Of a DNA stretch of 64,000 bases, positions 1 to 64,000 are shown piece after piece (positions within the stretch are counted from its first letter, which is position 1; each line of letters starts with the position of its first letter). The DNA is taken from assembly GCA_028715965.1 (NCBI GenBank), contig JAQUQS010000001.1, forward strand, positions 164,188-228,187, in the 5' to 3' direction. The position numbers and the translations under genes were made by a program. The notes below the pieces were generated by a model that made no database searches, had not been told where the DNA came from, and saw nothing but the letters and a program-made list of their open reading frames with translations. Source of the DNA: Candidatus Omnitrophota bacterium. Its GTDB lineage: Bacteria; Omnitrophota; Gorgyraeia; Tantalellales; Tantalellaceae.

Positions 1-901
1 AGATCGCGCCACACGCTATCGTAATAAAGATAAAGGGCAACATCGGCGGAGCGCCCTTGGGGGCTACATTGATCACCGGCGCTACTATTTCCGGACGGGC
101 TAACAATATCCCGAGGGCCAGAAGCGCGATGCCTATCACCAGCTGGTGCGAATTTATATAATCCCTGGGTTGAAGAAGGGTCCAGACCGGGAGTACCGAC
201 GCGACATAAGCATACACAAGAAGCAATATGACCCATATCCCGAGGGGCGGGATACCCAGTATCGAAGGCATGTGAATAGGCATGTTCACGCCTATTGCGA
301 TAGAAAGATACATGAGAGCTACGGCTATGACCGATAGTACGGTCAGGTTGCTCCCCCGCCTGTACGCAAGCCATCCCACACATACGGCTATTGGTATCTG
401 TATCCACACCGGGAATACCGACTGAGGGTACATTTCGAAGATAACGGCCATGACCATACCGAATATCGCCACCACGATCCACAATGAGAAAAAGATCAAG
501 AGCAGAAAAAGGATACGCCCTCTTTTGCCGAGCATACACCGGGAAAGTTCACCTATAGACACGCCCTTGTTCCTCGTGGACATCATGAGCGCAGCGTAAT
601 CATGGACGGCACCCGCGAATATGGACCCGATGATTATCCAGACAAGCGCGGGAAGCCACCCCCATATCACGGCTATGGCTGGCCCGACTATGGGCCCGGT
701 ACCCGCTATGGAAGCGAAGTGGTGGCCGAAAAGCACCTCTTTATTGGTAGGCACATAATCTATATCGTCCCGTAACTCCACGCTGGGGGGGACCCTTCTG
801 TCATCGGCCCTGAATACACGGTCCGCGACGAAACGGCCATAGAAGATATATGCCAGGACGAATAAAATAAGTGAAACAAATAGAATAAGTAGAGAACCCA
901 T
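1..901 (-). CDS. cstA: Carbon starvation protein A (CstA family peptide/pyruvate transporter). Only the N-terminal ~300 aa lie in the window; the gene runs off the window start.
   Basis: My own reverse-strand translation from the ATG at 901: MGSLLILFVSLILFVLAYIFYGRFVADRVF...SVELRDDIDYVPTNKEVLFGH. This matches the CstA N-terminal signature (YGRF...DYVPT(D/N)K.VLFGHHFAAIAG). It is absent from the ORF track because there is no stop inside the window. Confidence 0.8.
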   Translation of the reverse strand, partial: MGSLLILFVSLILFVLAYIFYGRFVADRVFRADDRRVPPSVELRDDIDYVPTNKEVLFGHHFASIAGTGPIVGPAIAVIWGWLPALVWIIIGSIFAGAVHDYAALMMSTRNKGVSIGELSRCMLGKRGRILFLLLIFFSLWIVVAIFGMVMAVIFEMYPQSVFPVWIQIPIAVCVGWLAYRRGSNLTVLSVIAVALMYLSIAIGVNMPIHMPSILGIPPLGIWVILLLVYAYVASVLPVWTLLQPRDYINSHQLVIGIALLALGILLARPEIVAPVINVAPKGAPPMLPFIFITIACGAI

Positions 902-1048
902 AAAAATAACCTTACTTTTTGACCGTGCCCATGCGCACGCGTATATATTATATAATAAAGGTCCCGAGTATAAAACCCTAAAAAAAACCGCCGACCATAG
1001 ATCGCATGGCCGGCGGCCTTCCCGTAGGGAGGGGACCCTTGTATATAA

Positions 1049-4000
1049 TTACGCGCGTATCAGTATCTCGTTGGTACGGTCGTATATCGCCTTCAGCTCC
1101 TGGACATCGAACGGAACTATGGGTAGCGACTGTATGAGCCTGTTAAGCGACATCACGATGACCCGTATCTCCGCGGATGTAGCCATCTCGATAAGGTCTT
1201 TCTTGGTCAGGCTTATCTTAGAGACATCCTGTCCCTGGGATATACACAGGTCAACATACTGAGCCAGGGTATATGACAGGAATTCGCTGTCCTCACTTTT
1301 ATAATTATCATTAGAGGCGATCTCGGAAAGCCGGAGCCCGAGCATAACGCTCCTGATCACACCGGTCTCGTCGTAATTAGCGCCTATGGGTGAAAGTATG
1401 GTATCCTCCGGCGACATGTTCCCTATGTGCCAGTTCCTGTCCCTGTGCCCACTGGTCGACAATGTTTCGCCCTTGAACACGGGGAAGATCGTGACCGTGT
1501 TGGCGCGCGTCCTGTTGCCGTTCACGTTCGTGAGCTCATCAGGAAGCTCCTTATATTCCAGGTCACCGTACTCTTCTCTGGAAACCTCAGTTATATTATC
1601 GGTATTGTAAAGCTCCACGAAAGCGCGTCCTCCTGAAAGAGCCTGTATATTATTGAGGAACTCTATTACCTCTTTCTTGTTCATGCTGGTATCCAGCTGC
1701 TGTTTCGGCACCCTTATAAGTTTATAACCGTTCTCCCCGGGCCTGAAGATATGGCTCAGGAACCCTACGTTATCCTCTACGAACGTTTCCATGCCTTTGT
1801 CCGGGGAAGCGGTATAGGCCTGGTCTCCCGCATCGGATATAAGTCCGCTGAGGAAAGTCAACTCATCCCCGGATATCTCCAACCCCATTGAGGCCACAGA
1901 GGTCTCCCCCTCTGTATGGTCCGAGGATAACCGTTCTATCTTGCTGTATAAAGTATCCAAGCTGATAAGACCTTTATAAAAACTTAAAAGCGTATATCCA
2001 CCGAAAATATCCGGATCCCGCTCCACCCACCTTACATTCATTTCCCCGCCATATGTCCTGAGCAGTCTGGGGCCACTGGCCACTACCGAGTCAGGGATAA
2101 GACCCGTGAAAGGAGCTGTTTTAGCATGCTCTTTTACGACCTTTTCCATGGCATCGAGCGACGTTCCGTCGTATTTATCGTTGAACTTGATCGCGTCCTC
2201 ATCCGATAACACTACGGAAATATCGTTGAACCTCAAGCCACCAAGGTTTATCACATAGTCCACATACCCCGGAAGGGCCAATGTCCAATCTCCCTGTTTT
2301 ATTTCCTGCAGGACGACATCCTCTACGCGTCCGTCGGAGGCGTATCTGACATTGACCTGCACCCCATGGCCCTCCGTAACGTATTTTATGTCCAGCTTGT
2401 TCCCCTGGAAATGCCCCGCGCCCGTGGACGTTGACTGTACGCTACCCGGAAGAGTATCATTCACGAAGAACGTCTCGTGCAATGTACTTATCTCTCCGGC
2501 ATTCGTAGCCTCCAGTATCCCCTGTGGGACCGACACGAAGCCATGGTCCATAAGATACATGACATCCTTGTCCTGTCCGTGTTCGAAAACCTGTCCGGAT
2601 ATCTTGAGTTCTTCGAGTATATTACCCTTTAATTTCGAGCTTATGGTCTCCACGCCTCTCCAATAGAAAAGAGGAGCTCCTTCCACCCTGTTATACGGCC
2701 TGACGTCCCCACCGGGAAGGTTCGCGTCCTCGAGAAAGCTCGGGCCACGCTTCTTATCGCTGGCTACGGCCATATCTCCGGCCTTTACCGTCAACCTGAC
2801 CTTCTCAGAGTTAAGCACTCCCCTCCTCATCCACGAAAGCACGGTAAGGAATTGGCCGGTCATTATCTGCATCTCACGGCTTGTACGCGCGCTATCCTCG
2901 CCGTTAGGGGAAAATTTCCGCGTTTTTTCTATTATCATCTGGGCGAAATACCTGGAATTGCCGACAGTATTATTGTCTCGTGAGTACGCTTCAAGGAGGT
3001 TGTTAAGTATTCCCGCCACTATAGGCAACCTGTTCTCGGTCACCTGGAAACCCTGGCTTGAAAATATGGTCTTTACCGCGCCCGGGACATCGCCGTTCAC
3101 CACAAGGCCAGAGGCTTCGTGGACGACTCTTTCCACGTCGTTCATCTCCGGCAATGGTTTGGATACCTCGGCAAAAAGGCTTTTGTTCCTTTGTTCCATT
3201 TTTTTCATCTTCTCTTTTGCTTCCTGCCTGGCTTCCCGTTTTCTTTTGTTGCTGATAGCCTTGCTGAATTCACGAAGATACGCCGCGGCGGTAAGCCTGG
3301 CTTCAAGCCCACGGCTGAGGCGCACGGAAGTCGCCTGGTATTCCTTCAAAGTATCATCATTATACTTGTCATGCAGAGTAAGTAAAGCCTTAAGATACGT
3401 ACTCGAGTCCGCGTCATGGATCACATATTCCTTCTCATCCTTCCATATGGTACGCGTGTTCCATTCTGACGCCCCGGGTGTTAACACGTTGCCTACTCCC
3501 GGCCGGTTAAGGTCCATAAGCAATCCCTGGGCCTGGAAAAGTCCTTCGCCGACCTTGTTATCCGTACGCAATGTCCCGACCTCTATGCCGCCGCAGGCGG
3601 ACACATCCGCCTCGGTAAATCCCGCGGCCTCGGTCGACGGATATGAATCCTGTACCTGCACGTCCGTCGCCGCCAGGAGCTGCCTCTGCTCGTCAAGGCT
3701 GAACCTGGGAACAAATACGAATCTTCCCAATGTTCTTGCTTTCCCGGGGTCCTCTGAGATCATTCTCTTTTTCATTTCGGAGATCTCACGCACAAGTTTC
3801 TTCAGGTCCTCCTTAAGTTTATCGCTATCATCGTTGTTAGATTGCACGTTCCCGTAGATGACCACCTGTACGCCTTTCATTACCAGCTCTTTCACGTTCG
3901 CGTTATCGAACGCGCCTCTTGAATCCGTTCCGGACCCCAGAGTGAAATTACCACCGTTGGTATGATTCCCACCCCTGCCGGCTTTCTCCCTGACCAGGCG

Positions 4001-6664
4001 TCCGGAATACGATACGACCATCTGGTCGTTCCGTAGCATCGCCTCACCCTCCTGTAACAAAGGAGTATCCCCGCCGCCCGGCAGACCCTCGGTGGTATAG
4101 ACATCCTTTTCCCTGGACACGCTGAGCCTCTCCTTGGCCGTTTTTTTGGTCTGGTATACCTGTTCCGCCGTAGGATGCTCTATATCCGCGTTATCGCCAA
4201 AAAGCTCCTTCATGTACCTGATGAAATATTTCATGGTGTTCCCTCTATGGTCTCCGTTGGAAACGGCCCTGAGGTCGAACTCTATGCCCATATCGCTGTA
4301 ATATCTTCTCAGGCTCTCTTTCTTCGGGTTGTTCACCCACTGGTCATATACGACCACATCGTCCCTGTGCGCGCGGGCGACCGCGCCCTGCCAATCGCTG
4401 GACCTCAGCCCGGCCGAAGCCATGTCATAATCCATTCCGAAATTCATTTCGAACAACTCACGATACCCCTGGGGTATGCCCATGAAATCCAGCACCTTGT
4501 CCCCATACCTGTCCTGGGCGTTCCGGGAATATGACTTCCTGTTGCCGTACGTATGCGTGGTGAACGCGACCGTCATTTCCCTCAGCACACGGTCCACCTC
4601 GAAACGCGGGTTTTCTTCCGCCTTTGCCAGCTGTTCCTCAAGTTGTATTTTCCTGTATACGGAAACAAGCGCTGTCTGGGAATCGTTCAAATGAAGTATA
4701 GGAGCTTTCCAGTTGGCTTTATCCTTCATTTCCCTTGCCTCTTCCCTTTTGACGAACTCGAGGGCGGCACGGGAATAAAAAACGGAGAATTCTTCCCATG
4801 TCGGAAGATACGGTGTCTTATCGGGGCTGTACGCGTTCTTGTAGTTGTACAATGAATGCGTGTAATAACTCTCACCGTTGGGCTGTATGTCCCTCACAAG
4901 ATACACTTCTATGCCAAGATCGTTCATCCCCTTACTTACAAGCACATCTACTTCCTTGCCACCCACGGTCACCTTGAATCTGTCCACCTCTTCTATCTTA
5001 CCCAGGATCGGATGGGTCAGCTGCTCCGGGTTCGTATAATCCAGTCTACGCGGATCCTGATCAGGGCTTATACGGTACTGGTAATGCGGTTCGATATGTT
5101 TAAGCCTCGCGCCGGACCCGCGCATGAGTTCCTGCATACCAGCGCCGTGATACTGCATGACCCTGGCCAATCCGCCGGCTTCGTGCCATATCTCCGGCGA
5201 TATCTGCCACAATGTCCTCCCCTCCAGCTCCCTAGCGAATTTCCTTATCCAGTTGCGGTCTATCCAGTCCTTGAACTTCTTAAAAAGCCCGTTAAGCTGT
5301 TTCATAAGGGCATCCCTGTCGATATCAGCCGGCACCAGCATCAGCAATATCTCATCCGCTATTATCATGTCACGATATTCAGAGTTTTCCGGGGCGATAA
5401 GTATCCCCATCAGCTTTTCCTGGTCGTTCTTATCGAGCAGGTTCACCGCTTTTTTAACGGAATAGCTCCTTTCCACCGGATAATGCGGTTCTCCTAAGAT
5501 CACATCGTTCATTATGGATATCGTATCCAGAAGTTCGCCCATGTCGGGGGCGTTTATCATCCTTTGAAGCTCATCCCTGAGGGAAAAAACATCATCCTTC
5601 GCCATCGCGCTCCTGATGGCCCCCGTTCTTTTGGCGGTACGGTATACAAGGTCCATCCTCGCCCTGTATGCGTCATCCGCATCATGGCCCAGCCCATATA
5701 TGTGTAGAAGCTCATCATTATCCAAAAGCTCGGTCCGTACCCCCTCGTTCTCCGGTTTAAAAATATCCTTAAGCAGTATGCTTCCTATATATATGACCCC
5801 GTCCCTTGTCCCGGCGTGGGAGATATTCGTGTGTTCCTTGTCGTCGTTCCATCCTATAGCTACGTCACCAAGAACGGCCCTGAAACGTACCGGCGCCCCG
5901 CGTATCTTATGCTCTTCCATCCATTCTCTTATGGCGACCGCCTCACGTTCGGTAAAAAGCTGGGTTATATCTATTTCTTCTCCGAGGTAAAGCTCCTGGG
6001 ACGTTATCCTGGGCACATAACCTTTTACCCATTTGATCCTTGTGGCCCTGAGCACTCCCGTATCTTCATCCAGATATACCTCAGCCACCTTACCATCCTG
6101 TATAAGTGCCTCTATCATGGGATCGGTGGAAGGCGCGTACATCCCCTTAAGATCATTGTCCAGATCGGCGGCGTCCGGACGGGTATCCTTTTCAACGAAT
6201 ACCGCGAACTTATCACCGCTCTGCCAGCGGCTATCCGTACGGGCATAGTGTTCCCCCAACCTGCCGTCACAAAGTACGGCAACGCCTTTTTCTCCTGACA
6301 GAGAAAAATATATCTCCACCCTGCCGCTTTCCTCCACGACAGAGTCTATGACTATATCCTTTTCCCGCAGGAAATCCGGAGCGGTCTTCAGATATCCAAG
6401 CAAAGCTTTCTGTACGCTTTTTTCTCTGGCCTGGGGATCAAGATAATGCTCGGCTATGGAAAAGAATATGCCAAGTATCTTCCCTTCCGAGTAGATATTG
6501 TTGCGGAAATCAGCTGACCCTTCGGTCGGAGCAAGCTTACCACATATAAGCGGAGGAGTTATGTTTATATTGTCCGTGAAACCGTATATCGTAGAGTTGA
6601 GTAGGAAAGTTAGGAGCGTGATACAGACTATCGCGCTTCGGAAAAGACCTGCTTTTTTGGGCAT
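1049..6664 (-). CDS. Giant (1871 aa) secreted or cell-surface protein of unknown function. It has an N-terminal Sec signal/anchor and no domain I can recognize with confidence.
   Basis: An uninterrupted 5.6-kb ORF. Its N-terminus MPKKAGLFRSAIVCITLLTFLLNSTIYG has signal-peptide n/h regions. A good SD precedes the ATG at 6664 (GGAAGGGGAG-5 nt-ATG). A central segment (SYPSTEAAGFTEADVSACGGIEVGTLRTDNKVGE) loosely resembles the GT-B / glycogen-phosphorylase-synthase nucleotide-binding motif but lacks the PLP lysine. Confidence 0.85.
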   Translation of the reverse strand: MPKKAGLFRSAIVCITLLTFLLNSTIYGFTDNINITPPLICGKLAPTEGSADFRNNIYSEGKILGIFFSIAEHYLDPQAREKSVQKALLGYLKTAPDFLREKDIVIDSVVEESGRVEIYFSLSGEKGVAVLCDGRLGEHYARTDSRWQSGDKFAVFVEKDTRPDAADLDNDLKGMYAPSTDPMIEALIQDGKVAEVYLDEDTGVLRATRIKWVKGYVPRITSQELYLGEEIDITQLFTEREAVAIREWMEEHKIRGAPVRFRAVLGDVAIGWNDDKEHTNISHAGTRDGVIYIGSILLKDIFKPENEGVRTELLDNDELLHIYGLGHDADDAYRARMDLVYRTAKRTGAIRSAMAKDDVFSLRDELQRMINAPDMGELLDTISIMNDVILGEPHYPVERSYSVKKAVNLLDKNDQEKLMGILIAPENSEYRDMIIADEILLMLVPADIDRDALMKQLNGLFKKFKDWIDRNWIRKFARELEGRTLWQISPEIWHEAGGLARVMQYHGAGMQELMRGSGARLKHIEPHYQYRISPDQDPRRLDYTNPEQLTHPILGKIEEVDRFKVTVGGKEVDVLVSKGMNDLGIEVYLVRDIQPNGESYYTHSLYNYKNAYSPDKTPYLPTWEEFSVFYSRAALEFVKREEAREMKDKANWKAPILHLNDSQTALVSVYRKIQLEEQLAKAEENPRFEVDRVLREMTVAFTTHTYGNRKSYSRNAQDRYGDKVLDFMGIPQGYRELFEMNFGMDYDMASAGLRSSDWQGAVARAHRDDVVVYDQWVNNPKKESLRRYYSDMGIEFDLRAVSNGDHRGNTMKYFIRYMKELFGDNADIEHPTAEQVYQTKKTAKERLSVSREKDVYTTEGLPGGGDTPLLQEGEAMLRNDQMVVSYSGRLVREKAGRGGNHTNGGNFTLGSGTDSRGAFDNANVKELVMKGVQVVIYGNVQSNNDDSDKLKEDLKKLVREISEMKKRMISEDPGKARTLGRFVFVPRFSLDEQRQLLAATDVQVQDSYPSTEAAGFTEADVSACGGIEVGTLRTDNKVGEGLFQAQGLLMDLNRPGVGNVLTPGASEWNTRTIWKDEKEYVIHDADSSTYLKALLTLHDKYNDDTLKEYQATSVRLSRGLEARLTAAAYLREFSKAISNKRKREARQEAKEKMKKMEQRNKSLFAEVSKPLPEMNDVERVVHEASGLVVNGDVPGAVKTIFSSQGFQVTENRLPIVAGILNNLLEAYSRDNNTVGNSRYFAQMIIEKTRKFSPNGEDSARTSREMQIMTGQFLTVLSWMRRGVLNSEKVRLTVKAGDMAVASDKKRGPSFLEDANLPGGDVRPYNRVEGAPLFYWRGVETISSKLKGNILEELKISGQVFEHGQDKDVMYLMDHGFVSVPQGILEATNAGEISTLHETFFVNDTLPGSVQSTSTGAGHFQGNKLDIKYVTEGHGVQVNVRYASDGRVEDVVLQEIKQGDWTLALPGYVDYVINLGGLRFNDISVVLSDEDAIKFNDKYDGTSLDAMEKVVKEHAKTAPFTGLIPDSVVASGPRLLRTYGGEMNVRWVERDPDIFGGYTLLSFYKGLISLDTLYSKIERLSSDHTEGETSVASMGLEISGDELTFLSGLISDAGDQAYTASPDKGMETFVEDNVGFLSHIFRPGENGYKLIRVPKQQLDTSMNKKEVIEFLNNIQALSGGRAFVELYNTDNITEVSREEYGDLEYKELPDELTNVNGNRTRANTVTIFPVFKGETLSTSGHRDRNWHIGNMSPEDTILSPIGANYDETGVIRSVMLGLRLSEIASNDNYKSEDSEFLSYTLAQYVDLCISQGQDVSKISLTKKDLIEMATSAEIRVIVMSLNRLIQSLPIVPFDVQELKAIYDRTNEILIRA

Positions 6665-6726
6665 GATATCTCCCCTTCCGGGTTAAGTTTCCATGACACG
6701 ATATGAGCAAAAGATCGGTCTTTCTG

Positions 6727-6760
6727 ATCGACATATTAGAATAGCGCGTGATATGTCGAT
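6727..6760. promoter_or_regulatory. Perfect 10-bp inverted repeat (ATCGACATAT-N14-ATATGTCGAT) in the AT-rich divergent intergenic region. It is a candidate operator or regulatory hairpin.
   Basis: Seen directly: atcgacatat (6727-6736) and atatgtcgat (6751-6760) are exact reverse complements. The repeat lies 65-100 bp upstream of the giant ORF start (6664), inside a ~420-bp AT-rich divergent promoter region (6665-7082). Confidence 0.4.
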
Positions 6761-7040
6761 TGGAAACATCTTAACATATTATTAATTTTTAGTCAATGAA
6801 AAAGTTTGTTTTAAGTTGCTGCTAATTCCAGACATTACAGATTACGATCACAGTATGGAACACCATTTTTTCGCATACATAAGTCATTTAATTTAAATGT
6901 TTTAAATCTATATGCATGCCGTTTCTCTCCCCTGTCGACCCAACACCTCGTTATGTTAGCACAATACATTTTAAGTATTATCTTAAAATTTACTTAACGC
7001 CATCCCGGACATCAGGAGGCATATTATATACAAGCCTATA

Positions 7041-7076
7041 CAAAATTGCAATATCCATCAGTCCTGTAGTAAAATA
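7041..7076 (+). promoter_or_regulatory. Putative sigma70-type promoter for the protease gene (TTGCAA-18-TAAAAT).
   Basis: ttgcaatatccatcagtcctgtagtaaaatac sits immediately upstream of the ATG at 7083. The -10 ends about 8 nt before the ATG and there is no SD, so the transcript may be leaderless, or the real promoter lies further upstream. Confidence 0.3.
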
Positions 7077-7082
7077 CAACTT

Positions 7083-7814
7083 ATGCAGAACCGTTCCGCA
7101 CAGATAATTATCCGGCTTTTCCTGGCCGCGCTCATCTTCGGCGTTATGACGAAAAGTTCTTATCCACTGGGAATGAGCTCGATAATAGACACCATACAAA
7201 GATCGCTAGACGCCATTGTGTTCGTAAAAGCAGAGAATGCCATAGTCGGCGATAGCGCCGATGGTCAAGGCGTGAAACTGGCGAGATTCGAGAGAAAAGG
7301 CGCCGGCATCATAGCCAGTCCTGCCGGGCTCATAATAACCAACGCCCACATCGTCAATAACGCCTCGCGTGTTCTCGTCGCGGTAAGGACCTCCTCTGTA
7401 TACAACGCCAGGGTCTTGTGGGTCTCTCAGGACAAGGACATAGCGTTCATAAAAATAGACACACCCGGTCCTCTTCCGGTAATGACACTTTCGGATTCGG
7501 ACGCGACCAGGCTCGGGGACAAGGTCTATACCGTTGGTAGTTCCGCGCTGTTCAGCGGCACCATCCAACAGGGACTTATAACCGGGATAGGCGCGAGGAC
7601 TGCACCGGATAATGGTAGCGGTAAACACATAAGCATCCTACAAACAGACCTTTCCCTGCACAGGGGCGACAGCGGCGGACCATTGATCGATAGCAATGGC
7701 AATATCCTGGGCCTGTTATTCGCTGGCAGGACGGATATCTCCGGCAAGAGCTATGCCATACCGTCCAATATCATAATGAAAGAGTTCGAAAAACTTCTGG
7801 CGTCACAAAAATAG
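7083..7814 (+). CDS. Trypsin-like (S1C/HtrA-type) serine protease without PDZ domains. It is secreted or membrane-anchored.
   Basis: The catalytic triad motifs are TNAHIV (His), DKDIAFIKID (Asp) and GDSGGPL (Ser). The hydrophobic N-terminus IIIRLFLAALIFGV suggests a signal/anchor. Confidence 0.8.
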   Translation: MQNRSAQIIIRLFLAALIFGVMTKSSYPLGMSSIIDTIQRSLDAIVFVKAENAIVGDSADGQGVKLARFERKGAGIIASPAGLIITNAHIVNNASRVLVAVRTSSVYNARVLWVSQDKDIAFIKIDTPGPLPVMTLSDSDATRLGDKVYTVGSSALFSGTIQQGLITGIGARTAPDNGSGKHISILQTDLSLHRGDSGGPLIDSNGNILGLLFAGRTDISGKSYAIPSNIIMKEFEKLLASQK

Positions 7815-7848
7815 ACCTCGCCGTATAACGCCATTTCATACTTGCCTT

Positions 7849-9240
7849 TTGTGCCGCCACGATATATCATCGTTACATATGTGGCTGGAAAAACTCTTTA
7901 AGCTCAAAGAGAACGCGACAGACATACGGACCGAGGTCCTGGCCGGCACCACTACCTTTATGACCATGGCATATATCATCTTTGTCCAACCTGCCATACT
8001 GTCACAATGCGGAATGGACTTCAACGCCGTAATGGTAGCCACCTGCGTTTCAAGCGCCATAGGCTGTTTCCTGATGGGTCTTCTGGCCAACTATCCTATA
8101 GCCCTGGCTCCTGCCATGGGCCATAACGTATATTTCGCCTTTGTCGCCTGTCCGATGATAGCCGGCATATTAGGTCCGGGCAGCGATATCGCGCCGTGGC
8201 GCGTAGCGTTAGGCGCGGTACTCTTATCAGGCATGGTCTTTATCTTCTTCTCTTTCTTCGGCATAAGAGAGCGGATCATCAAGGCCCTTCCGGTCTCCAT
8301 AAGGAACGCTATAGCTGTCGGCATAGGCCTTCTTATAACCTTGATCGGGTTCGAATGGTCGGGCCTGACCGTTCCGGACAAGTCCATCTACCTTACTCTG
8401 GGAAAGCTGAACTCGGCACCGGTGCTCTTATCTCTTTTTGGGCTCGTAGTGATATCTTCGCTGATGGCAAGAAAAGTGAGAGGGGCCATACTTATCGGAA
8501 TGGTCATTACGGCCGCGGCGGGGACCACTTGCGGGATAATCCGGTATTCCGGAATAACAAGTTCGATACCTTCCATCAGCCCCACTTTCATGAGATTGAG
8601 CTTTTCCGGCGCGCTGGATATGGGGTTCCTTGAACTTATCTTCGTGTTCTTTTTCCTGGACCTTTTCGACACGGTCGGGACGCTTATAGGCGTGTCCGAA
8701 AAAGCCGGCTTCATGAAGGACAATGAGCTTCCGAGGGCCAAACAGGCGCTTTTCGCGGACGCGACCGCTACGGTAACGGGAGCCGTGCTCGGCACTTCTA
8801 CCGTAACAAGTTATGTGGAAAGCGCTTCCGGGGTATCGCAGGGCGGCAGGACGGGACTCGCTAACGTGGTAACGGGTCTTTTAATGCTTCTGGCCCTTTT
8901 CTTCCGTCCGCTTATAGCCATGATCGGCACCAGCCACATGACCGCGGACGGCCTTCTCCTCTATCCGGTGATCTCACCGGTACTGATCATCGTTGGATGC
9001 ATGATGATGAGCTGCGTCAAAAAAATAGACTGGGACGATCTTACGGAAGCTATCCCCGCTTTTCTCACCATAGCGGTAATGCCCTTCTGTGGGTTCAGCA
9101 TAACCGAAGGCATTTCCTTCGGGTTCATCTCATATGTGATACTGAAGACCGTCTCCGGAAAGATGCGGGAAATACCGGCATTTTTATCCCTGTTCGCCGG
9201 GCTTTTCATACTAAGATATATCTTCATGTTCGCGAGATGA
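7849..9240 (+). CDS. NCS2-family nucleobase permease of the AzgA/PbuG type (adenine/guanine/hypoxanthine permease).
   Basis: A multi-TM protein (~12 predicted helices) with the characteristic LAGTTTFMTMAYIIFVQPAIL and ATVTGAVLGTSTVTSYVESASGV segments of AzgA-like permeases. The true start is probably M11 (7879, MWLEKLFKLKEN). Confidence 0.75.
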   Translation: MCRHDISSLHMWLEKLFKLKENATDIRTEVLAGTTTFMTMAYIIFVQPAILSQCGMDFNAVMVATCVSSAIGCFLMGLLANYPIALAPAMGHNVYFAFVACPMIAGILGPGSDIAPWRVALGAVLLSGMVFIFFSFFGIRERIIKALPVSIRNAIAVGIGLLITLIGFEWSGLTVPDKSIYLTLGKLNSAPVLLSLFGLVVISSLMARKVRGAILIGMVITAAAGTTCGIIRYSGITSSIPSISPTFMRLSFSGALDMGFLELIFVFFFLDLFDTVGTLIGVSEKAGFMKDNELPRAKQALFADATATVTGAVLGTSTVTSYVESASGVSQGGRTGLANVVTGLLMLLALFFRPLIAMIGTSHMTADGLLLYPVISPVLIIVGCMMMSCVKKIDWDDLTEAIPAFLTIAVMPFCGFSITEGISFGFISYVILKTVSGKMREIPAFLSLFAGLFILRYIFMFAR

Positions 9241-9260
9241 TCCCGCGAAGTTGTTCGTGT

Positions 9261-9959
9261 TCAACGCACGAGGCCCTCTATATCCTTGGTCGCCTGCCAT
9301 ATCTTTCTTATGCTATCAGCCCTTTGTTTGAAAGCGGAGAGCACTTTGGGGTCGAAATGTGAGCCGCTTTGGGTAGCGATAACATCCATCGCGTCCCGGA
9401 TATCCATAGCCCGTTTATAAGGCCTTATGGAGGTTAACGCGTCAAAAACATCCGCCAGGGCCACGATCCTTCCAAAGACAGGGATCTGGTCACCCTTCAG
9501 CCCGTTGGGATACCCGGTACCGTCATACCTTTCATGGTGTGTAAGGCAGATCTCACAAGCCGCCATCAACAACGGCGATCTGCTGCCCATAAAGATATCC
9601 GCTCCCAACTCAGCGTGTTTTTGCATTATCTCTCTTTCCTCGGGAGTAAGGCTGTCTTTTTTCTTGAGGATATTATCAGGTATCAACAGTTTGCCTATAT
9701 CATGCATGGGGCTGGCATACCTTATTATCTCAACATTATCCGCGTCAAGCCCCATACCCCTGGCTATCTCCGTGGAATAATCGACGATCCGTATAAGGTG
9801 TGTCCCCGTATCCTCGTCCTTATGCTCCGCCAGGAGGGCCATACGGAAGATCATTTCCTCATACGATCCTTTTACCGTATCATATGCCTTCCTCAGACTC
9901 TCTTCCCTTACGGGCCCGTCAGGCGGACCATTCACGCCAAAAATGCTATCGCTGTTCAT
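9261..9959 (-). CDS. Stand-alone HD-GYP domain protein (predicted c-di-GMP phosphodiesterase).
   Basis: An HD motif (PMHDIGK) and a GYP motif (HHERYDGTGYPNGL) are both present. Its start overlaps the upstream STAS gene by 14 nt. Confidence 0.8.
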   Translation of the reverse strand: MNSDSIFGVNGPPDGPVREESLRKAYDTVKGSYEEMIFRMALLAEHKDEDTGTHLIRIVDYSTEIARGMGLDADNVEIIRYASPMHDIGKLLIPDNILKKKDSLTPEEREIMQKHAELGADIFMGSRSPLLMAACEICLTHHERYDGTGYPNGLKGDQIPVFGRIVALADVFDALTSIRPYKRAMDIRDAMDVIATQSGSHFDPKVLSAFKQRADSIRKIWQATKDIEGLVR

Positions 9960-10302
9960 AGTGCCCGCCTGTCATCTGGGCCAGCGCTTCCTCCTGCGTT
10001 GGGCATATGCTTAATATCCGGTCAAGTTTGGTTATCCTGAACAAGGATTCTATCTTGGGCGGAACGTCAGATATCCTCAGGTCCCCCTCCAGGGAGCTGA
10101 TGCTCTTGGAAAAACCGGCAATTGCCGCGAGCCCCATACTGTCGATGTAATCCACCTCGCTCAGGTCTATGACCACCCTGTTGATCCCGCGCTTAATAAG
10201 TCCCCTGAATAAATTACGTATAAGGATGATACTGTCTATCATTATCTCTCCCTTGATACTGCATATCGTCACGCCGCTTCTATCATGTGTTGCTATTTTC
10301 AT
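9946..10302 (-). CDS. STAS-domain anti-sigma-factor antagonist (SpoIIAA/RsbV-like).
   Basis: The protein is 118 aa and carries the conserved phosphorylatable-serine motif VDYIDSMGLAAI in a typical STAS fold-length sequence. Confidence 0.75.
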   Translation of the reverse strand: MKIATHDRSGVTICSIKGEIMIDSIILIRNLFRGLIKRGINRVVIDLSEVDYIDSMGLAAIAGFSKSISSLEGDLRISDVPPKIESLFRITKLDRILSICPTQEEALAQMTGGHYEQR

Positions 10303-10311
10303 TTTATTCCC

Positions 10312-11751
10312 TTATACGGTGGTCGCGGTATGTTGATCGGCGTCGCTATCTGAAAATTTATAAGACATATACTCATTCCACATTTTCTCAAAACCGGTCA
10401 TCGACACGAAGAACTCTTCGTCTATAGCGTTGGCGAAGTGTGTTTTGTCTTTTATACGACCGAGCAGGCTCCGTAAACCAGGCCAGCCCCATTTGTCTAT
10501 AATGAATGAGATAGCGGCAAAAGCCGCTTGATAGTACACCTTTATCGACAACTGTTCCGAATAATCAACAAAACCCTTTTCGACAGCGCCGATCTTGAAA
10601 TATTTGCGCCCTTTTACCTCGCTGGCGAGTTCAGCCATGTTTATCGGGGCGTACCGGGCTTGTTCATATACCGCAAGGCCCTCATGTATCCATATGGGAC
10701 AATTACCGTTCGTCGTCATCGAAAGTATAGCATGAGTATATTCGTGGGCAAGTATACCCGCGAGCTCTGACTTGCTCACCCTGGGATCCACGGGCATCCG
10801 TATATTGCCGTCGAAAAAACCCCTGACTATACCGGTCTTCTGGAATATTTCCATAAAGCTGTTCGGGGTATAAAAGATTATCTTAGTATCCTGTGGCGGG
10901 TAAAAATCCAGGTCCGTGCCCACTTTTTCATATATATCCGACAAAATATCCTTGAGCTCATCTTTGTTGAAATCATAGACATCCTCGAACTCCACCTCGA
11001 AGAACGGAAGCTCGATCTTGCCGAGCCGACCGCTAAGCTCTCTTTCTTTTATGGCCTTCTCGAGTTTGTCCATTACTTCCTGGTTCTCCGGATGTGTCTG
11101 GACATATTTGGTCCAATAAAAAATGGCCTTGTCCAGCCTATCCTCCCGGTAGTGGACCTGTCCCAGGAAATCCAGGCACTCATCGCGCGGCAACATCGCG
11201 TAGGAGATGTTCAGGAGCGTAAGCGCGTTACCCATATCGTTACTGTTGTAATACTCTACGGCCTCGTTATACAGGTAGTTAGCTACGTTCTTGCGGGCCA
11301 GGTCCGACATCATGGCCAATTCCGAGGCTTTCTGCATATATTCATACGCGCCTTCACGATCGCCGGCTTCCAGCACTTTCATCGCTTCTTTAACATAGAG
11401 ATACGACAGGTTGGACAATACCCCTTTATTGGTGTTGTCCATCTCGAACGCCATTTCAAGATAATATATGGCTTTTTTTATGTTACCGGAACGGTCAAGA
11501 TAGTCTGAGTATTTGATGTATCCGTAAAGCAGGTTTTTCCTGATATCACCGCTGTCAGGAGCTCCCTCGTAAGCCTTGTGAAGGTAAAATATCGCTTTAT
11601 CATACTTACCTTCGTCTATGTACGCCTGGCCCTTCCTGACATATTCATAAAGCCCGGTACTGGATGGATCGCTCTCGCATCCCGTTATAAAAGAACACAA
11701 TAACAGGCCCGACAATACAGGCACCCACATCCTATGCATAAAATGTACCAT
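10312..11751 (-). CDS. Lipoprotein with TPR repeats and a C-terminal HExxH (peptidase MA-like) zinc-metallopeptidase motif.
   Basis: The N-terminus has a lipobox (LLLCSFITGC). TPR-like repeats occur at roughly residues 40-230 (AYIDEGKYDKAIFYLHKAYE...). The metallopeptidase motif is HEYTHAILS...IHEGLAVYEQ. Confidence 0.7.
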   Translation of the reverse strand: MVHFMHRMWVPVLSGLLLCSFITGCESDPSSTGLYEYVRKGQAYIDEGKYDKAIFYLHKAYEGAPDSGDIRKNLLYGYIKYSDYLDRSGNIKKAIYYLEMAFEMDNTNKGVLSNLSYLYVKEAMKVLEAGDREGAYEYMQKASELAMMSDLARKNVANYLYNEAVEYYNSNDMGNALTLLNISYAMLPRDECLDFLGQVHYREDRLDKAIFYWTKYVQTHPENQEVMDKLEKAIKERELSGRLGKIELPFFEVEFEDVYDFNKDELKDILSDIYEKVGTDLDFYPPQDTKIIFYTPNSFMEIFQKTGIVRGFFDGNIRMPVDPRVSKSELAGILAHEYTHAILSMTTNGNCPIWIHEGLAVYEQARYAPINMAELASEVKGRKYFKIGAVEKGFVDYSEQLSIKVYYQAAFAAISFIIDKWGWPGLRSLLGRIKDKTHFANAIDEEFFVSMTGFEKMWNEYMSYKFSDSDADQHTATTV

Positions 11752-11768
11752 AAATCAGCCCGGACCCG

Positions 11769-12149
11769 TTATCTGTCCTTTTCAAGTTCTTCTTTCTGCA
11801 TGGCGTCAAGATACGCGTCTACCTCGGCCATATCCTGAAAAACACATGTTTCGGGCAGGGCCTTGAGAATATCGAAAACTTTCTTTATCTGTGGTTGAAG
11901 GCCGGTCATCATGAACGTACCGCCTTTGCCTTCCGTTATGCGACGGGCCTTGAAAATAACGCTTAATCCGTCGCTACTTACGTAGAAAAGGCCTTTCAGG
12001 TTCATCACTAATCCCCTAAGGTCGGCAAGGCCCAGAATAGGGGCCAATCTTTCATCAAGTATCGTATAGGTATCGGAATCCAGACTGCCTTCCAGAAATA
12101 TAAGATAGATCTTGCCAGGCTGCTCTTTTATCTCTATTTCAAATGACAT
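11769..12149 (-). CDS. Second STAS-domain protein (anti-sigma-factor antagonist-like).
   Basis: The protein is 126 aa. GKIYLIFLEGSLDSDTYTILDERL...VSSDGLSVIF has the STAS pattern with a DSxG-like element. An AT-rich promoter-like region lies upstream (12150-12249). Confidence 0.6.
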   Translation of the reverse strand: MSFEIEIKEQPGKIYLIFLEGSLDSDTYTILDERLAPILGLADLRGLVMNLKGLFYVSSDGLSVIFKARRITEGKGGTFMMTGLQPQIKKVFDILKALPETCVFQDMAEVDAYLDAMQKEELEKDR

Positions 12150-12249
12150 GATGGCCTCCTCAAATTGGGTAGCGCCTTTTCATCCACAGTATACCGACAC
12201 TTTATTTTATATTAAATAAATATAAAAGTCATCCAAATAGAGCGCTCTC

Positions 12250-13197
12250 TCACATGACCGGCGGAATGGCTCCCTCAGTCTTTTTCCTGCCTTTTTCCCG
12301 CTGCGCGCGTACCCAGTCCAGCACTTTGTCGATCACCGTTCTGCGACTGGCCTCGAGCAATTGCATCCCTTTTTCGTTAAGCTCAGCTATATCATCCCAT
12401 ATTTCCCGTGATTTCAGAAGCGAGAACACTATGCTGGGCGACATGTCGGGATTGACCCCGACAAAAGTCCTTCTTGCCTCTCTCGTATACCCCGTTTTTC
12501 CCCATGGAGCGGTACTCCCCTTGAAAAGGCTCTTATTGTGGGTCTTCAAATGTATCTTTCTACCGTCACTTCCGGATATATAAGCTTCTTTCCTGGACAT
12601 ATTCTCAAGTATTTCCGGATAACGTATCGCATACCTCATCATCGCGGCAAGGTCCTCGGCCGTAGTATACTGGGCATCTTTTCTCCCGGTAGGGAGACCG
12701 GAAGCTTTAATGAAATTGGTATTGGTCATTCCGATCTCCCTGGCTTTTTCATTCATAAGTCCGGCAAAAGACCGTTCATCTCCAGAAATAGCTTCAGCTA
12801 TGGCAAAAGCCGCGTCATTCGCTGATTTTATAAGCATGGCCGAAATAAGGTCCCTTACCTTATATCTCACGCCCACCTTCAACCCTATTATGGTCGGCTC
12901 AACATGGATAACGTCCTTTCCCGGGACCACGTCATCATCAAGCCCGAGCTTCTCGATGGCCAATATACACGTCATCACCTTGGCCGTGGACGCCGGCGGG
13001 AATTTGGCTTGTGGATTCTTAGCGTACAGTATATCCCCCCGGGCGGCATCCATTATCACCGCCCCTCTTCCGTTAACCTTGACATCTATTCCATCTTCCG
13101 CGCCAAATACCTCACATGGCATTGAACTGAGAACTATAAGGATATACGCGACAATGCCCCTGACTATATCTATCCTGAGATTCTTTTCCCGCATCAT
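12250..13197 (-). CDS. dacC: D-alanyl-D-alanine carboxypeptidase (class A low-molecular-weight PBP, S11 family).
   Basis: It carries an SxxK motif (PASTAKVMT) and a KTG motif (WGKTGYT), plus an N-terminal signal peptide. The ATG overlaps the stop of the upstream radical SAM gene (ATGA). Confidence 0.8.
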   Translation of the reverse strand: MMREKNLRIDIVRGIVAYILIVLSSMPCEVFGAEDGIDVKVNGRGAVIMDAARGDILYAKNPQAKFPPASTAKVMTCILAIEKLGLDDDVVPGKDVIHVEPTIIGLKVGVRYKVRDLISAMLIKSANDAAFAIAEAISGDERSFAGLMNEKAREIGMTNTNFIKASGLPTGRKDAQYTTAEDLAAMMRYAIRYPEILENMSRKEAYISGSDGRKIHLKTHNKSLFKGSTAPWGKTGYTREARRTFVGVNPDMSPSIVFSLLKSREIWDDIAELNEKGMQLLEASRRTVIDKVLDWVRAQREKGRKKTEGAIPPVM

Positions 13198-14519
13198 AGA
13201 GTAGCCGTCGATCCTCCTTTCCTTTTTCTTCTTATCCGTTTCAGGGACGGGTTAAAATATCCGTTCATGATCGAAGGATATTCCTTCTTGATCTTCCCGA
13301 TGACCTTATCCATGCCGAGCATCTCCCGGGAAGATATGGCTACCCCCAGTTCGTTCATGTAACGTATCGGGTCGTAGTTCAAGTTCCTCCATTGTATCAT
13401 ATCCGTTCCCGGTCCCGACAGGAAGCGGGATAATGCTTTTTCTTCCCTGATCCAGTCGGAAAATCCAGGCATAACAAGGTAATTTATCGATACAAACCCT
13501 CTTTTTTTCCGCATACATCTTATCGACCGCATGACATCACCGAAAGTATATCCCACGGGCCGGTAATACGCGTTGTAATACCTCTCCTGAAAACTGTTCA
13601 CGCTGACCCTTATTGAGTCCAATCCGGCATCTATAAGCCGGGAAACCATATCGGGTCTGCTGCCGTTCGTGTTGATGTTTATTATACCCTTTGACGTCCC
13701 TTTTCTTATCAAGGATACGGCCCTCACGAGAACATCCCCGACCATCAACGGTTCCCCTTCGCATCCCTGGCCAAAACTCACCACAGGGTCAGCTACCCTG
13801 CTTATATGATGCAACGCCACTTCAGCGATCTCTTCCGGGTCCGGAACGAATTTTATCCGAGGTTGCGTGACCGAGCATTTTCCCCCTTCCTGATGGGATA
13901 TGCACCCGATACAACGCGCGTTACACAACGGGGAAGATGGAAGTGGCGCTTCATACCTGTTGAGAAAGAAATTCTTCGCGGCGGGGCATCCATAAGTAAG
14001 CGCGCACGTCTCCAGATGTCTTACCAGCCTGTTACGGGGCAATATCCTCCTCATCTTCTTCACCCCGTCGCAAAGCCCTGTCCGATCCATTCCTCCAAGC
14101 TCTTGCCTTTTTTCGCGATCAACACGTATCCCGGCGGCATAAAACCCACCTTTATAGAACGCTACGGCCGCGTAACTGAAAAGGGGAAGATGTCCCGCGC
14201 CTTTTCTCTCAACATACGAAGCGTTATAACGCAGGGTATACCCGGGGGACATGAACGCGGCAACGGCGTAACACCGCCTGGCCTTCCGGGAGAACGGATC
14301 AGTGGCGACCTCCGTCATCTGCCCGGTATCATCGCTGAAACCAACGGCACTTCTGGATGGAAGCATAAAAAGTTCGCTGTCGCTATGCAGTTTTACAAGA
14401 TCACGTGCCCTGAGCGGGAAGAAAAGACCGGACTTCATCCCGGTAGCGCGCATCCCGGGCACATCGAATATCCTGCCTTTTTCGTCAGCTACCAATAACG
14501 ATGGTATTTCCTTTTTCAT
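13194..14519 (-). CDS. Radical SAM protein of an uncharacterized subfamily, with an N-terminal extra domain.
   Basis: The CxxxCxxC motif is CNARCIGC. The ORF track extends to 14603, but a start at M29 (MKKEIPSLL, 14519) removes an 83-nt overlap with xth and leaves a 2-nt gap. Confidence 0.7.
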   Translation of the reverse strand: MKKEIPSLLVADEKGRIFDVPGMRATGMKSGLFFPLRARDLVKLHSDSELFMLPSRSAVGFSDDTGQMTEVATDPFSRKARRCYAVAAFMSPGYTLRYNASYVERKGAGHLPLFSYAAVAFYKGGFYAAGIRVDREKRQELGGMDRTGLCDGVKKMRRILPRNRLVRHLETCALTYGCPAAKNFFLNRYEAPLPSSPLCNARCIGCISHQEGGKCSVTQPRIKFVPDPEEIAEVALHHISRVADPVVSFGQGCEGEPLMVGDVLVRAVSLIRKGTSKGIININTNGSRPDMVSRLIDAGLDSIRVSVNSFQERYYNAYYRPVGYTFGDVMRSIRCMRKKRGFVSINYLVMPGFSDWIREEKALSRFLSGPGTDMIQWRNLNYDPIRYMNELGVAISSREMLGMDKVIGKIKKEYPSIMNGYFNPSLKRIRRKRKGGSTATL

Positions 14520-14520
14520 A

Positions 14521-15285
14521 TTATCGTATGCGCTCGATCTCCATGCCCACCGGGCAATGGTCCGACCCGTCCACCTCGGGCATAAGAAAAGCGTCCTTGA
14601 CATGCGGCACCATGGCGCCTGACACGAAAAAATAATCTATACGCCAGCCTACATTCCTGTCCCTGGCCCTGCTTTTATAGTCCCACCATGTATATTGTCC
14701 GGGCTGGTCGTTATAGCTCCGGAAGATATCGACATATCCGGCTTCCACCAACTTATCCATCCATTCACGCTCGATGGGAAGGAACCCGGAATAATTCTCG
14801 TTCGCCTTAGGCCTGGCAAGGTCTATCTCCTTATGGGCCGTATTGAGATCCCCGCATATTACGACCTTACGACCGGTAAAACCGCCGAGATGCTCTAGGA
14901 AATGCCTATAGAATTCCATTTTGTAATCCAGCCGGGACGCGTTCATACGCCCGTTAGGAAAATACCCGTTGATCAGCACAAAACCGCCCATATCAAGCTC
15001 AAGTACCCTGCCCTCCGTGTCGAACCCTTCCGGACCGAAGTCCGTGCTTACCGCGACCGGCTCTTCCTTCGTAAAAACACTGACACCGGCATAACCTTTT
15101 TTCTCAGGATTATTCCAGTATCTCTTATACCCCGCCCAGGTTGCCGAGAACTCCTCTACCTGCTCGGGATATGTTTTGGTCTCTTGAATACACAGGATAT
15201 CGGGGGCATTCTCGTCAAGCCACTTATTAAAGCCTTTTTTTACGATGGCCCGCAGGCCATTAACGTTCCATGAGAGTATTTTCAT
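14521..15285 (-). CDS. xth: Exodeoxyribonuclease III (AP endonuclease, Xth/ExoA family).
   Basis: The N-terminus is MKILSWNVNGLRA. The conserved ...DIFCLQETK...GDLN... and C-terminal SDHCPV motifs are present. Confidence 0.9.
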   Translation of the reverse strand: MKILSWNVNGLRAIVKKGFNKWLDENAPDILCIQETKTYPEQVEEFSATWAGYKRYWNNPEKKGYAGVSVFTKEEPVAVSTDFGPEGFDTEGRVLELDMGGFVLINGYFPNGRMNASRLDYKMEFYRHFLEHLGGFTGRKVVICGDLNTAHKEIDLARPKANENYSGFLPIEREWMDKLVEAGYVDIFRSYNDQPGQYTWWDYKSRARDRNVGWRIDYFFVSGAMVPHVKDAFLMPEVDGSDHCPVGMEIERIR

Positions 15286-15286
15286 T

Positions 15287-15943
15287 TCAGGATGGCGAAC
15301 GGCCGGGAGCGAACGCGTTATTCACTGAGGCTACATATTCCTTTATCATGCCCCCTATTGACCGGAAATCTTTTTTGTCGATCAATTCTTTTTTAAAAAC
15401 ACTCGATCCAAAAGCTACAGCGTCAGCGCCACAGGCGGCGTATTCAGCTATGTTCGCGGGCCTCACGCCCCCTACCGCCATTAGACGGACATCATTGAAA
15501 GGCCCTTTTAGTTCTTTCATGTATCCCGGCCCGAAAAGTCCGGAAGGGAATATCTTTACCATGCTGGCCCCGCAAGACCAGGCCTTGAATACCTCTCCGG
15601 GCGTTAAAGCGCCGGGGAACACCGATATACCCCTTTTCACGCATTCCCCGATTATCCCTTCATCCACGACCGGGGTCACGATAAAACCCGCCCCGGCGTC
15701 CAGCGCTGTTTCCAGCCGTTCCCGGGATGTTACGGTACCAGCACCTATCATCAGTTCTTTCCCGGACATATCTATGATCTTCCTTATCATGTCCGCGGCG
15801 CTACCTGTGTTCATCGTTACCTCAAGCGTTTTGATCCCGGAGCTCACGGCGGTCTCGATAAGAGGCTCTACCGCATCCTCCGGTATGCCCCGGACTATGG
15901 CCATCAGTGGAAAAGCGGCAAAACGCTCTAGATCGAATCTCAT
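15287..15943 (-). CDS. eda: 2-dehydro-3-deoxyphosphogluconate / 4-hydroxy-2-oxoglutarate aldolase (KDPG aldolase).
   Basis: The protein is 218 aa with ...IVRGIPEDAVEP...KTLEVTMNT...GAGTV...GFIVTP... typical of Eda. It overlaps the upstream gene by 4 nt. Confidence 0.8.
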   Translation of the reverse strand: MRFDLERFAAFPLMAIVRGIPEDAVEPLIETAVSSGIKTLEVTMNTGSAADMIRKIIDMSGKELMIGAGTVTSRERLETALDAGAGFIVTPVVDEGIIGECVKRGISVFPGALTPGEVFKAWSCGASMVKIFPSGLFGPGYMKELKGPFNDVRLMAVGGVRPANIAEYAACGADAVAFGSSVFKKELIDKKDFRSIGGMIKEYVASVNNAFAPGRSPS

Positions 15944-16890
15944 TCTATCTCCGTTGGCAGCATACTGTTGTAAAAATGAAGATAATTGTCCTTATCCGCG
16001 CCCCGCCTCAATTCCATAGCCGCCCTGGGATGTTCGTTGAACATACCGGTCAACGCGTACGGTATCAGGTATCCCCATTCAATCTTTTCCCTAAGAGGTA
16101 TGAACTCCCTGGCTATTATATCCAATATGGGGCGTATATCGAATTTCGGGTTCTTCAGGAAACCGATAAGAAGCTCCAGCGGGCAATTGCCCGCGGCCCT
16201 GCCTATCCCGTATATGGTACCATCAAGATAATTAGAACCGTCGATTATGGCCTGCACCGTATTCCCGTAGCCCAGCTGCTGGTTGTTATGCGCGTGTATC
16301 CCGACTTCCTTTGTTTTTATGTATTTTTTGTATTTGTTCACCAAGTATGTGATGTTCTCGCTGTAAAGCGCGCCAAAACTGTCCACTATATACACCGCCT
16401 TGACGGATGTTTCTTTCTCTATCTGGTCGAGGGCTTCGTCAAGTTCCGTGTCAAGAGCCCGCGATATCGCCATTATGTTTATCGTGGCTTCATATCCTTT
16501 TCCCGTCACCTCATTGGCGAGTTCAATGGCTTTATCAACGTCCCTTACATATGTGGCCACTCTCATCATATCGATCACGCTATCCTTACAGGGAAGGATG
16601 TCCTCTTTCTCAACCCGGCCTACATCCACCATCACCGAAAGTTTTGTCTCGGCATCAATGCCGTCAATCGTCCTTTTGATATCTTCCTCATCACAGAACT
16701 TCCATTTTCCGAATTTTGTCGGGGACACCAGGTTCTTCGACGCGCGATATCCTATCTCGACATAATCAACACCTGCCGCGGCGAGCGCTTTATATACTTC
16801 CCGCACAAAATCATCGTCGAAAAAATGGTCGTTTATAAGGCCGCCATCCCTGATGGTGCAGTCAACTACTTTAATTTGTTCACGATACAT
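15940..16890 (-). CDS. HMGL-like (DRE-TIM, pyruvate carboxyltransferase-domain) aldolase; 4-hydroxy-2-oxovalerate aldolase-like.
   Basis: The N-terminal VVDCTIRDGGLIND substrate motif and HAHNNQQLGYGNTVQAI (metal-binding His-x-His) are present. At 316 aa it has no C-terminal regulatory domain. Confidence 0.65.
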   Translation of the reverse strand: MYREQIKVVDCTIRDGGLINDHFFDDDFVREVYKALAAAGVDYVEIGYRASKNLVSPTKFGKWKFCDEEDIKRTIDGIDAETKLSVMVDVGRVEKEDILPCKDSVIDMMRVATYVRDVDKAIELANEVTGKGYEATINIMAISRALDTELDEALDQIEKETSVKAVYIVDSFGALYSENITYLVNKYKKYIKTKEVGIHAHNNQQLGYGNTVQAIIDGSNYLDGTIYGIGRAAGNCPLELLIGFLKNPKFDIRPILDIIAREFIPLREKIEWGYLIPYALTGMFNEHPRAAMELRRGADKDNYLHFYNSMLPTEIE

Positions 16891-16991
16891 GGTCTCTCCT
16901 CTTCGTTTTATCTTTCATCAAAAGGCAGATTATTATAGTAAATATCGGGACCCTTTGCAAACTATAAGACATACCGCCGCTTGCCGGCGCG

Positions 16992-18158
16992 TCATATCCC
17001 CCTGTCCAGTTCCATCAACATTTCTATGTGTTTTGTCCTCGGGAACATGTCGAAAAAGGCCTTGCGGCCGCATTTCCACCTGCCTCCGGATATAAGCACC
17101 TTGATATCACGCGCCAGTCTGGACGGATCGCATGACAGGTAAAATATCTTATCTATCCCTTCCGCCGTGGCCAACTTCTCCAGGAACTCCTTTTTAACAC
17201 CTATCCTCGGAGGGTCCAGGAACACAGTATTCCTTTTTCCCTTCTCCCTGGCAAAAATGTCGAAGAACACGGTCTCGGCGGTACCTTTATAGAATTTGAT
17301 ATCGCTGATATTCCCGGTCCGGGCCGTCGATTTAGCACATTCGATAGCTATACGACTTGAATCTATGCCGACTTTTCTAGTGTACCCTCCCCCTGAAAAG
17401 AAAGTAAAGAACCCCACCCCGCAGTATGGATCGAAGAACACGTGATCCTCTCCCGAGTCCCCTGTCCAATCATCGAGTTTCTGTGAGATCTTGTCGGCGA
17501 CATATTTATTGGCCTGGGAAAAGGCCTTAGGAGACATATATAGTTTCCCCCTGCCGGTATCATCAAGGTAGAACCTCTCCCCCTGAACATCGGACGACCA
17601 GACCTTCCCTTCGCTATCAACCTTGATAGTGACATCCCCGGCCTCACAGCTATCCGGGAGGGAACCTAACGCGTCATTAAGTTCTTTAGCGGCTATGCGA
17701 CATTCTTTTATCTCCAACACCTCGCGGCCTGACATATCATAGAAACCATACGCCCCTTTGGACGTCCTGTGGAGCGTTAGGCTTTTCCTATACCCCATAT
17801 CAACATCGGAAGGAACGATGTCCGGATCCAAGCCGTCACGTATCCCGGCGATCCTGGCAAAAATGTCCTTGATCTGTGATGTCTTCAATACCACCTCTTC
17901 ATCGTATTTTACATGCTGGTACTGGCATCCTCCACACGTCCCGTAATATTGACATGCCGGAGCTATCCGGTCGATCGAAGGTGTGATCATTTCCAGGATC
18001 TCCCCCTCAACAAATCCTGACGTATCCCTGGTCTCCCTGATCCTTACTTTTTCCCCCGGAAGAGCCCCTGAGACAAAACACACTTTACCGTCTATACGGC
18101 CCATGCCCTTGCCTCCGAAAACGACGGATACTATATCCACAATGTGTTCCCTGCTCAT
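16992..18158 (-). CDS. rlmD: 23S rRNA (uracil-C5)-methyltransferase of the RlmD/RumA family, with an N-terminal TRAM domain.
   Basis: A TRAM-like N-terminus is followed by the Fe-S cysteine cluster CQYYGTCGGCQYQH and a C-terminal SAM-MTase fold (FDPYCGVGFF...VFLDPPR...SCDP). Confidence 0.8.
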   Translation of the reverse strand: MSREHIVDIVSVVFGGKGMGRIDGKVCFVSGALPGEKVRIRETRDTSGFVEGEILEMITPSIDRIAPACQYYGTCGGCQYQHVKYDEEVVLKTSQIKDIFARIAGIRDGLDPDIVPSDVDMGYRKSLTLHRTSKGAYGFYDMSGREVLEIKECRIAAKELNDALGSLPDSCEAGDVTIKVDSEGKVWSSDVQGERFYLDDTGRGKLYMSPKAFSQANKYVADKISQKLDDWTGDSGEDHVFFDPYCGVGFFTFFSGGGYTRKVGIDSSRIAIECAKSTARTGNISDIKFYKGTAETVFFDIFAREKGKRNTVFLDPPRIGVKKEFLEKLATAEGIDKIFYLSCDPSRLARDIKVLISGGRWKCGRKAFFDMFPRTKHIEMLMELDRGI

Positions 18159-18177
18159 TTTTCCTTGCCTTCCCGGC

Positions 18178-18222
18178 TTTTTTAAAAAAAAGTAGGGAGC
18201 CTTCTCAGGGCAGGCTCCCTAC
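18178..18222 (-). terminator. Rho-independent terminator for the Gly/Gln-rich protein gene (10-bp perfect stem plus U-tract).
   Basis: GTAGGGAGCC-loop-GGCTCCCTAC occupies 18192-18222. On the plus strand it is immediately preceded by AAAAAAAA (18184-18191), which is a U-run after the hairpin on the minus-strand transcript. Confidence 0.7.
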
Positions 18223-18248
18223 TTACGGAAATAAGACCATATTTTGTA

Positions 18249-18677
18249 TCAGTTGCCTTTAACGCCTTCTTTCAATCCTTCTTTATACCCGTCGGTATAA
18301 CCTTTCTTATATCCATTAGAGTATCCGGCCTCATAACCATCGGAATAAGCGTTACTGGGCTCTCTGTAGGTCTGTTGTTGCTGGTACACAGGCTGCTGTT
18401 GCTGGTATGCGGGCTGCTGTTGCTGGTACGCGGGTTGGCTGCTCTTAGGCTCTTCCGTAAGACTGTCCAGAAGAGCTCCGCCAAGTATATTCACTCCCGC
18501 TCCCACCAACGCTCCCGTTCCAGCGTTACCTCCACCAGCAGCGCTTCCCGCGGCACCAGCGCCGGCACCAAGAAGCCCCTGTTTAAGGATATCCCTGCTG
18601 TCCGTAAAAGCCTCCTGACTGAACAACGTTAACGCGAATAATATCAACACTAAACAAATAAGAGACTTTCTCCCCAT
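18249..18677 (-). CDS. Small secreted low-complexity protein with a glycine-zipper segment, three QP(A/V)YQQQQ repeats and D/N/KGY repeats; function unknown.
   Basis: It has a signal peptide (MGRKSLICLVLILFALTLFSQEA), a GAGAGAAGSAAGGGNAGTGALVGAGVNILGGALL segment, a 27-bp tandem DNA repeat x3 (about 18353-18433), and a strong terminator downstream. Confidence 0.6.
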   Translation of the reverse strand: MGRKSLICLVLILFALTLFSQEAFTDSRDILKQGLLGAGAGAAGSAAGGGNAGTGALVGAGVNILGGALLDSLTEEPKSSQPAYQQQQPAYQQQQPVYQQQQTYREPSNAYSDGYEAGYSNGYKKGYTDGYKEGLKEGVKGN

Positions 18678-18793
18678 AAACTACCCTCCTTTAAGACCTG
18701 TAAGACCCATGGCTATTATACCTGTTTGGACATAACTATATTATCAAAAAAGCTCCATACGGGCAACTTAAAATGATTTGCGCCCCTACCCGG

Positions 18794-19705
18794 CTAGCAC
18801 AGGATACCCTGACGTGTCCCCCTGTTCCTGAACTCACTGTTTATACGCTCTATCACACCGGATTTATCGTCAACCCACGTCGGAGCGATCAGGTATCCCT
18901 TCTTTACGTCCGGGGCGAGCCTCAAAACAACGATATCGGGTCTTGTTCTTTCAAGAAAATCGCACACTGACAAAGCGTATTCATCTTTCTCCATGATGTG
19001 TACGCGTCCTTCAATATAATCTTTCTCCATAGGTGACCCTTTAAGCACATGTAACACATGCAATTTTATACCGTTCACCGGCAATGTGGATAACTGCCCG
19101 GCTGTGGCCATAATATCTTCCCTGGACTCCCCCGGCAGCCCCAGGATGACATGTACACCTGTGTTTATGCCGCGTTCGGCCGTTCTTATTATGGCAGTGG
19201 CGGCCTGCGCGAAATCGTGACCCCGATTGATCCGGCCGAGGGTCCTGTCATGGGACGTCTGCACGCCGTATTCCAGCCACACATCATAATCTTTCAAGTA
19301 TCCGGCGATAAGGTCCAGTTTCTCCTCATCCACACAATCCGGCCGTGTAGAAATGGACAGCCCCACTATGTCCTTGTAAGGCCTTATCACGTCATATATC
19401 CCTTTCAATTCACGCACAGGAGCGTTAGTATTACTGGCGTTCTGGAAATAGGCGATGAATTTGATCGAGCCATACTTCGCTTTCATCCTGGAAATGGACA
19501 GTTCTATCTGACCTGAAAGGCTCAGTTCCGTGGTAGCGAACTCACTGTAGCCGGATTCATTACAGAAACTGCATCCTTTGCCGTCAGCCGATCTGTGTGG
19601 ACATTCCAATCCGGCGTTAAGCCCGATCTTCCGCACTTTTGTTCCGAATCTTTTTTTCAGGTAACTGTTGAAGGAGTAATAATACATGGCGGTGGCCGCG
19701 CGCAC
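18794..19705 (-). CDS. Radical SAM protein of the TIGR01212 (YhcC-like) family.
   Basis: The protein is 303 aa. Its motif is LECPHRSADGKGCSFCNESG (CxxxxxxxCxxC variant typical of TIGR01212). Confidence 0.7.
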   Translation of the reverse strand: MRAATAMYYYSFNSYLKKRFGTKVRKIGLNAGLECPHRSADGKGCSFCNESGYSEFATTELSLSGQIELSISRMKAKYGSIKFIAYFQNASNTNAPVRELKGIYDVIRPYKDIVGLSISTRPDCVDEEKLDLIAGYLKDYDVWLEYGVQTSHDRTLGRINRGHDFAQAATAIIRTAERGINTGVHVILGLPGESREDIMATAGQLSTLPVNGIKLHVLHVLKGSPMEKDYIEGRVHIMEKDEYALSVCDFLERTRPDIVVLRLAPDVKKGYLIAPTWVDDKSGVIERINSEFRNRGTRQGILC

Positions 19706-19712
19706 TCGCGAC

Positions 19713-21599
19713 CTATCCTCCGTTCCTGTTCTTTTTCGAGCTCATCCCCCGCGTCTTCAGCATGATCATGAGGATAGAAACAGCCGCGGGTGTTACTCCG
19801 GATATACGCGATGCCTGCCCCAGAGAACGTGGTCTTATAGTTGACAGTTTCTCCCTTATCTCGTTCGAAAGTCCCTGAACGGAACCGTAATCCAGGTCAG
19901 GGGGCAGCAAAACGGTCTCCAGCTCGGAGAACCTCCGTATACGGGTATTCTCCCGGTCAATGTATCCCCGGTACTTAATATCCACCTCAAGAGCTACTTT
20001 TTCATAATATGAGAGCGCCGGCTCTCCGTCAGAAACACGGCATACGTCATCATAACCAACTCCCGGCCTTTTCAACAGGTCATATAGCGATATCCTGCAT
20101 TCCGGTGACGCCTGTCCTTTTTCCGAAAGGAACATCTTGAGCTTATCATCGGGTAACACGTATGCGGTTCTTAGTCTTTCTTTTTCCTTTTCCACTTTTT
20201 CCCGGCGGGCTTCTACCCGATCCATATATGCTGCCGGGACCAGCCCCAATCGCGCGCCGACAGGTGAAAGACGTTCATCAGCGTTATCCTCCCGTACCGT
20301 TATGCGGTATTCCACACGCGAAGTGAACATTCTGTAAGGTTCTTTTGTCCCCTTGGTAACGAGATCATCTATCAATACCCCAATATACGCCTGGGAGCGT
20401 TCAAGCACCAGTGGCCCGCGGCCCAAGACCTTTAGCGCGGCGTTTATCCCGGCCATAAGGCCCAAAGCGGCCGCTTCCTCATATCCGGTGGTGCCATTTA
20501 TCTGGCCGGCCATAAAAAGTCCGGGAACAAGCTTTGTCTCAAGCGAGGACAGAAGCTGTGTCGGGTCCACATAATCATATTCGATACCATACGCCGGCCT
20601 TATCATCCTGGCGTTCTCGAGTCCTTTTATACTGTGTAGCATGAGTTCCTGCGCGTCTACCGGAAGGCTCGTGGATATTCCATTTGGGTAGTACTCATCG
20701 ACCCCGAGACCTTCAGGCTCGATGAAAACAATATGTGAATCCCTGTCCGGGAACCTTACCACCTTGTCCTCTATGGACGGACAATACCTCACCCCGGTGG
20801 ACTTGATCTTGCCAGAATATAAGGGGGACCTGTCCAGGCTTTCCCGTATTATCCTATGCGTATCACCATTCGTTCGCGTCATGTAACAAGGTCTCTGCGG
20901 AAGAACTACCGTATCGGTCGAGAACGAGAACGGGACCACGTCCTTATCCGGGTCCTGCCGCTGCATCCGCGAAAGATCCAGACTTTTTCCGTCAAGGCGA
21001 GCAGGCGTACCGGTCTTGAAGGAATGGACCATGAAACCGTATCGCCGTAGTTCGTCAGAAAGCCCCATCGACGGCGCTTCTCCTATCCTTCCTCCCGGAA
21101 AATGTTCCAACCCTATGTGTATCAACGCGTTCATGAACGTTCCCGGTGTCAGAACAACGCTCTTCGCCCTCACTTCCCCGCCTGAACGTGTGACCACACC
21201 CCCGCACACGCCATCGTCAACGATCACACCGACGACTTCATCTTCAATGACATCAAGCCTTTTCTGGGAAAGTACATGTTCTCGCATGTAGCGGTTATAA
21301 AGTTCCCTGTCTATCTGCATACGGGAAGACCTTGCGGCGTACCCTTTGGAAGAATTAAGCATCCTGAATTGTATACAACTAGCGTCCGCGGCTTTGCCCA
21401 TCTCTCCACCAAGGGCGTCTACCTCTTTGACCAATTGCCCTTTGCCAACGCCCCCTATCGACGGGTTGCAGGAAGTATACCCTATCTTTTCACGGCTGAA
21501 CGTCAAAAGAAGGGTATCCGCCCCCAAACGCGCCGAGACAAGCGCCGCCTCACATCCGGCATGCCCGCCACCGACCACTATAACATCATATAACCCCAT
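19713..21599 (-). CDS. mnmG: tRNA uridine-5-carboxymethylaminomethyl modification enzyme MnmG (GidA).
   Basis: An FAD-binding motif [16 protein letters not shown] is present, and the protein is colinear with GidA over about 620 aa. Its likely start is M7 (21599); the ORF track extends to 21617. Confidence 0.9.
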
Positions 21600-21677
21600 A
21601 CATACCTCGAAGAACAAAACGGGTTCCGGGACCAGGCACCGTACACCTACCGCGGATCTCCTTGTTCACTTTATTTT

Positions 21678-21878
21678 TCAGCCCTTATACATCCTGATAA
21701 AATTCTCGATACTGCGATCATACGTTTTTTCCGCCGCAGCGTCAAAGTAACAGGCGGGAAGCTCTCCGTTCTTCCTGTGGTAATGGACACATTCACAACA
21801 CATACCCTTCCTGGAGCACGGATCATAAGAACAGTTACATATATCAAGATTCCTGTCTTTATTGCATTGCATGATCAA
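21678..21878 (-). CDS. Cysteine-rich small protein (66 aa, 8 Cys), probably metal-binding; function unknown. It is co-operonic with metH.
   Basis: The sequence is [45 protein letters not shown]... It starts 29 nt downstream of the metH stop on the same strand. Confidence 0.5.
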
Positions 21879-21907
21879 GCCTCCTTAACTTAACGTTCCC
21901 GGCAAGT

Positions 21908-24900
21908 TCAATACTCGGCTTTCGGATTATGCACGATAATGGCTGTGGTAGATTGTTCCGGCACCATCAGACAAGCTTCGGTAAGGTGTATATCCAGGTT
22001 CCTCTCTATCTCCAGGAGTTTGAATATCTTCTTCTGGTCTTCCAGCTCCGGCCACAAAGCATATCCCGGGCTGTACCGCCTCCCTTGATCTTCGGACAAT
22101 CCCAGTTCCTTCCTAATCCGGCTATGCACATATTCCGCCAGAGCCTCCGCCAGATGTACGCTCATCCCATGGAGAAGAAAAGACCTGGTACCATCACCGG
22201 AATCCTGCATGGCCTTTATGGCCTCGCTGATCTTACTCCCGAGAGTGACGGCCTGGAAAGCGACTATATCCCGCGGGTGGAAATATCCCGCTATTGACCT
22301 GCCTCCAGCTACACTAAAATCGATTTTTTCCGCCGGTCGTCCCAGGCCGTCCATGACATCCATAACAGTACCGTTAACGACACATTCAAAGTAGCCGTAG
22401 ACGGCCTTCATATCAAGCCACCCCTTGCGCACGCTCTCTTCTTTAAGCTCTTTGAGCATGGAACGGTATTCCTTGTCCAAAAGTTCATTTCTCCTGCCCT
22501 TGTCCGCCAGATAACTCCCCCAAGCCGCGTTAAATACCATTTTCTCATCGAGATACGTGAACACTTCGTCCAGGGGTATGTTCGCCAATACCCGTGTGCC
22601 ATAGAACGGTGGTTCCGGGATATCGTTCCCGGTCAGGACTTCGGGGGCCTTCTTTCCCTCAACCTCGGCGCGAGGCACACCTGTTGATGGTACCGTAGTC
22701 GACCTTCCCGGGCTAGTGCGCCCCTTTACGTCCGCGGAAAGCTCCATGCCCCCGTCCATCAAAGCCCGTACGATACGAAGTCCCGTAAAGGCGTCCCTCG
22801 AGTAAAAAACCCCACCCGGGTACCTGGTGCCGTCGCTCAGGACCTCTATCTCCCTGGCGAACTTTTCGTTTGTCGGAGCGCCCCCGATCATGACCGGATA
22901 ATGCAAACCAGCGTCATGCATAGCCTGGACACATGTACGCATATAACGCGCTGTGGACACAAGAAGCGCGCTAAGACCTACGGCGTCCACTTTGTTCTTT
23001 ACTGCCTCCCTTATTATGACATCGACAGGGACTTGTTTTCCCAGGTCGATCACGGTAAAACCATTATTCTCAAGTATCATCTTCACCAGGTTCTTACCGA
23101 TATCGTGCACGTCCCCGAAAACCGTGGCCAGAAGTATCTTCCCCTTTTCCCCGGACGTGCCTTTCGGCATATACACCTTAAGGTGTTCTATGGCCTTCCT
23201 CATGACCTCCGCGGATTGGAGAACGAACGGAAGCACGGTGTCCCCGCGGTCCAAGGCCTCACCAACCTTTCTCATAGCTTCCATAAGCGTACCGTTCAAG
23301 ATCTCCTCGGCACTTTTTTCCTTTAACGCTTCTTCGAGAGCGGGTATGATATTTACCTTGTCCCTGTCAAAGACGCATTTTTCTACGGATACCCGACAGG
23401 CAAGATCGGAAGAGGATACTGATCTTTCGGATCCCTTCCTATCCTGGTAACGCTCTAGTAACCTCTGCAAGGCGTCTTCCTTCTTCATGAAGATGAGGTC
23501 CTCGCAAATAGCGGCATCGTCCTTATCGATATCTTCGTACTTTACGTATTCCATGGGGTTGACAATAGCGTAATCCAGCCCCGCCTGGACCGCATGGTGA
23601 AGGAATACCATATTAAGCTTTTTCCGCGCCTCTTTAGGGAGCCCAAATGATATGTTGCTGACACCTAATATGGTAGCGGCTCCGGGACACTTCTTTTTAA
23701 AGACCCTTATCGCCTCGATAGTATCCATAGCGGAACTCGCGTATTCTTTTTCTCCCGTCCCCAGCGTGAACGTCAAGAGATCATAAAGCAGCCTACGGGG
23801 ATGTATCCCGTGTCCGTTGACCGCCATATCATACAACCTCGAAGCCACGGATACTTTCTTCTCCACGGTCTTTGCCATACCATCTTTGTCGATGGACAGG
23901 TTAACGACAAAGGCACCGTGCTTCTGGGCCAGGCTAAAAACACGATCCGCTCTCCCCCCTCCATCCTCAAGGTTCACGGAATTTATAAAAGCCGTGCCGG
24001 GATACGATTCGAGCGCACCCTTAAGGACATCCTCATCCGTCGAATCTATCATAAGCGGTGTATCCACGCTTTCGGCAAGACGCTTTACTATGCGAGAAGC
24101 GTCTTCTTTTTCCGTATCCCGCTCGGTAAGCACGGCGCATACATCCAATATATCGGCGCCGGACCTTTCCTGCGACTTGCCAAGTTCGACCAGCCCGTCC
24201 ATATCCTTCTCAATGAACATCCTTTTGGCGGCTTTCGAGCCCTGGGTATTTATCCTTTCCCCGACTTTTATAGGCCGATCCATCATGTCAACATCATAGC
24301 CACGGTAGGACCCCGCGCAGAACACGCGTGTCCGCGTATCCTTCGGTTTACGTCTTTTCAACTCTTTGCGAATGGCCTTTATGTGAAGCGGGGTCGTTCC
24401 ACAACACCCGCCTATCAGGTCTATCCTGTACTTTTCGAGGAATCCCGCCAATATCGCGGCCATCTCGTCCGGGCCAAGAGGATAAACAGTACACCCGTCA
24501 CGTTCCACGGGCAGGCCCGCGTTCGGTATACATGATATACTTACCGGACAGTTGTCGCTGAGGAACTTGATATGCGATTCCATTTCCACCGGCCCCGTAC
24601 TACAGTTTATACCTACTGACGCTGCTCCGAGAGCGCTCATTACGGCCATGACCGCGGACACCTCGGTACCCAGCAGCATCCGCCCGTTGTTCGACAACGT
24701 ACATTGCGCCAATATCGGAAGGTCTTTCCTCCTATCGCTCAATGCCGTGCGTATCCCAGCATAAGCGGCCTTCATCTCCAGGAGGTCCTGGGATGTCTCG
24801 ATAAGAACGGCATCCGCGCCACCGTCAATTATTCCCCGGGCCTGTTCGGCAAAAACTTCCGCCAGCCGCGCGTAACTGATGTTCCCTATTGTCGGATCAC

Positions 24901-25285
24901 TCGACGATGGGAGTTTGCCCGTCGGTCCGATAGACCCTACGACAAACCTGCCATGGGAAGGCGACGAATGTTCATCTGCGGCTTTACGCGCCAGAAGCGT
25001 GGCGCTCCTATTTATATCATAAACTTCTTTTTCCAGGCCATAATCGGCGAGCTTAAGGTAGTTGGCCCCGAAAGTGTTGGTTTCCACAGCGTCGGCCCCT
25101 GACGCGAAATAATCATTATGTATACGGGATACCAACCCGGGGCTGGATATTGAAAGATAGTCCATACACCCGGTCCTTCCTCCGAACATGGCCTCATCCA
25201 GCCCGATCGAAGCCGCGTATGTGCCGAACGCCCCATCCAGGAGAATGATCTCTCTCCTCATCTTATCCGCGAACGTAATGCTCAT
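21908..25285 (-). CDS. metH: Cobalamin-dependent methionine synthase MetH, full length: Hcy-binding, pterin-binding, B12-binding and AdoMet reactivation domains.
   Basis: Colinear domains are present: N-terminal Hcy S-methyltransferase (ILLDGAFGT), pterin-binding, a B12-binding DxHxxG motif (DVHDIGKNLV), and a C-terminal activation domain. Its likely start is M14 (MSITFADK, 25285), which forms an ATGA overlap with the batE stop; the ORF track extends to 25324. Confidence 0.9.
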   Translation of the reverse strand: MSITFADKMRREIILLDGAFGTYAASIGLDEAMFGGRTGCMDYLSISSPGLVSRIHNDYFASGADAVETNTFGANYLKLADYGLEKEVYDINRSATLLARKAADEHSSPSHGRFVVGSIGPTGKLPSSSDPTIGNISYARLAEVFAEQARGIIDGGADAVLIETSQDLLEMKAAYAGIRTALSDRRKDLPILAQCTLSNNGRMLLGTEVSAVMAVMSALGAASVGINCSTGPVEMESHIKFLSDNCPVSISCIPNAGLPVERDGCTVYPLGPDEMAAILAGFLEKYRIDLIGGCCGTTPLHIKAIRKELKRRKPKDTRTRVFCAGSYRGYDVDMMDRPIKVGERINTQGSKAAKRMFIEKDMDGLVELGKSQERSGADILDVCAVLTERDTEKEDASRIVKRLAESVDTPLMIDSTDEDVLKGALESYPGTAFINSVNLEDGGGRADRVFSLAQKHGAFVVNLSIDKDGMAKTVEKKVSVASRLYDMAVNGHGIHPRRLLYDLLTFTLGTGEKEYASSAMDTIEAIRVFKKKCPGAATILGVSNISFGLPKEARKKLNMVFLHHAVQAGLDYAIVNPMEYVKYEDIDKDDAAICEDLIFMKKEDALQRLLERYQDRKGSERSVSSSDLACRVSVEKCVFDRDKVNIIPALEEALKEKSAEEILNGTLMEAMRKVGEALDRGDTVLPFVLQSAEVMRKAIEHLKVYMPKGTSGEKGKILLATVFGDVHDIGKNLVKMILENNGFTVIDLGKQVPVDVIIREAVKNKVDAVGLSALLVSTARYMRTCVQAMHDAGLHYPVMIGGAPTNEKFAREIEVLSDGTRYPGGVFYSRDAFTGLRIVRALMDGGMELSADVKGRTSPGRSTTVPSTGVPRAEVEGKKAPEVLTGNDIPEPPFYGTRVLANIPLDEVFTYLDEKMVFNAAWGSYLADKGRRNELLDKEYRSMLKELKEESVRKGWLDMKAVYGYFECVVNGTVMDVMDGLGRPAEKIDFSVAGGRSIAGYFHPRDIVAFQAVTLGSKISEAIKAMQDSGDGTRSFLLHGMSVHLAEALAEYVHSRIRKELGLSEDQGRRYSPGYALWPELEDQKKIFKLLEIERNLDIHLTEACLMVPEQSTTAIIVHNPKAEY

Positions 25286-26040
25286 TTTTTTAATACTCTT
25301 TCTACCGCGGAGTCTTTTATCCACGCGGATTTCCCGTCAGAACGCCTTGCCCTGACCCATCCGTCCTTACTGTTGATTATATTCACCTTCATACCTTCGT
25401 TCAGGGTGAAGAATTTGGTGGCCGAATCAAATGGCCCGTATAGCGCCTCTACCGCCGGGACCATGACAATAGCGGACGTTCTCTCGTTCACCGCTTTATG
25501 CCAGGCCAGGAAGACATTAAAAACAAGTATTATGGAGAAACATATCAAAATTGTCCTGTGATATCGTGTAACCATCCTCCCCGTTACACCTATAGCCAAA
25601 AGAACAAGGATCACTATCATGGAAACGGACGCCACAATGGTCATCTGGTCCACGCTTAATGTTCTCTCATACACCCGTAAAGGCGTCCAGTTCCACACTC
25701 CTTTTTCCGGCACTACCTTAGCTTTTATATCGGACCTGGCGAACCTGTAATTTGCTCGTATATCAGCATCTCTTGGATCCAACGCTAACGCCCTCTCATA
25801 GTTAAGGATGGCCTTGCCCAGATTTCCCGATTTGAAATATGCCCCCGCCAGGTTGTAATATATGTTAGGGCTTTTCTTCCCGGAGGACAGTATCTTCTCG
25901 TATCCGGCTATCGCCCCGGACCAATCAGCCTGTTCATACTTATCGTTAGCGGACGAGAAAAGTTCGGCCGTTGTCTCCGCCAGGCCTCTACCGGCGGTCA
26001 ACATCAAAATAGCCAGAGATAGTACGATCATCTTCTTCAT
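25282..26040 (-). CDS. batE: BatE-like protein (TPR repeats, TM segment, C-terminal SH3b-like domain) of the aerotolerance-type Bat operon.
   Basis: It has a signal peptide, TPR motifs (YYNLAGAYFKSGNLGKAILNYERALALDP), an internal TM segment, and a C-terminal GMKVNIINSKDGWVRARRSDGKSAWIKDSAV (SH3b-like). It is the last gene of the Bat cluster. Confidence 0.65.
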   Translation of the reverse strand: MKKMIVLSLAILMLTAGRGLAETTAELFSSANDKYEQADWSGAIAGYEKILSSGKKSPNIYYNLAGAYFKSGNLGKAILNYERALALDPRDADIRANYRFARSDIKAKVVPEKGVWNWTPLRVYERTLSVDQMTIVASVSMIVILVLLAIGVTGRMVTRYHRTILICFSIILVFNVFLAWHKAVNERTSAIVMVPAVEALYGPFDSATKFFTLNEGMKVNIINSKDGWVRARRSDGKSAWIKDSAVERVLKK

Positions 26041-27887
26041 ATCTTTATCTTCTCCAGATATACCAGTAATTTTTTGGTTTTTTCAAGTGTTTCCCGGCCA
26101 TCCTTTTTATCCGGATCGAACGCCGCGTATCTGGCCATTTCGCACTTGGCTAGCACCTCTCCGAGCATGGATATTATTTCGCCACCCTTTTGAGTTCCTT
26201 CCACCCTGGCCCTCACGGCATCGACCGTTACATTACCCTTAGGCAGGTCAAGCTTACCCGACACGTATTCTCCAAGCGCCTTGGTAAGAGTATCATAGAA
26301 CAACTCCATATCGCCTTTCTTCAGATAGGATTCGGCTTTCGAGATACCTTTCTTGGCTTTTCCCGGGGCCTTGGTAAAACGGGCATATTTCTTGTCGGTA
26401 CGCATTTTCTCGCTTTTGCGGTATGCCCCAAAAAATATACCGAACAGGACAAGCACAAGTAAGTGCCCGGGCAAAAATAATGGGTTCCTGTATAGATATC
26501 CGCCTATCGGGCTTACTTCCCCGGTATCATCCTTGATATGTATGATATCCTGCCCTATTTTTTCCTGCGGGTAGAATACCTGTTCTTTACCCGAAAGCGT
26601 TACCATCTTTACACTGTTCTCGGTCCCGGACGGTTTCATTACCGAGATCGGGAAAGGTCCCTTCTTTATGGTCTTGTATCTGCCTGAAGCGGGATTAAAA
26701 AAGCTGAAAGAGACCTCGGGTATTTCAGTTACTTTGTCGCTCTTAGGTATTATTACTTGTTCGTATACTTTCTTGTTCGTTTCCCTGGAAACATCCGGTT
26801 CATATGTCTTAAGGTCGTCCGTAATGTTAACACTGGGAGAAGTGACCGTATCCATGTTCCCGGAACCGGAGATAATGGTCTTTAATACCACGGGATCCCC
26901 GACATTGACTTTGATGGGATCTATGGACGCATCCATATCGAAATACCCTACAGCGCCCTTAAAGTCCAACGGCTTACCTTCAGACGGGAAAGGTAATACC
27001 GACACATTAAGCCCTTTCGACTCGAGTTCCACTGGATAAACATCATATCCGCCAAAAGCACTATCGAAGAAATCGTCATTAAAAACGCTCATGCCGAACA
27101 GGGAGGATCTTCTGCGCGAGACCTGTTTCCTCACCAGCATTTTGCAATTAAGCCTGGCCGGACCGATCTCATATTCCCCTTCTTTTATGGCGAAGATGTT
27201 CTGCCTGAAAACAAGTACTTCATATCTACGTCCGCCCACTGTCTCCTGGGTCCTTTGCGGCTCATTGAAATCCTCCCCGGAAAAACCTTCATGAGCATAA
27301 GCCGGGAATTCTATATCCCTCAGGCCCACTCCATCCACGTAAAGTTTTATGGTGAGTATCGCCGATTCGTTGACATAAAGGCTGTTCTTGTCTATGCTCA
27401 TGGAAAGGAATATATTATCACCGGTATAAGCGGGTACGGAGGTAGCGTCCGGGACACTGGACATCGGGGGTTGTCCGGCCTGCTGGGTCACGGCGGGTTT
27501 ACCCGTTATGGAGAGGTCGAGCGCCGGAGCTTCATATACCTTACCTCCCTGTTCGGCCCGGAACGGGCCTATTTTATAAGTGCCTTCCCTGCGTGGAAAG
27601 ACCAGATACGTATGTGTGATCGATCGTGACATCTTCCCGTTCACAATGGTCATGCTGGTGGTCGGTCCTATGTACTTTATGTTAAGACCATCCACCTGCG
27701 GGATATCAGGCGCGTCCACATCCTGCGCTCCCCTGAACTCCAGGTAAAGGTATAGGGGGTTACCGACCGAAGCCGTGCTTCTCTCTATCCTGGCGTTGAA
27801 GGCCATTCCCTCTTGTGCCCATCCCGGCAGGACATGGCCCAACAGAAAAACGAATATCAGCGATAATAACCGTGCTTTTTTCATCAC
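26037..27887 (-). CDS. batD: BatD-like protein (616 aa, secreted or outer-membrane associated).
   Basis: It has a signal peptide (MMKKARLLSLIFVFLLGHVLPGWAQ), the size and position typical of BatD between BatC and BatE, and a C-terminal TM segment. It overlaps batE by 4 nt. Confidence 0.65.
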   Translation of the reverse strand: MMKKARLLSLIFVFLLGHVLPGWAQEGMAFNARIERSTASVGNPLYLYLEFRGAQDVDAPDIPQVDGLNIKYIGPTTSMTIVNGKMSRSITHTYLVFPRREGTYKIGPFRAEQGGKVYEAPALDLSITGKPAVTQQAGQPPMSSVPDATSVPAYTGDNIFLSMSIDKNSLYVNESAILTIKLYVDGVGLRDIEFPAYAHEGFSGEDFNEPQRTQETVGGRRYEVLVFRQNIFAIKEGEYEIGPARLNCKMLVRKQVSRRRSSLFGMSVFNDDFFDSAFGGYDVYPVELESKGLNVSVLPFPSEGKPLDFKGAVGYFDMDASIDPIKVNVGDPVVLKTIISGSGNMDTVTSPSVNITDDLKTYEPDVSRETNKKVYEQVIIPKSDKVTEIPEVSFSFFNPASGRYKTIKKGPFPISVMKPSGTENSVKMVTLSGKEQVFYPQEKIGQDIIHIKDDTGEVSPIGGYLYRNPLFLPGHLLVLVLFGIFFGAYRKSEKMRTDKKYARFTKAPGKAKKGISKAESYLKKGDMELFYDTLTKALGEYVSGKLDLPKGNVTVDAVRARVEGTQKGGEIISMLGEVLAKCEMARYAAFDPDKKDGRETLEKTKKLLVYLEKIKI

Positions 27888-27940
27888 ACCTCTTGATCCA
27901 CCGTAAGTATTCTCCTATCCAAGACCCTCTTATATCATCG

Positions 27941-28906
27941 CTACCAATCCCTGACGACCGGAGGGCTCCCGGACCTGCGTGCTTTCTTTTCCTCCGCCCG
28001 CATCCTGGACTCTTCTTCTTCCTGTGACCTGAGCAGCATCTCGGCCTCGTCCCTGGTCATCCTGCCTTCGGACCCAAATCCTTCCGAGGACTGCTCTTGC
28101 TGGTCTTGCCCGTTATCATTACCCGACCCAGCTCCGGGCTGGGGGCCTTCTTCTTCATCCCGGTTTTCCTCATTTTTATTCTGCTGTTGCCCACCGGACT
28201 GTCGCTGGTCTTCCTGGTCCTTCTGCTGTTGCTGGTCCTGCTGATCCTGCTGCTCTTCCTGGTCCTTCTGCTGTTGCTGGTCCTGCTGATCCTTCTGCTT
28301 TTCCTGGTTCTTCTGCTGTTGCTGGTCCTGCTGATCGTTCTGCTTTTCCTGGTTCTTCTTCTGTTGCTGGTCCTGCTGATCCTGCTGCTTTTCCTGGTCC
28401 TTCTGCTGTTGCTGATCCTGTTGCTGGCTCTCTAACGTTTCTATTTTTTTACGTGTATACTCAAAATTGAATTTAGCGTCCATATCCTCCGGAGCCAGTT
28501 CAACAGCTCTTTTAAAATATTCCAGGGATTCCTTATACCCGGCTATAGCCTTTGCCGGCGAGCTTTTTTCGGCCTTCTCCGCCTGGCGATATCGTGAATT
28601 TCCTATGTTGTATATAGCCTTGTCCTCTATCTTTTCATCTCCGGCTGACATGGATCCAAGGAACGCTTTTTCCGCCTCCCCGTATTTACCCTCTTTATAC
28701 AAGACCGCGCCACGGTTGTACTCTATACCAGGCTGGTCCTTCCCGCTTGAAATAGCTTTATCGTATTCCTTGAGCGCTTCTTCATATTTCTCATCTTTAT
28801 ATAACCGGTCAGCCCTGCCCAGATCACCGCCGGCAAAACACAACCCCGCGTGCATACACACCATAAGCGCGCACAGGTATATGGTGGACGTAATAGACCT
28901 TCTCAT
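27941..28906 (-). CDS. batC: BatC-like TPR protein with a long acidic, Gln-rich repetitive C-terminal region.
   Basis: It has a signal peptide, TPR repeats (YNRGAVLYKEGKYGEAEKAF...), then roughly 90 aa of QQQKDQEKQ(Q/N)DQQDQ repeats. Confidence 0.65.
   Translation of the reverse strand: MRRSITSTIYLCALMVCMHAGLCFAGGDLGRADRLYKDEKYEEALKEYDKAISSGKDQPGIEYNRGAVLYKEGKYGEAEKAFLGSMSAGDEKIEDKAIYNIGNSRYRQAEKAEKSSPAKAIAGYKESLEYFKRAVELAPEDMDAKFNFEYTRKKIETLESQQQDQQQQKDQEKQQDQQDQQQKKNQEKQNDQQDQQQQKNQEKQKDQQDQQQQKDQEEQQDQQDQQQQKDQEDQRQSGGQQQNKNEENRDEEEGPQPGAGSGNDNGQDQQEQSSEGFGSEGRMTRDEAEMLLRSQEEEESRMRAEEKKARRSGSPPVVRDW
28207..28430. repeat. In-frame 45-bp tandem repeat (about 5 copies) inside batC, encoding 15-aa Q/D/K/E units.
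   Basis: Seen directly: ttcctggtccttctgctgttgctggtcctgctgatcctgctgctc recurs with a few substitutions (28207-28430). Confidence 0.8.
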
Positions 28907-28922
28907 TTTACCCTCTATATCT

Positions 28923-29936
28923 TCAATTGACGATGTTTTTTCTTCTGTCTCCCAGGAACACCTCTATCAAAAGCAGGAACCCGGCGATAAATAACGGCAG
29001 CTGGAACCTTTCATAATAGCGTTTTTCCATCCTACTCTTGAATTCCTCTTTTTCAAGCCCGGCAAGTTTTTTCTCGTATATAAGGTCCAGCCCGAACTCC
29101 GCCCCGGTAGCTCTTACATACATACCTCCCGTCTGAAGGGCTATTGACTGAAGCACGTCCTCCCTGAGACGGGTCTTGACCACATTACCTTCCATATCCT
29201 TAAGAAAAGATGTCTTGCCCGTACCCGCGTCCCGGACAGGAACAAGTTCCCCTTCTTCCGAGCCGATACCCACACAATATATGTTGATCCCGGCCACCTT
29301 GGCTTTTTGCACGGCTTTATCGACACCACCCTCAAGGTCCTCTCCGTCGGTTATGATTATCAGTATCTTATTCTCTTTTTTCTCCTTCTCATAACTTTCG
29401 ATGGCTTTATATATCGCCTCCGAGATGGATGTTCCCCCCATCGGTATCGTATCTACACTTATATCATCAAGCGCCAGCAGGAACCCGTCATAGTCAATGG
29501 TCAAAGGGCATTGAAGAAAAGCCGACCCTGAAAAAGCTATAAGCCCCAACCTGTCACCCTTGAGTTTCTTGACCATATCCTTGACAGCCAGTTTGGCACG
29601 CTCCAACCGGTTAGGCCTTACGTCTTCAGCGAGCATACTTTTCGAGGTATCCAGCGCTATTATTATATCTATGCCCTGTTTTTTCACTTCCTTCCATTCG
29701 AATCCCCATTGGGGACGCATAAGCGCCATCGCGATGAAAAATAACGCGGCAAGTTTTATGATATCCTTTCTTTTCCGGCGCGAATTGTCATATGAAGCGG
29801 CTATTTCAGCTAAAAGACCTTTTTCGGCGAAACGTTCCAGCGTGCTCTTCCTGCGGCCGGAAGAAAGAATAAAGAACACCGCTACCGCCGGTAACAGCCA
29901 TAAAAGAACACTCATTTGCGGCGCGCCGAACATCAT
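28923..29936 (-). CDS. batB: BatB-like von Willebrand factor A domain membrane protein.
   Basis: It has N-terminal TM helices and a VWA MIDAS motif (IIALDTSKSM ... ITDGED). Confidence 0.75.
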   Translation of the reverse strand: MMFGAPQMSVLLWLLPAVAVFFILSSGRRKSTLERFAEKGLLAEIAASYDNSRRKRKDIIKLAALFFIAMALMRPQWGFEWKEVKKQGIDIIIALDTSKSMLAEDVRPNRLERAKLAVKDMVKKLKGDRLGLIAFSGSAFLQCPLTIDYDGFLLALDDISVDTIPMGGTSISEAIYKAIESYEKEKKENKILIIITDGEDLEGGVDKAVQKAKVAGINIYCVGIGSEEGELVPVRDAGTGKTSFLKDMEGNVVKTRLREDVLQSIALQTGGMYVRATGAEFGLDLIYEKKLAGLEKEEFKSRMEKRYYERFQLPLFIAGFLLLIEVFLGDRRKNIVN

Positions 29937-29937
29937 G

Positions 29938-30942
29938 TTAAGGTAACCTCCTGAATAAAGTATCGGACAATATTATCTCCGCCAGGAAGAGCGCCAAAGC
30001 CGGGACCAGTAGATACGGGAACAACTCCTTGAAAATGTTGAACCCGGTCTCTTCTATCGGGGTCTTCTCCAGCTTATCTATCTCATCATATATGCGTTCC
30101 AGTGATTCCGTATCGGTCGCCCTGTAATATTTACCGCCGGTAACATCCGCTATTTCCCCGAGAAGCTCTTCATCTATCTCGACCTCCATAGGTCGTAAGA
30201 CCGTATTCCCGAACCTGTCTTCCACAGGATAGGGGGCCATCCCCCTGGTCCCGGCGCCTATCGTGTACACCCTGACACCTAATGCCTTGGCGGCTTCAGC
30301 GGCTACCATCGGGGATATTGTCCCGGCGTTGTTCCGTCCATCGGTAAGCAATATCACGATCTTCTGCTTTGTCTTGGTATCCTTCAACCGGTTAAGCGCG
30401 GCGCTTATAGCCGAACCTATCGCGGTACCGTCCTTCATCATGCCTATCTGTACCCTGTCCAGGTTCTCCTCAAGCCAATTATGGTCGAGTGTAAGAGGAC
30501 AGACCGTGTACGCCAGGCCCGCGAAAGCGACCAGGCCTATCCTGTCGTTCGGCCTTCTCTGCACAAAAGAATCAACTACCTTTTTGACCACTTCAAGCCG
30601 GTCAACCCGGCGCTTGTTGATCTCGAAATCCATAGCGCGCATACTCGTTGAGGTATCCACCGCCAGCACGATATCGATACCTTCCACGTATATATGTGTC
30701 TCTTCCAGTATGGTTTGGGGCCGGGAACCGGCGGCTAGCACAAGTATTATGGCCAGGAGTCTGAGATGCCGGACCTTAGCGCTTAATCTGCTCCTCAGCG
30801 TGGGCTTTATCCCGCCGATCACCGTGTTGTTGGAGAACCTGATAAAGCTCCTTTTCCCGGAACGCATATGGTCAAGCACCAGATACAGGGCTATGACCGG
30901 GGGTATGGATAAAAGGACAAGGGGAGAAGCCAGACGCATCAT
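29938..30942 (-). CDS. batA: BatA-like von Willebrand factor A domain membrane protein.
   Basis: It has N-terminal TM helices, the MIDAS motif VLAVDTSTSM ... LLTDGRNNAG, and a C-terminal TM segment. Confidence 0.75.
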   Translation of the reverse strand: MMRLASPLVLLSIPPVIALYLVLDHMRSGKRSFIRFSNNTVIGGIKPTLRSRLSAKVRHLRLLAIILVLAAGSRPQTILEETHIYVEGIDIVLAVDTSTSMRAMDFEINKRRVDRLEVVKKVVDSFVQRRPNDRIGLVAFAGLAYTVCPLTLDHNWLEENLDRVQIGMMKDGTAIGSAISAALNRLKDTKTKQKIVILLTDGRNNAGTISPMVAAEAAKALGVRVYTIGAGTRGMAPYPVEDRFGNTVLRPMEVEIDEELLGEIADVTGGKYYRATDTESLERIYDEIDKLEKTPIEETGFNIFKELFPYLLVPALALFLAEIILSDTLFRRLP

Positions 30943-31904
30943 GCCGTTCCCCTTTCTTCTTCCTCACCCTTTTTTGTCTGGTCCACAAGGTCCATGGCTG
31001 ACTTGAAACTGTCTATTATATCGATAGGCCTAGGGGCGAATTTCGCGAACTTTACCATATCACAATGCGAAAGGAACTCCTTTAGAAGACGCTTGTGTTC
31101 CGGGAACAGGTCATCCGTATTTTTCAAGAATGAAAGGAACTCTTCCGTTGTCATTTCAGGGGCCTTGTACGAGAAACGCGCCTCCAGGTACCGCCTTATT
31201 ATATCGGATAACTCGGTATAATATTCGTCCACGAATCCCTTCGATGGAAGCTCCTTTGCTTTCAGTTCCTCCAGCCTCTTATACGCTCTCTCATGCGGAG
31301 GCATGATATTGTCCAAACTGGCCTCACGCAATACGACCCGGAAGCGCCTTATTGCTGCGCGTAGCGCCAATGCCGCGAGTACTGATACAACGAGCAATAC
31401 CGATACAAGAAGAAAATAGTTCCTGAACACGATAAGTCCCTTGATATCCCGTATATCCTTGCTGTCCGGCAGTAGTGTGGTCTGGACATCAATATCCAGA
31501 CCGGCGGATGAGGTCTCATTCCACTTGTCAGCACCCTTTGCCCGGTATCTTACTTTTACGGAAGGGATATGGTACTTACCCGCGGCAAAGCTCCTGAGCA
31601 CATAAACATATCCGGGGACTTTGCCCCATAAAGGACCTTCTTTTTCCGGATATGCCCTTACGAGCTCCATACCTTCCGGCATACCAATCTTCTCGGGGAA
31701 TTCCACATCCATCTTTTTCCCTCCGGGAAAGAAGACCTCGAGCCTGACATCGTCCCCGATGAATATATCCTCTTTCGAGAGCCTGACATCAAGATCCGTA
31801 CCGGTCTTCCCCTGGCAAAAAGATATCCCGCAGCATAAAACGACCAACAGGCTCATGACCCCGCGTATAATGGCTTTACTACTCAGGCTTCCTATTTTTA
31901 TCAC
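30939..31904 (-). CDS. Membrane protein of the MoxR/Bat operon (DUF4381-like position between the DUF58 gene and batA).
   Basis: It has a signal peptide, a central TM segment (LLVSVLLVVSVLAALALRA), a conserved operon position, and a 4-nt overlap with batA. Confidence 0.55.
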   Translation of the reverse strand: MIKIGSLSSKAIIRGVMSLLVVLCCGISFCQGKTGTDLDVRLSKEDIFIGDDVRLEVFFPGGKKMDVEFPEKIGMPEGMELVRAYPEKEGPLWGKVPGYVYVLRSFAAGKYHIPSVKVRYRAKGADKWNETSSAGLDIDVQTTLLPDSKDIRDIKGLIVFRNYFLLVSVLLVVSVLAALALRAAIRRFRVVLREASLDNIMPPHERAYKRLEELKAKELPSKGFVDEYYTELSDIIRRYLEARFSYKAPEMTTEEFLSFLKNTDDLFPEHKRLLKEFLSHCDMVKFAKFAPRPIDIIDSFKSAMDLVDQTKKGEEEERGTA

Positions 31905-31919
31905 GCTTACATACCTCTT

Positions 31920-32822
31920 TTATCGTCTGATAAACCGTTTTTCACGTGTCCTGAAAAACCTTATCAAAGGCTCAACATACGACCTGTCCGTGGACAACTC
32001 TATGTGGTCCACGTTCACCGACCTGAAAAGCCGGCGCGCGCGCTCCCTTATCTCACGGTTCTCCCTGCGGAACATATCCCTGACAGCGGGCGAAGACGTG
32101 TCTACGACCGCCCTTAGTCCGGTTTCGGCGTCCCGGAGCTCCAACAAGCCCGCGTTCGTAAGCTCGGCTTCCGACGGGTCTTCTACCGTAACGGCTATTA
32201 CATCATGTTTTTTATTGGTTATCGAAAGTGTTTTCCGGAAATCATCTGAGTAGAAATCAGACACAAGAAAGACTATCGCCCGCCGGTGAGCCACTTTATT
32301 AAGATGGTTCAGGACCTTGTTTATATCGGTATGGGTCCCTGCTGGTCTATTATGCAATGCCTCCCTTATCACACGAAGCACGTGTTTCATTCCCTTACGG
32401 GGCGGCACGAACTTTTCGACCCTGTCCGTGAACGTGAGCATACCTACCTTGTCGTTGTTCTTTATGGCGGAGAATGCTATGACCGAACAAAGTTCCGCGG
32501 CAAGCTCACTTTTCATGCGTCCCCTTGTCCCGAACCGGCAGGACATGGACACATCAAGAAGGATCATTATGGTAAGTTCCCTCTCCTCCACGAATTTCTT
32601 GATATAAGGATGCCCCATGCGCGCCGTGACGTTCCAGTCTATTGAACGTATCTCGTCTCCCGGAGTGTATTCCCTGACCTCGTCGAACTCCATCCCCACG
32701 CCCTTGAACACACTCTGGTACTGACCAGCGAACACATCCGTTACTTTTCTCGAGGTAGTTATCTGTATCCGTCTTATCTTGCGTATGGTCTCTTTAGGTA
32801 TCATAATGAGCTCCCCGCGCAA
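31920..32822 (-). CDS. DUF58-family protein (MoxR-associated, VWA-like fold).
   Basis: The characteristic DUF58 motifs are ...QYQSVFKGVGMEFDEVREYTPGDEIRSIDWNVTAR... and ILLDVSMSCRFGT. The alternative start M7 is at 32804. Confidence 0.8.
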   Translation of the reverse strand: MRGELIMIPKETIRKIRRIQITTSRKVTDVFAGQYQSVFKGVGMEFDEVREYTPGDEIRSIDWNVTARMGHPYIKKFVEERELTIMILLDVSMSCRFGTRGRMKSELAAELCSVIAFSAIKNNDKVGMLTFTDRVEKFVPPRKGMKHVLRVIREALHNRPAGTHTDINKVLNHLNKVAHRRAIVFLVSDFYSDDFRKTLSITNKKHDVIAVTVEDPSEAELTNAGLLELRDAETGLRAVVDTSSPAVRDMFRRENREIRERARRLFRSVNVDHIELSTDRSYVEPLIRFFRTREKRFIRR

Positions 32823-32855
32823 AAATGATCACTTTATGGTCCGATACGCGGACCG

Positions 32856-33848
32856 TTATGGTACTTCTATCTCGTCGAATATCTTTTTTACTATGTCTTC
32901 CGCGGTCTTGTCTTCCGCTTCGGCCTCATAACTCGGTATGACCCTGTGGCGCAGGACATCCGGCCCTATCGACTTAACATCCTGTGGGGTCACATATCCC
33001 CTGCGCTGCACGAAAGCGTAAGCTTTTGCCGCTATAGCCAGGTTTATACTGGCTCTCGGCGAAGCACCGTAATCGATCAGTCCCTCAAGGTCCTTGATCC
33101 CGTATTCGCCCGGGGTACGGGTAGCGAAGACTATATCAACGATGTATCTTTCTATTTTTTCGTCCATATATATCTCATTCACTACCTTTCTGGCCTCAAG
33201 TATCCTTTCCGGCGATACTACGGGCTTTACGTCTATATGCCTGTCCGTGTTGGCCATCCGTTTGAGTATCTTATGCTCCTCCTCTTTGGAGGGGTAGCCG
33301 ATATTTATCTTCAGCATGAACCTGTCTACCTGGGCCTCGGGCAAGGGATATGTACCCTCCTGCTCTATCGGGTTCTGTGTGGCCAGCACCAGGAAAGGTT
33401 CTTCAAGTTTGTACGTGTTCTCACCTATGGTCACCTGCTTTTCCTGCATAGCTTCCAGAAGTGCGCTTTGGACTTTCGCGGGCGCCCTGTTTATCTCATC
33501 GGCAAGTATTATGTTAGAGAATATAGGGCCTTTTTTAGTGGTGAAAGTACCGTCCTTGGGACTATAGACCAATGTACCGATAAGGTCCGCGGGCAAAAGG
33601 TCCGGCGTGAATTGGAGTCTCTGGAACTTTGTGCTTATGGCGGAGGACAGCACCCTCACCGAGAGGGTCTTGGCCAGTCCAGGGACCCCTTCTATCAATA
33701 CATGGCCGTTGGCGAGAAGCCCGACCATTAACCTCTGTATGAGGTAATCCTGTCCGACTATCACTTTACGTATCTCGGCAAGTAGTTCATCAACAAAAAG
33801 ACTTTCATTCTGTACTTTTTCGTTTATTGCTGTTATGCCCTGGGACAT
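32856..33848 (-). CDS. moxR: MoxR-family AAA+ ATPase (first gene of the aerotolerance-type operon).
   Basis: Walker A is HVLIEGVPGLAKT and Walker B is LADEINRAPAKVQSALLEAM, as in MoxR. A strong SD (AAGGAGGT-5 nt-ATG) supports the start at 33848 (MSQGITAI); the ORF track's longer N-terminus runs into AT-rich promoter DNA. Confidence 0.85.
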   Translation of the reverse strand: MSQGITAINEKVQNESLFVDELLAEIRKVIVGQDYLIQRLMVGLLANGHVLIEGVPGLAKTLSVRVLSSAISTKFQRLQFTPDLLPADLIGTLVYSPKDGTFTTKKGPIFSNIILADEINRAPAKVQSALLEAMQEKQVTIGENTYKLEEPFLVLATQNPIEQEGTYPLPEAQVDRFMLKINIGYPSKEEEHKILKRMANTDRHIDVKPVVSPERILEARKVVNEIYMDEKIERYIVDIVFATRTPGEYGIKDLEGLIDYGASPRASINLAIAAKAYAFVQRRGYVTPQDVKSIGPDVLRHRVIPSYEAEAEDKTAEDIVKKIFDEIEVP

Positions 33849-33870
33849 CTCAACCTCCTTGCTTATATTT

Positions 33871-33905
33871 TTACAGTATAATATTGATACTATACAACAA
33901 ATAAA
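33871..33905 (-). promoter_or_regulatory. Putative promoter of the moxR-bat operon (TATACT/TATTAT -10 region with an upstream TTGTTG/TTGTAT -35 candidate).
   Basis: AT-rich sequence ttgttgtatagtatcaatattatactgtaa (minus strand) lies immediately upstream of the moxR SD. The exact boxes are ambiguous. Confidence 0.35.
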
Positions 33906-33954
33906 AACCTTTTTCAAGAAGACGTGTTAACGACTATTTTTATTTACGTTAATA

Positions 33955-35961
33955 TTATTGAGAGAAGAAGTTACGGACTTCAGAGGCATCCCGTACCAGC
34001 CGGCAACCGGGTATGCCGTTAAGGAACCTCGACCCATAAGGCCGGGTAAGTATCCTCGGATCCAACACGACCACTACACCACGATCACTCTCCGACCTTA
34101 TCAACCGTCCAAAGCCTTGCTTGAACATCATTACAGCCCTGGGGACCTGATAAGCGTAAAAAGGGTCCTGCCCTTCCTGCCTGATACGATCCATCCGGGC
34201 AAGAGCGACAGGCTCATTAGGAACGGGGAACGGCAAACGGGTCAGGACGACACATTCCAACGCTCTTCCGGGGACATCCACCCCTTGCCAGAAAGTCGAA
34301 GTTCCCATCAAGATCGAGTCCCTTACCTGCTTGAACACGTCGAGCAATACATATCGCGGCAGTTCGCCTTGTTTAAGTATCTTTACGTCCTCCCTCTCCT
34401 CCCTTATGGCGCCTGAAATCTGGTTCAGCATTTCATAACTCGTAAAGAGTACGAACATCCTCCCCTTCAATATGTCATAGATCTCCAGGACATGGTCCTT
34501 GACCTGTTCCCGAAATTTTCCGGCGGCGTCATTCGGGTCACTGATATTCCGCGGAACATATAAAAGCACCTGGTTCTCGTGGTCGAACGGGGAGTTCAAT
34601 ACAAGTTCCGCCGCGTCGCTTATCCCCAATCTTGAGCGGATAAACCCGAAATCGGCCTTTCCGTGACCATCCGGGCTCGTAAGTGTTGCTGATGTAAGGA
34701 CCACGGGCGCTACCCTGCTAAAAAAAGCCCTTTCCATCTCTTCGCCCACATCGATCGGAGCACTTCTGAAAAAAACCTCTATAACGCCTTTTTTTTCGCG
34801 TGTTTCGGCCCAATACACATGTCTTATGTCCTCCTGGCCCGTTATGAACACCATATCCGTGGCCAGTCCGGCGCACTCCGCGCTGAGCGCGCTCGCCCTT
34901 TCAGGCATTTCTTCCAGAAAAGATATCCTGGCGCTATCCCTCCCATAAAATATCATGTCACAGGCCCGCCTTAATCCGTCGGCAAGGTCGACAAGACCGT
35001 CACGTAACTCACTAACGCTGAACATCTCAGGAGAGAACGAATATGGCCCGCTTCCCCTGCCGGTGAACATGCCGGCCGCGTGCGCGAAGAAACGTTCCGC
35101 GTATTTTTCCGTCATGGCCAGGCCCTCTTCAAGCTCCGTCACGTTCTCGAAAGAGTCTTTTAATATCCCCTTGCCTTCCTTGATGAAGTTCTTTATCTCC
35201 TTGAATAACCGTTCTGCGGTAACGCTTCCGGTACTGTGTGAAAAATGTGATGTGGCTACATCTTCCAGCATATGGGCCTCATCAAAGACCAGGGCATCAT
35301 ATTCGGGAAGTATCCTGCCGGACGCGGCATCATCGGAAAAGACCAGGGCGTGATTAGCCACCAGTATATGGGAATTCTCCTGCTCTATCCTGGCTTTTCG
35401 ATAAGAACAGGAATCAGCGAACTGGCAGGCCCTCTGATGGCAGAGGCCGGACACCCGGCAAAATTCCGCCCAGACAGATGTGGTCGGCTGAAAGTCCAGG
35501 TCAGTTACCAGGCCGGAACGGGTATGTCTGGCCCACTCGATTATTCTTTCGGCTTCCTCCCTCTTTTTTCTGGACCTTGAGAACCTTGAACCGTCATATC
35601 CCTGGACTCTTCTGGCGCAGACATAGTTCTCTGATCCCATACATAAAGCGTACCGCAGGCGATCATTTATCGTATCCCTGAGAAAAGGCAGGTCTTTGAC
35701 ATATAACTGTGCCTGCAAGGCCTTCGTATATGTAGACACCACTACTTTTTTATTCTCACGTACGGCCCACTCCGTAAAAGGCACAAGATATGCCAGGCTC
35801 TTCCCGACCCCGGTACCAGCTTCCACTATCAGGTTATTCCCGAGCGATATCGCCTCTTCTATGGCGGACGCCATTTCCAGCTGTTGAGGCCTTAACTGGT
35901 AATTCTTCAAGGATCCGGACAGGGACCCTTTTTCGGAAAATACGGATTCACTATAATTCAT
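33955..35961 (-). CDS. dinG: DinG/Rad3-family ATP-dependent DNA helicase (DEAD_2 plus Helicase_C_2).
   Basis: Walker A is EAGTGVGKSLAYLVP, the DEAH box is VFDEAHMLED, an Fe-S-like Cys cluster is CMGSENYVCARR...C...C, and C-terminal helicase motifs are present (LMGTSTFWQGVD...). Confidence 0.8.
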   Translation of the reverse strand: MNYSESVFSEKGSLSGSLKNYQLRPQQLEMASAIEEAISLGNNLIVEAGTGVGKSLAYLVPFTEWAVRENKKVVVSTYTKALQAQLYVKDLPFLRDTINDRLRYALCMGSENYVCARRVQGYDGSRFSRSRKKREEAERIIEWARHTRSGLVTDLDFQPTTSVWAEFCRVSGLCHQRACQFADSCSYRKARIEQENSHILVANHALVFSDDAASGRILPEYDALVFDEAHMLEDVATSHFSHSTGSVTAERLFKEIKNFIKEGKGILKDSFENVTELEEGLAMTEKYAERFFAHAAGMFTGRGSGPYSFSPEMFSVSELRDGLVDLADGLRRACDMIFYGRDSARISFLEEMPERASALSAECAGLATDMVFITGQEDIRHVYWAETREKKGVIEVFFRSAPIDVGEEMERAFFSRVAPVVLTSATLTSPDGHGKADFGFIRSRLGISDAAELVLNSPFDHENQVLLYVPRNISDPNDAAGKFREQVKDHVLEIYDILKGRMFVLFTSYEMLNQISGAIREEREDVKILKQGELPRYVLLDVFKQVRDSILMGTSTFWQGVDVPGRALECVVLTRLPFPVPNEPVALARMDRIRQEGQDPFYAYQVPRAVMMFKQGFGRLIRSESDRGVVVVLDPRILTRPYGSRFLNGIPGCRLVRDASEVRNFFSQ

Positions 35962-36056
35962 TGGTTTCTTTCAGCAAGACATACGGAACATGTTCCAAAA
36001 TATTAATGGGCCGATGATAACACTTTCCGGGATACGGTTCAGGGGCGTTTGACGGC

Positions 36057-36545
36057 TCAATATACGATCGTCCCCGGGGTGTTCTTCCATTCCACCAGTA
36101 TAGCCATGCATTCTTCCCGCATGAAACCCGGTTCGATACGGACGGGTGAAAGACCTTTTTCCTTCATGTGCATCGACGATATACACAATTCATTGAAACC
36201 CAGCTTCTTCACGTCCTCTATGTCTGTCCCATAAACAAGGCGTTCTATCCTGGCCCAGTGTATGGCCGCGAAACACATTGGACATGGTTCGGTCGTGGAA
36301 TATATGACACATCCGGACAGGTCGTGGCTACCTATTTCCCCGGCGGCCAGGGATATCGCGTTGATCTCGGCGTGCCGTGTAGGGTCTTTTTGCTCAAGTA
36401 CGGAGTTATGCGCGGAAGCTATGATCTTCCCGTCCTTTACCAGTACCGCGCCGAAAGGCCCGCCACTGCCACCTCTTATCCCATTAAGCGCTTCCTGTAT
36501 CGCCACATTCATGGCTTTGTGGTCATCCACTTCGTTCCTTCTCAT
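36057..36545 (-). CDS. CMP/dCMP-type zinc deaminase, guanine deaminase (GuaD)-like.
   Basis: The HAEINAI...TTEPCPMCFAAIHWARIERLVYG zinc-binding H(A)E...PCxxC motifs are present, with an overall close resemblance to Bacillus GuaD (about 160 aa). Confidence 0.7.
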   Translation of the reverse strand: MRRNEVDDHKAMNVAIQEALNGIRGGSGGPFGAVLVKDGKIIASAHNSVLEQKDPTRHAEINAISLAAGEIGSHDLSGCVIYSTTEPCPMCFAAIHWARIERLVYGTDIEDVKKLGFNELCISSMHMKEKGLSPVRIEPGFMREECMAILVEWKNTPGTIVY

Positions 36546-36919
36546 TTCTCCAGTTTGCTCCTTATATCCTTAAGCACTTTATCTATCCTGTCTATTCTCC
36601 ACTCAAGGGACGACAATATCCAGAACTGGAAATGGTTGAGCCTCATATAAGATTCCAGGAAGTATACGAGCTTTAGCGACAAGAGCAATATGCCAAGCTC
36701 TATCATGAAAAAACGTATCTTGCCGCCGTACAATATCGATAGGGCGAATATCACGAGTACAAGGGTTATGAATATTACGTTTATCAGGCGGGCCCGGTCC
36801 GAAGGAACGCCCCCGATCTTTCCTATTATCTTCCTTACGTTCTCTTTCTCCTGCTCAAAACTGCGTATAGCGTCTTCCAGCTCCGTTTCCTGGTCCGTCT
36901 TGCTGTAATGTTCTTTCAT
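36542..36919 (-). CDS. Small two-TM membrane protein of unknown function (last gene of the exbBD-TPR-VWA module).
   Basis: The sequence is MKEHYSKTDQETELEDAIRSFEQEKENV... with two hydrophobic helices. An SD (GGAAGGA) precedes the ATG at 36919; the ORF track's longer start (36997) lacks one. Confidence 0.5.
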   Translation of the reverse strand: MKEHYSKTDQETELEDAIRSFEQEKENVRKIIGKIGGVPSDRARLINVIFITLVLVIFALSILYGGKIRFFMIELGILLLSLKLVYFLESYMRLNHFQFWILSSLEWRIDRIDKVLKDIRSKLEK

Positions 36920-36945
36920 GATGTCCTTCCATTCCTTATTTTGTT

Positions 36946-37115
36946 TTTTTCTCGGTCGTGGACACGTCGTGTTTCTTATCGTTCTCGGTGGCCACAAGGA
37001 CAGTGGCCGCGGCCCCCGCCCCGGCCAGGAACCAGAGCGGAGCGCATCCCGCGCTTGTCATGACATATGAAATAAGGACCAAACCTCCCACGAATATCCT
37101 TGCTCTCGTCACCAT
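36946..37115 (-). CDS. Possible unannotated small hydrophobic or lipoprotein-like ORF (56 aa), below the ORF-track length cutoff.
   Basis: My reading of the minus strand gives MVTRARIFVGGLVLISYVMTSAGCAPLWFLAGAGAAATVLVATENDKKHDVSTTEKKTK*. It starts 11 nt after the VWA-gene stop, preceded by AAAGGGGA. A lipobox-like SAGC is present. Confidence 0.3.
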
Positions 37116-37126
37116 TATCCCCTTTC

Positions 37127-38806
37127 TCAGTCCTTCCCCGTATCGTCGAGGTCATAGGAAGTATTTATCCCGAATCTTTCGCAAAGTGCGCTTATCTCGT
37201 TCTTGAGCCCTACCGGATCCCCCAGCCCCATGCTATCCCGGCTTATGAGGTAATATATCCTGCGAAAAGCCCATTGCCTGGCGATATCCTTATCCCCCGG
37301 GGAAGCGTCTTTCAACGATTTGGCGAAAATGAACTCTTTCGTCGCGCCTTTTATCTCTCCCAGTAGCTGCATGGAAAATATGTCCTCTTCCCCGTAGCGG
37401 CCATATATGGCGAACGGCTTTCCCATGTAAAAATCAGTAAGATATTTCGGGAAGATCTCATCTTGACGCAGGCCGTTGGACCTATAACGTACGTTTATCA
37501 GCAGCGGGTCCTTGATCTCCCTGTAGAACCCCACAAAAGCCGTGTCAATGTCGGCGTTCGACGACGCGAATCCGCTCCAGGCCCTGTTCTGGTAAGATAT
37601 GAACTCCAGAAGATATCGATTGACCCGGCTGCCGCCGCCGAAACAGAAAATCGGTCTTTTCATATCGTTAGACCGCGTTATCTCCTGTATGATATTACGC
37701 GAATCGACAAGACCTGTCGTGGGTCGTCCGTCGCTTATAAGTATAACATATGATGGAACGGACCGCATTGGTTCCTGTGTAATATCCAGAAGGGCCCTTT
37801 CCACATTGGTCTGCCCGGTGGATTCCAGGTCCCTTATGAACGACCTGGCGCTTTCGACCGTCCTTTCCGTACACCTTAACGGGGTCTCACTGAACTTTAT
37901 CACGTTGCCCTTGAACGATAATATGTTGAACGTATCTCCCGGATTGAATATCTGGATAGCGTTCCATAGCCCTTTTTTTATCTCCGCTAGTTTCTGCTCG
38001 GTTATGCTCTTCGAAGAATCAACAAGGAAAAGCACTTCTTTTGGCATGACCTGCAGGTCCCCTGTCCTTTTTACGTTTATAAGAACGCGGAAAAAATTCT
38101 CTCCCGTACCCGGGTCATGATACGTCTTGAGGTCAACGTCAAGATACGGGCTTATGTCCCCGTAATCCCCTATACGCGACGGCCCCTTGCTGGCGGACAC
38201 TTCTTTGGATACAGGATCGGGAGAGGTCTTTAGCAGTGGCTCCGGCAATGGTGTGGACATGCCTTTCCCCGGGGGAGAAATGCTTGAGATCTCCGATGAT
38301 CTGAGCTCACCTGGGACCCCGTCTTCCCCTGCCGGGGCTTTTACCATGCCTCCTGAGACAAATTCACCGGCAATATGTCTTCTTTCCGATGTTATGCGTC
38401 TACTGGACTTCTTGGCCTCGGCCTTTATCACGTCCGGCAATTCCATCTTTCTGCTCAAACTTCCCGACACATCCTCCCTGTCGGCCGCCTTCATTTCATG
38501 CTTTTTCTTTTCTATGGCCTCACCCTCCAACTTCGCCACTGGCATGACCTTCTCGAACAGTACTTCATCGATACCTGTTGTCTCATGCGACATCTTAATG
38601 GCAGGCTGGGTATCATCTTCTTCCCGCGCTATGGAAATATCCCCGGCGCGGCCCTCCAATCCGCGGATACGGAAAAGTTTCTGCGACGCGATGATCGCGT
38701 GTTTAACCCCGGCAAGTCTTATATACGGGCTTACCGCCACGAATATGACGTGCAGCAGTATGGACGCTATCAAGGCAAGATAAAGGGTCCTAGTTCTTCT
38801 TGTCAT
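37127..38806 (-). CDS. Membrane-anchored VWA-domain protein with a TonB/TolA-like N-terminal anchor (SxxxH motif), a charged and Pro-containing linker, a VWA domain and a ~200-aa C-terminal region.
   Basis: The N-terminus is MTRRTRTLYLALIASILLHVIFVAVSPY (S-ILL-H, as in TonB SHLS / TolA). The linker is ...SSISPPGKGMSTPLPEPLLKTSPDPVSKE. The VWA region is VLFLVDSSKSITE...LISDGRPTTG. It overlaps the upstream TPR gene by 17 nt. Confidence 0.75.
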   Translation of the reverse strand: MTRRTRTLYLALIASILLHVIFVAVSPYIRLAGVKHAIIASQKLFRIRGLEGRAGDISIAREEDDTQPAIKMSHETTGIDEVLFEKVMPVAKLEGEAIEKKKHEMKAADREDVSGSLSRKMELPDVIKAEAKKSSRRITSERRHIAGEFVSGGMVKAPAGEDGVPGELRSSEISSISPPGKGMSTPLPEPLLKTSPDPVSKEVSASKGPSRIGDYGDISPYLDVDLKTYHDPGTGENFFRVLINVKRTGDLQVMPKEVLFLVDSSKSITEQKLAEIKKGLWNAIQIFNPGDTFNILSFKGNVIKFSETPLRCTERTVESARSFIRDLESTGQTNVERALLDITQEPMRSVPSYVILISDGRPTTGLVDSRNIIQEITRSNDMKRPIFCFGGGSRVNRYLLEFISYQNRAWSGFASSNADIDTAFVGFYREIKDPLLINVRYRSNGLRQDEIFPKYLTDFYMGKPFAIYGRYGEEDIFSMQLLGEIKGATKEFIFAKSLKDASPGDKDIARQWAFRRIYYLISRDSMGLGDPVGLKNEISALCERFGINTSYDLDDTGKD

Positions 38807-41144
38807 CTATCTCTTCTATTCTCTTCTTTGCGTTGGAGGAAAAAGAGCTGTCCGGATATCTACCTATCAGCTCCTTCAGCACTTTCACCGCCTCTACCTC
38901 GTCACCCGCTTCATAAAAAGCTTCCCCTGCCCGGAACAAGGCTTCCGAGCATAGTCCCTTATCTTCGTACAATATGGCCACCATCATGTAGTTTTTCGCG
39001 GCTTCCCTGTTATCCTTCTTAGCGGCGTATATCCTTCCCATTTCGAACCGTACGAGCGCCCCGGTCTTGTTGTCCCTGTCCGATGTAAGGGCTTTCTCGA
39101 GCTCTACAATGGCCTTGTCCATTTCCCCCTTATTGTACAGGGCCTTACCCATGCCGAGATAAGCTCGCCCGGCATATGGCGTACCTTCACCTTTTTCGGA
39201 TATATCCTTATATAGCTTGAACGCCTTGTCATTCTCCCCGGAACACAGGAATACCTGGGCCCTTAGGTAAGCTATACCCGTATCGGAGGCCCGTCCCGGA
39301 TATTCTTCTACGAGCCTGTCCAGGGCCGTCATGGCCTTTTCCCGATCACATTCTTCGGCGTAAAATTCCGCCACCCACTGGTATATGCCTTCAGGCATCC
39401 TGTACGCGGTCCGGGTGGAGATCAGCCCATAATACACGTCTGCCGCCCCGGCATGGTCACCTTCCTGGAAAAGGGAATACGCCTTTGCTTCGGCGGCCTT
39501 GTCCGCCAGGTCGGATGTATCCTTTATCGTATCGAAATTCTCTACCGACAGGGCCCATTCCTTCTTTGCTTGATACGCTTTCCCCATAGCGTACATGACC
39601 GCGTCGCCGACCCGGGTATCGGGATACTCCGCCAGGAGCCCCTTGTAACACTCTATGCTCTTGTCATATTCCTGGGCACCTAGATACGCTTTGCCCATCT
39701 GGTAAAGCACGTTCTCCCGGAGAGGACTGTCCTTGTACCTGTTCAAAAAATCCTCACAATCCCGCGCGGCGTCATTAAAAAGCTCGAGGGAGATCTTCTC
39801 TTCCACCGATCTCAATATAGCCACAGGCGCTCTTTCTTCCGATGGGTCGTTCTTGGCGAAAAGATCCAGGTATTTCGTGGCTTTTTCATGGTCATTGAGC
39901 TCGGAAGATAACCACCCGGCCTCATAAAGCGCGTCGCCATAATACCTGCTGGATGGATATCCCGATAACACTTTCTCGAAACTCGAGAGAGCTTCTTTCT
40001 TGTCCCCTTTCCGGGTAAGGATCTTACCCTTGAGATACAATGCCTCACTCAAGTCCTCATCCCCTGTCCCAGGAAAACTCCCGACCTTCAACAGGGCTTC
40101 CGGGTCTTTATCCATGCGATAAAGGACCCATGCCAGATCTAGCGTAGATCTTTTGCCGGACACGGTCTCGGGATATTCCTTTTCGTTCTTCGAGAAAAAA
40201 CGCGCCGCCTCCACGTACCTGTCATCGTTGAAACAGCTCACGCCAGCCGCGTAGATCATTTTTGAGCGGATGTCCCTGTCTGAAACCCTGTCAAGGGCGC
40301 CATCAACGAACGCCGCTGTCTCAGCCCCATTACCTTCCCGGCTGATACAGGAAACCAAGCCCAAAGCCGCCCTGTCAAGGACCGTGGGCGGCATTTCCTC
40401 CCCCTCCATAAGTTCGTTATATATCTGTCCGGCCAGGGAAGTCTTGTCCATCGCGTAATACGCCCCGGCAGCGTAGAGTTTGGCCTGGTATTTAGACTCG
40501 CTTTCGGGAAAAAGTCCCGCTGCCGATAGATAAGCCTCCGCCTCTTTCCCGTATTCTTTCCTTCCGTCGTATATCCCTCCCAGGGACATGTATGCATATG
40601 GAGCATATTCACTGTCTCCGTACCTTGACACAAAACCTTCTAGGGCCGTCATGGCCTTTTCGGTCTTTCCCTGTTTATCATATCCGGACGCGAGATAGAA
40701 CCTGGCGGACTCTTCGACATCATCCTCCTCTCCCGAAGATATGAGGCGTGAGAATACCCTTTCGGAATCCGCGTAATCCCCCTTCATGTAGTATGACTGC
40801 CCCTTACGCAGGACCATTTCCCTTGAGAACGCGCTCCCAGGGCTGGCGTTCAGGATCTCGTCACAATATGACAGGGTCTCGTCATATTGCCCGGACAGAA
40901 AATAGCTCTCTACGATCCTGTACTCGGCCAGATCCTTGTGGGCCGACCCCGGATATTCCGACAAGAACCCCTTATACCCTTCTATGGCCATATCATACAT
41001 GCCCCGAGAGAAAAGACCGTTAGCGAAATCCAGTTCCTCCACCTCGTTCCCTGCCCTGTCGCCCGCGGCATAACCCGTGTATTGCGCCATGACCGGGAAC
41101 AAAAAGATCGCGGCCACCAGATACAGTCGTCCTATTCTTCTCAT
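38790..41144 (-). CDS. Large periplasmic TPR-repeat protein (784 aa, more than 15 TPR units) with a signal peptide.
   Basis: The signal peptide is MRRIGRLYLVAAIFLFPVMAQ. Repeated TPR signatures follow (AEYRIVESYFLSGQYDETL..., AYLRAQVFLCSGENDKAFKLY..., ALFRAGEAFYEAGDEVEAVKVLKELIGRYP). Its start overlaps the exbD stop (ATGA). Confidence 0.8.
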   Translation of the reverse strand: MRRIGRLYLVAAIFLFPVMAQYTGYAAGDRAGNEVEELDFANGLFSRGMYDMAIEGYKGFLSEYPGSAHKDLAEYRIVESYFLSGQYDETLSYCDEILNASPGSAFSREMVLRKGQSYYMKGDYADSERVFSRLISSGEEDDVEESARFYLASGYDKQGKTEKAMTALEGFVSRYGDSEYAPYAYMSLGGIYDGRKEYGKEAEAYLSAAGLFPESESKYQAKLYAAGAYYAMDKTSLAGQIYNELMEGEEMPPTVLDRAALGLVSCISREGNGAETAAFVDGALDRVSDRDIRSKMIYAAGVSCFNDDRYVEAARFFSKNEKEYPETVSGKRSTLDLAWVLYRMDKDPEALLKVGSFPGTGDEDLSEALYLKGKILTRKGDKKEALSSFEKVLSGYPSSRYYGDALYEAGWLSSELNDHEKATKYLDLFAKNDPSEERAPVAILRSVEEKISLELFNDAARDCEDFLNRYKDSPLRENVLYQMGKAYLGAQEYDKSIECYKGLLAEYPDTRVGDAVMYAMGKAYQAKKEWALSVENFDTIKDTSDLADKAAEAKAYSLFQEGDHAGAADVYYGLISTRTAYRMPEGIYQWVAEFYAEECDREKAMTALDRLVEEYPGRASDTGIAYLRAQVFLCSGENDKAFKLYKDISEKGEGTPYAGRAYLGMGKALYNKGEMDKAIVELEKALTSDRDNKTGALVRFEMGRIYAAKKDNREAAKNYMMVAILYEDKGLCSEALFRAGEAFYEAGDEVEAVKVLKELIGRYPDSSFSSNAKKRIEEIDDKKN

Positions 41145-41569
41145 TTCTTGTCCTTTTCACGTATAGTAGCGAAAGAAACGTTCCATATCCCGCTGGAAGC
41201 GCAAATGTCCAATACTTTTATGACGTCCTTATGAAGAGTGTCCCTGTCCGCCCTGATTATCACGGGCTGGTTCTTATAAAGCTCCGCCACCCGTACCAGC
41301 ATGTCCCGGAGCGCGGCGTGGTCCAGCTCCCTCTGGTTAACGACTATCGTGCCATCCTGACGTATGTTTATTATTATTTCACCTGCCGTACGTTTCATAT
41401 CCGTGGACTTTTCGGCGACCGGTACGGTGATGTTTATCTCACTCTCAAGCTGGTAAAATACCGACGCGGACATGAAAAAGATGAGAAGAAGGAATACGAT
41501 ATCTATGAGCGGAGCCATTTGTATCTGGGGGCCCGTCTGCTTTGCTTCCTTTACGGACGAAAGATCCAT
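41141..41569 (-). CDS. exbD: ExbD/TolR-family biopolymer transport protein.
   Basis: It is 142 aa with the N-terminal motif APLIDIVFLLLIFFM (the conserved TM Asp-containing segment of ExbD/TolR). Confidence 0.85.
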   Translation of the reverse strand: MDLSSVKEAKQTGPQIQMAPLIDIVFLLLIFFMSASVFYQLESEINITVPVAEKSTDMKRTAGEIIINIRQDGTIVVNQRELDHAALRDMLVRVAELYKNQPVIIRADRDTLHKDVIKVLDICASSGIWNVSFATIREKDKK

Positions 41570-41591
41570 CTATGTCTCCTTTTCTGCCGTA

Positions 41592-42338
41592 TCAGCGTTT
41601 AATGTTCTTCTTTACCAGAAGGTGGTACAGGTCTCCTGACACGTCTTCAAGCCGGGCTATGACCCCTTGGACCTTTCCCCTGAAAAAAGAATAAAAGATC
41701 ATCGACGGTATCGCTATCATAAGTCCCGCGGCTGTGGTAACCATAGCTTTTGATATCCCGCTGGCAAGTAGTATGGGTTTAACTGACCCGGTCTGGAACG
41801 CGATAACATTGAAAGCCTGTATCATACCTATGACCGTACCCAGGAGGCCCACCATGGGAGCTATAGACGCTATATCTGCCAGGTAACTTATCTTCTGCCA
41901 CAGGTCTTCCACGGCCCGCCGGCCCGCGTCCTGTATGGCCTCTTTTATTATAGGCTCTTCCTTTCCTACACGGGTAAGTCCCGCCAGAAGCACATCCGAT
42001 ATAAGGTTGTTATTATTCTCGCATATCATCTTTGCCTCCTGGAACCCGCTCCTTTCGATGACCGATACGGTCTTCTCGAAAAATGTGTCCGGGATAAGTT
42101 TTTCTTTCTTGATCATTACCGTGTAATATATGATGAGCCCGACCGCGGCTATCGATAAAAATCCCAGCACCACCATCACCCATCCCCCGGACTGGATTAT
42201 CTGCCACAAGGTCATCCCGTTCTCCGCGTCGGACGCGTCGGGGATATATTGCGAGACGGCTCCCTGGGCTGTTGCTTCCATTGTCATTATTACGTTCATT
42301 AAGCAGAAAAATACGGCGGTTCTCTTACGGATATTCAT
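41592..42338 (-). CDS. exbB: MotA/TolQ/ExbB-family proton channel with an N-terminal signal/periplasmic extension.
   Basis: The C-terminal TM2/TM3 signature is ...IASIAPMVGLLGTVIGMIQAF...SGISKAMVTTAAGLMIAIPS. A strong SD (AGGAGGT-6 nt) supports the start at 42338; the ORF track extends to 42392. Confidence 0.85.
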   Translation of the reverse strand: MNIRKRTAVFFCLMNVIMTMEATAQGAVSQYIPDASDAENGMTLWQIIQSGGWVMVVLGFLSIAAVGLIIYYTVMIKKEKLIPDTFFEKTVSVIERSGFQEAKMICENNNNLISDVLLAGLTRVGKEEPIIKEAIQDAGRRAVEDLWQKISYLADIASIAPMVGLLGTVIGMIQAFNVIAFQTGSVKPILLASGISKAMVTTAAGLMIAIPSMIFYSFFRGKVQGVIARLEDVSGDLYHLLVKKNIKR

Positions 42339-42430
42339 CCCCTGACCTCCTGTTTGATCTTTGGCGGGATACATAACAAGGCAAAAAGACATATCATGGT
42401 CATGCAGTCCTTCCTGGTATATTTCATAGA

Positions 42431-42460
42431 ATTATACATTTTTGTAAGGCTATGTGTAAA
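42431..42460 (-). promoter_or_regulatory. Sigma70-type promoter for the exbB-exbD-TPR-VWA module (TTTACA-18-TGTATAAT).
   Basis: On the minus strand it reads TTTACACATAGCCTTACAAAAATGTATAAT. A perfect TATAAT with an extended TG lies about 95 nt upstream of the exbB ATG. Confidence 0.55.
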
Positions 42461-42479
42461 GGAATAACTGGCTCATGTA

Positions 42480-43202
42480 TCATACGAAGATCACAGTGCC
42501 GGCGTCAAAAAGCGGCGCGCTATGGACCTCAAGGCTGATGACCCCGGCCCGGGAGAACATTTCCTTGATGCGGAGGCCGTCAGGGTGGGTCAGGAGGTCC
42601 CCCGCGATAAAGACCCTGCCGTCCGGGAGCGTTCCACTGGCGCCTCCGATCAGACCATACTTCTCTCCAGGCAGTTCTACCCCGCCCGCGGATACCAACC
42701 CGGCCGTAATGCCCCTTTTTTGGGCCTCAAGGTATATTCCTTTATCCGAAGTCACTATATGCCGGTCGTCAAGGACAAGAGTGGAACATCTCGCGTACCC
42801 CTGAGGTACATGTACGAAGTCCAACCCCGCTTCCAGGCCGAGTTCTTTTATTACCGGGTCCGTGTGTTCCAGGTTGTGGAACATGAACCTCCCTATCTTT
42901 ACCGCGTTATATGAACATGTGCGGGGATACTTCCCGTCAGGCACCTTGCTCCCAGGGACCGTCCTTATCCCGTTACGCCTGAAAATATCCGTATATGTGT
43001 GGTCTATACCCGGGGCGTGTACAACAAGGTCTTCCCTTAACTTGAAAAAGAATATATCCGGGTGCCCGGATATTGAGGCATAGACCGTTTCCCTGCCAAA
43101 TGCTTTTGACGAAGAGAACTCTACGGGGTCGACATCCGGCAGCCCGGCGGACATCCCGGAAATATAAACTCCCGGCATACGTTCGTCATATAGCGCTTTC
43201 AT
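42480..43202 (-). CDS. Conserved hypothetical protein (240 aa) encoded directly downstream of a radical SAM gene; family not recognized.
   Basis: An uninterrupted ORF with coding-like composition lies adjacent to the rSAM stop with a 0-nt gap. No motif was confidently assigned. Confidence 0.5.
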   Translation of the reverse strand: MKALYDERMPGVYISGMSAGLPDVDPVEFSSSKAFGRETVYASISGHPDIFFFKLREDLVVHAPGIDHTYTDIFRRNGIRTVPGSKVPDGKYPRTCSYNAVKIGRFMFHNLEHTDPVIKELGLEAGLDFVHVPQGYARCSTLVLDDRHIVTSDKGIYLEAQKRGITAGLVSAGGVELPGEKYGLIGGASGTLPDGRVFIAGDLLTHPDGLRIKEMFSRAGVISLEVHSAPLFDAGTVIFV

Positions 43203-44306
43203 TCAACGCAGGCCTTTCATAAGTCCTTCCGGGAGCACAGCCGATGCCAGGTGTTCCCGGTCCAGACAACGTGTGCCGTTACGGCCCACAATGTTCATGG
43301 ACCCTCTCGCTAAAGAGGGATCTTTTCTGAGCGTGACCCCTTTATCCGAGACAAGGCTTTTCAGCACAGCCGCGTTCTGGCCCATATATCCGTATAGATA
43401 AGGCTCATCCGACGGGTTGAAGCATAATTCGTGTATGTCGGGCATCTCCTTGAACGTGTATCTCAAGGCATATCCATATAGTAGACTTTCAGCCTTGGCC
43501 CTGAACGACTCATGGAACGGTCCAGCGACAAGCTCCGCCCCGGAAAGCAGGTCCTCTGAAGGGTGCAGGCCGCATCTTATCACTTTCATCCCGCTCGCCT
43601 CGAAAAAGAGAATAAGGTGCGCCGCCCGCATGACCGCCTCATCTTCGGGCAATGGGCAGTAAGAACCTTCCCTGAACAGCCTTTCCATCTCTGTACCTTT
43701 TATCACTACGGCCGGATATATACGGACTTCATCCGCCCCGGCCTTACGGGCATATACAGCGGAATGGTATTCTTCTTCCCTTCCGCTCTCGGGAAGTCCC
43801 AGCATCAATTGATGGGTAAGGCCAAGTCCCGCTTTTTTCACGATCTTTGAGGCGACTTCCGAATCATGCGCGGTATGGCCTCTCTGGCATGCCTTGAGGA
43901 CCCTGTCCGACATTGACTGCACTCCAAGCTCCACGCGTATTACTCCCATGTTCCCGAGAAACGAGGTCTTTCCCTCATCTATATTGTCCGGGCGGGTGGA
44001 AACCCTTATGCCTTTTATCCTTCCGCTGTCCAAAAAACCCTTAACACTGACCAGGAGGTGTTCCTGCAGGTCTACCGGCAGAGCGGTGAACGTCCCACCG
44101 AAAAAACCTACCTCTATCCAGGCATCGCGTTCTCTTATCGTGGACAGGTATTTTTCCACTACGGCAGGTATATCAGGGACCTTTGTCTCTTCCTGACCCG
44201 ATATCTTGTCCTGGTCACAAAAAATACACTTACACGGGCATCCCTTATGCGGGATAAAGAACGGGATCGTGTATCGTTTTTTCCGTCTATCGCTCGACAT
44301 ACTCAA
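43203..44306 (-). CDS. Radical SAM protein (ELP3/COG1243-like radical SAM core without an acetyltransferase domain).
   Basis: The motif FIPHKGCPCKCIFCDQ (CxxxCxxC in the ELP3-like context) and a downstream GGTFTALP segment are present. It overlaps maf by 20 nt. Confidence 0.7.
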   Translation of the reverse strand: MSMSSDRRKKRYTIPFFIPHKGCPCKCIFCDQDKISGQEETKVPDIPAVVEKYLSTIRERDAWIEVGFFGGTFTALPVDLQEHLLVSVKGFLDSGRIKGIRVSTRPDNIDEGKTSFLGNMGVIRVELGVQSMSDRVLKACQRGHTAHDSEVASKIVKKAGLGLTHQLMLGLPESGREEEYHSAVYARKAGADEVRIYPAVVIKGTEMERLFREGSYCPLPEDEAVMRAAHLILFFEASGMKVIRCGLHPSEDLLSGAELVAGPFHESFRAKAESLLYGYALRYTFKEMPDIHELCFNPSDEPYLYGYMGQNAAVLKSLVSDKGVTLRKDPSLARGSMNIVGRNGTRCLDREHLASAVLPEGLMKGLR

Positions 44307-44880
44307 GGATATCCTCGCCTATTTTGCCGAACAACTCACGCAGCTTTATCATTGGCAGTCCCAGGACATTGAAAAAGGACCCTTTTATGTCATCGAAAAG
44401 CATGGACCCTGCCCCTTCTATAGTGAACCCTCCGGCCTTATCATACGGGCCTAGTATATCGAAGAACATATCCGCATCCTTTTTATTCAATTTTACGGTG
44501 CGTATGGTGGTCCTTTCAACCCCTGACGCCATCTTACCGGTCGTAGTATCCATTACACACAGGCCGGTATACACATCCACGCGCCTGCCGGAGAAACCAA
44601 GGAGAAGTCTCTTGGCTTCCACCTTGTTCCCGGGTTTTCCGATAAGCCTGTCTCCACACACCACAAGTGTATCCGCCCCGATGACCACAGTACCGTGGGC
44701 CATACTCGAAGCTACGGCTTTTGTCTTCCTCTTTGCGTTCTCGATAACTATCTTTCTGACCCCGGATGCTTTCCCGGATATTTCCGGCACATGGCTCGGA
44801 ACGACCCTACACCTGATACCGCACTCCGACAATATGTTCTTCCGCCGCTTCGAGGCGGATGCCAGGACTATTTTTCTCAT
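44287..44880 (-). CDS. maf: Maf-like nucleoside triphosphate pyrophosphatase (septum formation protein Maf).
   Basis: The protein is 197 aa with N-terminal IVLASASKRRKNIL and ...IGADTLV..., the Maf family signature. Confidence 0.85.
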   Translation of the reverse strand: MRKIVLASASKRRKNILSECGIRCRVVPSHVPEISGKASGVRKIVIENAKRKTKAVASSMAHGTVVIGADTLVVCGDRLIGKPGNKVEAKRLLLGFSGRRVDVYTGLCVMDTTTGKMASGVERTTIRTVKLNKKDADMFFDILGPYDKAGGFTIEGAGSMLFDDIKGSFFNVLGLPMIKLRELFGKIGEDILEYVER

Positions 44881-44893
44881 TCTCCTCCAGTGA

Positions 44894-45922
44894 TCATTGT
44901 TCTTTTATATACAGTTTCCGGCCATCCAGGGATAATGCCTCCAGGAACCCACGCAAAGCTTCCTTCCCCGGGGATATCCGGCCGTATCTTTTCATGACAA
45001 AGTCAATGTTCTTATACCGCCTGAGGTACCAGGTAATGTATTTGTACATGCGGCTCTTCGCCAGGGCGCTGTCATAATGTTCCAGGGACAGGAGGTAATG
45101 CTCGGCTATGATATTCTTCAGTTTCCTGAACCCGGGATCGGGTCTTTCCTCTTTACCGGATAGAACGCGCCTTATGTCATCGAATATCCATGGCTTTCCT
45201 AATGCCCCTCGCGCTACATATACCCCGTCGCACCCCGTCAATGATATGGTTTCCATCGCGCTCTGGGCCGAAAAGATGTTTCCACTCGCGAAAACCGGGA
45301 TAGACACCGCCTCCTTGACCTCTTTCACAATATTGTGGTCGGCACCCCCCCGGTACATCTGCTCCCTGGTCCGTGGATGCACACATATGGCCCTGGCACC
45401 GGCTTCCTCCACCATACGCGCGACCTTAAGGTAGTTCATCTCTGATGGGCCCCATCCGCTCCTGATCTTCACCGTGACCGGGATGTTGACCGCGCCGACC
45501 ACATGTCCCACCATTTTCGCCAGTTTTTCCGGCTCCTTAAGAAGCGCTGACCCTTTCCCCCCTTTTATGACCTTGCGCGCGGGACATCCTGCGTTTATAT
45601 CTATCACGGGAAAGCCCTTCTCCTCGCACAATCTGGCCACATCCACCATTTTTGTTATATCCTGCCCGACAAGCTGGACCCCGATCGGCCTGTCTTCCGG
45701 CAGTATATCCAGCATCTTGAATGATTTTTTGTTCCGGTATACTATGCCGTTCACGTCTATCATCTCAGTAAAGGCGAATTTACAACCGTATTTGCGTGAT
45801 ATCAAACGGAAAGGTACATCCGTGATCCCGGACATGGGCGCCAATACGGCTTTTGCTTTTATCATCTCGCTGATAATGTTCTTTTTCACTCTTACCGGTC
45901 TTCCTTTTCGGCCCGTGGCCAC
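44894..45922 (-). CDS. dus: tRNA-dihydrouridine synthase (DusB-like).
   Basis: The N-terminal LAPMSGITDVPFR motif and a TIM-barrel FMN-binding pattern (VDINAGCP...VTVKIR) are present. Confidence 0.85.
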   Translation of the reverse strand: MATGRKGRPVRVKKNIISEMIKAKAVLAPMSGITDVPFRLISRKYGCKFAFTEMIDVNGIVYRNKKSFKMLDILPEDRPIGVQLVGQDITKMVDVARLCEEKGFPVIDINAGCPARKVIKGGKGSALLKEPEKLAKMVGHVVGAVNIPVTVKIRSGWGPSEMNYLKVARMVEEAGARAICVHPRTREQMYRGGADHNIVKEVKEAVSIPVFASGNIFSAQSAMETISLTGCDGVYVARGALGKPWIFDDIRRVLSGKEERPDPGFRKLKNIIAEHYLLSLEHYDSALAKSRMYKYITWYLRRYKNIDFVMKRYGRISPGKEALRGFLEALSLDGRKLYIKEQ

Positions 45923-45926
45923 GGAT

Positions 45927-46421
45927 TCACAGACCCAGTTCCTTTTTCATCGCCCTGTTAATGTCTTCCCGGGCCTTACTGCTTATCCTCTTACCTTCCA
46001 CTGGCGGCCCCTGTTCCTTTCGCTTTATGCGCGAATATAGCTCTTCGACAGACAGCCTGTTGGCGCCGTATACACGTGAGTGATTTATTATATAGTTGTC
46101 ATTAGATACTACCGTAACGTTCCCGGTCGAAGAGTGTCTCCTGATCATCTCGATCACCTTATCGTCGCCTTTGCCCGTGGACGAAAAGACAGAAACCCCT
46201 CCGCTGGACATGTTCATCCGGTCAAGGTATCTGTACCGGTCATCCCCGTCAAAGACCACTTTCACCTGATGGATATCGCCCCTTGACCCCGCGAATTCAC
46301 GACTAAGCCTGACAACAGCGTTCCTCGCCCCTTCCAGGTCTTTTTCGGCCATACGGCGCGTTGCATGTAAGGCATGTATCACGTTATAACCGTCAACCAC
46401 CAGGGTGTTCTTCTTCTTCAC
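45927..46421 (-). CDS. NYN-domain (YacP/Rae1-like) predicted ribonuclease.
   Basis: The protein is 164 aa. LVVDGYNVIH...VFDGDD...VTVVSND matches the acidic NYN/PIN-like active-site pattern. Confidence 0.65.
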   Translation of the reverse strand: MKKKNTLVVDGYNVIHALHATRRMAEKDLEGARNAVVRLSREFAGSRGDIHQVKVVFDGDDRYRYLDRMNMSSGGVSVFSSTGKGDDKVIEMIRRHSSTGNVTVVSNDNYIINHSRVYGANRLSVEELYSRIKRKEQGPPVEGKRISSKAREDINRAMKKELGL

Positions 46422-46726
46422 TTTTCTTTTTCTCCATCCCTTACGATATCTATACGCATCTTCCGTATCACGTTCCCGAAAACATCGTTGATGATCTCAC
46501 GGCGCACATAATAGTATATATGTTTGCCCTGTTTCCGGTAATCGACCAGGTCGCAGTTCTTAAGTATATGAAGGTGGTGTGATATGGTAGGCTGGGATAT
46601 ATTGAACTCGGCACATATATCATTTACGCTCTTCTCGTCCGCCCCCAGCATATCCAGTATCTCCTGCCTGGTCTTATCCGCAAGCGCTTTGAATATCTTC
46701 ACGAGATCATATTCCGTCATATCCAC
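46418..46726 (-). CDS. ArsR/SmtB-family winged-helix transcriptional regulator.
   Basis: The protein is 102 aa with a helix-turn-helix (SQPTISHHLHILKNCDLVDYRKQGKHIYY). It overlaps the NYN gene by 4 nt. Confidence 0.8.
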   Translation of the reverse strand: MDMTEYDLVKIFKALADKTRQEILDMLGADEKSVNDICAEFNISQPTISHHLHILKNCDLVDYRKQGKHIYYYVRREIINDVFGNVIRKMRIDIVRDGEKEK

Positions 46727-46744
46727 GCCCCTTTTCGAAGTACA

Positions 46745-47401
46745 TCACTTGATCGCTATCCTGACTATAAGATCCCCCTTGTGCCTGCAACACGGACATT
46801 CCTTCCCCTGTCCCCGTAGCCTCATCTTCTGTCCCGCCTTTGTCCCCGGAGGTATGGATAATGTTATGTTCTTTCCGCTGGACATCTTGAATTTCGCCTC
46901 CCCGCCTTTTTTGGCCAGGTCCGACGGTATCGGAAGGTCCGCCATAACATCACTGTCGAACTCCTCCCTGCCGCCGGAAAACCCCCGGGCATTCGCCGCG
47001 CCACCGCCTGAGTAGAAGAACGTCCTTGTCTGTCCGCCGCGACGCCGAGACCCGGAAGAGAATATATCCCCGAAAATATCACTGAAAATGGAATCCGACG
47101 AAAAACCGCCTCCCTGCGAAAAATGCCTGGAAAATTCGGAGAAATCAAACCCCTGTGAAGAGGAAAAATTTCCCGTATAGGCACCCATTTTCCTGAGCTG
47201 GTCGTATTCTTTCCGCCGTTTAGGATCCCCCAACGCGTAATATGCTTCTGAAATGCTTTTGAACCTCTCCTCAGCCTGCTTATCACCCGGGTTCTTGTCT
47301 GGATGGTATTTCAGCGCGAGTTTCCTGTACACCTTTTTTATCTCGGCGTCACTCGCCTTCTCGTCCACCCCAAGCACTTTGTAATAATCTTCTGAGCTCA
47401 T
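46745..47401 (-). CDS. J-domain protein (DnaJ/CbpA-like; J domain plus G/F-rich region plus a short C-terminal DnaJ-CTD-like segment, no zinc-finger repeats).
   Basis: The J domain is [37 protein letters not shown] Gly/Phe/Ser-rich middle region and a C-terminal [18 protein letters not shown]...GDLIVRIAI follow. Confidence 0.8.
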
Positions 47402-47413
47402 GCAACGTCTCCT

Positions 47414-50020
47414 TTATGAAGCGTTCTCCCTCTTATGTTCGAAAGTGAACACCGCTCTTTTCACATCGTACCCTATATGCAATTCGTCGCCGTCCTTTAT
47501 GTTCCCGCTCAACATCTCGAGCGCTATTCTATCCTGTATCTCTCTTTGTATCAACCGTTTTAACGGACGTGCCCCGTTATCCGGGTCATACCCGCGTAAC
47601 GCCAGTTCTTTTTTTGCCTCCAGATCGAAGAACGCCTTAATGTCCCTTCCAGCCAACCGCTGGACCACTGTATGTAGCTCGAGATCCACGATATTAAGTA
47701 TGTCCTCTTCCGAAAGTTTATTGAAGATCACCACCTCGTCCAGACGGTTAAGGAATTCCGGTCTGAAATGCTTCTTGAGCTGTTCCATGACCGACCTTTC
47801 AATATCCGCCTGGGAGTTGCTTTTATCGGAATAATACTGCCATCCTATATTGGACGTCATTATGATGATAGCGTTCTTGAAATCCACCAAATGGCCTTGA
47901 TTATCGGTCAATCTGCCGTCATCCAGTATCTGCAACAAGACATTGAAAACATCATGATGGGCCTTTTCTATCTCATCCAGGAGAATAACACAATATGGAC
48001 GTCTTCTGACCTTTTCCGTCAGCTGTCCGCCTTCCTCGTACCCCACATATCCCGGAGGCGCCCCAATAAGCCGTGAGACCGAATGCTTTTCCATATATTC
48101 CGACATATCTATCCTTATCATAGCCTCGGTATCGTTGAAAAGGAACCATGCCAGTGTCCTGGCCATATGTGTTTTTCCTACCCCCGTAGGCCCCAGGAAG
48201 ATGAAGGACCCTATGGGCTTGTCGGGATCGGCCAACCCGCTCCTGGAACGCCTCACAGCGTTGGATATCCTGTTTACAGCGTCGTCCTGGCCTATGATCC
48301 TTTCTTTCAGGGCATCTTCCATATGTACGAGCTTTTCCACCTCTGATTCCAGGAGCTTGGAGACCGGTATGCCCGTCCACTGAGCGACCACCCGGGCTAT
48401 ATCCTCGCCATCCACTTCCTCCTTTAGCATAATATTATCTTTCTGTACTTTCGCCAAGGTCTCCGTCTCGTCCTTGAGTTCTTTTTCAAGGGTTACAAGT
48501 GTCCCGTACCTTATTTCGGACACTTTTGCCAGGTTGTTCTCTTTTTCCGCGGCGGACTCCTGCGCTTTTGCCAGATCTATCTGTTCTTTTACCCTCCTTA
48601 TCCGGCTGATGCTCTCCTTTTCTTTCTCCCAGTGTTTTTTCTTGATAGCCAGATCATCTCTGAGCCGGGTAAGTTCGTTATTAACGGCGTCTATCTTGTT
48701 CTGCCCACCGGAGCTTTTTTTCTCTTTTTTGAGCGCCTGAGCCTCTATCTCAAGCTGCATTATCCGGCGTTGTATCTGGTCTATTTCCGTAGGAACGCTA
48801 TCGATCTCTATGCGGAGCTTGGACGCGGCCTCGTCCACCAGGTCTATCGCTTTATCCGGCAGGAACCTCGATGTTATATACCTGTCGGAAAGCTTAGCGG
48901 CCGCTACGATCGCCGAATCGGCTATTCGTACACCATGGTGGACCTCATATTTCTCCTTCAGCCCGCGCAATATCGCTATCGTATTATCTACTGACGGTTC
49001 TCCGATGAATATCTGCTGGAACCTTCGCTCGAGGGCCTTATCTTTCTCCACATACTTCCTGTATTCATCAAGCGTTGTGGCCCCTATACACCTGAGTTCT
49101 CCACGCGCCAGGGCGGGTTTAAGCATATTCGACGCGTCCATAGCCCCTTCGGCCCCACCGGCACCCACCAGCGTATGCAGTTCATCAATGAAAAGAATGA
49201 CCTCTCCCTCTTTCCTTTTTATCTCGCTCAAGACCGCTTTTAGCCTGTCTTCGAACTCTCCCCGGAACTTTGCCCCCGCTATCAAAGCGCCTAGGTCAAG
49301 CGCGATTATCCTTTTATCCCTGAGCTTGGTCGGCACATCCCCGGAGGATATCCTGCTGGCAAGACCCTCTACCACGGCCGTCTTGCCGGTACCGGGGTCA
49401 CCTATAAGAACAGGGTTGTTCTTGGTCCTGCGTGAAAGAACATGTATCATACGGCGTATTTCCTCGTCCCTTCCTATGACCGGGTCAAGTTTCCCGAGAT
49501 CGGCAAGTTCTACCAGGTCCCGGCCATATTTTTCCAGGGCCTGGTATTTACCTTCAGGGTCCTCATCATTCACCGTATGCCCACCTCTTATCGACTCGAG
49601 GGTCCTGAGTACATTATCCCGTGTGATATGGAATGATGCCAACAGGCCAGAGATACCCGATGGCGCGTTTTCCACAATGGCCAGGAGCAAATGCTCCACG
49701 CTTACATAGGCGTCCTTCATTTTTCCAGCTTCTTTCTCCGCTGAAGAAATCACCTCATTCATCTCCCTTGAAAAATACGGTTGGGAAGCGGCTCCACTTA
49801 TACGTGGTTTACCCGCTAGGAGACTGTCCAGCTCTTTCCTTATGTTATATGGATCGCTCCCTATCTTACTTATAACGCTAACACAGGTCCCTGTATCATC
49901 GCTCAAAAGCGCGTATAATAGATGCTCCGGACCTACTTCCTGGTGTCCTCTTTCGACCGCTTCATTCAGCGCACCCCTGAGCGCTTCCTGGGCTTTTACC
50001 GTGAATTTATCCGTTTTCAT
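47414..50020 (-). CDS. clpB: Chaperone ClpB (Hsp100 disaggregase).
   Basis: Two AAA+ modules ([15 protein letters not shown]; [15 protein letters not shown]) and a long coiled-coil middle domain are present. An SD (AGGGGA-8 nt) supports the start at M12 (50020); the ORF track extends to 50053. Confidence 0.95.
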
Positions 50021-50059
50021 ATATATCTTCCCCTTTCTAGAATATATAGACATATTTAC

Positions 50060-50088
50060 ATCTATCTATATGATACATCAAAAAACGC
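50060..50088 (-). promoter_or_regulatory. Sigma70 consensus-like promoter for clpB (TTGACA-17-TATCAT).
   Basis: On the minus strand it reads TTGACAAAAAGCGTTTTTTGATGTATCAT. The -10 ends about 35 nt upstream of the clpB M12 ATG, inside a 76-bp intergenic region. Confidence 0.6.
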
Positions 50089-50129
50089 TTTTTGTCAATA
50101 CGATCTCGAAAATATCAGGAAAGAGGTCT

Positions 50130-50684
50130 TTAGTGGTTCTTGCTGAAGCAATCCCTCATGAACACTTTTACTATACGATCATTGACCATGGAAATGCTGT
50201 CATTCTGGCCCATCTCTTTGGAGGTAACGGTGGCCTTGATACGTCTTGACCACAGTTCCTTCCCAGAAGGACCGTCCCATACGGTAAAAACCGCCGTCAT
50301 GCGCGCGTAGTTCTCGTTAGTTACCATATCCAGGACGATAGGACCTATACCGGCAATATTATCAACCGGGTCCTTGTCGGTCCAGAACATCTCATCTATC
50401 GAGCTTTCTATCACGATATCGGCAGATGCCTTGTCTTCAATGACCTTGAAGTTTATGGTCATCCTGGTGGTTAAAGCGTTCTCCAATGTCCTTTTCAGGT
50501 TTTTCTCGTCCGCTATACTGGTCGCGGTCAGGTCTTTTATATCATCAACGTATACCTTGACCTGATCTTTTTCGGTCAACACATTATACAAGTTCCCAAC
50601 CGCCCTTCGCGCCAAAGCTTCTCCGGTCATACATGTAAGCATGAACATGGCAGAAACCGCTATTGCAAAGGACCTCATCATCAT
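50130..50684 (-). CDS. Secreted or periplasmic hypothetical protein (184 aa).
   Basis: It has a signal peptide (MMMRSFAIAVSAMFMLTCMTGEALA) and lies 1 nt downstream of the Lon-like gene stop. No motif was recognized. Confidence 0.5.
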   Translation of the reverse strand: MMMRSFAIAVSAMFMLTCMTGEALARRAVGNLYNVLTEKDQVKVYVDDIKDLTATSIADEKNLKRTLENALTTRMTINFKVIEDKASADIVIESSIDEMFWTDKDPVDNIAGIGPIVLDMVTNENYARMTAVFTVWDGPSGKELWSRRIKATVTSKEMGQNDSISMVNDRIVKVFMRDCFSKNH

Positions 50685-50685
50685 A

Positions 50686-53157
50686 TCACCTCCGCTTACG
50701 GTTAGGGCTTTTCTCTTCTTTTTTTTCCTTACGTTTTTTCGCCTTCTTCCCAGCGGAACCTGTGGAACCGGAAGTTTTAGCGAACTTCCTGTTATAATCA
50801 GTAAGTTTCTTATTTACAAGATAGAATATGCTGCCGCGTGAATATTTACCGTCCTTGTCCTTTTTTCCGGCCGGTTTCCCGGTAAGTATCTCTATCCCCT
50901 CCTCTACGGTCGCCACCGCCCAGATATTGAACCTGCCCTTCTTTACGGCGTCCACCACCTCATCTTTCAGCATCAGGTGTTTTACGTTGGATTCCGGGAT
51001 TATCACACCCGGGCCGTCTTTCAGGCCCTTTAATTTACACACATGGTAGAACCCTTCTATCTTCTCGTTTATCCCTCCGACCGGCTGTATGAAGCCATGC
51101 TGGTTCATGGAACCTGTAACGGCTATGCTCTGCTTTATCGGCACTCCCGACAGGGATGACAGGATGCAATACGCCTCGGTACTGGACGCGGAATCCCCGT
51201 CCACTCCATCATAATTCTGCTCAAAACATATACTGGCGCTTAACGTAAGCGGTGCATCTTGCGCGAATTTTTCACCCAGGTACCCGCTAAGTATCAACAC
51301 TCCCTTAGAATGTATGCTCCCGCCCATTTTCACCTGACGCTCTATATCTACCACGCCGGATTTACCCATATATGTACTAACCGTTATCCTGGACGGTTTC
51401 CCGAACATATACTCACCCATATCATATACAGCAAGACCGTTCACCTGCCCGACCACGGCTTTTTCGGTATCTATCATGATGATATTACGGTTTATAAGCT
51501 CTCCTATCTTCTCCTCTATAAGGTTGGAACGATACACTTTCTCATGGATCGCCTTCTCAACATGATGTGAATCCACGCATTTTGCGCCATCTTTTCCCGC
51601 CCAGTAATCGGCCTCTCTCAATATGTCCGCTATATCCAGGAACCTGGCGCTCAATTTTTCCTGGTCGCTGGTAAGTCTTGAACCATATTCGACTATCCTG
51701 GCTACCGCTTTCCTGTCAAAAGATCTTAGCCCCTCTTCTTCGCACCGCACCTTGATAAAAGCGGCGTATTTGTTTATCTTCTCGGCATCTCGCCCCATTT
51801 GCACGTCAAAATCCGCCTTGACCTTGAACATCTTCCTGAAATCCTCGTCGAACATGTACAAAAGCTGATATAGCCTGGAAGAGCCTATCATTATTATCTT
51901 AATGTCACATGGTATGGGTTTGGGTTTAAGGCTGGTAGTACTTATCAGGCGGAACTGCTCGTTTATGTCCTCGACCTTTATCTCGCTGTTCCTGATAACA
52001 CGCTTTAGCGCGTCCCACGCCATGAAACTCGTGAGCACATCCATCGCCTGGAGTATCAAATATCCACCGTTAGCCTTATGCAGGGCCCCGGGAGCTATCA
52101 TGGTAAAATCCGTTGTCATGGAACCGAACTGGGAAACATATTCTATTCGTCCCAGCAGGTTATAATAATTGGGGTTCGCCTCCAGTATCACCGGCGCCCC
52201 TTTCGAATGCCGGTGATCCACGAGCAGATTGACATCATATTGCTGGAAAACGTTCTTCTTGGACTGGCTCTTCCCCGGCACCCCCCCGAAAATCTGGAAC
52301 TGGGAATCCTGTTCCTCTTCCTTGAAAATATCGATATGTTTTACGATATCCTCCTGTACATGGTTGAGATATTCGGTTATGTCCTCGAATTCACGATACT
52401 TGAACCTTAACTCATCCATCACGTGTTTCACGGCAAAAAGCGCGACCTCTCTCTCCAGGTCCTTTATCTGGCTCTTCGCCGCTTTTTCCATGGTCCTCAC
52501 TTCGGCAAGCACCTGTTCAATCTTTATATGCAGCTCGTTCTTTTTCTTGTCGATCTTCTCTTTTTTCTTGTCCGTAAGCTGTTCAAACTCTTCGGTGCTC
52601 ATCGCCCTTTCGCCCACCCGCGGGACCAGAATGACCCCGGTGGCGGATTGTTTCAACACGAATCCCTCCTCATAGGCGCCATTCTCTATCTCCTCGATCG
52701 TGGTATCCCGCCGCTTTTTATACTCCTTAAGGAGTTCCTGCTTCCGTGTCTCATAGTCTTCGCTCTCAAAAGCGCGCGGTATCTCCACTTTCAGCTCATC
52801 CACAAGTTCTTCCATGTCTTTCTTGAAGATTATCCCACGTCCCGCGGGCAATCGTATGGCTATCGGCTCATACTCGTTTATAAAATTATATATATATATC
52901 CAGTCATCCGGCGGGGCCTGTTTACCCGCTATATCGTTGACCGCTTTCTTTACAAGCGTATTCCGTCCTGTCCCGGTGGCTCCACAAACAAATATATTGT
53001 ACCCTTTGGACCTTATATTAAGCCCGAAGTCCACCGAGTTAACCCCTCTCTCCTGGTGTACCGGCTCATGTTCAAAATCAAAATCTTCCGTGCTTTTGAA
53101 CGGGAACTCGGACGGGTCACACATCTTCTTAAGGTCGCTCGACTTGAGTTTTCTCAT
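50686..53157 (-). CDS. Lon-related ATP-dependent protease (COG1067/LonB-like: AAA+ module plus C-terminal S16 Ser-Lys protease domain), soluble.
   Basis: The Walker A is FVCGATGTGRNTL. The C-terminal catalytic motif is DGVDGDSASSTEAYCILSSLSGVPI...VTGSMNQHG. A strong SD (AAGGAGAG-6 nt) supports the start at M16 (53157). Confidence 0.75.
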   Translation of the reverse strand: MRKLKSSDLKKMCDPSEFPFKSTEDFDFEHEPVHQERGVNSVDFGLNIRSKGYNIFVCGATGTGRNTLVKKAVNDIAGKQAPPDDWIYIYNFINEYEPIAIRLPAGRGIIFKKDMEELVDELKVEIPRAFESEDYETRKQELLKEYKKRRDTTIEEIENGAYEEGFVLKQSATGVILVPRVGERAMSTEEFEQLTDKKKEKIDKKKNELHIKIEQVLAEVRTMEKAAKSQIKDLEREVALFAVKHVMDELRFKYREFEDITEYLNHVQEDIVKHIDIFKEEEQDSQFQIFGGVPGKSQSKKNVFQQYDVNLLVDHRHSKGAPVILEANPNYYNLLGRIEYVSQFGSMTTDFTMIAPGALHKANGGYLILQAMDVLTSFMAWDALKRVIRNSEIKVEDINEQFRLISTTSLKPKPIPCDIKIIMIGSSRLYQLLYMFDEDFRKMFKVKADFDVQMGRDAEKINKYAAFIKVRCEEEGLRSFDRKAVARIVEYGSRLTSDQEKLSARFLDIADILREADYWAGKDGAKCVDSHHVEKAIHEKVYRSNLIEEKIGELINRNIIMIDTEKAVVGQVNGLAVYDMGEYMFGKPSRITVSTYMGKSGVVDIERQVKMGGSIHSKGVLILSGYLGEKFAQDAPLTLSASICFEQNYDGVDGDSASSTEAYCILSSLSGVPIKQSIAVTGSMNQHGFIQPVGGINEKIEGFYHVCKLKGLKDGPGVIIPESNVKHLMLKDEVVDAVKKGRFNIWAVATVEEGIEILTGKPAGKKDKDGKYSRGSIFYLVNKKLTDYNRKFAKTSGSTGSAGKKAKKRKEKKEEKSPNRKRR

Positions 53158-53202
53158 GCCATTCTCTCCTTCATATGTTCTTTGGCCTGGCGGCGAATTC
53201 AA

Positions 53203-53388
53203 TTAAAGTTTCATAAAAAAATCGAAGAACGGGTCCTCGGACCTTTTTGACATCTTTTTGTACCTGTAGCTCATGAGTGTTATGGTCACACCGGCAAAGA
53301 TCAGGAGCAACGCCACAATAAGCGAAAGCAATGGAGGGTACAATGCTATCAATACGCCGCTCACCAGTATCAATATCCCTAATGCCAT
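53203..53388 (-). CDS. Small two-helix membrane protein (61 aa).
   Basis: MALGILILVSGVLIALYPPLLSLIVALLLIFAGVTITLMSYRYKK has a two-TM hairpin pattern. It lies directly upstream of, and abuts, the Lon-like gene. Confidence 0.45.
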   Translation of the reverse strand: MALGILILVSGVLIALYPPLLSLIVALLLIFAGVTITLMSYRYKKMSKRSEDPFFDFFMKL

Positions 53389-53489
53389 ATCGCCCCTTCC
53401 CGGAATAAGTATATTCCATAAGTTAAAAATATCTTATTTTGCCGCCTATTACAAGTATACCCAAAGTTATTAAGTATGGAAGTGATATC

Positions 53490-54446
53490 TCAGGCCGGGA
53501 ACATATTGAACGCGGCCACCCACAGCGGGATGGTCACCAGCGAAAGAACATGGGTATAGAACACGGTACCTGAAAGGAATTCGTTATCCGCGCCCGTAAA
53601 ACTCCCTATGGCCACAAGGGACACCGCGGACGGCATCATACTTTCCAGGAGCAGAAAGAACTTCATGTCCCGCGGGAACCCGACCAGCATAAGTACCGGG
53701 AAGATGACAGCGGGCACTACCAACAGTTTGACCAGGCTGGCTACCAGCATTACCCGCTTCCTCTTCGGGGCAAACACCTTATAACGACACAGATAGAACC
53801 CCAAAAGGAGCATAGCTACAGGATATGACGCGGCCCCCAGCTTGAGAAGAGGATCGGCCACGATATCCGGGACCGCCCCCTTGCCGACCACCGCTACCCA
53901 TATAAGAGAGAGGACCGTAGCCATCACTGGCGGGTTGAGTATGTTATGTATTTTTACTTTTCCGCCATTACCTCCGGAGAGGAAGACCGGTATCACGGAC
54001 CATATTATGAGGTTGAACCCCTGTATGAACAGGAACGTGTATATAAGCAGTTTTTCCGACATCATGCCGGCAAAAGAGAATGTGATAAGGGTTATCGGGA
54101 GGTACCCGCAGTTCTGGAACCCGGTAACACATACGAATTCTCTCCACGGGACGCCCTTGCCCATGAACAATAGCGTTATCCTGCCTGAGACCATGCCCAC
54201 GAAGCAGAACACTACGGACACCAAAGGAAATATCCACCACAGGGGGTATTCGGCAAAACTAAAATGAGATGTGGTCTTTGATATTATAAGCGCCGGAAAG
54301 AATATCCATATGAGGAGCAGGCTCATCCTGTCGGTGAAATTATCATCCACCAGCTTGAAAAAATACATGGCGTAACCCGTAAAAGCCAGCAGGAATATCT
54401 TGGTTATAGTGGACGCTACTACGCCAAATGAGATATCAAATTCCAT
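53490..54446 (-). CDS. Auxin efflux carrier (AEC) family transporter.
   Basis: It is a 318-aa polytopic membrane protein with the internal-repeat topology typical of AEC/malate-permease-like transporters. Confidence 0.6.
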   Translation of the reverse strand: MEFDISFGVVASTITKIFLLAFTGYAMYFFKLVDDNFTDRMSLLLIWIFFPALIISKTTSHFSFAEYPLWWIFPLVSVVFCFVGMVSGRITLLFMGKGVPWREFVCVTGFQNCGYLPITLITFSFAGMMSEKLLIYTFLFIQGFNLIIWSVIPVFLSGGNGGKVKIHNILNPPVMATVLSLIWVAVVGKGAVPDIVADPLLKLGAASYPVAMLLLGFYLCRYKVFAPKRKRVMLVASLVKLLVVPAVIFPVLMLVGFPRDMKFFLLLESMMPSAVSLVAIGSFTGADNEFLSGTVFYTHVLSLVTIPLWVAAFNMFPA

Positions 54447-54471
54447 CTAAAATTCACCTGTACTTGCGCTG

Positions 54472-55761
54472 TTAAGAACCGGGCTTACCTAGTAGCCGGA
54501 ACATCTTCTTTTTGTAGGCCTCCACCCCGGGCTGATCGAAGGGGTTAACACCCAGCATATATCCGGAGACCGCTACCGCCTTTTCAAAAAAATAGAATAG
54601 TTGTCCGAGATAATAAGCGTTCTTTTCCGGCATGGCGATAGTAAGATTAGGTACGCCGCCTTCAAAATGCGCTTCGGCCGTGGCTTCATACGCTTTCCTG
54701 TTTATGAAACCCAGGTCCCTGCCTTCGAGATAATTCAGGCCGTCCAGGTCCTCATCGTCATGTGGTATGGCACATCCCGTGTTTTCCGTCTCTACGGTCA
54801 GGAATGTTTCGAAAATATTACGCTCCCCCTCTTGTATAAGCTGTCCCATTGAATGCAGATCAGTGGAGAAGTCACACGCGGCCGGGAATATACCGTGGCC
54901 GGACTTGCCCTCACTTTCGCCAAAAAGCTGCTTCCACCACTCCGAGACATAATGCAGATATGTATGGAAGGACGAAAGTATCTCTATTTTTTTTTCTCTG
55001 TCATAAAGCACTTTACGTATAACGGCATACCGGTAACTAAGGTTCCTGTCAATATCACATGTAGAGGTAATATCCGCCATGTCCGCGGCACCCTTGATCA
55101 TTTTGCTGATATCTATCCCGGCGAAAGCCATGGGTAGAAGTCCTACCGGGGTCAGGACCGAGAACCTTCCGCCGACATCGTCCGGAATAACGAATGTCTT
55201 ATACCCTTCTCTATCCGCCAGTTTCTTGAGAGCCCCTCTGGCCGAATCCGTGGTGCATACCACCCTGTCCCTCAGGCCTGAATGCCCGTATTTCTTCCGC
55301 AGGGCCTCCTGCAGGCACCTGAAGGCTATAGCGGGCTCTGTAGTGGTCCCGGATTTGGATATGACATTAATGGACACTTCCGCGTTCTCGAGCCTCTCCA
55401 GTATTTTCAGCAGATGTTCGCCCGAGATATTGTTCCCCGCGAACATGACGTTCTTCCATACACTGGATGGGGATAAAGCCCCGATAGCAGCCCTTGCCCC
55501 CAGATACGATCCACCTATACCAACGACGACCATTACACTGGAGATCTTTTTCAGCGCGCTCGCGGTCGTGACTATATCTTCAACAAGACATTCGGGAGTG
55601 TTTTTCGGCAGGTCCATCCACCCCAGGAAACCGTTCCCTGGACCGTTACGGCCCTCAAGCATTGAATGGGCTCTATCAAGAAGAGGGACGACTTTTTCCA
55701 TGTCTTTCCCGGAAACCGCTCCTTCCAGAAAATGAGTATCAAGCACGAGCGTTCTTTCCAT
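54472..55761 (-). CDS. pgi: Glucose-6-phosphate isomerase.
   Basis: The SIS-domain motifs VVVGIGGSYLGARA and ...SKSGTT...E are present; at 429 aa it is the bacterial short form. Confidence 0.85.
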   Translation of the reverse strand: MERTLVLDTHFLEGAVSGKDMEKVVPLLDRAHSMLEGRNGPGNGFLGWMDLPKNTPECLVEDIVTTASALKKISSVMVVVGIGGSYLGARAAIGALSPSSVWKNVMFAGNNISGEHLLKILERLENAEVSINVISKSGTTTEPAIAFRCLQEALRKKYGHSGLRDRVVCTTDSARGALKKLADREGYKTFVIPDDVGGRFSVLTPVGLLPMAFAGIDISKMIKGAADMADITSTCDIDRNLSYRYAVIRKVLYDREKKIEILSSFHTYLHYVSEWWKQLFGESEGKSGHGIFPAACDFSTDLHSMGQLIQEGERNIFETFLTVETENTGCAIPHDDEDLDGLNYLEGRDLGFINRKAYEATAEAHFEGGVPNLTIAMPEKNAYYLGQLFYFFEKAVAVSGYMLGVNPFDQPGVEAYKKKMFRLLGKPGS

Positions 55762-55786
55762 TATTCCCTCCTACCCGGAATGAAAG

Positions 55787-56578
55787 TTATTCTCCTTCTT
55801 TAAGCCTCCTGAACACATTATAGAACCCGGATAGCTTTGCCTCAAAATGAAGCGGTTGCACCGTATCTGAGTTCGTCACCTTAACGCGTTTAAGCTCATA
55901 GACATCCTCATTGGCCGTTGAAAGCCCCCGGTTGGTGGTGCAGGCACCTTTATACCCGGCCTTTTTCACCATGTCCTTTATGCCATCATTGAACCCGCCG
56001 GTCGGATAACAGAAGAAGTCAACCTCCCGCCCTGTCATCCTCTGGATATCGTCCTTAGCCCCATAGATCTCCTCTTTTAACTTAGCGTTATCCTTTATCG
56101 AGGGTAGATACACATTGTTGCGCGTATGCGCCCCGAAAGAGATATCGTTCCTCATCATGAGCCTTATCTGTTCCCAGGTCAAATAGCCTTCCCGTTTGTC
56201 CACATATCCGCTTATCATGAAAATAGTGGCTGGCATACCATATTGCGACAGGACCGGAAAAGCATATAGATAATTATCCTCGAAACCATCATCGAACGTG
56301 ACCACTACCGTCCTGGGGACATATCTCTCCCCCTTGTTTATGTGTGCCACGAGATCCTTCAGGGATATTACGCTGTATCCTTTATCGCGAAGATACTGCA
56401 TCTGTCTCGCGAAATTCTTAGGCGTCACGTTAAGGGTGCTGGCCTTATCCTTGCTCACAGAATGGTACATAAGTATCGGCGTGGTCCTACGGGGAGACAT
56501 GTAGGCGAAATAGAATATCACGGCCAAAATAGCCGTAAAGACCGGTATAGCCACGAGAACTTTAGTTATTTTACGCAT
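55787..56578 (-). CDS. Polysaccharide deacetylase (NodB-homology, CE4 family).
   Basis: The motifs VVTFDDGFEDNY (DD metal-binding) and H-containing NodB motifs are present, with an N-terminal TM anchor. An SD (AGAGGGG) supports the start at M8 (56578). Confidence 0.8.
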   Translation of the reverse strand: MRKITKVLVAIPVFTAILAVIFYFAYMSPRRTTPILMYHSVSKDKASTLNVTPKNFARQMQYLRDKGYSVISLKDLVAHINKGERYVPRTVVVTFDDGFEDNYLYAFPVLSQYGMPATIFMISGYVDKREGYLTWEQIRLMMRNDISFGAHTRNNVYLPSIKDNAKLKEEIYGAKDDIQRMTGREVDFFCYPTGGFNDGIKDMVKKAGYKGACTTNRGLSTANEDVYELKRVKVTNSDTVQPLHFEAKLSGFYNVFRRLKEGE

Positions 56579-56614
56579 AAACCCCTCTTCTCGCGTCACG
56601 CGAATGTGAACATA

Positions 56615-56800
56615 TCATGATATGCTTATAGCGTTGACCGGGCATTGTTCCGCGGCCCGTCCAGCGATATCCAGCATATCATCCTGAACATCCTCCACTA
56701 AAGCTACGGCCTTATCCCCTTCCATGCGAAAGACCTCCGGGGATATCCCGACACACAACCCGCAACCTATGCATATATCGTGATCGACCTTTGCCTTCAT
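56615..56800 (-). CDS. Small 4Fe-4S ferredoxin (61 aa).
   Basis: The cluster cysteines are CIGCGLC...C(P), ending ...AAEQCPVNAISI. Confidence 0.75.
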   Translation of the reverse strand: MKAKVDHDICIGCGLCVGISPEVFRMEGDKAVALVEDVQDDMLDIAGRAAEQCPVNAISIS

Positions 56801-56864
56801 ACCTTATCCTCTTTGTTCATTCTATCAGAAGCCCCTTACACTGTCCACGCATTACAACACCCCG

Positions 56865-57272
56865 CTACAGGTCCCATACCGACCAACTGCCCCCGCCAAG
56901 GGAAACTATCGTGACACATGCCCCGAAAAGAACAGCCCTGTATTCAAGGAGATTGCTCTGGAGAAAAACACCATATCCCAGGTCTATTTTCCAGAATTGG
57001 ACCACCACTATGATAAGCAGCAATGTCGCCGCATAACGGGAAAAAATACCGAAAACCAGGAACATACCGGCGATGAGCTCAATGCCGCCCCACACCACGG
57101 CCACCATATACGCCTGCGAAAGCCCCAATCCCTCCACAAGTTTTACCGTGCCTTCCAATCCGACACCATCGAACATGCCAAAAAGTTTCTGCGCGCCGTG
57201 ATAAAAGAAGATCACGCCCACTACCGATCTTAATACGAATAATGAAAAATTCAATAATGTCTCTTTTTTCAT
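56865..57272 (-). CDS. DoxX-family membrane protein.
   Basis: The protein is 135 aa with 3-4 TM helices. LFVLRSVVGVIFFYHGAQKLFG is the DoxX signature. Confidence 0.7.
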   Translation of the reverse strand: MKKETLLNFSLFVLRSVVGVIFFYHGAQKLFGMFDGVGLEGTVKLVEGLGLSQAYMVAVVWGGIELIAGMFLVFGIFSRYAATLLLIIVVVQFWKIDLGYGVFLQSNLLEYRAVLFGACVTIVSLGGGSWSVWDL

Positions 57273-57340
57273 GAAAACCTCTCATATGTTATATCTTATA
57301 ATTTTATTCCAAATCACACGAAAAGCAAATTCTTTAATGC

Positions 57341-58051
57341 GTGACCAATGCAGCAGATCCGGCAGAACAGTTGTCTTATATACATATGTCGATATTCCCG
57401 CATATGCTTATCAATATACTGTTCGATAGCGCCTGCCATATATGCGGCGCGCGCCTTTACCAGGAAAAGGACCCCGTGTGCTCAAAATGCCTTGCCACGC
57501 TCAACTCGTCCGCCTTCTTGCCGCCATTACACACACAACACACAGAATATGTATTGTCACGTTTTGCCTATAGGGGCATATCCGCTAAATATGTAAAACT
57601 CTTCAAGTACCACATTGGCCAAAAAATGACCGGGTCAATGAGGTCTTGCATCCGGGGATCAGCCATTCTTAAGGAACTTATGAGGATACACCCGGATATC
57701 ATCGTAAGCGTCCCCCCCAGCCCGATAAAACGCCTGAAAGGCGTCTTCGACCCCGTTAGCTGCTTTTCAGGGATAGTATCCGACCTTTTGGGTGTTCCTG
57801 TAGCAGCCCATGCCCTGGTAAAAAAACGAATGACCGCGCATCAGACACGGTTAGGAAGATCTCGCAGGATCTCGAACCTTTACGGTGCCTTCTCCGTTAT
57901 TGATAAAAACCTGATAGACAGTAAGAGAATATTGCTTGTTGACGACGTTATAACCACTGGCACCACTATGGATACATGCGCCAGTGAGCTTTTGAAACAT
58001 GGGGCCTTATCCATTCACGGGTTCACACTTGCCCGGGCCGGACATTATTGA
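57341..58051 (+). CDS. comF: ComF-family phosphoribosyltransferase-domain protein (ComFC-like).
   Basis: An N-terminal zinc ribbon (CHICGARL...CSKC) and a C-terminal PRTase motif ILLVDDVITTGTTMD are present. Its start may be an internal Met (57386 or 57404). Confidence 0.8.
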   Translation: MTNAADPAEQLSYIHMSIFPHMLINILFDSACHICGARLYQEKDPVCSKCLATLNSSAFLPPLHTQHTEYVLSRFAYRGISAKYVKLFKYHIGQKMTGSMRSCIRGSAILKELMRIHPDIIVSVPPSPIKRLKGVFDPVSCFSGIVSDLLGVPVAAHALVKKRMTAHQTRLGRSRRISNLYGAFSVIDKNLIDSKRILLVDDVITTGTTMDTCASELLKHGALSIHGFTLARAGHY

Positions 58052-59143
58052 TCAACTACGCTTGTTTATCATATAGATACCGAACAGGGCAAAAATGATA
58101 TTACTCGCCCATGCGGCCACGGGGGGAGAAAGAGCGCCTCCCTTACCCAACGCCAGGGATACGGCCATCAGGGGCAGAGAGAGCATGGCCACGGCTATCC
58201 CACGCGCCATGCCTATAAGCGCGCTGGACCTGCCTGTGTCTATACTGAAAGGCACTCCCACTAGTACTGTTATCATGGCCATGAACGGAAAAGAAAGTTT
58301 ATAATTGAGGTCTACGCGGAGCCGTCTCAGGGTAAGGGACCCTTTATGGGTAAAAGCCTTTATGTAACTCTTGAGCTTAGCGTACCCCATGAACCTCGGA
58401 TCCCATTGATTTACCACAAAGTCCTTTGGGGATTCCTCAATGGGCAGTTTCCTTATTTTCTGCACTCTGGGATTACCTATGAAATTCCCGTCCGGTCCCA
58501 CTTCGAACGATACAACGTCCTCCCCAAGCCAGTATCCTTCGCTGCGCCATCTTACCACGCGGGCGCTTATCTTCTCGGTTATGTTCTGGTCATTGTCCTG
58601 CCTGTGTATTATGACATTATTGAACATCTTTGATGCCGGGTAAAAGGCCTCGGCGTATATTATCTGGTCGCCCCTTCCATAAACAGCTATATTCTCTATT
58701 TTATTCTTCTCCCTTTTCGCGTCAGAACTTTCAAGCTCCTCTTTCCTTATTATATTCGCTTTCTGCATATTGGACGGTACGAACCGGTCATTCACTATGA
58801 ACGTTGCTATGCAGACTACGAATGTTACCGCGACCACCGGCCTGACCATCCTCCATAGGCTTATGCCGCTGGTTATGACAGCTGTCACCTCGTGGTTCTT
58901 GCTTAACGTATTGAAGACATACACAGAGGAGAGAAGGGCCGCGAATGGCACCATATTCACGAAAGCGAAAGGCGCTAGATAAAAATAGAAAGCAAGTATG
59001 CTTCCGAGCGGGATGTTATGCTTGAAAATGTCGTCTATGAACCCCAGTATATCCCCTATTATGCCGAGTATTATCAACAGGAGTATACAGAACATGAAAG
59101 CGCTGAGGAAACTTTTGATTATGTATTTTTCTATTATACGCAT
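58052..59143 (-). CDS. lptG: LPS export ABC transporter permease, LptF/LptG (YjgP/YjgQ) family; second gene of the pair, so LptG-like.
   Basis: It is a 363-aa six-TM protein with a periplasmic beta-jellyroll insert between TM3 and TM4, in tandem with its paralog. Confidence 0.7.
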   Translation of the reverse strand: MRIIEKYIIKSFLSAFMFCILLLIILGIIGDILGFIDDIFKHNIPLGSILAFYFYLAPFAFVNMVPFAALLSSVYVFNTLSKNHEVTAVITSGISLWRMVRPVVAVTFVVCIATFIVNDRFVPSNMQKANIIRKEELESSDAKREKNKIENIAVYGRGDQIIYAEAFYPASKMFNNVIIHRQDNDQNITEKISARVVRWRSEGYWLGEDVVSFEVGPDGNFIGNPRVQKIRKLPIEESPKDFVVNQWDPRFMGYAKLKSYIKAFTHKGSLTLRRLRVDLNYKLSFPFMAMITVLVGVPFSIDTGRSSALIGMARGIAVAMLSLPLMAVSLALGKGGALSPPVAAWASNIIFALFGIYMINKRS

Positions 59144-59158
59144 TGATCGTCCCGCGCC

Positions 59159-60289
59159 TTAGCGTGTAGATATCTTGTAGAACAAAACTATCCCCAGGGA
59201 AGCCAGGATTATATCGGATGACCAGACTCCCGCCCACGGAGGTATTATGCCTCTTATGGCCAGCGCTATTCCGCTAAGCATGATGCTCCAGTATACCAGA
59301 AAAAGACCTATGGCCAGCCCAAAACCTATGAATTTCTCCCGCCTATGCGTAGTTATGGCCAGCGGCATGCCCACTATGACAAAAACAAGATTAGAGAAGG
59401 CAAGCGCTATCTTCTTGTGCATCTCTATACGCAACGGGATCACGTCTATGGAATCCCTTTCAAGGGTATTGATCTCATCCTTCAGCTCTTTGATGCTCTT
59501 TTCTCGTGATTTCTTCTGTATATCATCCGGATCCGTCACATCACCCAGATTCAATGTCATGTAATAATCCTTGAAGGATATTTTATAGAACTCATCGGGA
59601 TTATTAGCGGATATTTCGTCCGCCGTACCGTCTGAAAGCCACAATTTTACACTGCCCTGTTCAGGCATCGATATGACCTTCCCCCTCTTAGCTATTATGG
59701 TCCTGGTCGGCTTATCTTTCTGCGGCTGGTATATCCTTATGTTCCTAAGCGTGTCCCCTTCCACTTCATGTATGAAAATTATGTAATCCTGGAAACCTTT
59801 GACAAAGACTCCGGGTTCCAACATGGCCGTGGGGTGTTTTATCCCTATGGTCTTGAGGAGCTTTCTCGCCTCGAATTCCGCCTGCGGCAACATCTTATCA
59901 TTAAGGGGCATGCTCATGAGGCTGATAATGAACCCGCATATCACCACGGGGATCACTACCTTGTAGAGATTTACCCCGCTAGTCCTCAGGGTAGTGATCT
60001 CGTTATCGCCTGAAAGCCTGCCAAACCCCAGAAGGACTGCGGACAGTACCGATATCGGTATGGTAAAAATAAGCACATATGGTAGGAAATAGAGGAATAC
60101 CCTGGCCACCTGGGACGCTTCTACCCCCTTGTTCATGACCATATCCACGGTCTGAACGATGTTACCCGCCGCAAGTATCACGGTAGATATGAATAGCGAC
60201 GCTATGAACGGGCCGCCGAGCTCTCTTAACGTGTATCTTGTTATTATCCTCATATTATACCGGGTATGTCCCGAAGTATCCGTCGTCAC
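59159..60289 (-). CDS. lptF: LPS export ABC transporter permease, LptF/LptG (YjgP/YjgQ) family; first gene of the pair, so LptF-like.
   Basis: It is 376 aa with the same architecture, and is paired with the adjacent paralog as in lptFG operons. Confidence 0.7.
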   Translation of the reverse strand: MTTDTSGHTRYNMRIITRYTLRELGGPFIASLFISTVILAAGNIVQTVDMVMNKGVEASQVARVFLYFLPYVLIFTIPISVLSAVLLGFGRLSGDNEITTLRTSGVNLYKVVIPVVICGFIISLMSMPLNDKMLPQAEFEARKLLKTIGIKHPTAMLEPGVFVKGFQDYIIFIHEVEGDTLRNIRIYQPQKDKPTRTIIAKRGKVISMPEQGSVKLWLSDGTADEISANNPDEFYKISFKDYYMTLNLGDVTDPDDIQKKSREKSIKELKDEINTLERDSIDVIPLRIEMHKKIALAFSNLVFVIVGMPLAITTHRREKFIGFGLAIGLFLVYWSIMLSGIALAIRGIIPPWAGVWSSDIILASLGIVLFYKISTR

Positions 60290-60306
60290 GCCCCTTCAGC
60301 GTACCA

Positions 60307-61290
60307 TCATATTGAAAGCATCCTGGTAAGTGTATACAGATAAGAATTGCGTTCCATATCGGTGTCCCTGTCAAAACAGGCTTTTTCATACGGAATAAGC
60401 TTCAGCTTGTTGCCCTGTATACCTACCATTTTGCCCGTATGTCCTTTGATAAGCGCTTCTACCGCAAAAGCTCCCATCTCCGAGGCCAGGACCCTGTCCG
60501 GAGCGTTCGGGGACCCTCCACGCTGGACATGACCTAGAGTTATCCCCCGGGTCTCGTAACCTGTCGCTTTTTTGATCTTTTTAGAGATGGTCTGGGCATC
60601 CGAGTACCCTTCTGAAACGACTATGATCCAGCTCCTCTTTCCCTTTTTCTCGGCTTTTCTGATATCAGCGGCTATCTGCTTGATCGTGACCTTGCTCCCC
60701 GGGTATAGGACCTCCTCCGCCCCGCCTGCCAAGCCGGCCATAACGGCAATATACGGTTCCCGCCTCCCCATGACCTCCACCACGAAAATACGTTCCATAC
60801 TCGTCACGGTATCCCTTATCTTGTCGATCGCGTCCAGAACGGTATCCACGGATGTATGTGCCCCTATCGTATAATCCGTGTGCCCCAGGTCATTATCAAT
60901 AGTACCTGGAAGACCTATACTGCGTATTTTCCATTTTTCCTGGAGAACAAGCGCTCCCTGCAAGGACCCGTTCCCGCCATTGATAACAAGTGCGTCTATG
61001 CCATTATCCTGGATGACCTTTACCGCCTTCGCCTGGCCTTTCCCGGTCATGAATTCCTTTGAACGTGACGTTTTTAATATAGTACCTCCCAGGCCAAGGA
61101 TATTACTTACGCTGCGGGAATTCATCTGCATGAGCTCTCCGCTCATAAGCCCCTCGTACCCCCTCATTATCCCGACCACTTCAAGGCCTTCATAAACGGC
61201 TTTACGCACGACACTGCGGGTCGCCGCGTTCATGCCAGGGGAATCCCCCCCTGAAGTAAGTACCCCGATCTTTTTTATCTTGCCCCGCAT
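60307..61290 (-). CDS. pfkA: ATP-dependent 6-phosphofructokinase.
   Basis: The motifs are IGVLTSGGDSPGMNAA, ...GGNGS..., and the substrate-binding MGR / RxxR pattern. Confidence 0.9.
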   Translation of the reverse strand: MRGKIKKIGVLTSGGDSPGMNAATRSVVRKAVYEGLEVVGIMRGYEGLMSGELMQMNSRSVSNILGLGGTILKTSRSKEFMTGKGQAKAVKVIQDNGIDALVINGGNGSLQGALVLQEKWKIRSIGLPGTIDNDLGHTDYTIGAHTSVDTVLDAIDKIRDTVTSMERIFVVEVMGRREPYIAVMAGLAGGAEEVLYPGSKVTIKQIAADIRKAEKKGKRSWIIVVSEGYSDAQTISKKIKKATGYETRGITLGHVQRGGSPNAPDRVLASEMGAFAVEALIKGHTGKMVGIQGNKLKLIPYEKACFDRDTDMERNSYLYTLTRMLSI

Positions 61291-61332
61291 ATTTCTATCC
61301 TCCTTAAAAGGCGAAAGGACCTCCGCTTATGG

Positions 61333-62736
61333 TCAATATCTGTAATGATCCGGCTTGTACGGTCCGGCCTCAGGGACACCGATATACTCTGCCTGTGATC
61401 TCGTGAGCCTGGTAAGCTTGACCCCTATCCTGTCCAGGTGAAGCCTTGCGACCTCTTCATCAAGGTGTTTCGGCAGACGATATACTTCTTTACGGTACTT
61501 ATCCCGATTGTTCCACAATTCTATCTGCGCCAGCACTTGGTTAGTAAAAGAGTTCGACATGACAAAGGACGGGTGCCCCATAGCGCACCCGAGGTTCACA
61601 AGGCGTCCTTCCGCGAGAAGGAAGATCTCTTTCCCGTCCGGAAAGATATATTTATCAACTTGCGGCTTAATGTTCACCTTCTTGATAGCCGGGTATTTCT
61701 CCAGTTTATCGACCTGTATCTCATTGTCAAAATGCCCTATATTACATATTATGGCCTGGTCTTTCATTCTCTTCATATGCTCAATGGTTATTACGTCCTT
61801 GTTGCCCGTAGCCGTGACATAAATATCCGCTTGCCCGAGCGTGTCCTCGACCGTAGCGACCTCAAAACCTTCCATAGCGGCCTGCAACGCGCAGATAGGG
61901 TCGATCTCCGTAACTATGACCCTCGCGCCAAAAGCCTTCAGGGAGTGGCTTGAACCTTTCCCGACATCACCATACCCGCATACAACGGCCACTTTCCCGG
62001 CGACCATGACATCCATGGCCCTTTTGAGCCCATCACCCAGGGATTCACGGCATCCGTACAGATTATCGAATTTTGATTTGGTCACCGAGTCGTTCACGTT
62101 CATGGCCGGCACCAGGAGTTCCCCTTTTTCCATCATCTGATAAAGCCGGTGTACACCGGTGGTCGTTTCTTCCGACACACCCTTCCATTCACTGGTCATA
62201 GCCGTCCATTTGCCAGGCGTAGCTTTGAGGGATCTTTTCAATGCCTTGTAAAGCTCCACCTCGTCCGCCCCGTGGGCCTCTCTATCCAGTACGGAGGCGT
62301 CTTCTTCCGCCCTTTTCCCCAGATGTAACATCAACGTAGCGTCCCCCCCGTCATCCACAATAAGCTGGGGACCTTTCCCCCCGGGAAAAGTAAGCGCCTG
62401 TTCCGTACACCACCAGTATTCCTCCAGCGTCTCCCCCTTCCAGGCAAAAACGGGGACACCCGACGCGGCTATCGCCGCTGCGGCATGGTCCTGTGTAGAA
62501 AAGATATTGCAACTTGCCCAGCGCACATCCGCCCCAAGCGCGGTAAGGGTTTCTATAAGGACCGCTGTCTGTATGGTCATATGCAGCGAACCACTTATCC
62601 TCACCCCGGCAAGAGGACGTTCTTTTGAGTATTTTTCACGTACCGCCATAAGGCCCGGCATCTCATGCTGCGCTATCTCTATCTCTTTCCTGCCGAACCC
62701 GGCAAGCCCCATGTCCTTCACTTTGTTATCCGGCAT
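61333..62736 (-). CDS. ahcY: Adenosylhomocysteinase (S-adenosyl-L-homocysteine hydrolase).
   Basis: The protein is 467 aa. An NAD-binding motif [15 protein letters not shown] and conserved ...[15 protein letters not shown]... are present. Confidence 0.9.
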
Positions 62737-62757
62737 CGCTCTCCCCTCTATATATCG

Positions 62758-63903
62758 CTACTTAGCCGCTTTTTTTACCGCGCCCGCCATATCCGTCTCT
62801 TCCCATGTAAAGCCTTGCTCTTTTCGCCCAAAATGTCCATAAGCGGCGGTCTTCAGGTATATAGGACGGCGCAACTTCAGTTTTTCGATTATCCCTCCCG
62901 GAGTAAGGTCAAAGGTCTTACGTACGATCTTCACGATCTCTTCCTCCGATATCTTTCCCGTACCGAACGTGTTCACCATCACACTGACAGGCTCCGCTAC
63001 CCCTATGGCATAAGCGAACTGTATCTCGCATTTACCCGCTATCCCGGAGGCCACGATATTCTTGGCCACGTATCTGGCCATATAAGACGCCGACCTGTCG
63101 ACCTTTGACGGGTCCTTGCCGCTGAAAGCGCCACCACCATGGCTTCCAACACCACCATAAGTATCTACTATTATCTTCCTGCCGGTCACACCTGTATCCC
63201 CATGCGGACCGCCGACCTCAAACCTGCCTGTCGGGTTTATGAATATCTTGGTGTTCTTATCCATAAGTTTCGCCGGGACCACGCGCTTTATCACAAGCTC
63301 CTTCATGTCACGGTGTATCTTGCTCATCTTGGTCTTTTCATCATGATGCGCGCTTACCACTATGGCTTCTATCCTTTTTGGTTTCCCGTCGTGGTATTCC
63401 ACGGTTACCTGGCTCTTTCCGTCCGGCCTCAGATAATCCACAAGTTTTTCCTTCCGTATCTTGGAAAGCTGCCTGGTAAGCTCATGGGCCAGGGTTATCG
63501 GCATGGGCATCAGCTCTTTCGTCTCATCGGTGGCATAACCGAACATCATACCCTGGTCACCCGCGCCTCCGACATCCACACCCATGGCGATATCGGGGGA
63601 CTGCTCCTGTATGGACGTTATTACCCCACTTGTAAGATAATCAAAGCCATAGTTCGCGTTGGTATATCCTATATCTTTTATCGTCTGCCTCACTATCCTG
63701 GGGATATCAACATAACTTGACGTCGTTATCTCTCCCGCGACCACGGTAAGCCCGGTAGTGACCATAGTCTCACACGCGACCCTGCCCGATGGGTCCTCCT
63801 TCATTATGCTGTCAAGTATGGCATCGGATATCTGATCGCATACTTTATCTGGATGTCCCTCGGTAACGCTTTCAGAAGTAAAAAGATATTTGCTGCTCTT
63901 CAT
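62758..63903 (-). CDS. metK: S-adenosylmethionine synthetase.
   Basis: The N-terminal [24 protein letters not shown] and [17 protein letters not shown] motifs are present. Confidence 0.95.
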
Positions 63904-64000
63904 GTCGTGATCTCTCCTTTTTTATAGTTACGCCGCTCCTCCGCGGGCCTATTCGCCCGACAGCTCCCTCTGCCGGTACTCAATATCAGCTTTCTCAAGT

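Follow-up and report, generated by a model that had tools for sequence, protein, structure and literature searches.

The locus considered here lies in a 64,000-nucleotide stretch of DNA from a Candidatus Omnitrophota bacterium (the window) and raises the question of what is made from a single long reading frame, which the initial annotation had described as a secreted orphan protein with no recognizable domains, encoded behind an AT-rich control region. The reading frame and the elements next to it are the following.

1049..6664, minus strand: the complete ORF, 1871 aa and a stop codon
6670..6677, minus strand: ribosome-binding site AAGGGGAG, 5 nt 5' of the ATG, read directly from the sequence
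980..1017, minus strand: hairpin resembling an intrinsic terminator (GCCGCCGGCCAT...ATGGTCGGCGG), with T8 after it, between the ORF stop codon and cstA
6665..7082, no strand: AT-rich divergent intergenic region, 418 bp, GC 0.344
6796..6768, minus strand: promoter-like site for the large gene, within the AT-rich region
6721..6766, no strand: inverted repeat with 16-nt arms (88% complementary) and a 14-nt spacer, 57-102 nt 5' of the ATG

The single ORF is real. An identical protein (P0001) is deposited at NCBI under the name 'MAG: glycogen/starch synthase [Candidatus Omnitrophica bacterium]', over 30 homologs match it over the full length with 37-49% identity, and 412 cluster representatives share modules with it. 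The protein is therefore not an orphan. Self-BLAST revealed no internal repeats, in agreement with the initial annotation, and the two neighbours that it named are also real: cstA (PF02554, E 1e-97, ATG at 901) lies downstream on the same strand, and a trypsin-like protease gene starts divergently at 7083. The gap between the ORF and cstA measures 147 bp and contains the hairpin and T8 terminator; because this terminator-like element sits before cstA, the large gene looks monocistronic. No gene neighbourhood is conserved among three long homolog contigs.

The region upstream of the ORF is indeed unusually long and AT-rich, being the longest of the gaps among the ~52 genes and having a GC content of 0.344 versus 0.499 for the whole window. 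We find nothing in the proposed 420-bp 'control region' beyond an ordinary divergent promoter region. An Rfam search of the gap gave no match, and the number of promoter-like sites (3, versus 1.7 +/- 1.4 expected by chance) is at chance level, for which reasons a special regulatory element or structured RNA was rejected. The inverted repeat sits just 3' of the predicted -10 element, where it could act as an operator or fold into a hairpin of the 5' UTR. Homolog loci, too, commonly have AT-rich upstream regions.

Comparison with the homologs divides the protein into the following blocks.

6581..6664, minus strand: Sec-type signal peptide, aa 1-28, with n-h-c layout and predicted cleavage
6170..6547, minus strand: N0 'head' domain, aa 40-165, with helices ahead of a small beta-sheet
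5600..6169, minus strand: Nmod-a, aa 166-355, alpha/beta module with conserved residues, recurring in other proteins
5216..5599, minus strand: Nmod-b, aa 356-483, helical extension with conserved P396, E398, Y401, A406 and W472
3260..5215, minus strand: GT-B glycosyltransferase domain, aa 484-1135, placed between GT5 (glycogen/starch synthase) and GT35 (alpha-glucan phosphorylase)
3545..3649, minus strand: phosphorylase-like stretch, aa 1006-1040, aligned to the glycogen-phosphorylase C-domain motif
2690..3259, minus strand: HEL, aa 1136-1325, coiled-coil and helical domain, always before the cupin
2195..2689, minus strand: cupin domain, aa 1326-1490, with both cupin motifs and their spacing kept
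1790..2194, minus strand: MID, aa 1491-1625, linker domain (lower confidence) that travels with HEL-CUP
1052..1789, minus strand: CTD 'tail', aa 1626-1871, alpha/beta and helical, ending at the C-terminus

The order of the blocks is signal peptide, N0, Nmod (a, b), GT-B, HEL-cupin-MID and a CTD ending in ...IRA, and Omnitrophota proteins reaching ~6,000 aa contain these blocks in other combinations. The GT-B and cupin blocks have 40-50% identical counterparts within Omnitrophota proteins of 2,000-5,900 aa, among them P0060 (4796 aa), P0075 (5930 aa), P0091 (5076 aa) and P0070 (2429 aa). Domains that co-occur with them in the relatives include hexokinase, PGM/PMM, NTP-transferase, PGI, PMI, FBPase and UDP-GlcNAc 2-epimerase; other members of this sugar-metabolism repertoire are absent from the 64-kb window. 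A paralog of ~870 aa exists that is devoid of the GT-B insert. All full-length family members with a named source come from Omnitrophota or Omnitrophica, as do nine of the 11 loci from a GTDB scan (the other two are labelled 'uncultured Planctomycetia'). Exceptions among the module-sharing proteins are a stand-alone cupin-block protein from an Elusimicrobia MAG and a GT-B-only protein from an 'uncultured bacterium'. The 1871-aa protein is thus very probably a mosaic of recombining blocks with a signal peptide, specific to the Candidatus Omnitrophota lineage.

The predicted N-terminal signal or anchor is confirmed in so far as aa 4-30 form the sole strongly hydrophobic segment of the protein and Sec-type signal-peptide features are conserved across the homologs. 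The segment consists of the n-region MPKKAGLFR, a 13-aa h-region and the c-region NSTIYG, with F following the predicted cleavage site. This n-h-c arrangement, including small residues at -3/-1 (AYA, CSA, SYG or SSA before the site), is shared by 16/22 homologs and by all N0-bearing relatives. A conserved 'L(A/S)PP' motif follows the signal peptide (ITPPLI, aa 35-40, in the present protein). Judged by these sequence features, the protein is predicted to be cleaved and exported. Lipoprotein and pilin-type signals were rejected, as inspection of the sequence revealed neither a lipobox nor a prepilin motif.

The GT-B domain carries the conserved motifs SPEIWHEAGGLAR, HLNDSQ, FTTHTYGNR, SGRLVxEKAGR and FVPRFS..DSxPxTEAAGFTEAD. 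PF08323 (Glyco_transf_5) matches aa 489-762 with 31 bits, above the cut-off of 22.7 bits, which contradicts the claim that recognizable domains are lacking; the same model matches 20/22 family members with a best E of 3.4e-16. The domain falls below the trusted cut-offs of all curated glgA and phosphorylase models. Among the glgA models (TIGR02095, NF0019xx), TIGR02095 scores 19.2 bits versus a trusted cut-off of 328, and it matches 20/22 family members, the best of them with E 1e-11, far below the cut-off. Of the phosphorylase models TIGR02093 and TIGR02094, neither matches at its curated cut-off; TIGR02094 reaches 17.3 bits versus 191.7 and matches 10/22 family members, PF00343 matches weakly (15.4 bits versus a cut-off of 27), and the C-domain model PF00534 (Glycos_transf_1) gives no match at E <= 1. 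Using hhalign, we obtained an E of 1.5e-4 against E. coli GlgP over the C-domain motif, and nothing significant for the family against E. coli GlgA. In a tblastn search of the window with GlgP, the phosphorylase-like stretch was the sole match. The PF08323 match above cut-off, the weak PF00343 and TIGR02094 matches and the hhalign and tblastn results together establish that the resemblance to GT-B enzymes and glycogen phosphorylase, first noticed by eye, reflects genuine homology. Clear full-length homology to a characterized family had been named as a finding that would make the protein routine; clear homology to such a family exists at the level of the domain and not over the full length.

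The residues of this domain argue against the 'degenerate glycan-binding module' suggested earlier. E1012 aligns with the Glu of TEASG in E. coli GlgP and is kept in 32/33 family copies; judged by the motif, it is presumably equivalent to GlgA E377 and rabbit GP E672. R889, K894 and E1012 would correspond to E. coli GlgA R300, K305 and E377, an equivalence derived from motif and GlgP alignments and not from a superposed structure. R889, K894, E1018, D661, Q663, H704 and N708-R709 are invariant in the 33 family copies and in ~58 others, and every copy examined has E1018 as well as E1040-G1041. The counterpart of the KTGGL loop is E495-A-G-G-L, in which G497, G498 and L499 are invariant and the position of the Lys is occupied by Glu in the family and by Pro, Ala or Leu in other copies. 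The absence of the PLP lysine, which had been noted before, is borne out: D1020 occupies its position, which is also that of the second Glu of the EX7E motif. Asp or Asn is found there in 26/33 and 6/33 family copies, respectively, and in 48/58 and 10/58 copies from other architectures. Because the catalytic-type residues (R889, K894, E1012, E1018 and those of the N-domain motifs) vary little or not at all, we read the GT-B domain as an active enzyme and not as a degenerate one; conservation of this kind is the signature of an active enzyme, from which we infer activity. Nmod-b directly precedes GT-B in 53 copies from other architectures and is therefore part of a GT-B supermodule.

With an AlphaFold model of the C-terminal region as query (mean pLDDT 78-81 for the N-terminal and C-terminal models), the top 10 Foldseek matches in the PDB are archaeal cupin PGI structures from P. 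furiosus and T. litoralis, with E 3.5e-5 to 3.5e-4 and TM 0.52-0.63 relative to the target. The cupin sequence alone found no match among PDB sequences, and PF06560 matched 1/22 family members (E 0.009), below its gathering cut-off. The metal-ligand positions, assigned from motif spacing and not from 3D coordinates, contain H1418, Q1420, D1425 and D1469 instead of H, H, E and H, and each of these residues is 93-100% conserved. H1374, H1396, K1427 and D1481 are 95-100% conserved across 59 cupin copies from other architectures.

The remaining blocks are conserved as well. N0 always directly follows the signal peptide, even in relatives with quite different downstream modules, and no known homolog of it was found. 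Homology of N0 to S-layer proteins was rejected: a full-length profile weakly matched Lactobacillus S-layer fragments (E 0.12), and with a broader 22-sequence N0 profile this match disappeared and the best matches were unrelated ribosomal proteins (E 0.01). Nmod-a stands independently in other large proteins, such as the 3219-aa P0023, which also has an ARMT1/DUF89 domain, and P0075, in which it is present twice. Its conserved residues are E195, H283 and D317-E318-x-x-H321-x-x-G324-x-x-H327, the last of these motifs being kept in 15-19/19 copies from other architectures. From the DExxHxxGxxH motif, Nmod-a is possibly a metal-dependent module; the metzincin reading of the motif finds no metalloprotease fold match, and we treat it as a lead only. 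For the N-terminal 485 aa, Foldseek gave non-significant matches (best E 0.1 in the PDB and 0.018 in BFVD, TM 0.1-0.2). Protein-kinase-like folds dominate these weak matches in both databases, but kinase catalytic motifs are lacking, and no fold was assigned. The CTD ends exactly at the C-terminus in 50/51 carrier proteins, 50/50 of which end in Ala (typically ...ALIRA-COOH), and its invariant residues are R1651, T1725, D1765, R1771 and D1823.

We hypothesize that the protein is an exported mosaic that combines a GT-B glucosyltransferase with a cupin, an account to which, as a whole, we give an even chance. The signal peptide would carry the protein across the inner membrane, and the protein would then act in the periplasm, on the cell surface or where the cell meets a host. 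The predicted activity, substrate and direction of reaction are those of a GT-B domain that adds glucosyl units to an alpha-glucan-type polymer or removes them from it, in the absence of PLP and with NDP-glucose or glucose-1-phosphate as donor or product. The cupin would bind or isomerise a sugar or sugar phosphate at its altered H-Q-D-D site, and the head and tail domains could serve in targeting, anchoring or assembly. The combination of extracytoplasmic action, PLP-free glucosyl transfer and sugar binding or isomerisation by the cupin is put forward tentatively, at an even chance or slightly below. Outside the cytoplasm, one would not expect nucleotide sugars, ATP or sugar phosphates. The hexokinase, NTP-transferase and SAM-dependent domains of the relatives point to cytoplasm-type chemistry, which argues against the extracytoplasmic part of this account. 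The clash between exported topology and cytoplasm-type enzymes is also flagged in two preprints on long Omnitrophota proteins (West-Roberts et al. 2023, 10.1101/2023.11.21.568195; 10.64898/2026.06.07.730766).

It is unlikely, in our view, that the database name is functionally right, in which case the GT-B domain would use ADP- or UDP-glucose as donor and the cupin would perform a phosphoglucose-isomerase-like step. Besides the name 'glycogen/starch synthase' itself, the PF08323 match above cut-off and the conserved putative equivalents of GlgA R300, K305 and E377 speak for a synthase. Relatives fuse the GT-B module with hexokinase, PGM, NTP-transferase and classical PGI, a set that makes up a complete route from glucose via NDP-glucose to glucan and needs ATP and NTP. 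None of the canonical genes glgA, glgC and glgX lies within the 64-kb window, and the absence of glgA, a weak test, would fit as well. However, the 19-bit TIGR02095 score is far from the 328-bit cut-off, a PF00534 C-domain match is missing, the KTGGL lysine is replaced by Glu, and the C-domain motifs are nearer to phosphorylase than to GlgA. A simple synthase would also leave ~1,200 aa of conserved extra modules unaccounted for. Finally, agreement with the positive-inside rule, the short h-region (13-18 aa) and the AXA-like c-region indicate a cleaved Sec signal, with most of the protein on the outside, and not an N-out anchor.

A quite improbable alternative is that the signal peptide, the LAPP motif, N0 and the ...IRA CTD form an Omnitrophota-specific export or delivery cassette, with interchangeable sugar enzymes as its cargo. 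The cargo (GT-B and cupin here; hexokinase, PGM, NTP-transferase and PMI in relatives) would work where ATP and NDP-sugars exist, in the cytoplasm of an attached host or prey cell. As a metabolic effector, the protein would then channel the host's sugar-phosphate pools into an alpha-glucan or out of it. If true, such delivery would resolve the topology paradox noted in both preprints.

We consider it very improbable that the enzyme-like folds have lost catalysis and that the protein plays a structural, adhesive or glycan-binding role at the surface. The PLP lysine, the KTGGL lysine and 3/4 of the canonical cupin metal ligands are replaced, the curated family models all score far below their cut-offs, and donor substrates are scarce at the predicted extracytoplasmic location. 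Yet dead domains normally drift at catalytic-type sites, and here the replacements are themselves conserved (Asp or Asn at 1020; Q1420, D1425 and D1469 at 95-100%), while R889, K894, E1018, H704, D661 and others are invariant in ~90 copies with ~40% overall identity. The idea that the ORF is truly an orphan, or is long but spurious and devoid of homologs or domains, was suggested by assessment by eye only and can be dismissed in view of the identical deposited protein, the full-length homologs (more than 30, with 37-49% identity), the 412 cluster representatives, the curated Pfam match above cut-off and the mean pLDDT of 78-81.

The preferred reading, an exported mosaic with GT-B and cupin modules, bears on a wider puzzle. 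Omnitrophota occur widely and are ultra-small bacteria that probably depend on hosts; their very long proteins, which combine export signals with enzymes that should need cytoplasmic substrates, are an open problem. The 1,871-aa family presents the same paradox at a size small enough for expression and assay and with a minimal set of one signal peptide, one GT-B domain, one cupin and a conserved head and tail; the ~870-aa paralog provides a natural comparison. The small size, the simple domain set and the comparison with the paralog therefore make the family a practical entry point for tests of site of action and module activity. The annotation 'glycogen/starch synthase' over-interprets a domain-level match, as the GT-B domain is a GT5/GT35 intermediate in which the PLP lysine is missing, and roughly two thirds of the protein are uncharacterised.

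With GlgA (GT5), the GT-B domain shares the signature of a retaining GT-B fold and the N-domain match to PF08323, as well as the GGL glycine loop, an H-(T/N) after a beta-strand (FTTHT here, FTVHN in GlgA) and, judged by motif alignment, the R-x4-K pair and the Glu of the E-x-x-G-x-T motif. In contrast to GlgA, a cytoplasmic enzyme of ~480 aa, it is embedded in a protein of 1,871 aa with a signal peptide, and the lysine of KTGGL is Glu here (Pro or Ala in other copies). The C-domain of GT35 phosphorylases aligns with FVPRFS-x-DQRxLLAATDVQVQDS-x-P-x-TEAAG, and LNDSQ, FTTHT and GAVARAHRDDV resemble the phosphorylase motifs LNDTHP, YTNHT and NGVARIHSEIL; one GT-B-only relative carries the NCBI name 'Phosphorylase'. 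The PLP lysine of GT35 is K680 in the rabbit muscle enzyme, within the motif TEASGTxNMK. The GT35 mechanism cannot operate in the present protein, because this Schiff-base lysine is replaced by Asp or Asn. Structurally, the C-terminal model comes closest to the cupin PGI of Thermococcales (PF06560; 1x82, 1j3p, 4lul; E 3.5e-5, TM 0.55-0.63 relative to the target), with which it shares the spacing of both cupin motifs and a similar T-x-G-H start of motif 1. The metal ligands are H-H-E-H in cupin PGI and H-Q-D-D here, sequence identity is 10-16%, and unlike in cupin PGI the cupin invariably has a helical domain on one side and MID on the other.

A modular sugar-metabolism protein type of Omnitrophota has already been noted in published work. 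One preprint describes GT5 'starch synthase' and glucose-phosphate-isomerase modules in exported giant proteins termed 'Archaeovorins', in which PF08323 ('starch synthase catalytic') is reported as the second most common domain class (10.1101/2023.11.21.568195). A 2026 catalog of long Omnitrophota proteins reports a sugar-metabolism 'Module 2' with PF08323 in 153 long proteins (10.64898/2026.06.07.730766). Term searches of the texts of both preprints did not find the fixed eight-block architecture, the N0 head, the ...IRA CTD or the ~870-aa paralog. Archaeovorin and 'Module 2' proteins have the phylum and PF08323 in common with the 1871-aa protein, and their companion domains PGI, PGM and FBPase belong to the same repertoire as those of its relatives. 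They contain a signal peptide or TM segment, and the 1871-aa protein has a signal-peptide-like N-terminus and no further TM helices; the conflict between topology and enzyme content is common to both. The preprints focus on proteins of 10 kaa and above, up to >100 kaa; compared with these, the 1,871-aa protein is a short relative and not a giant.

The window protein of 1871 aa is neither an orphan nor devoid of recognizable domains, contrary to what the initial annotation had proposed. An identical NCBI entry is named 'MAG: glycogen/starch synthase [Candidatus Omnitrophica bacterium]', and 21 further homologs (1,480-1,960 aa) share 37-45% identity with it, with conservation spanning the whole length of the 22-sequence family alignment. 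Residues 489-762 score 31 bits with the Pfam model Glyco_transf_5 ('starch synthase catalytic domain'), whose cut-off is 22.7, and an exhaustive phmmer search of 1.84 billion cluster representatives with aa 672-1871 retrieved 412 proteins at E <= 1e-3, 119 of them at E <= 1e-30. The named homologs among the 21 are all Omnitrophota. A GTDB scan with one genome per species yielded 11 loci, nine labelled Candidatus Omnitrophota and two 'uncultured Planctomycetia'; the labels of the latter MAGs, which carry full-length homologs (loci L006, CAYQUS010000005.1, and L007, CAZGOG010000036.1), may reflect submitter taxonomy within the PVC group rather than a true out-of-phylum occurrence. All but two of the named module-sharing relatives checked by cluster look-up are Omnitrophota MAG proteins; the two are P0100, a stand-alone protein of 360 aa with the helical (HEL) and cupin (CUP) blocks from an Elusimicrobia MAG, and a GT-B-only relative named 'Phosphorylase' from an unclassified 'uncultured bacterium'. 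The cupin block is therefore not strictly limited to Omnitrophota. No gene neighbourhood is common to the three long homolog contigs. Large genes adjoin two homologs, at L004 13661-18055 and L003 15469-21652 (homolog contigs), one being a 1,464-aa ORF with no Pfam match and the other encoding a protein that exceeds 2,569 aa and has a GlnD_UR_UTase domain; long genes may thus tend to cluster.

Within the family, PF08323 matches 20 of the 22 members (best E 3.4e-16), as does TIGR02095 (glgA; best E 1e-11), and TIGR02094 (alpha-glucan phosphorylase) matches 10 (best E 2e-6); none of the 22 approaches the trusted cut-offs of the two TIGR models. The NCBIfam glgA and alpha-glucan-phosphorylase models match the window protein itself weakly, and so does PF00343 (carbohydrate phosphorylase) at aa 955-1032, the stretch in which a resemblance to phosphorylases had been noticed. 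This resemblance is borne out by several comparisons, in which the family motif FVPRFS..LLAATDVQVQDS.P.TEAAGFTEAD aligns with a segment of E. coli GlgP (hhalign of the family profile against the GlgP sequence, E 1.5e-4; hmmsearch, 17 bits; tblastn of GlgP against the window, sole match at 3569-3802). E. coli GlgA gave no significant alignment with the family. The GlgP alignments place the phosphorylase PLP-lysine position at D1020. We checked the residues of the domain in 33 family copies and in 55-58 copies from other architectures (relatives that share blocks in different arrangements), and position 1020 is always Asp or Asn; the PLP lysine is missing, as had been observed.

From knowledge of GT5 and GT35 active sites, we take R889-x4-K894 to correspond to R300/K305 of GlgA and R569/K574 of phosphorylase, and E1012 to E377 and E672, respectively; EAGGL is presumably the equivalent of KTGGL in GlgA and GNGGLG in phosphorylase. 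Essentially invariant among the GT-B copies are E491, G497, G498, L499, R501, D661, Q663, H704, T705, N708, R709, R889, K894, S1007, E1018, E1040 and G1041, and position 1012 is Glu in 32 of the 33 family copies. In 17 of 58 GT-B modules of other proteins, Gly occupies the position of E1012 and Glu that of G1015, an apparent shift of the acidic residue by three positions that may stem from the alignment register or represent genuine variation at the active site. The description of the module as 'degenerate' does not fit this conservation of active-site-type residues. Judged from its sequence, the domain looks like a working PLP-independent retaining GT-B, positioned between GT5 and GT35.

Family alignments served as input for AlphaFold models of aa 1136-1871 (pLDDT 80.7) and aa 1-485 (pLDDT 78). 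With the C-terminal model as query, cupin-type phosphoglucose isomerases from Pyrococcus and Thermococcus take the first ten places among the Foldseek matches in the PDB (E 3.5e-5, TM about 0.6 relative to target); Pfam PF06560 is matched by one family member. The spacing of both cupin motifs in these isomerases is kept in the window protein, but the four ligand positions are occupied by H1418, Q1420, D1425 and D1469. Across 59 copies from other architectures, conservation of these four residues and of H1374, H1396, K1427 and D1481 is 95-100%. Searches of PDB and BFVD with the N-terminal model gave nothing significant; the weak matches are kinase-like, with poor TM scores. Block Nmod-a (aa 166-355) contains a motif, D-E-x-x-H-x-x-G-x-x-H at aa 317-327 (window 5684-5716), that is similar to the metzincin zinc site HExxHxxGxxH, but with Asp replacing the first His. 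Of 19 other-architecture copies, 18-19 retain the D, E and first His of the motif and 15 retain the last His; no protease match came from fold searches, only weak kinase-like ones. A weak lead to S-layer homology in the N0 head (aa 40-165) was lost with a broader profile. Invariant polar residues in the C-terminal block, CTD (R1651, T1725, D1765, R1771 and D1823), suggest that it is more than a passive tag.

Eight family-derived HMMs mapped onto 165 retrieved proteins revealed that the blocks occur in fixed sub-combinations. N0 always immediately follows the signal peptide, with varying modules downstream, and Nmod-b (aa 356-483) immediately precedes GT-B in every case. Nmod-a is also found independently, with an ARMT1/DUF89 phosphatase domain in one relative (P0023) and in two copies in another (P0075). 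HEL, CUP and the following MID block are always contiguous, either within proteins of 2,000-5,900 aa or alone as proteins of ~400 aa. CTD (aa 1626-1871; window 1052-1789) forms the exact C-terminal end in 50 of the 51 proteins carrying it; Ala is the last residue of all 50, typically as ...ALIRA-COOH. It also closes P0163, a relative with a UDP-GlcNAc 2-epimerase as its upstream part. A family of paralogs, about 800-890 aa in length (~870 aa; P0037, P0038, P0041-P0049 and P0053), has the order signal peptide-N0-HEL-CUP-MID-CTD, which is the window protein without its Nmod-GT-B insert, and provides a natural comparison for functional dissection. Pfam domains in the large relatives include hexokinase, PGM/PMM, NTP-transferase with ManC beta-helix, FBPase, classical PGI, type I PMI, UDP-GlcNAc 2-epimerase, HAD hydrolases, Fe-ADH and methyltransferases.

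The gene lies where it had been placed, between cstA and a divergent protease, and self-BLAST confirmed that its product has no internal repeats. The following features of the window are relevant here, with the housekeeping genes listed last.

Features of the window
1049..6664, minus strand: large ORF, 1871 codons, with ribosome-binding site AAGGGGAG 5 nt 5' of its ATG
ATG at 901, same strand: cstA, downstream of the large ORF (PF02554, E 1e-97)
6721-6766: inverted repeat with 16-nt arms (6721-6736 and 6751-6766), 88% complementary, 14-nt spacer
From 7083, divergent: trypsin-like serine protease
10312-11751: secreted TPR + peptidase-MA-like protein, 479 aa
50686-53202: LonC/LonB-like AAA protease, 838 aa
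21908-25324: MetH
26037-27887: BatD
33955-35961: DinG-like helicase
47414-50053: ClpB

Apart from the LonC/LonB-like and TPR proteins, the remaining large ORFs of the window are ordinary housekeeping genes. The 147-bp gap between the large ORF and cstA contains a GC-rich hairpin followed by T8 and then a promoter-like site, so the large gene looks monocistronic. The proposed AT-rich divergent control region (6665-7082) stands as a compositional feature: it spans 418 bp with a GC content of 0.344, compared to 0.499 over the whole window, and no other gap among ~52 genes is longer; upstream regions at homolog loci are commonly AT-rich as well. Nothing out of the ordinary turned up in it, with no Rfam match at E <= 1 and three promoter-like sites against 1.7 +/- 1.4 expected. 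The inverted repeat, whose distance to the ATG of the large gene is 57-102 nt on the upstream side, adjoins a predicted minus-strand -10 element (promoter-like site 6796..6768) and possibly acts as an operator or as a hairpin in the 5' UTR.

The N-terminal signal/anchor described initially was recovered in a Kyte-Doolittle scan as the sole strongly hydrophobic segment of the protein (aa 4-30). Sixteen of the 22 homologs and all N0-bearing relatives share an N-terminal layout of 2-5 Lys/Arg, a hydrophobic core of 13-18 aa and a c-region whose -3/-1 residues are small (AYA|, CSA|, SYG|, SSA|); the homologs without it look 5'-truncated. At the level of sequence, the pattern indicates a cleaved Sec signal, and export is predicted from it. 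Between the predicted cleavage site and N0, 10-15 residues beyond the former, lies a conserved L(A/S)PP / LAxPS(I/L)F motif, a candidate for lineage-specific sorting or anchoring. In the window protein it reads ITPPLI (aa 35-40; window 6545-6562), and the same motif is present in relatives P0025-P0145; over 40 Omnitrophota proteins have this arrangement ahead of very different modules.

Overall, the initial observation is confirmed in part and its interpretation partly supported. That the window protein is a short, signal-peptide-bearing member of a combinatorial sugar-metabolism protein repertoire of Omnitrophota is well supported. Most likely, the protein would work outside the cytoplasm of its producer, with the GT-B domain as a PLP-independent alpha-glucan glucosyltransferase and the cupin acting on a sugar or a sugar phosphate. 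The main rival, a cytoplasm-facing storage-glycogen synthase, would be in keeping with the cytoplasm-type enzymes carried by relatives, but is at odds with the signal-peptide features, and we consider it unlikely. Somewhat less probable still is a reading in which head and tail make up a cassette for delivering metabolic enzymes into a host cell. The strictness with which active-site-type residues are conserved speaks against a non-catalytic role.

Our preferred reading, an exported sugar-metabolism enzyme, has parallels among the giant Omnitrophota proteins termed Archaeovorins. GT5 glycogen-synthase-like domains are described as their second most common domain class (West-Roberts et al. 2023, 10.1101/2023.11.21.568195, section 8), and glucose-phosphate isomerase, PGM, FBPase and related domains lie in predicted extracellular regions, a localisation that these authors call puzzling (10.1101/2023.11.21.568195). 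According to a 2026 preprint, PF08323 forms the core of a sugar-metabolism 'Module 2' and occurs in 153 of 916 long proteins of Omnitrophota; a signal peptide or TM helices are present in 94% of those proteins, and the same localisation conflict is discussed (10.64898/2026.06.07.730766). Term searches of the two preprints returned no mention of the N0 head, the CTD tail, the ~1,800-aa family or the L(A/S)PP motif. Set against these systems, the window protein is not an unrecognised protein type, and offers instead a workable model for a paradox that is already acknowledged.

Follow-up and report, generated by a model that had tools for sequence, protein, structure and literature searches.

A gene for a single-domain STAS protein (STAS2) and a gene for a stand-alone HD-GYP protein (HD-GYP) form a conserved bicistron in Omnitrophota, a widespread phylum whose very small cells are mostly uncultivated. 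That the two genes have stayed together across the phylum suggests that STAS2 controls HD-GYP. Enzymes of c-di-GMP metabolism are mostly regulated by fused sensor domains, and it is not obvious what input stand-alone HD-GYP proteins receive. In the window, that is, the whole 64,000-nucleotide stretch of Candidatus Omnitrophota DNA that was analysed, the pair shares a cluster with two further genes. Our best explanation, which we regard as evenly poised between right and wrong, is that STAS2 is a trans-acting and probably phospho-gated regulatory partner of the sensor-less HD-GYP, and that three evolutionary units, namely STAS2–HD-GYP, a TPR-peptidase and a further STAS protein (STAS1), lie side by side in a cluster specific to this lineage.

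The gene cluster and its predicted products

The cluster consists of four tightly packed genes, encoding STAS1, a lipoprotein combining TPR repeats with an HExxH gluzincin domain, STAS2 and HD-GYP, behind an intergenic spacer:

12150..12249, minus strand: AT-rich 100-bp intergenic spacer upstream of STAS1, with two sigma70-like matches and GAGGAGG
11769..12149, minus strand: STAS1, 126 aa (PF01740, E=2.7e-10)
10312..11751, minus strand: exported TPR and Peptidase_MA_2 lipoprotein, 479 aa (TPR_14, E=6e-12; PF13485, E=1e-11)
9946..10302, minus strand: STAS2, 118 aa (PF01740, E=3e-19)
9946..9959, minus strand: overlap of the STAS2 stop with the HD-GYP start, exactly 14 nt
9261..9959, minus strand: stand-alone HD-GYP, 232 aa (HD_5, PF13487, E=7e-39, 133.8 bits)

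A preliminary description of this DNA had proposed a four-gene operon whose last gene overlaps its neighbour by 14 nt and which includes no RsbW kinase or PP2C phosphatase. All four ORFs were recovered on the minus strand at these coordinates with their domains assigned by Pfam, and the overlap proved exact; judged from its sequence, it is likely to entail translational coupling. The remaining junctions are gaps of 17 nt (STAS1/peptidase) and 9 nt (peptidase/STAS2). The sigma70-like matches upstream of STAS1, at 12232-12204 and 12215-12188, are consensus matches only, and a GAGGAGG ribosome-binding site lies in the same spacer. This spacer is the probable start of a four-gene transcription unit, and the four genes are probably co-transcribed in this organism. 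The Pfam scan covered about 50 non-overlapping ORFs of the 64-kb window, leaving out a 300-aa partial ORF at 2-901, and detected no HATPase_c_2/RsbW kinase, SpoIIE/PP2C phosphatase or sigma factor among them, so the described lack of kinase and phosphatase holds for the operon and for these ORFs. STAS1 and STAS2 were the only STAS genes found in the 64-kb window with the STAS HMM.

HD-GYP is predicted, from its motifs and its match to PmGH, to be a catalytically intact c-di-GMP phosphodiesterase. The residues H54, H86-D87, H115, H141-H142-E143, D170 and G149-Y150-P151 are invariant in 32 orthologs; the HD, HHE and D ligands and the GYP of c-di-GMP phosphodiesterases are thus present, and the Glu of the trinuclear subclass is absent. 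Among solved structures, the nearest is that of the active c-di-GMP phosphodiesterase PmGH (4mcw; E=2e-53, 43% identity, TMq 0.82), the second-best solved homolog is the cGAMP-specific V-cGAP3 (E=1.7e-36), and PA4781 and the c-di-GMP-bound DvhD are further ones. The position of Glu185 of PmGH, which we take to be its third-metal Glu in a numbering that fits a 6-residue offset in chain 4mcw_A, is occupied by Asp50 in the window protein and by Ser, Thr, Cys or Ala in the orthologs. Because this Glu is not conserved, HD-GYP may have a binuclear site, and it is uncertain whether the enzyme prefers c-di-GMP or pGpG. In the AF2 model (pLDDT 86, pTM 0.81), a long N-terminal helix of lower confidence (residues 16-47) precedes the catalytic core. 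Pfam recognized no domain besides HD_5 in the protein, neither a sensor nor a receiver, and the best 120 HD-GYP matches (54-100% identical) are likewise proteins of 220-256 aa with HD_5/HD domains alone. The presence of PilZ, MshEN-PilZ and REC-PAS-HD-GYP genes in related contigs indicates that c-di-GMP signalling exists in Omnitrophota.

STAS2 is a SpoIIAA/RsbV-type single-domain STAS protein that scores 65.5 bits against TIGR00377, above the cut-off. Its D54-S55-x-G57 phosphorylation motif is invariant among 11 orthologs (alignment A2), its profile matches TM1442 and SpoIIAA, and Ser55 aligns with Ser59 of TM1442 and with the phospho-Ser of SpoIIAA. STAS1 falls below the TIGR00377 cut-off (E=1.8e-12); its profile matches SpoIIAA structures at E=2e-16, and its Ser59 is invariant in 19 homologs. 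A phosphorylatable Ser at the position of SpoIIAA Ser58 is therefore found in both single-domain proteins, and since both families keep it, a kinase and a phosphatase would be expected elsewhere in the genome. Profile comparison with hhalign gave 16% identity between the two families at 98.7% probability, and a C-terminal motif (LQPQIKKVFDI..ALP..VF.D..E.DAYLD.MQK) is strongly conserved among 27 STAS1 homologs (alignment A3). By sequence, STAS1 is assigned to a STAS subfamily distinct from that of STAS2. STAS1, STAS2 and HD-GYP are taken to be cytoplasmic, as neither a signal peptide nor a membrane segment was apparent on reading, and STAS2 and HD-GYP are small and appear soluble.

The genomic contexts of STAS1 relatives are varied. 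Its nearest ortholog (49% identity, L110) follows an ortholog of the radical-SAM gene upstream in the window, and two distant lineages have STAS1 homologs next to c-di-GMP enzymes and Mla envelope-lipid transporters. The two distant subfamily members that adjoin Mla-like ABC operons are convergent with the Mla operon. A role of STAS1 as an MlaB-type subunit was considered and is not supported: STAS1 has no match to the mlaB_1 model, no Mla genes were found in the window, and only distant homologs lie near Mla genes.

In the lipoprotein, an N-terminal signal peptide is followed by roughly 200 residues of TPR repeats, and the Peptidase_MA_2 gluzincin domain at the C-terminus scores 45.5 bits against PF13485 (cut-off 32.4). 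Both features of Peptidase MA, the HExxH motif and a downstream Glu as third zinc ligand, are present, and HEYTH together with this Glu (WIHEGLA; W-x-x-E-G/A-x-A) is invariant in 42 orthologs. The AF2 model (pLDDT 90.6) contains a helical repeat region followed by an alpha/beta peptidase domain, and the fold matches TPR proteins and collagenase G in the PDB. The window copy has an ITGC lipobox with Cys24, and most orthologs have an N-terminal hydrophobic anchor; given its lipoprotein signal peptide, the window peptidase is extracytoplasmic. TPR genes are frequent in these genomes, with at least five in the 64-kb window.

Conservation of the STAS2–HD-GYP pair across Omnitrophota

A STAS2 ortholog was located directly upstream of an HD-GYP ortholog at 11 loci from about nine well-separated lineages (the window; L008/L088, the complete Omnitrophota chromosome CP070807.1; L089=L098; L113/L114/L091; L094; L095=L106; L097; L099; L102=L107; L103; L109). 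The junctions between the two genes measure -14, 12, 4, 37, -11, -11, 40, -11, -11, -4 and -11 nt, with overlap in seven of the 11. Pairing is kept down to 31% identity of the STAS proteins and 55% of the HD-GYP proteins, the flanking genes vary among the sampled lineages, and the pairwise identity matrices of STAS2 and HD-GYP are correlated (r = 0.89, Mantel p = 2e-4). Among the best 150 STAS2 representatives, none was a STAS-HD-GYP fusion protein.

The pair was present in 11 of the 12 complete loci holding an HD-GYP ortholog at 55% identity or more, a figure that may describe a subclade, because nine of the ten other paired loci were retrieved by way of the DNA motif for the C-terminal IWQATKDI, which reads IWQATKNI in L008, and the unpaired ortholog, P0180, has another C-terminus, KIWKSKRQV. 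P0180 (62% identity) has CutA1 upstream in place of STAS, which indicates that HD-GYP can exist without an adjacent STAS gene. As a control, 80 HD-GYP-centred loci from GTDB species representatives were inspected over ±8 kb. None of the 79 loci lacking this ortholog, nearly all of them from other phyla, contained a STAS gene, and the sole control locus with one was L008, itself an Omnitrophota ortholog.

Neither a STAS1 nor a peptidase homolog was found at any other STAS2–HD-GYP locus, and on four other Omnitrophota contigs the peptidase orthologs have neither STAS nor HD-GYP genes as neighbours. The comparison of neighbourhoods thus kept STAS2 and HD-GYP together and set STAS1 and the peptidase apart. 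The proposed link between a STAS protein and HD-GYP is supported for STAS2 by a strongly conserved neighbourhood, with 11 of 12 loci against 0 of 79 in the control; STAS1 belongs to another subfamily and occurs in other contexts.

Candidate explanations of the cluster

Under the explanation we favour, the functional core of the cluster would be the translationally coupled STAS2 and HD-GYP, found in many Omnitrophota, with STAS2 serving as a detachable regulatory subunit of the enzyme. One phosphorylation state of Ser55 would bind HD-GYP and alter its activity, and the other would let go; the docking site would plausibly be the exposed N-terminal helix. A kinase and a phosphatase encoded elsewhere would sense signals, which would in this way be converted into c-di-GMP degradation. 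We infer the binding, its probable gating by phosphorylation, what the enzyme acts on and in which direction its activity shifts. STAS1 and the exported TPR-gluzincin look like local additions, not conserved partners. We also entertain, more tentatively, that STAS2 and HD-GYP form a two-protein, phospho-Ser-gated phosphodiesterase in at least part of Omnitrophota and that, in this lineage, STAS1 was recruited into their operon as a possible second input or competitor. STAS2 could then replace the receiver domain of RpfG-type enzymes, and STAS1 could compete for the same kinase or phosphatase.

Adjacency can reflect co-regulation without binding, and the locus might be part of a conventional but split partner-switch system, in which STAS2, perhaps along with STAS1, acts as an ordinary anti-anti-sigma factor, and the RsbW-type anti-sigma kinase, the PP2C phosphatase and the sigma factor have their genes at other sites. 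HD-GYP would then only be co-expressed with STAS2, with no contact between them, so that c-di-GMP drops upon induction of the regulon. Both STAS families are nearest to SpoIIAA, RsbV and TM1442 and keep the phospho-Ser, STAS2 passes the anti-sigma-antagonist cut-off of TIGR00377, and STAS genes lying apart from their kinases are common (PMC8256260). We nevertheless consider this rather unlikely. Co-expression ill explains an overlapping, co-diverging pair amid differing flanks and leaves unexplained why only this family of sensor-less HD-GYP proteins has a STAS neighbour; moreover, none of the loci examined, the orthologous STAS2–HD-GYP loci included, yielded a kinase, a phosphatase or an RsbW-type anti-sigma factor. 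The preliminary description had instead envisaged a non-canonical signalling unit whose STAS proteins might regulate c-di-GMP turnover or a periplasmic protease and not a sigma factor. On this model, all four genes would form a single unit reaching from the envelope to the cytoplasm, with both STAS proteins linking the exported TPR-gluzincin to c-di-GMP turnover. The co-directional genes with junctions of 17, 9 and -14 nt behind a single promoter-like spacer would fit such a unit, as would a small TPR protein gene directly upstream of STAS in L094 and L099, TPR genes near the STAS2–HD-GYP pair in L008 and L097, and the distant STAS1 homologs beside c-di-GMP enzymes and Mla transporters. This proposal is largely contradicted and appears improbable to us, because the other STAS2–HD-GYP loci all lack the two additional genes, the peptidase orthologs of four other Omnitrophota stand without STAS or HD-GYP, and the four genes are not found together in L110 or L113, which carry the closest relatives of STAS1 and of HD-GYP, respectively. 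In addition, the peptidase is exported whereas the STAS proteins are taken to be cytoplasmic, and adjacency to TPR genes is not clearly above chance given their frequency. The broader non-canonical unit is probably not a general system.

Two other alternatives concern the target of STAS2 and the activity of HD-GYP. In two lineages (L089/L098 and L113/L114/L091), an ECF sigma gene (Sigma70_r2/r4_2) and then a zf-HC2 anti-sigma gene lie just downstream of HD-GYP, in the order STAS - HD-GYP - ECF sigma - zf-HC2 - PDZ protein - 179-aa protein, and STAS2 might act on this ECF sigma/zf-HC2 pair, which the window lineage would have lost or moved. This we judge very improbable: of about nine lineages only two show the order, the window, L008, L095 and L102 lack it in the 3-8 kb of sequence available downstream, and HD-GYP and the sigma gene are about 120 bp apart. 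To our knowledge, the targets of STAS antagonists are HATPase-type anti-sigma kinases and not zf-HC2 anti-sigma factors. It is also quite improbable, if slightly less so, that HD-GYP is not a c-di-GMP enzyme in vivo and acts instead as a 3'3'-cGAMP or pGpG phosphodiesterase, or as a phosphatase that resets phospho-STAS2 in a self-contained couple. The rank of the cGAMP-specific V-cGAP3 among the solved homologs, the non-conserved third-metal Glu of PmGH and the lack of a PP2C phosphatase nearby are consistent with this, but the c-di-GMP phosphodiesterase PmGH is the best match by a wide margin, PA4781 and c-di-GMP-bound DvhD follow, GYP and all core ligands are invariant, and we know of no HD-GYP protein that dephosphorylates a protein.

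Significance and relation to known systems

If STAS2 does regulate HD-GYP, then a whole family of sensor-less phosphodiesterases would owe its control to a conserved STAS partner, and partner-switching, known for sigma factors and two diguanylate cyclases, would reach c-di-GMP breakdown. As far as we found in the literature, this would be the first known partner-switch controlling c-di-GMP degradation, and it would give Omnitrophota a first testable signalling module.

STAS-type control of c-di-GMP enzymes has been described for HsbA-HsbD (PMC5085249) and SiaABCD (PMC8457831, PMC7647112), and a STAS/c-di-GMP-enzyme link of similar kind was predicted in Campylobacterota (PMC9239204). The pair in the window resembles SiaC-SiaD in that a small, phospho-switchable protein is encoded beside a c-di-GMP enzyme; SiaC controls SiaD by direct binding, as STAS2 may control HD-GYP. 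SiaC is only STAS-like, and STAS2 by contrast is a canonical PF01740 STAS protein. SiaD is a GGDEF enzyme that makes c-di-GMP, while HD-GYP is predicted to degrade it, and the Sia operon also encodes a kinase, SiaB, and a PP2C phosphatase, SiaA, while neither type was found in the 64 kb or in the orthologous loci. In Pseudomonas aeruginosa, SiaC binds the helical stalk preceding the catalytic domain of SiaD (PMC8457831), to which the modelled N-terminal helix of HD-GYP may correspond. HsbA, like STAS2, is of the SpoIIAA/RsbV type and has a c-di-GMP enzyme as output, besides or replacing an anti-sigma factor (PMC5085249). HsbD, however, is a cyclase, and HsbA is under the adjacent HsbR kinase/phosphatase and the HptB phosphorelay (PMC5085249), whereas the window pair has no such adjacent regulators and the STAS2 gene overlaps the enzyme gene.

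The SpoIIAA/SpoIIAB/SpoIIE and RsbV/RsbW/RsbU systems have the STAS fold and the D-S-x-G phospho-Ser motif in common with the cluster, and sequence comparison with the PDB places TM1442 and SpoIIAA first; in contrast to these systems, no HATPase-type anti-sigma kinase, PP2C phosphatase or sigma factor was found in the operon or among the scanned window ORFs. A likeness to MlaB, the STAS subunit of MlaFEDB (PMC7367683), concerns STAS1 only, through the two distant subfamily members beside Mla-like operons, but those genes are convergent with the Mla operon and not inside it, and the window is without Mla genes. HD-GYP has the same catalytic domain, core metal ligands and GYP as enzymes of the RpfG type, the NosR family (NF053512), PmGH (4mcw) and PA4781 (4r8z). 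PmGH has a covalent N-terminal regulatory domain and the third-metal Glu, and the family of the window HD-GYP has neither. RpfG, NosR and PA4781 carry an attached N-terminal REC domain, whereas HD-GYP carries none, and a STAS gene stands in its chromosomal place.

The four-gene cluster and its surroundings

The four genes under study lie on the minus strand at 9261-12149, and Pfam and sequence analysis confirmed the gene content and layout given in the preliminary description, including the 14-nt overlap between the last two ORFs.

11769-12149, minus strand: STAS1, 126 aa; PF01740, E=2.7e-10
10312-11751, minus strand: TPR + Peptidase_MA_2 protein (TPR-peptidase), 479 aa; TPR_14, E=6e-12, and PF13485, E=1e-11; HEYTH with downstream WIHEGLA
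9946-10302, minus strand: STAS2, 118 aa; PF01740, E=3e-19
9261-9959, minus strand: HD-GYP, 232 aa; HD_5 PF13487, E=7e-39, single domain

In gene order, the junctions are 17 nt, 9 nt and the STAS2/HD-GYP overlap. STAS1 is preceded by a 100-bp AT-rich spacer with a GAGGAGG ribosome-binding site and two predicted sigma70-like matches. The junction spacing and this promoter-like spacer make a single transcription unit plausible. The cluster is flanked upstream by an S11 D-Ala-D-Ala carboxypeptidase-like gene, a radical-SAM gene and an ExoIII-like nuclease gene, and downstream by a convergent xanthine/uracil permease gene. An Rfam search of 8800-15600 for riboswitches and further RNA elements gave no match at E<=1. 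Named homologs of the peptidase, HD-GYP and STAS1 were nearly all from Omnitrophota.

Pfam scans of about 50 non-overlapping window ORFs, which omitted a 300-aa partial ORF at 2-901, detected no RsbW-type kinase, PP2C phosphatase or sigma factor, and the previously described absence of kinase and phosphatase holds for the ORFs scanned. STAS1 and STAS2 were the only STAS genes that the STAS HMM found in the window.

Elsewhere in the window, an ORF of 1871 aa (1049-6664, minus strand) matched only a starch-synthase-like domain. Very large ORFs of 2799-3505 aa were observed in related contigs (fetched loci L113:1-4963, L089:1-1329 and L003:9367-13410), where domains of sugar metabolism are fused together, for example PEP-utilizers_C, glucosamine isomerase with GH77, and PfkB with hexokinase; multi-enzyme proteins on this giant scale seem characteristic of such genomes. 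A Bat/MoxR-type aerotolerance-like operon (25282-33917, minus strand) encodes a MoxR AAA_3 ATPase, a DUF58 protein, two VWA proteins, TPR proteins, BatD and a TPR-SH3 protein.

Adjacency of STAS2 and HD-GYP across Omnitrophota

Ortholog loci were gathered by context look-up and by scanning metagenome contigs at the DNA level for IWQATKDI, a C-terminal motif specific to the family. The scan returned 19 loci, comprising 12 true HD-GYP orthologs (one incomplete) and seven chance DNA matches without HD-GYP. A STAS2 ortholog was located directly upstream of HD-GYP in the window, in the complete chromosome CP070807.1 (L008/L088), and in L089=L098, L113/L114/L091, L094, L095=L106, L097, L099, L102=L107, L103 and L109. 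The STAS2/HD-GYP junctions at these 11 loci were -14, 12, 4, 37, -11, -11, 40, -11, -11, -4 and -11 nt. The sole complete HD-GYP ortholog without an adjacent STAS2, the homologous protein P0180, has CutA1 upstream instead. The resulting figure of 11 of 12 may describe a subclade rather than the whole HD-GYP family, since IWQATKDI, the motif scanned for, is carried by 9 of the 10 other paired loci and is absent from P0180.

The pair was kept at identities as low as 31% for STAS and 55% for HD-GYP, STAS2 orthologs were recovered solely beside HD-GYP orthologs, and the identity matrices of the two families were correlated (r = 0.89, Mantel p = 2e-4). As a control, we used 80 HD-GYP-centred loci (+-8 kb) from GTDB species representatives, nearly all of other phyla, taken from among the matches listed by a generic HD-GYP motif search of genome contigs. 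A STAS gene occurred in only one of the 80, and that one was the Omnitrophota ortholog L008. This indicated that STAS adjacency greatly exceeds background and is specific to the sensor-less HD-GYP family. The analysis thereby establishes which genes these are, that their motifs are intact, and that the adjacency is conserved and co-diverging. Among the 150 best STAS2 representatives, no STAS-HD-GYP fusion protein was found.

The genes flanking the pair vary among the sampled lineages. An NYN_YacP - Dus - Maf - radical SAM - DUF6873 block lies 30 kb from the pair in the window (42480-46421, minus strand) and directly upstream of it in L089:1451-5553, which shows how freely the pair moved relative to otherwise conserved gene blocks. 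In L094:1846-2307 (minus strand) and L099:247-717 (plus strand), the gene for a small TPR protein of 153-156 aa (TPR_12/TPR_10) immediately precedes the STAS gene, the two being 1 nt apart or overlapping by 4 nt. TPR genes also occur near the pair or HD-GYP in L008, L090 and L097; this adjacency may be due to chance, because TPR genes abound in these genomes. Small ORFs (~150-190 aa) beside the pair at other loci were considered as candidate RsbW-like kinases, and proved to encode TPR, SNase, phosphoribosyltransferase, M48 peptidase, PP-loop and acyltransferase proteins.

Contexts of STAS1 and the TPR-peptidase

Comparison of STAS-homolog neighbourhoods upheld one part of the earlier grouping, the placement of STAS2 beside HD-GYP; the remainder was not recovered, as STAS1 contexts differ from that in the window and no other STAS2-HD-GYP locus sampled contained a STAS1 or peptidase homolog. 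STAS1 shares 16% identity with the STAS2 family in a profile alignment, which ruled out a recent duplication; by its sequence, it is assigned to a separate STAS subfamily, with a very conserved C-terminal motif and an invariant Ser aligned with SpoIIAA Ser58. The closest Omnitrophota relative (49% identity) is located at an operon end, after an ortholog of the window radical-SAM gene (L110:651-1928, E=1e-164), in another Omnitrophota MAG. The window radical-SAM protein (13194-14603, minus strand; 469 aa) has weak MoaA-like matches only, and the gene between the radical-SAM and STAS1 orthologs in L110 encodes a 98-aa protein, not an S11 carboxypeptidase-like one. A further STAS1 homolog was solitary in its contig, and in two distant lineages the homolog is convergent with an Mla-like ABC operon. 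A REC-HD-GYP response regulator lies between the STAS1-subfamily gene and this operon at L115:6001-7533. In L116-L119 (about 5001-9200), the Mla ATPase and a GGDEF domain form a single 415-aa protein (ABC_tran + GGDEF); such a fusion is unusual and would couple lipid transport with the synthesis of c-di-GMP. These contexts hint at a link of the STAS1 subfamily to c-di-GMP or envelope-lipid systems, in a sample too small to carry weight. ORFs of no recognised family beside STAS1 homologs, considered as kinases, were not kinases.

Full-length orthologs of the TPR-peptidase number about 42 and share 30-46% identity with it (closest P0002, 46%). HEYTH and the third-ligand Glu are invariant among them, so the protein is probably an active gluzincin. 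Its AF2 model (pLDDT 90.6) places a TPR superhelix ahead of the peptidase domain, and the PDB fold matches were TPR proteins and, weakly, collagenase G. The window protein carries the lipobox ITGC (Cys24), and most orthologs have an N-terminal hydrophobic anchor. As a periplasm-facing lipoprotein, it is topologically apart from the STAS proteins, which we take as cytoplasmic since reading of their sequences revealed neither a signal peptide nor a membrane segment. None of four orthologs on four other Omnitrophota contigs (P0017, P0029, P0009, P0005) had a STAS or HD-GYP neighbour. One context had a two-component pair upstream and a second TPR protein, a propeller-like protein and ComEA/ComEC downstream; others had FabD and rubrerythrin, or HMGL and aldolase. 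In L001, the peptidase gene is followed by a 124-aa ORF, which was considered as a STAS candidate and is not STAS. Across these contexts, the TPR-peptidase is no conserved partner of STAS or HD-GYP.

The preliminary description had suggested that the four genes form one non-canonical signalling unit. The absent conservation of this gene set and the peptidase topology contradict that reading, to which we assign little probability. The best reading of the cluster is an assembly, in the window lineage, of three units: STAS1, whose historical tie is to the radical-SAM gene upstream; a mobile TPR-gluzincin gene; and a conserved STAS2-HD-GYP bicistron.

Possible control of HD-GYP by STAS2

The HD-GYP family is tight: its members are stand-alone, measure 220-256 aa and share 54-69% identity with the window protein. 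Every catalytic His, Asp and Glu residue is invariant in them, as is the GYP motif. The closest solved relative is PmGH (4mcw), an active c-di-GMP phosphodiesterase (E=2e-53, 43% identity, TMq 0.82), followed by PA4781 and c-di-GMP-bound DvhD; a substrate other than c-di-GMP is very improbable. The residue aligned with the third-metal Glu of PmGH is not conserved, so the metal centre may be binuclear, as it is in PA4781. In the model, a long N-terminal helix of lower confidence (residues 16-47) precedes the core.

The STAS2 profile best matched TM1442 and SpoIIAA; its orthologs have an invariant D-S-x-G motif, and Ser55 is aligned with the phosphorylated Ser59 of TM1442. The public gene call P0259 is 98 aa and starts at Met21; alignment with 10 orthologs favoured the longer version of 118 aa, whose start at 10302 takes in the first beta-strand. 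The mechanism that we favour, at about an even chance, is that STAS2 is a detachable regulatory subunit of HD-GYP, in which the phosphorylation state of Ser55 would gate regulation of the enzyme. Within this model, we infer that STAS2 binds HD-GYP and that phosphorylation controls it, as well as the direction in which activity changes and the enzyme's substrate.

A conventional split partner-switch with a merely co-expressed HD-GYP would fit the canonical STAS features, but the persistent overlap and the family specificity are harder to account for under it, and we regard it as unlikely. STAS2 could also act on an ECF sigma / zf-HC2 pair downstream of HD-GYP. About 120 bp after the pair, L089:6843-9722, L113:7828-10634 and L091:12248-14066 carry a conserved block. 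Its products are a sigma factor of the ECF type, an anti-sigma-like zf-HC2 protein, a PDZ protein and one of 177-179 aa that belongs to no known family; however, this block is present in two Omnitrophota lineages only, and such a role is the least probable of the alternatives.

We found no literature linking STAS with HD-GYP, or on partner-switch components in Omnitrophota. Direct precedents for the favoured mechanism come from Pseudomonas aeruginosa, where SiaC activates the cyclase SiaD via binding to its helical stalk (PMC8457831, PMC7647112), and HsbA binds the cyclase HsbD (PMC5085249); a comparable link from STAS to c-di-GMP enzymes was also predicted from co-occurrence in Campylobacterota (PMC9239204). 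In the SiaC-SiaD and HsbA-HsbD couples the STAS-type protein controls a diguanylate cyclase, whereas the enzyme of the window pair is a phosphodiesterase. STAS-type control of c-di-GMP enzymes is known for cyclases, and a conserved STAS partner of a phosphodiesterase would be a new form of that principle.

Follow-up and report, generated by a model that had tools for sequence, protein, structure and literature searches.

The Bat family takes its name from a phenotype of aerotolerance, or survival of oxidative stress. Eight genes in a shared order make up the BatI operon of Bacteroides fragilis and the MoxR(MRP)-DUF58-VWA-TPR clusters of Bacteroidota, Spirochaetes (Leptospira, and Borrelia bb0170-0176), Francisella and Riemerella: MoxR, a DUF58 protein, a membrane protein, two VWA proteins with MIDAS motifs, the TPR protein BatC, BatD, and BatE with its TPR and SH3 domains. 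The role of these proteins in aerotolerance is unsettled. Leptospira bat mutants did not demonstrate a function in oxidative stress, and the 11 tandem genes of the Leptospira bat cluster, operon-like in layout, each appear to be transcribed independently (PMC3557215). In Riemerella, on the other hand, the Bat operon genes respond to oxidative and heat stress (PMC11834572). In Borrelia, a Bat-type VWA protein of the inner membrane has a periplasmic VWA domain (PMC5700661). A bat cluster leading into metH is not described in any of these three papers.

The window, the whole 64,000-nt stretch of Omnitrophota DNA analysed here, contains what is, on its domain content, a canonical MoxR-DUF58-membrane protein-BatABCDE cluster, an envelope module of MoxR AAA+, VWA and TPR proteins (Table 1). 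The sequence-only reading had reported the complete set in canonical order and tightly packed; Pfam matches and coordinates bear this out, with all genes on the minus strand. Gene content and order agree with those of the BatI-type clusters, and the same order of bat genes recurs in more than 10 unrelated metagenome loci. The locus differs from the described clusters in its host, an Omnitrophota MAG, in the long Q/D/E-rich extension of BatC, encoded by a 45-nt tandem repeat (28204-28420; 4.8 copies, 93% matches), and in running directly into metH.

Table 1. Features of the bat-metH locus, in window coordinates and in the order of transcription
Feature	Position	Strand	Evidence and remarks
Candidate sigma-70-like promoter TTGAAA-17-TATAGT	33889..33917	-	10/12 consensus match
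moxR, MoxR-type AAA+ ATPase, 330 aa	32856..33848	-	AAA_3 (1.4e-64) and AAA_lid_2 (Pfam)
DUF58/VWA-like protein, 294 aa	31920..32804	-	DUF58 PF01882, 3.8e-79, 265 bits
Membrane protein "BatX", 321 aa	30939..31904	-	Between DUF58 and batA; weak NCBIfam LB_053 match
batA, membrane-anchored VWA protein	29938..30942	-	Pfam VWA; VWA_BatA_Lepto 1.2e-53 (under species-specific cut-off); MIDAS DTSTS
batB, second membrane-anchored VWA protein	28923..29936	-	Pfam VWA; VWA_BatB_Lepto 1.3e-37 (under species-specific cut-off); MIDAS DTSKS
batC, TPR protein, C-terminal half Q/D/E-rich	27941..28906	-	Pfam TPR
batD, 615 aa, BatD domains, C-terminal membrane anchor	26037..27884	-	PF13584, 2.2e-26
batE, 252 aa, signal peptide, TPR, two membrane helices, SH3 (SH3_4)	25282..26040	-	Pfam
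ATGA junction, batE stop TGA over metH start ATG	25282..25285	-	Read at 25285-25282
metH, 1125 aa, full-length	21908..25285	-	Five MetH domains; TIGR02082 2.6e-277 (equivalog cut-off missed)
DUF6485 gene, 64 aa	21678..21872	-	PF20095, 41.3 bits against gathering cut-off 24
mnmG (tRNA modification)	19713..21599	-	78 nt after DUF6485; in the same conserved collinear block
Radical SAM gene (Radical_SAM and Radical_SAM_C)	18794..19705	-	7 nt after mnmG; followed by a 116-nt gap

The cluster is headed by moxR with the DUF58 gene directly next, both as expected of a MoxR/Bat cluster of the BatI type. The MoxR translation carries Walker A (GVPGLAKT) and Walker B (ILADEINR) motifs and is 80-86% identical to its counterparts in Omnitrophota relatives. 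The ATG start of the DUF58 gene is backed by homologues, and its product has the DxSxS motif as DVSMS. No Pfam family was matched by BatX in a Pfam search; the gene sits at this position in the relatives too, and in many of the more distant bat loci. The Pfam models matched by BatA and BatB are VWA and VWA_2. Stop and start codons overlap by 4 nt between batX and batA and between batD and batE. Signal peptides and membrane helices predict membrane or periplasmic locations for the Bat proteins, whereas MetH is cytoplasmic.

The product of metH is a divergent cobalamin-dependent methionine synthase. It falls just short of the strict TIGR02082 equivalog cut-off (922.9 against 1010.85 bits), but its architecture and motifs still support the identity: the domains S-methyl_trans, Pterin_bind, B12-binding_2, B12-binding and Met_synt_B12 are all above Pfam cut-offs, the cobalamin-ligand motif DxHxxG (DVHDIG) and the AdoMet motif RxxxGY are present, and an alignment with full-length 8G3H runs from one end of the protein to the other. 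All modules lie in one chain, as in E. coli-type MetH and the full-length Thermus structures 8SSC and 8G3H, in a somewhat shorter protein. Two relatives, L012 and L093, have the reactivation domain on a separate ORF.

Both a strong SD and an AT-rich promoter had been proposed for moxR, and counterparts of both were found: AAGGAGG at 33860-33854, 5 nt ahead of the ATG, and the candidate promoter of Table 1, which sits with an AT-rich stretch in the 106-nt dinG-moxR spacer. Scans of the window returned promoter-like sites (27 against 19 expected) and terminator-like sites (16 against 17 expected) in numbers that are overall not above chance, the former scored by match to a consensus that may not be that of this organism.

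The overlap of the batE stop with the metH start as ATGA is present as first described. A GTG at 25324 was considered as an upstream start of metH and is disfavoured; the N-termini of homologues fit the ATG of the ATGA. The last codons of batE hold a purine-rich SD-like string (GAAAGGA/GAAAGAG), and across the nine genomes of the lineage—the window and eight relatives—the batE-metH gaps measure -4, -1, -1, about 8, 12, 36, 39, 166 and 191 nt, with 12 nt or less in five of nine and TAATG overlaps in two (L004 and L090). Short gaps and an SD-like string at the end of batE would be the expected look of translational coupling. Under the earlier proposal, the promoter of moxR and the bat genes would also drive metH, whose translation would be coupled to that of batE, so that an oxygen-sensitive MetH, with its cob(I)alamin, is made together with a stress/envelope module. 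The overlaps, the adjacency kept in all nine genomes, the junction without a terminator-like site or hairpin in the window scan, and the stress response of the Riemerella Bat operon genes are all consistent with it. The junctions of 166 and 191 nt in L012 and L093 argue against it, as do the envelope location of Bat proteins set against a cytoplasmic MetH and the Leptospira work, which gave no confirmation of an oxidative-stress role.

The same two long spacers carry repeats and palindromes, and that of L093 a TTGACC...TATAAA-like stretch ahead of metH; these spacers could hold signals of their own. They would fit another arrangement, in which metH is expressed mainly from its own promoter within the 3' part of batE, or within the spacer in L012 and L093, and bat and metH are abutting but separate transcription units. 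The apparently independent transcription of the Leptospira bat-cluster genes agrees with such an arrangement, as does a weak promoter-like match inside batE (25557-25529). That match, however, scores 9/12 on a consensus perhaps foreign to this organism, at or under the shuffle expectation, and the window shows no terminator-like element ahead of metH. An Rfam search returned no element at the junction. A separate promoter of this kind is conceivable, though somewhat unlikely.

An identical BatE is listed at NCBI under "MAG: Candidatus Omnitrophica bacterium". The comparison with relatives, eight Omnitrophota MAG loci with BatE 37-48% identical, places the junction in a larger context. Linkage of bat and metH in related genomes, the check that the sequence-only reading had itself put forward, was present in all eight. 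So was the rest of the order: as far as contigs reach, moxR-DUF58-batX-batA-batB-batC-batD-batE-metH-DUF6485-mnmG-radical SAM is identical in 8/8 relatives, L091 and L092 having a single MscS gene inserted into the otherwise identical order, and the sole varying neighbour is the one upstream of moxR. Since the same eight relatives keep every adjacency equally, from moxR through to the radical SAM gene that follows mnmG, conservation of the bat-metH adjacency is indistinguishable from synteny of the block. The adjacencies of DUF6485 with mnmG and of mnmG with the radical SAM gene are conserved no less than that of bat with metH.

Overlapping gene ends are also common in the window. Coding sequence makes up about 94% of it, and 48 of its 53 genes lie on the minus strand; the extreme compactness of the genome and the near-uniform direction of its genes explain why gene ends often overlap. 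The median gap at co-directional junctions is 17 nt, with 11 of 44 at or below 0 nt and seven at exactly -4 nt. Other overlaps of 4 nt pair unrelated genes, such as a radical SAM gene with a D-Ala-D-Ala carboxypeptidase gene, and ArsR with a YacP nuclease. In layout the locus resembles the uber-operon-like arrays of compact, strand-biased bacterial genomes in its long co-directional run of unrelated genes, its minimal spacers and the retention of the block among relatives.

Outside the lineage the linkage disappears: metH was found downstream of bat in none of 51 assessable loci with BatE below 42% identity, inspected up to 10 kb downstream, and bat genes were found upstream of metH at none of five other metH loci, as far as these were examined. 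The adjacency of bat and metH thus neither exceeded background synteny nor recurred in unrelated lineages. Functional coupling of an oxidative-stress/envelope module to MetH is not supported, given the routine 4-nt overlaps, the equal conservation of the block, the variable junction, the distant loci and the unsettled role of Bat; we regard it as very unlikely.

Inherited synteny combined with compaction, rather than a mechanistic partnership of Bat and MetH, is the probable explanation. The adjacency would have arisen once, in the ancestor of this Omnitrophota lineage, and been retained within a collinear block of at least 12 genes, in which the unrelated housekeeping genes metH, DUF6485, mnmG and radical SAM trail the bat cluster on the same strand. 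Transcription from the candidate moxR promoter probably continues into metH and past it, because the genome is compact and its genes run nearly all in one direction. Against synteny in its pure form stands the presence of the adjacency in 9/9 genomes of a lineage in which BatE identity has fallen to 37-50%; non-operonic synteny is mostly lost at such divergence. Some selection, for example for shared transcription, may therefore have contributed.

The gene following metH had been described as encoding a 66-aa, 8-cysteine protein after 29 nt. The eight cysteines stand; length and gap are most likely 64 aa and 35 nt, with the probable start at ATG 21872, which has AGGAGG 7 nt upstream, the TTG at 21878 (66 aa, 29-nt gap) being the less likely start. 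The protein belongs to PF20095 (DUF6485), annotated as "cytosolic protein", and has every invariant Cys and His of the family: across 47 homologues the 8 Cys are invariant, as is a His (H32), and the conserved pattern also takes in YDRSI. Identity is 60-80% across Omnitrophota, Actinomycetota, Caldicellulosiruptor, Nitrospirota, Bacteroidetes and Hydrothermia. Within the family the position next to metH is lineage-specific, and elsewhere the gene lies beside other corrinoid genes or unrelated genes.

These neighbourhoods suggest that the functional unit might be metH with DUF6485, the bat cluster being merely upstream, and DUF6485 a small metal- or cluster-binding helper of corrinoid enzymes, for instance one that donates electrons to, or otherwise assists, the cob(II)/cob(I)alamin chemistry of MetH reactivation. 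The order metH-DUF6485 holds in all nine Omnitrophota genomes, persists in L012 and L093, which encode the reactivation domain on an ORF of its own, and is accompanied by retention of DUF6485 after the MscS insertion in L091. A B12-binding radical SAM gene ends 20 nt before the gene in Caldicellulosiruptor, and two Actinomycetota MAGs have it 15 nt downstream of a CobA/BtuR corrinoid adenosyltransferase gene, in a cobalamin salvage/transport cluster; a flavodoxin gene adjoins it in one Bacteroidetes MAG. The strong identity across phyla and the invariant residues also speak for this reading. On the other side, five or six other lineages show DUF6485 without a link to B12 (Hydrothermia, Nitrospirota, where the upstream side is not visible, a Chloroflexota plasmid, two further lineages, and the Bacteroidetes MAG if its flavodoxin is set aside). 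In Actinomycetota the gene is equally near a ZnuBC-like metal ABC transporter, which would suit metal handling instead, and in Omnitrophota its linkage to mnmG is as tight as that to metH. The pattern was spotted post hoc in a small sample; the low-confidence structure model (pLDDT 66.6) matched no PDB entry by fold or by sequence, and no publications on the family were found. A metH-DUF6485 unit is accordingly doubtful. That DUF6485 is a new partner of corrinoid enzymes, a small protein that binds a metal or cluster and serves cob(II)/cob(I)alamin chemistry in a redox or handling role, is unlikely, though it would explain the position of the gene in three unrelated lineages, downstream of metH, a corrinoid adenosyltransferase gene and a B12-binding radical SAM gene.

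In compact genomes, a shared function is only weakly indicated by stop/start overlaps and conserved adjacency, and these gain weight only when set against the conservation of neighbouring junctions. If bat-metH were a true regulatory unit, B12 and one-carbon metabolism in an uncultured phylum would be linked with an envelope chaperone system that is itself poorly understood. If DUF6485 does act with corrinoid enzymes, the linkage of interest in the window would be metH-DUF6485 rather than bat-metH. The by-product of the analysis is a testable lead on DUF6485, a highly conserved Cys-rich family that recurs beside cobalamin-dependent and cobalamin-processing genes.

The minus strand carries every long open reading frame within 18.8-36 kb of the window, and assignments from Pfam and NCBIfam place there the genes moxR, DUF58, batX and batA to batE, followed by metH and a small DUF6485 gene. 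The gene content, the gene order and the ATGA common to the batE stop and the metH start (25285-25282) had been proposed in the sequence-only reading, and are borne out by the family models and the junction sequence with one minor correction of a start codon. The small gene, formerly begun at TTG 21878, more likely starts at the ATG listed in the table, which lies 7 nt downstream of AGGAGG and leaves a gap of 35 nt from metH; its eight cysteines had been counted correctly. An upstream GTG lacks support as the start of metH, since alignments with homologues begin at residue 1 of the ATG form. Over its entire length, the MetH of the window aligns with 8G3H, a structure of full-length MetH.

Genes of the bat-metH locus, in order of transcription, with window positions and the basis of their assignment
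Gene	Position	Strand	Assignment
moxR	32856-33848	minus	AAA_3 (1.4e-64) and AAA lid
DUF58 gene	31920-32804	minus	DUF58 (3.8e-79)
batX	30939-31904	minus	conserved membrane protein; no Pfam family; weak LB_053-family match
batA	29938-30942	minus	VWA domain, MIDAS motif DTSTS; matches Leptospira BatA model
batB	28923-29936	minus	VWA domain, MIDAS motif DTSKS; matches Leptospira BatB model
batC	27941-28906	minus	TPR
batD	26037-27884	minus	PF13584 (2.2e-26)
batE	25282-26040	minus	TPR and SH3
metH	21908-25285	minus	all five MetH Pfam domains; TIGR02082 (2.6e-277)
DUF6485 gene	likely start ATG 21872	minus	PF20095 member, 64 aa

Plus-strand antisense reading frames within the cluster, 165-261 aa long, match no Pfam family and are regarded as spurious, and PADLOC gave no match that would favour an anti-phage defence reading of the MoxR and VWA genes. 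The C-terminal half of BatC contains a Q/D/E-rich 15-aa repeat, specified by a tandem repeat of 45 nt (28204-28420; 93% matches over 4.8 copies). A BatE identical to that of the window is annotated in NCBI for a Candidatus Omnitrophica MAG and is also present on two Logan contigs, and identical contigs are found in SRR22315506 and SRR22315508. The two Logan contigs with an identical locus, L001 and L002, both break off within batC, and this repeat is the probable cause.

The window as a whole is exceptionally compact and strongly strand-biased. Its coding fraction is about 94%, the minus strand holds 48 of the 53 genes, including one very large ORF (1871 aa, 1049-6664), and GC skew is below zero in all 2-kb bins. 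The 44 co-directional junctions have a median gap of 17 nt; 11 of them measure 0 nt or less, and exact 4-nt overlaps number seven. Other such overlaps connect genes that share no obvious role, for example a radical SAM gene and an S11 D-Ala-D-Ala carboxypeptidase gene, an unknown membrane protein gene and a cytidine deaminase gene, and the genes of an ArsR-type regulator and a YacP nuclease. The stretch that starts with moxR and ends with the radical SAM gene behind mnmG comprises 12 genes with internal spacers of at most 78 nt and is flanked by gaps of 106 and 116 nt; the 106-nt spacer upstream of moxR contains TTGAAA-17-TATAGT and AAGGAGG. No terminator-like site occurs at the batE-metH junction, and the scan of the cluster as a whole yielded such sites at the level of shuffles. 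The RNA fold after DUF6485 was no better than shuffles as an intrinsic terminator (z = +1.67). Rfam gave no gathering-level match to a riboswitch or other known RNA in the window or in the comparison loci L003, L012, L091 and L093, batE-metH spacers included. Inside DUF6485, about 120 nt ahead of where mnmG starts, the minus strand bears TTGACG-17-TATGAT (21717-21745; 10 of 12 consensus positions), which by consensus match alone may be an internal promoter of mnmG.

Eight relatives within Omnitrophota (L003, L004, L010, L011, L012, L090, L091/L092 and L093) were gathered from a MetH-seeded scan of species-representative genomes, a BatE-profile metagenome scan and BatE homologue look-ups. Their identity to the window is 37-48% for BatE, 54-59% for MetH and 80-86% for MoxR. 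Searches by tblastn with the window proteins recovered the order from moxR through metH, DUF6485 and mnmG to the radical SAM gene in all eight, as far as the contigs reach, and the genes of a 142-aa protein and a TRAM/U5-methyltransferase usually belong to the block too. One relative (L091/L092) carries two insertions: an MscS channel gene separates metH from DUF6485 (L091 14223-15356), and a 120-aa gene of the bAvd/23S_rRNA_IVP family lies between its moxR and DUF58 genes (L091 2684-3046). In L090, a 2694-aa protein with a protein-kinase domain follows the radical SAM gene (17360-20795). The gene upstream of moxR is variable: the window, L004 and L090 have a DinG-like gene there, L091 and L093 a cytidine deaminase gene with or without GGDEF, and L003 and L012 another gene. 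The confinement of variation to this neighbour fits moxR as the head of a unit.

The geometry of the batE-metH junction varies among these genomes, from -4 nt in the window to -1 (L004, L090), about 8 (L010), 12 (L011), 36 (L091), 39 (L003), 166 (L012) and 191 nt (L093). Short direct repeats and palindromes occur in the two longest spacers; examples are GGGTACAAGTTACACGTTT, present twice and once as an inverted copy in L012 (10727-10892), and repeats resembling GGTTAGCCGGTTTGTTGGT in L093 (10784-10974). They resemble small inserted repeat elements. The same two relatives have metH in two pieces (L012 10893-14317, L093 10975-14311): one ORF is about 865-870 aa long, and the reactivation (Met_synt_B12) domain is encoded by another, about 241-247 aa in length.

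Beyond this group of relatives, 80 bat loci came from the metagenome scan, 54 with at least 1 kb of sequence downstream of batE. The three with BatE at 43% identity or higher have metH, DUF6485 and mnmG downstream, and the 51 with BatE below 42% have metH nowhere in the locus and diverse downstream genes. The nearest locus without the metH link is L013 (MoxR 80%, BatD 37%). The eight-gene order from moxR to batE recurs in many of the distant loci, confirming that it is the common one. Comparison of the window proteins with L005, one of five further metH loci (Bacteroidota and other MAGs), showed no bat genes upstream of metH there.

The earlier suggestion that the linkage couples an oxidative-stress and envelope module to methionine synthase is only partly supported. 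The adjacency is indeed kept in the eight relatives, but this is not discriminating, because DUF6485/mnmG and mnmG/radical SAM, which nobody would take as functional coupling, are conserved equally well in the lineage. Variable junction geometry, the commonplace overlap type and the absence of metH from the 51 other bat loci argue against a functional link. Survival of the adjacency through considerable protein divergence would suit genuine co-regulation of bat and metH, but signal peptides and membrane helices are present in the translated Bat proteins, a Borrelia homologue has been mapped to the inner membrane with a periplasmic VWA domain (PMC5700661), and MetH is cytoplasmic; we consider co-regulation improbable. 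The locus is probably a canonical Bat cluster placed ahead of housekeeping genes within a conserved collinear block, where compaction would bring about, as side effects, read-through transcription and perhaps also translational coupling.

The aerotolerance label of the Bat proteins, which reportedly goes back to a transposon mutant of B. fragilis, is itself soft. In Leptospira an oxidative-stress role was not demonstrated and the tandem genes are seemingly transcribed independently (PMC3557215); data from Riemerella do tie heat and oxidative stress to the operon (PMC11834572). A literature search found no paper linking Omnitrophota to Bat or aerotolerance, and none mentioning DUF6485.

DUF6485 is unusually well conserved, with identity of 60-80% extending over Omnitrophota, Actinomycetota, Caldicellulosiruptor, Nitrospirota, Bacteroidetes and Hydrothermia; it has eight invariant cysteines, one invariant histidine and a YDRSI motif. 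In Caldicellulosiruptor it follows a B12-binding radical SAM gene after 20 nt; in two Actinomycetota MAGs a CobA/BtuR adenosyltransferase gene precedes it by 15 nt, the surrounding cluster being CobU-CobS-BtuCD-like (with CobQ as well in L095), and a ZnuBC-like ABC transporter begins 4 nt after it (these loci being L094, L095 and L102/L103). Counting metH in Omnitrophota, DUF6485 directly follows a corrinoid-binding or -processing gene in three of about nine lineages, more than we would expect from chance, albeit in a small sample and as a pattern recognised afterwards. It adjoins a flavodoxin gene in Bacteroidetes, and its contexts are unrelated in Hydrothermia, Nitrospirota, two further lineages and a Chloroflexota plasmid, the only match in the plasmid search and one of uninformative context; viral contigs yielded none. 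With a pLDDT of 66.6, the AlphaFold2 model has low confidence; Foldseek matched it to nothing in the PDB, and a profile search of PDB sequences was likewise empty. A corrinoid-related role is a tentative and rather unlikely prospect, and metal handling fits some of the contexts equally well. The locus is an ordinary Bat cluster and a MetH, both of known kinds, in a new host lineage, with a linkage that is lineage-specific but non-specific, and the association of DUF6485 with cobalamin is its sole element deserving follow-up.
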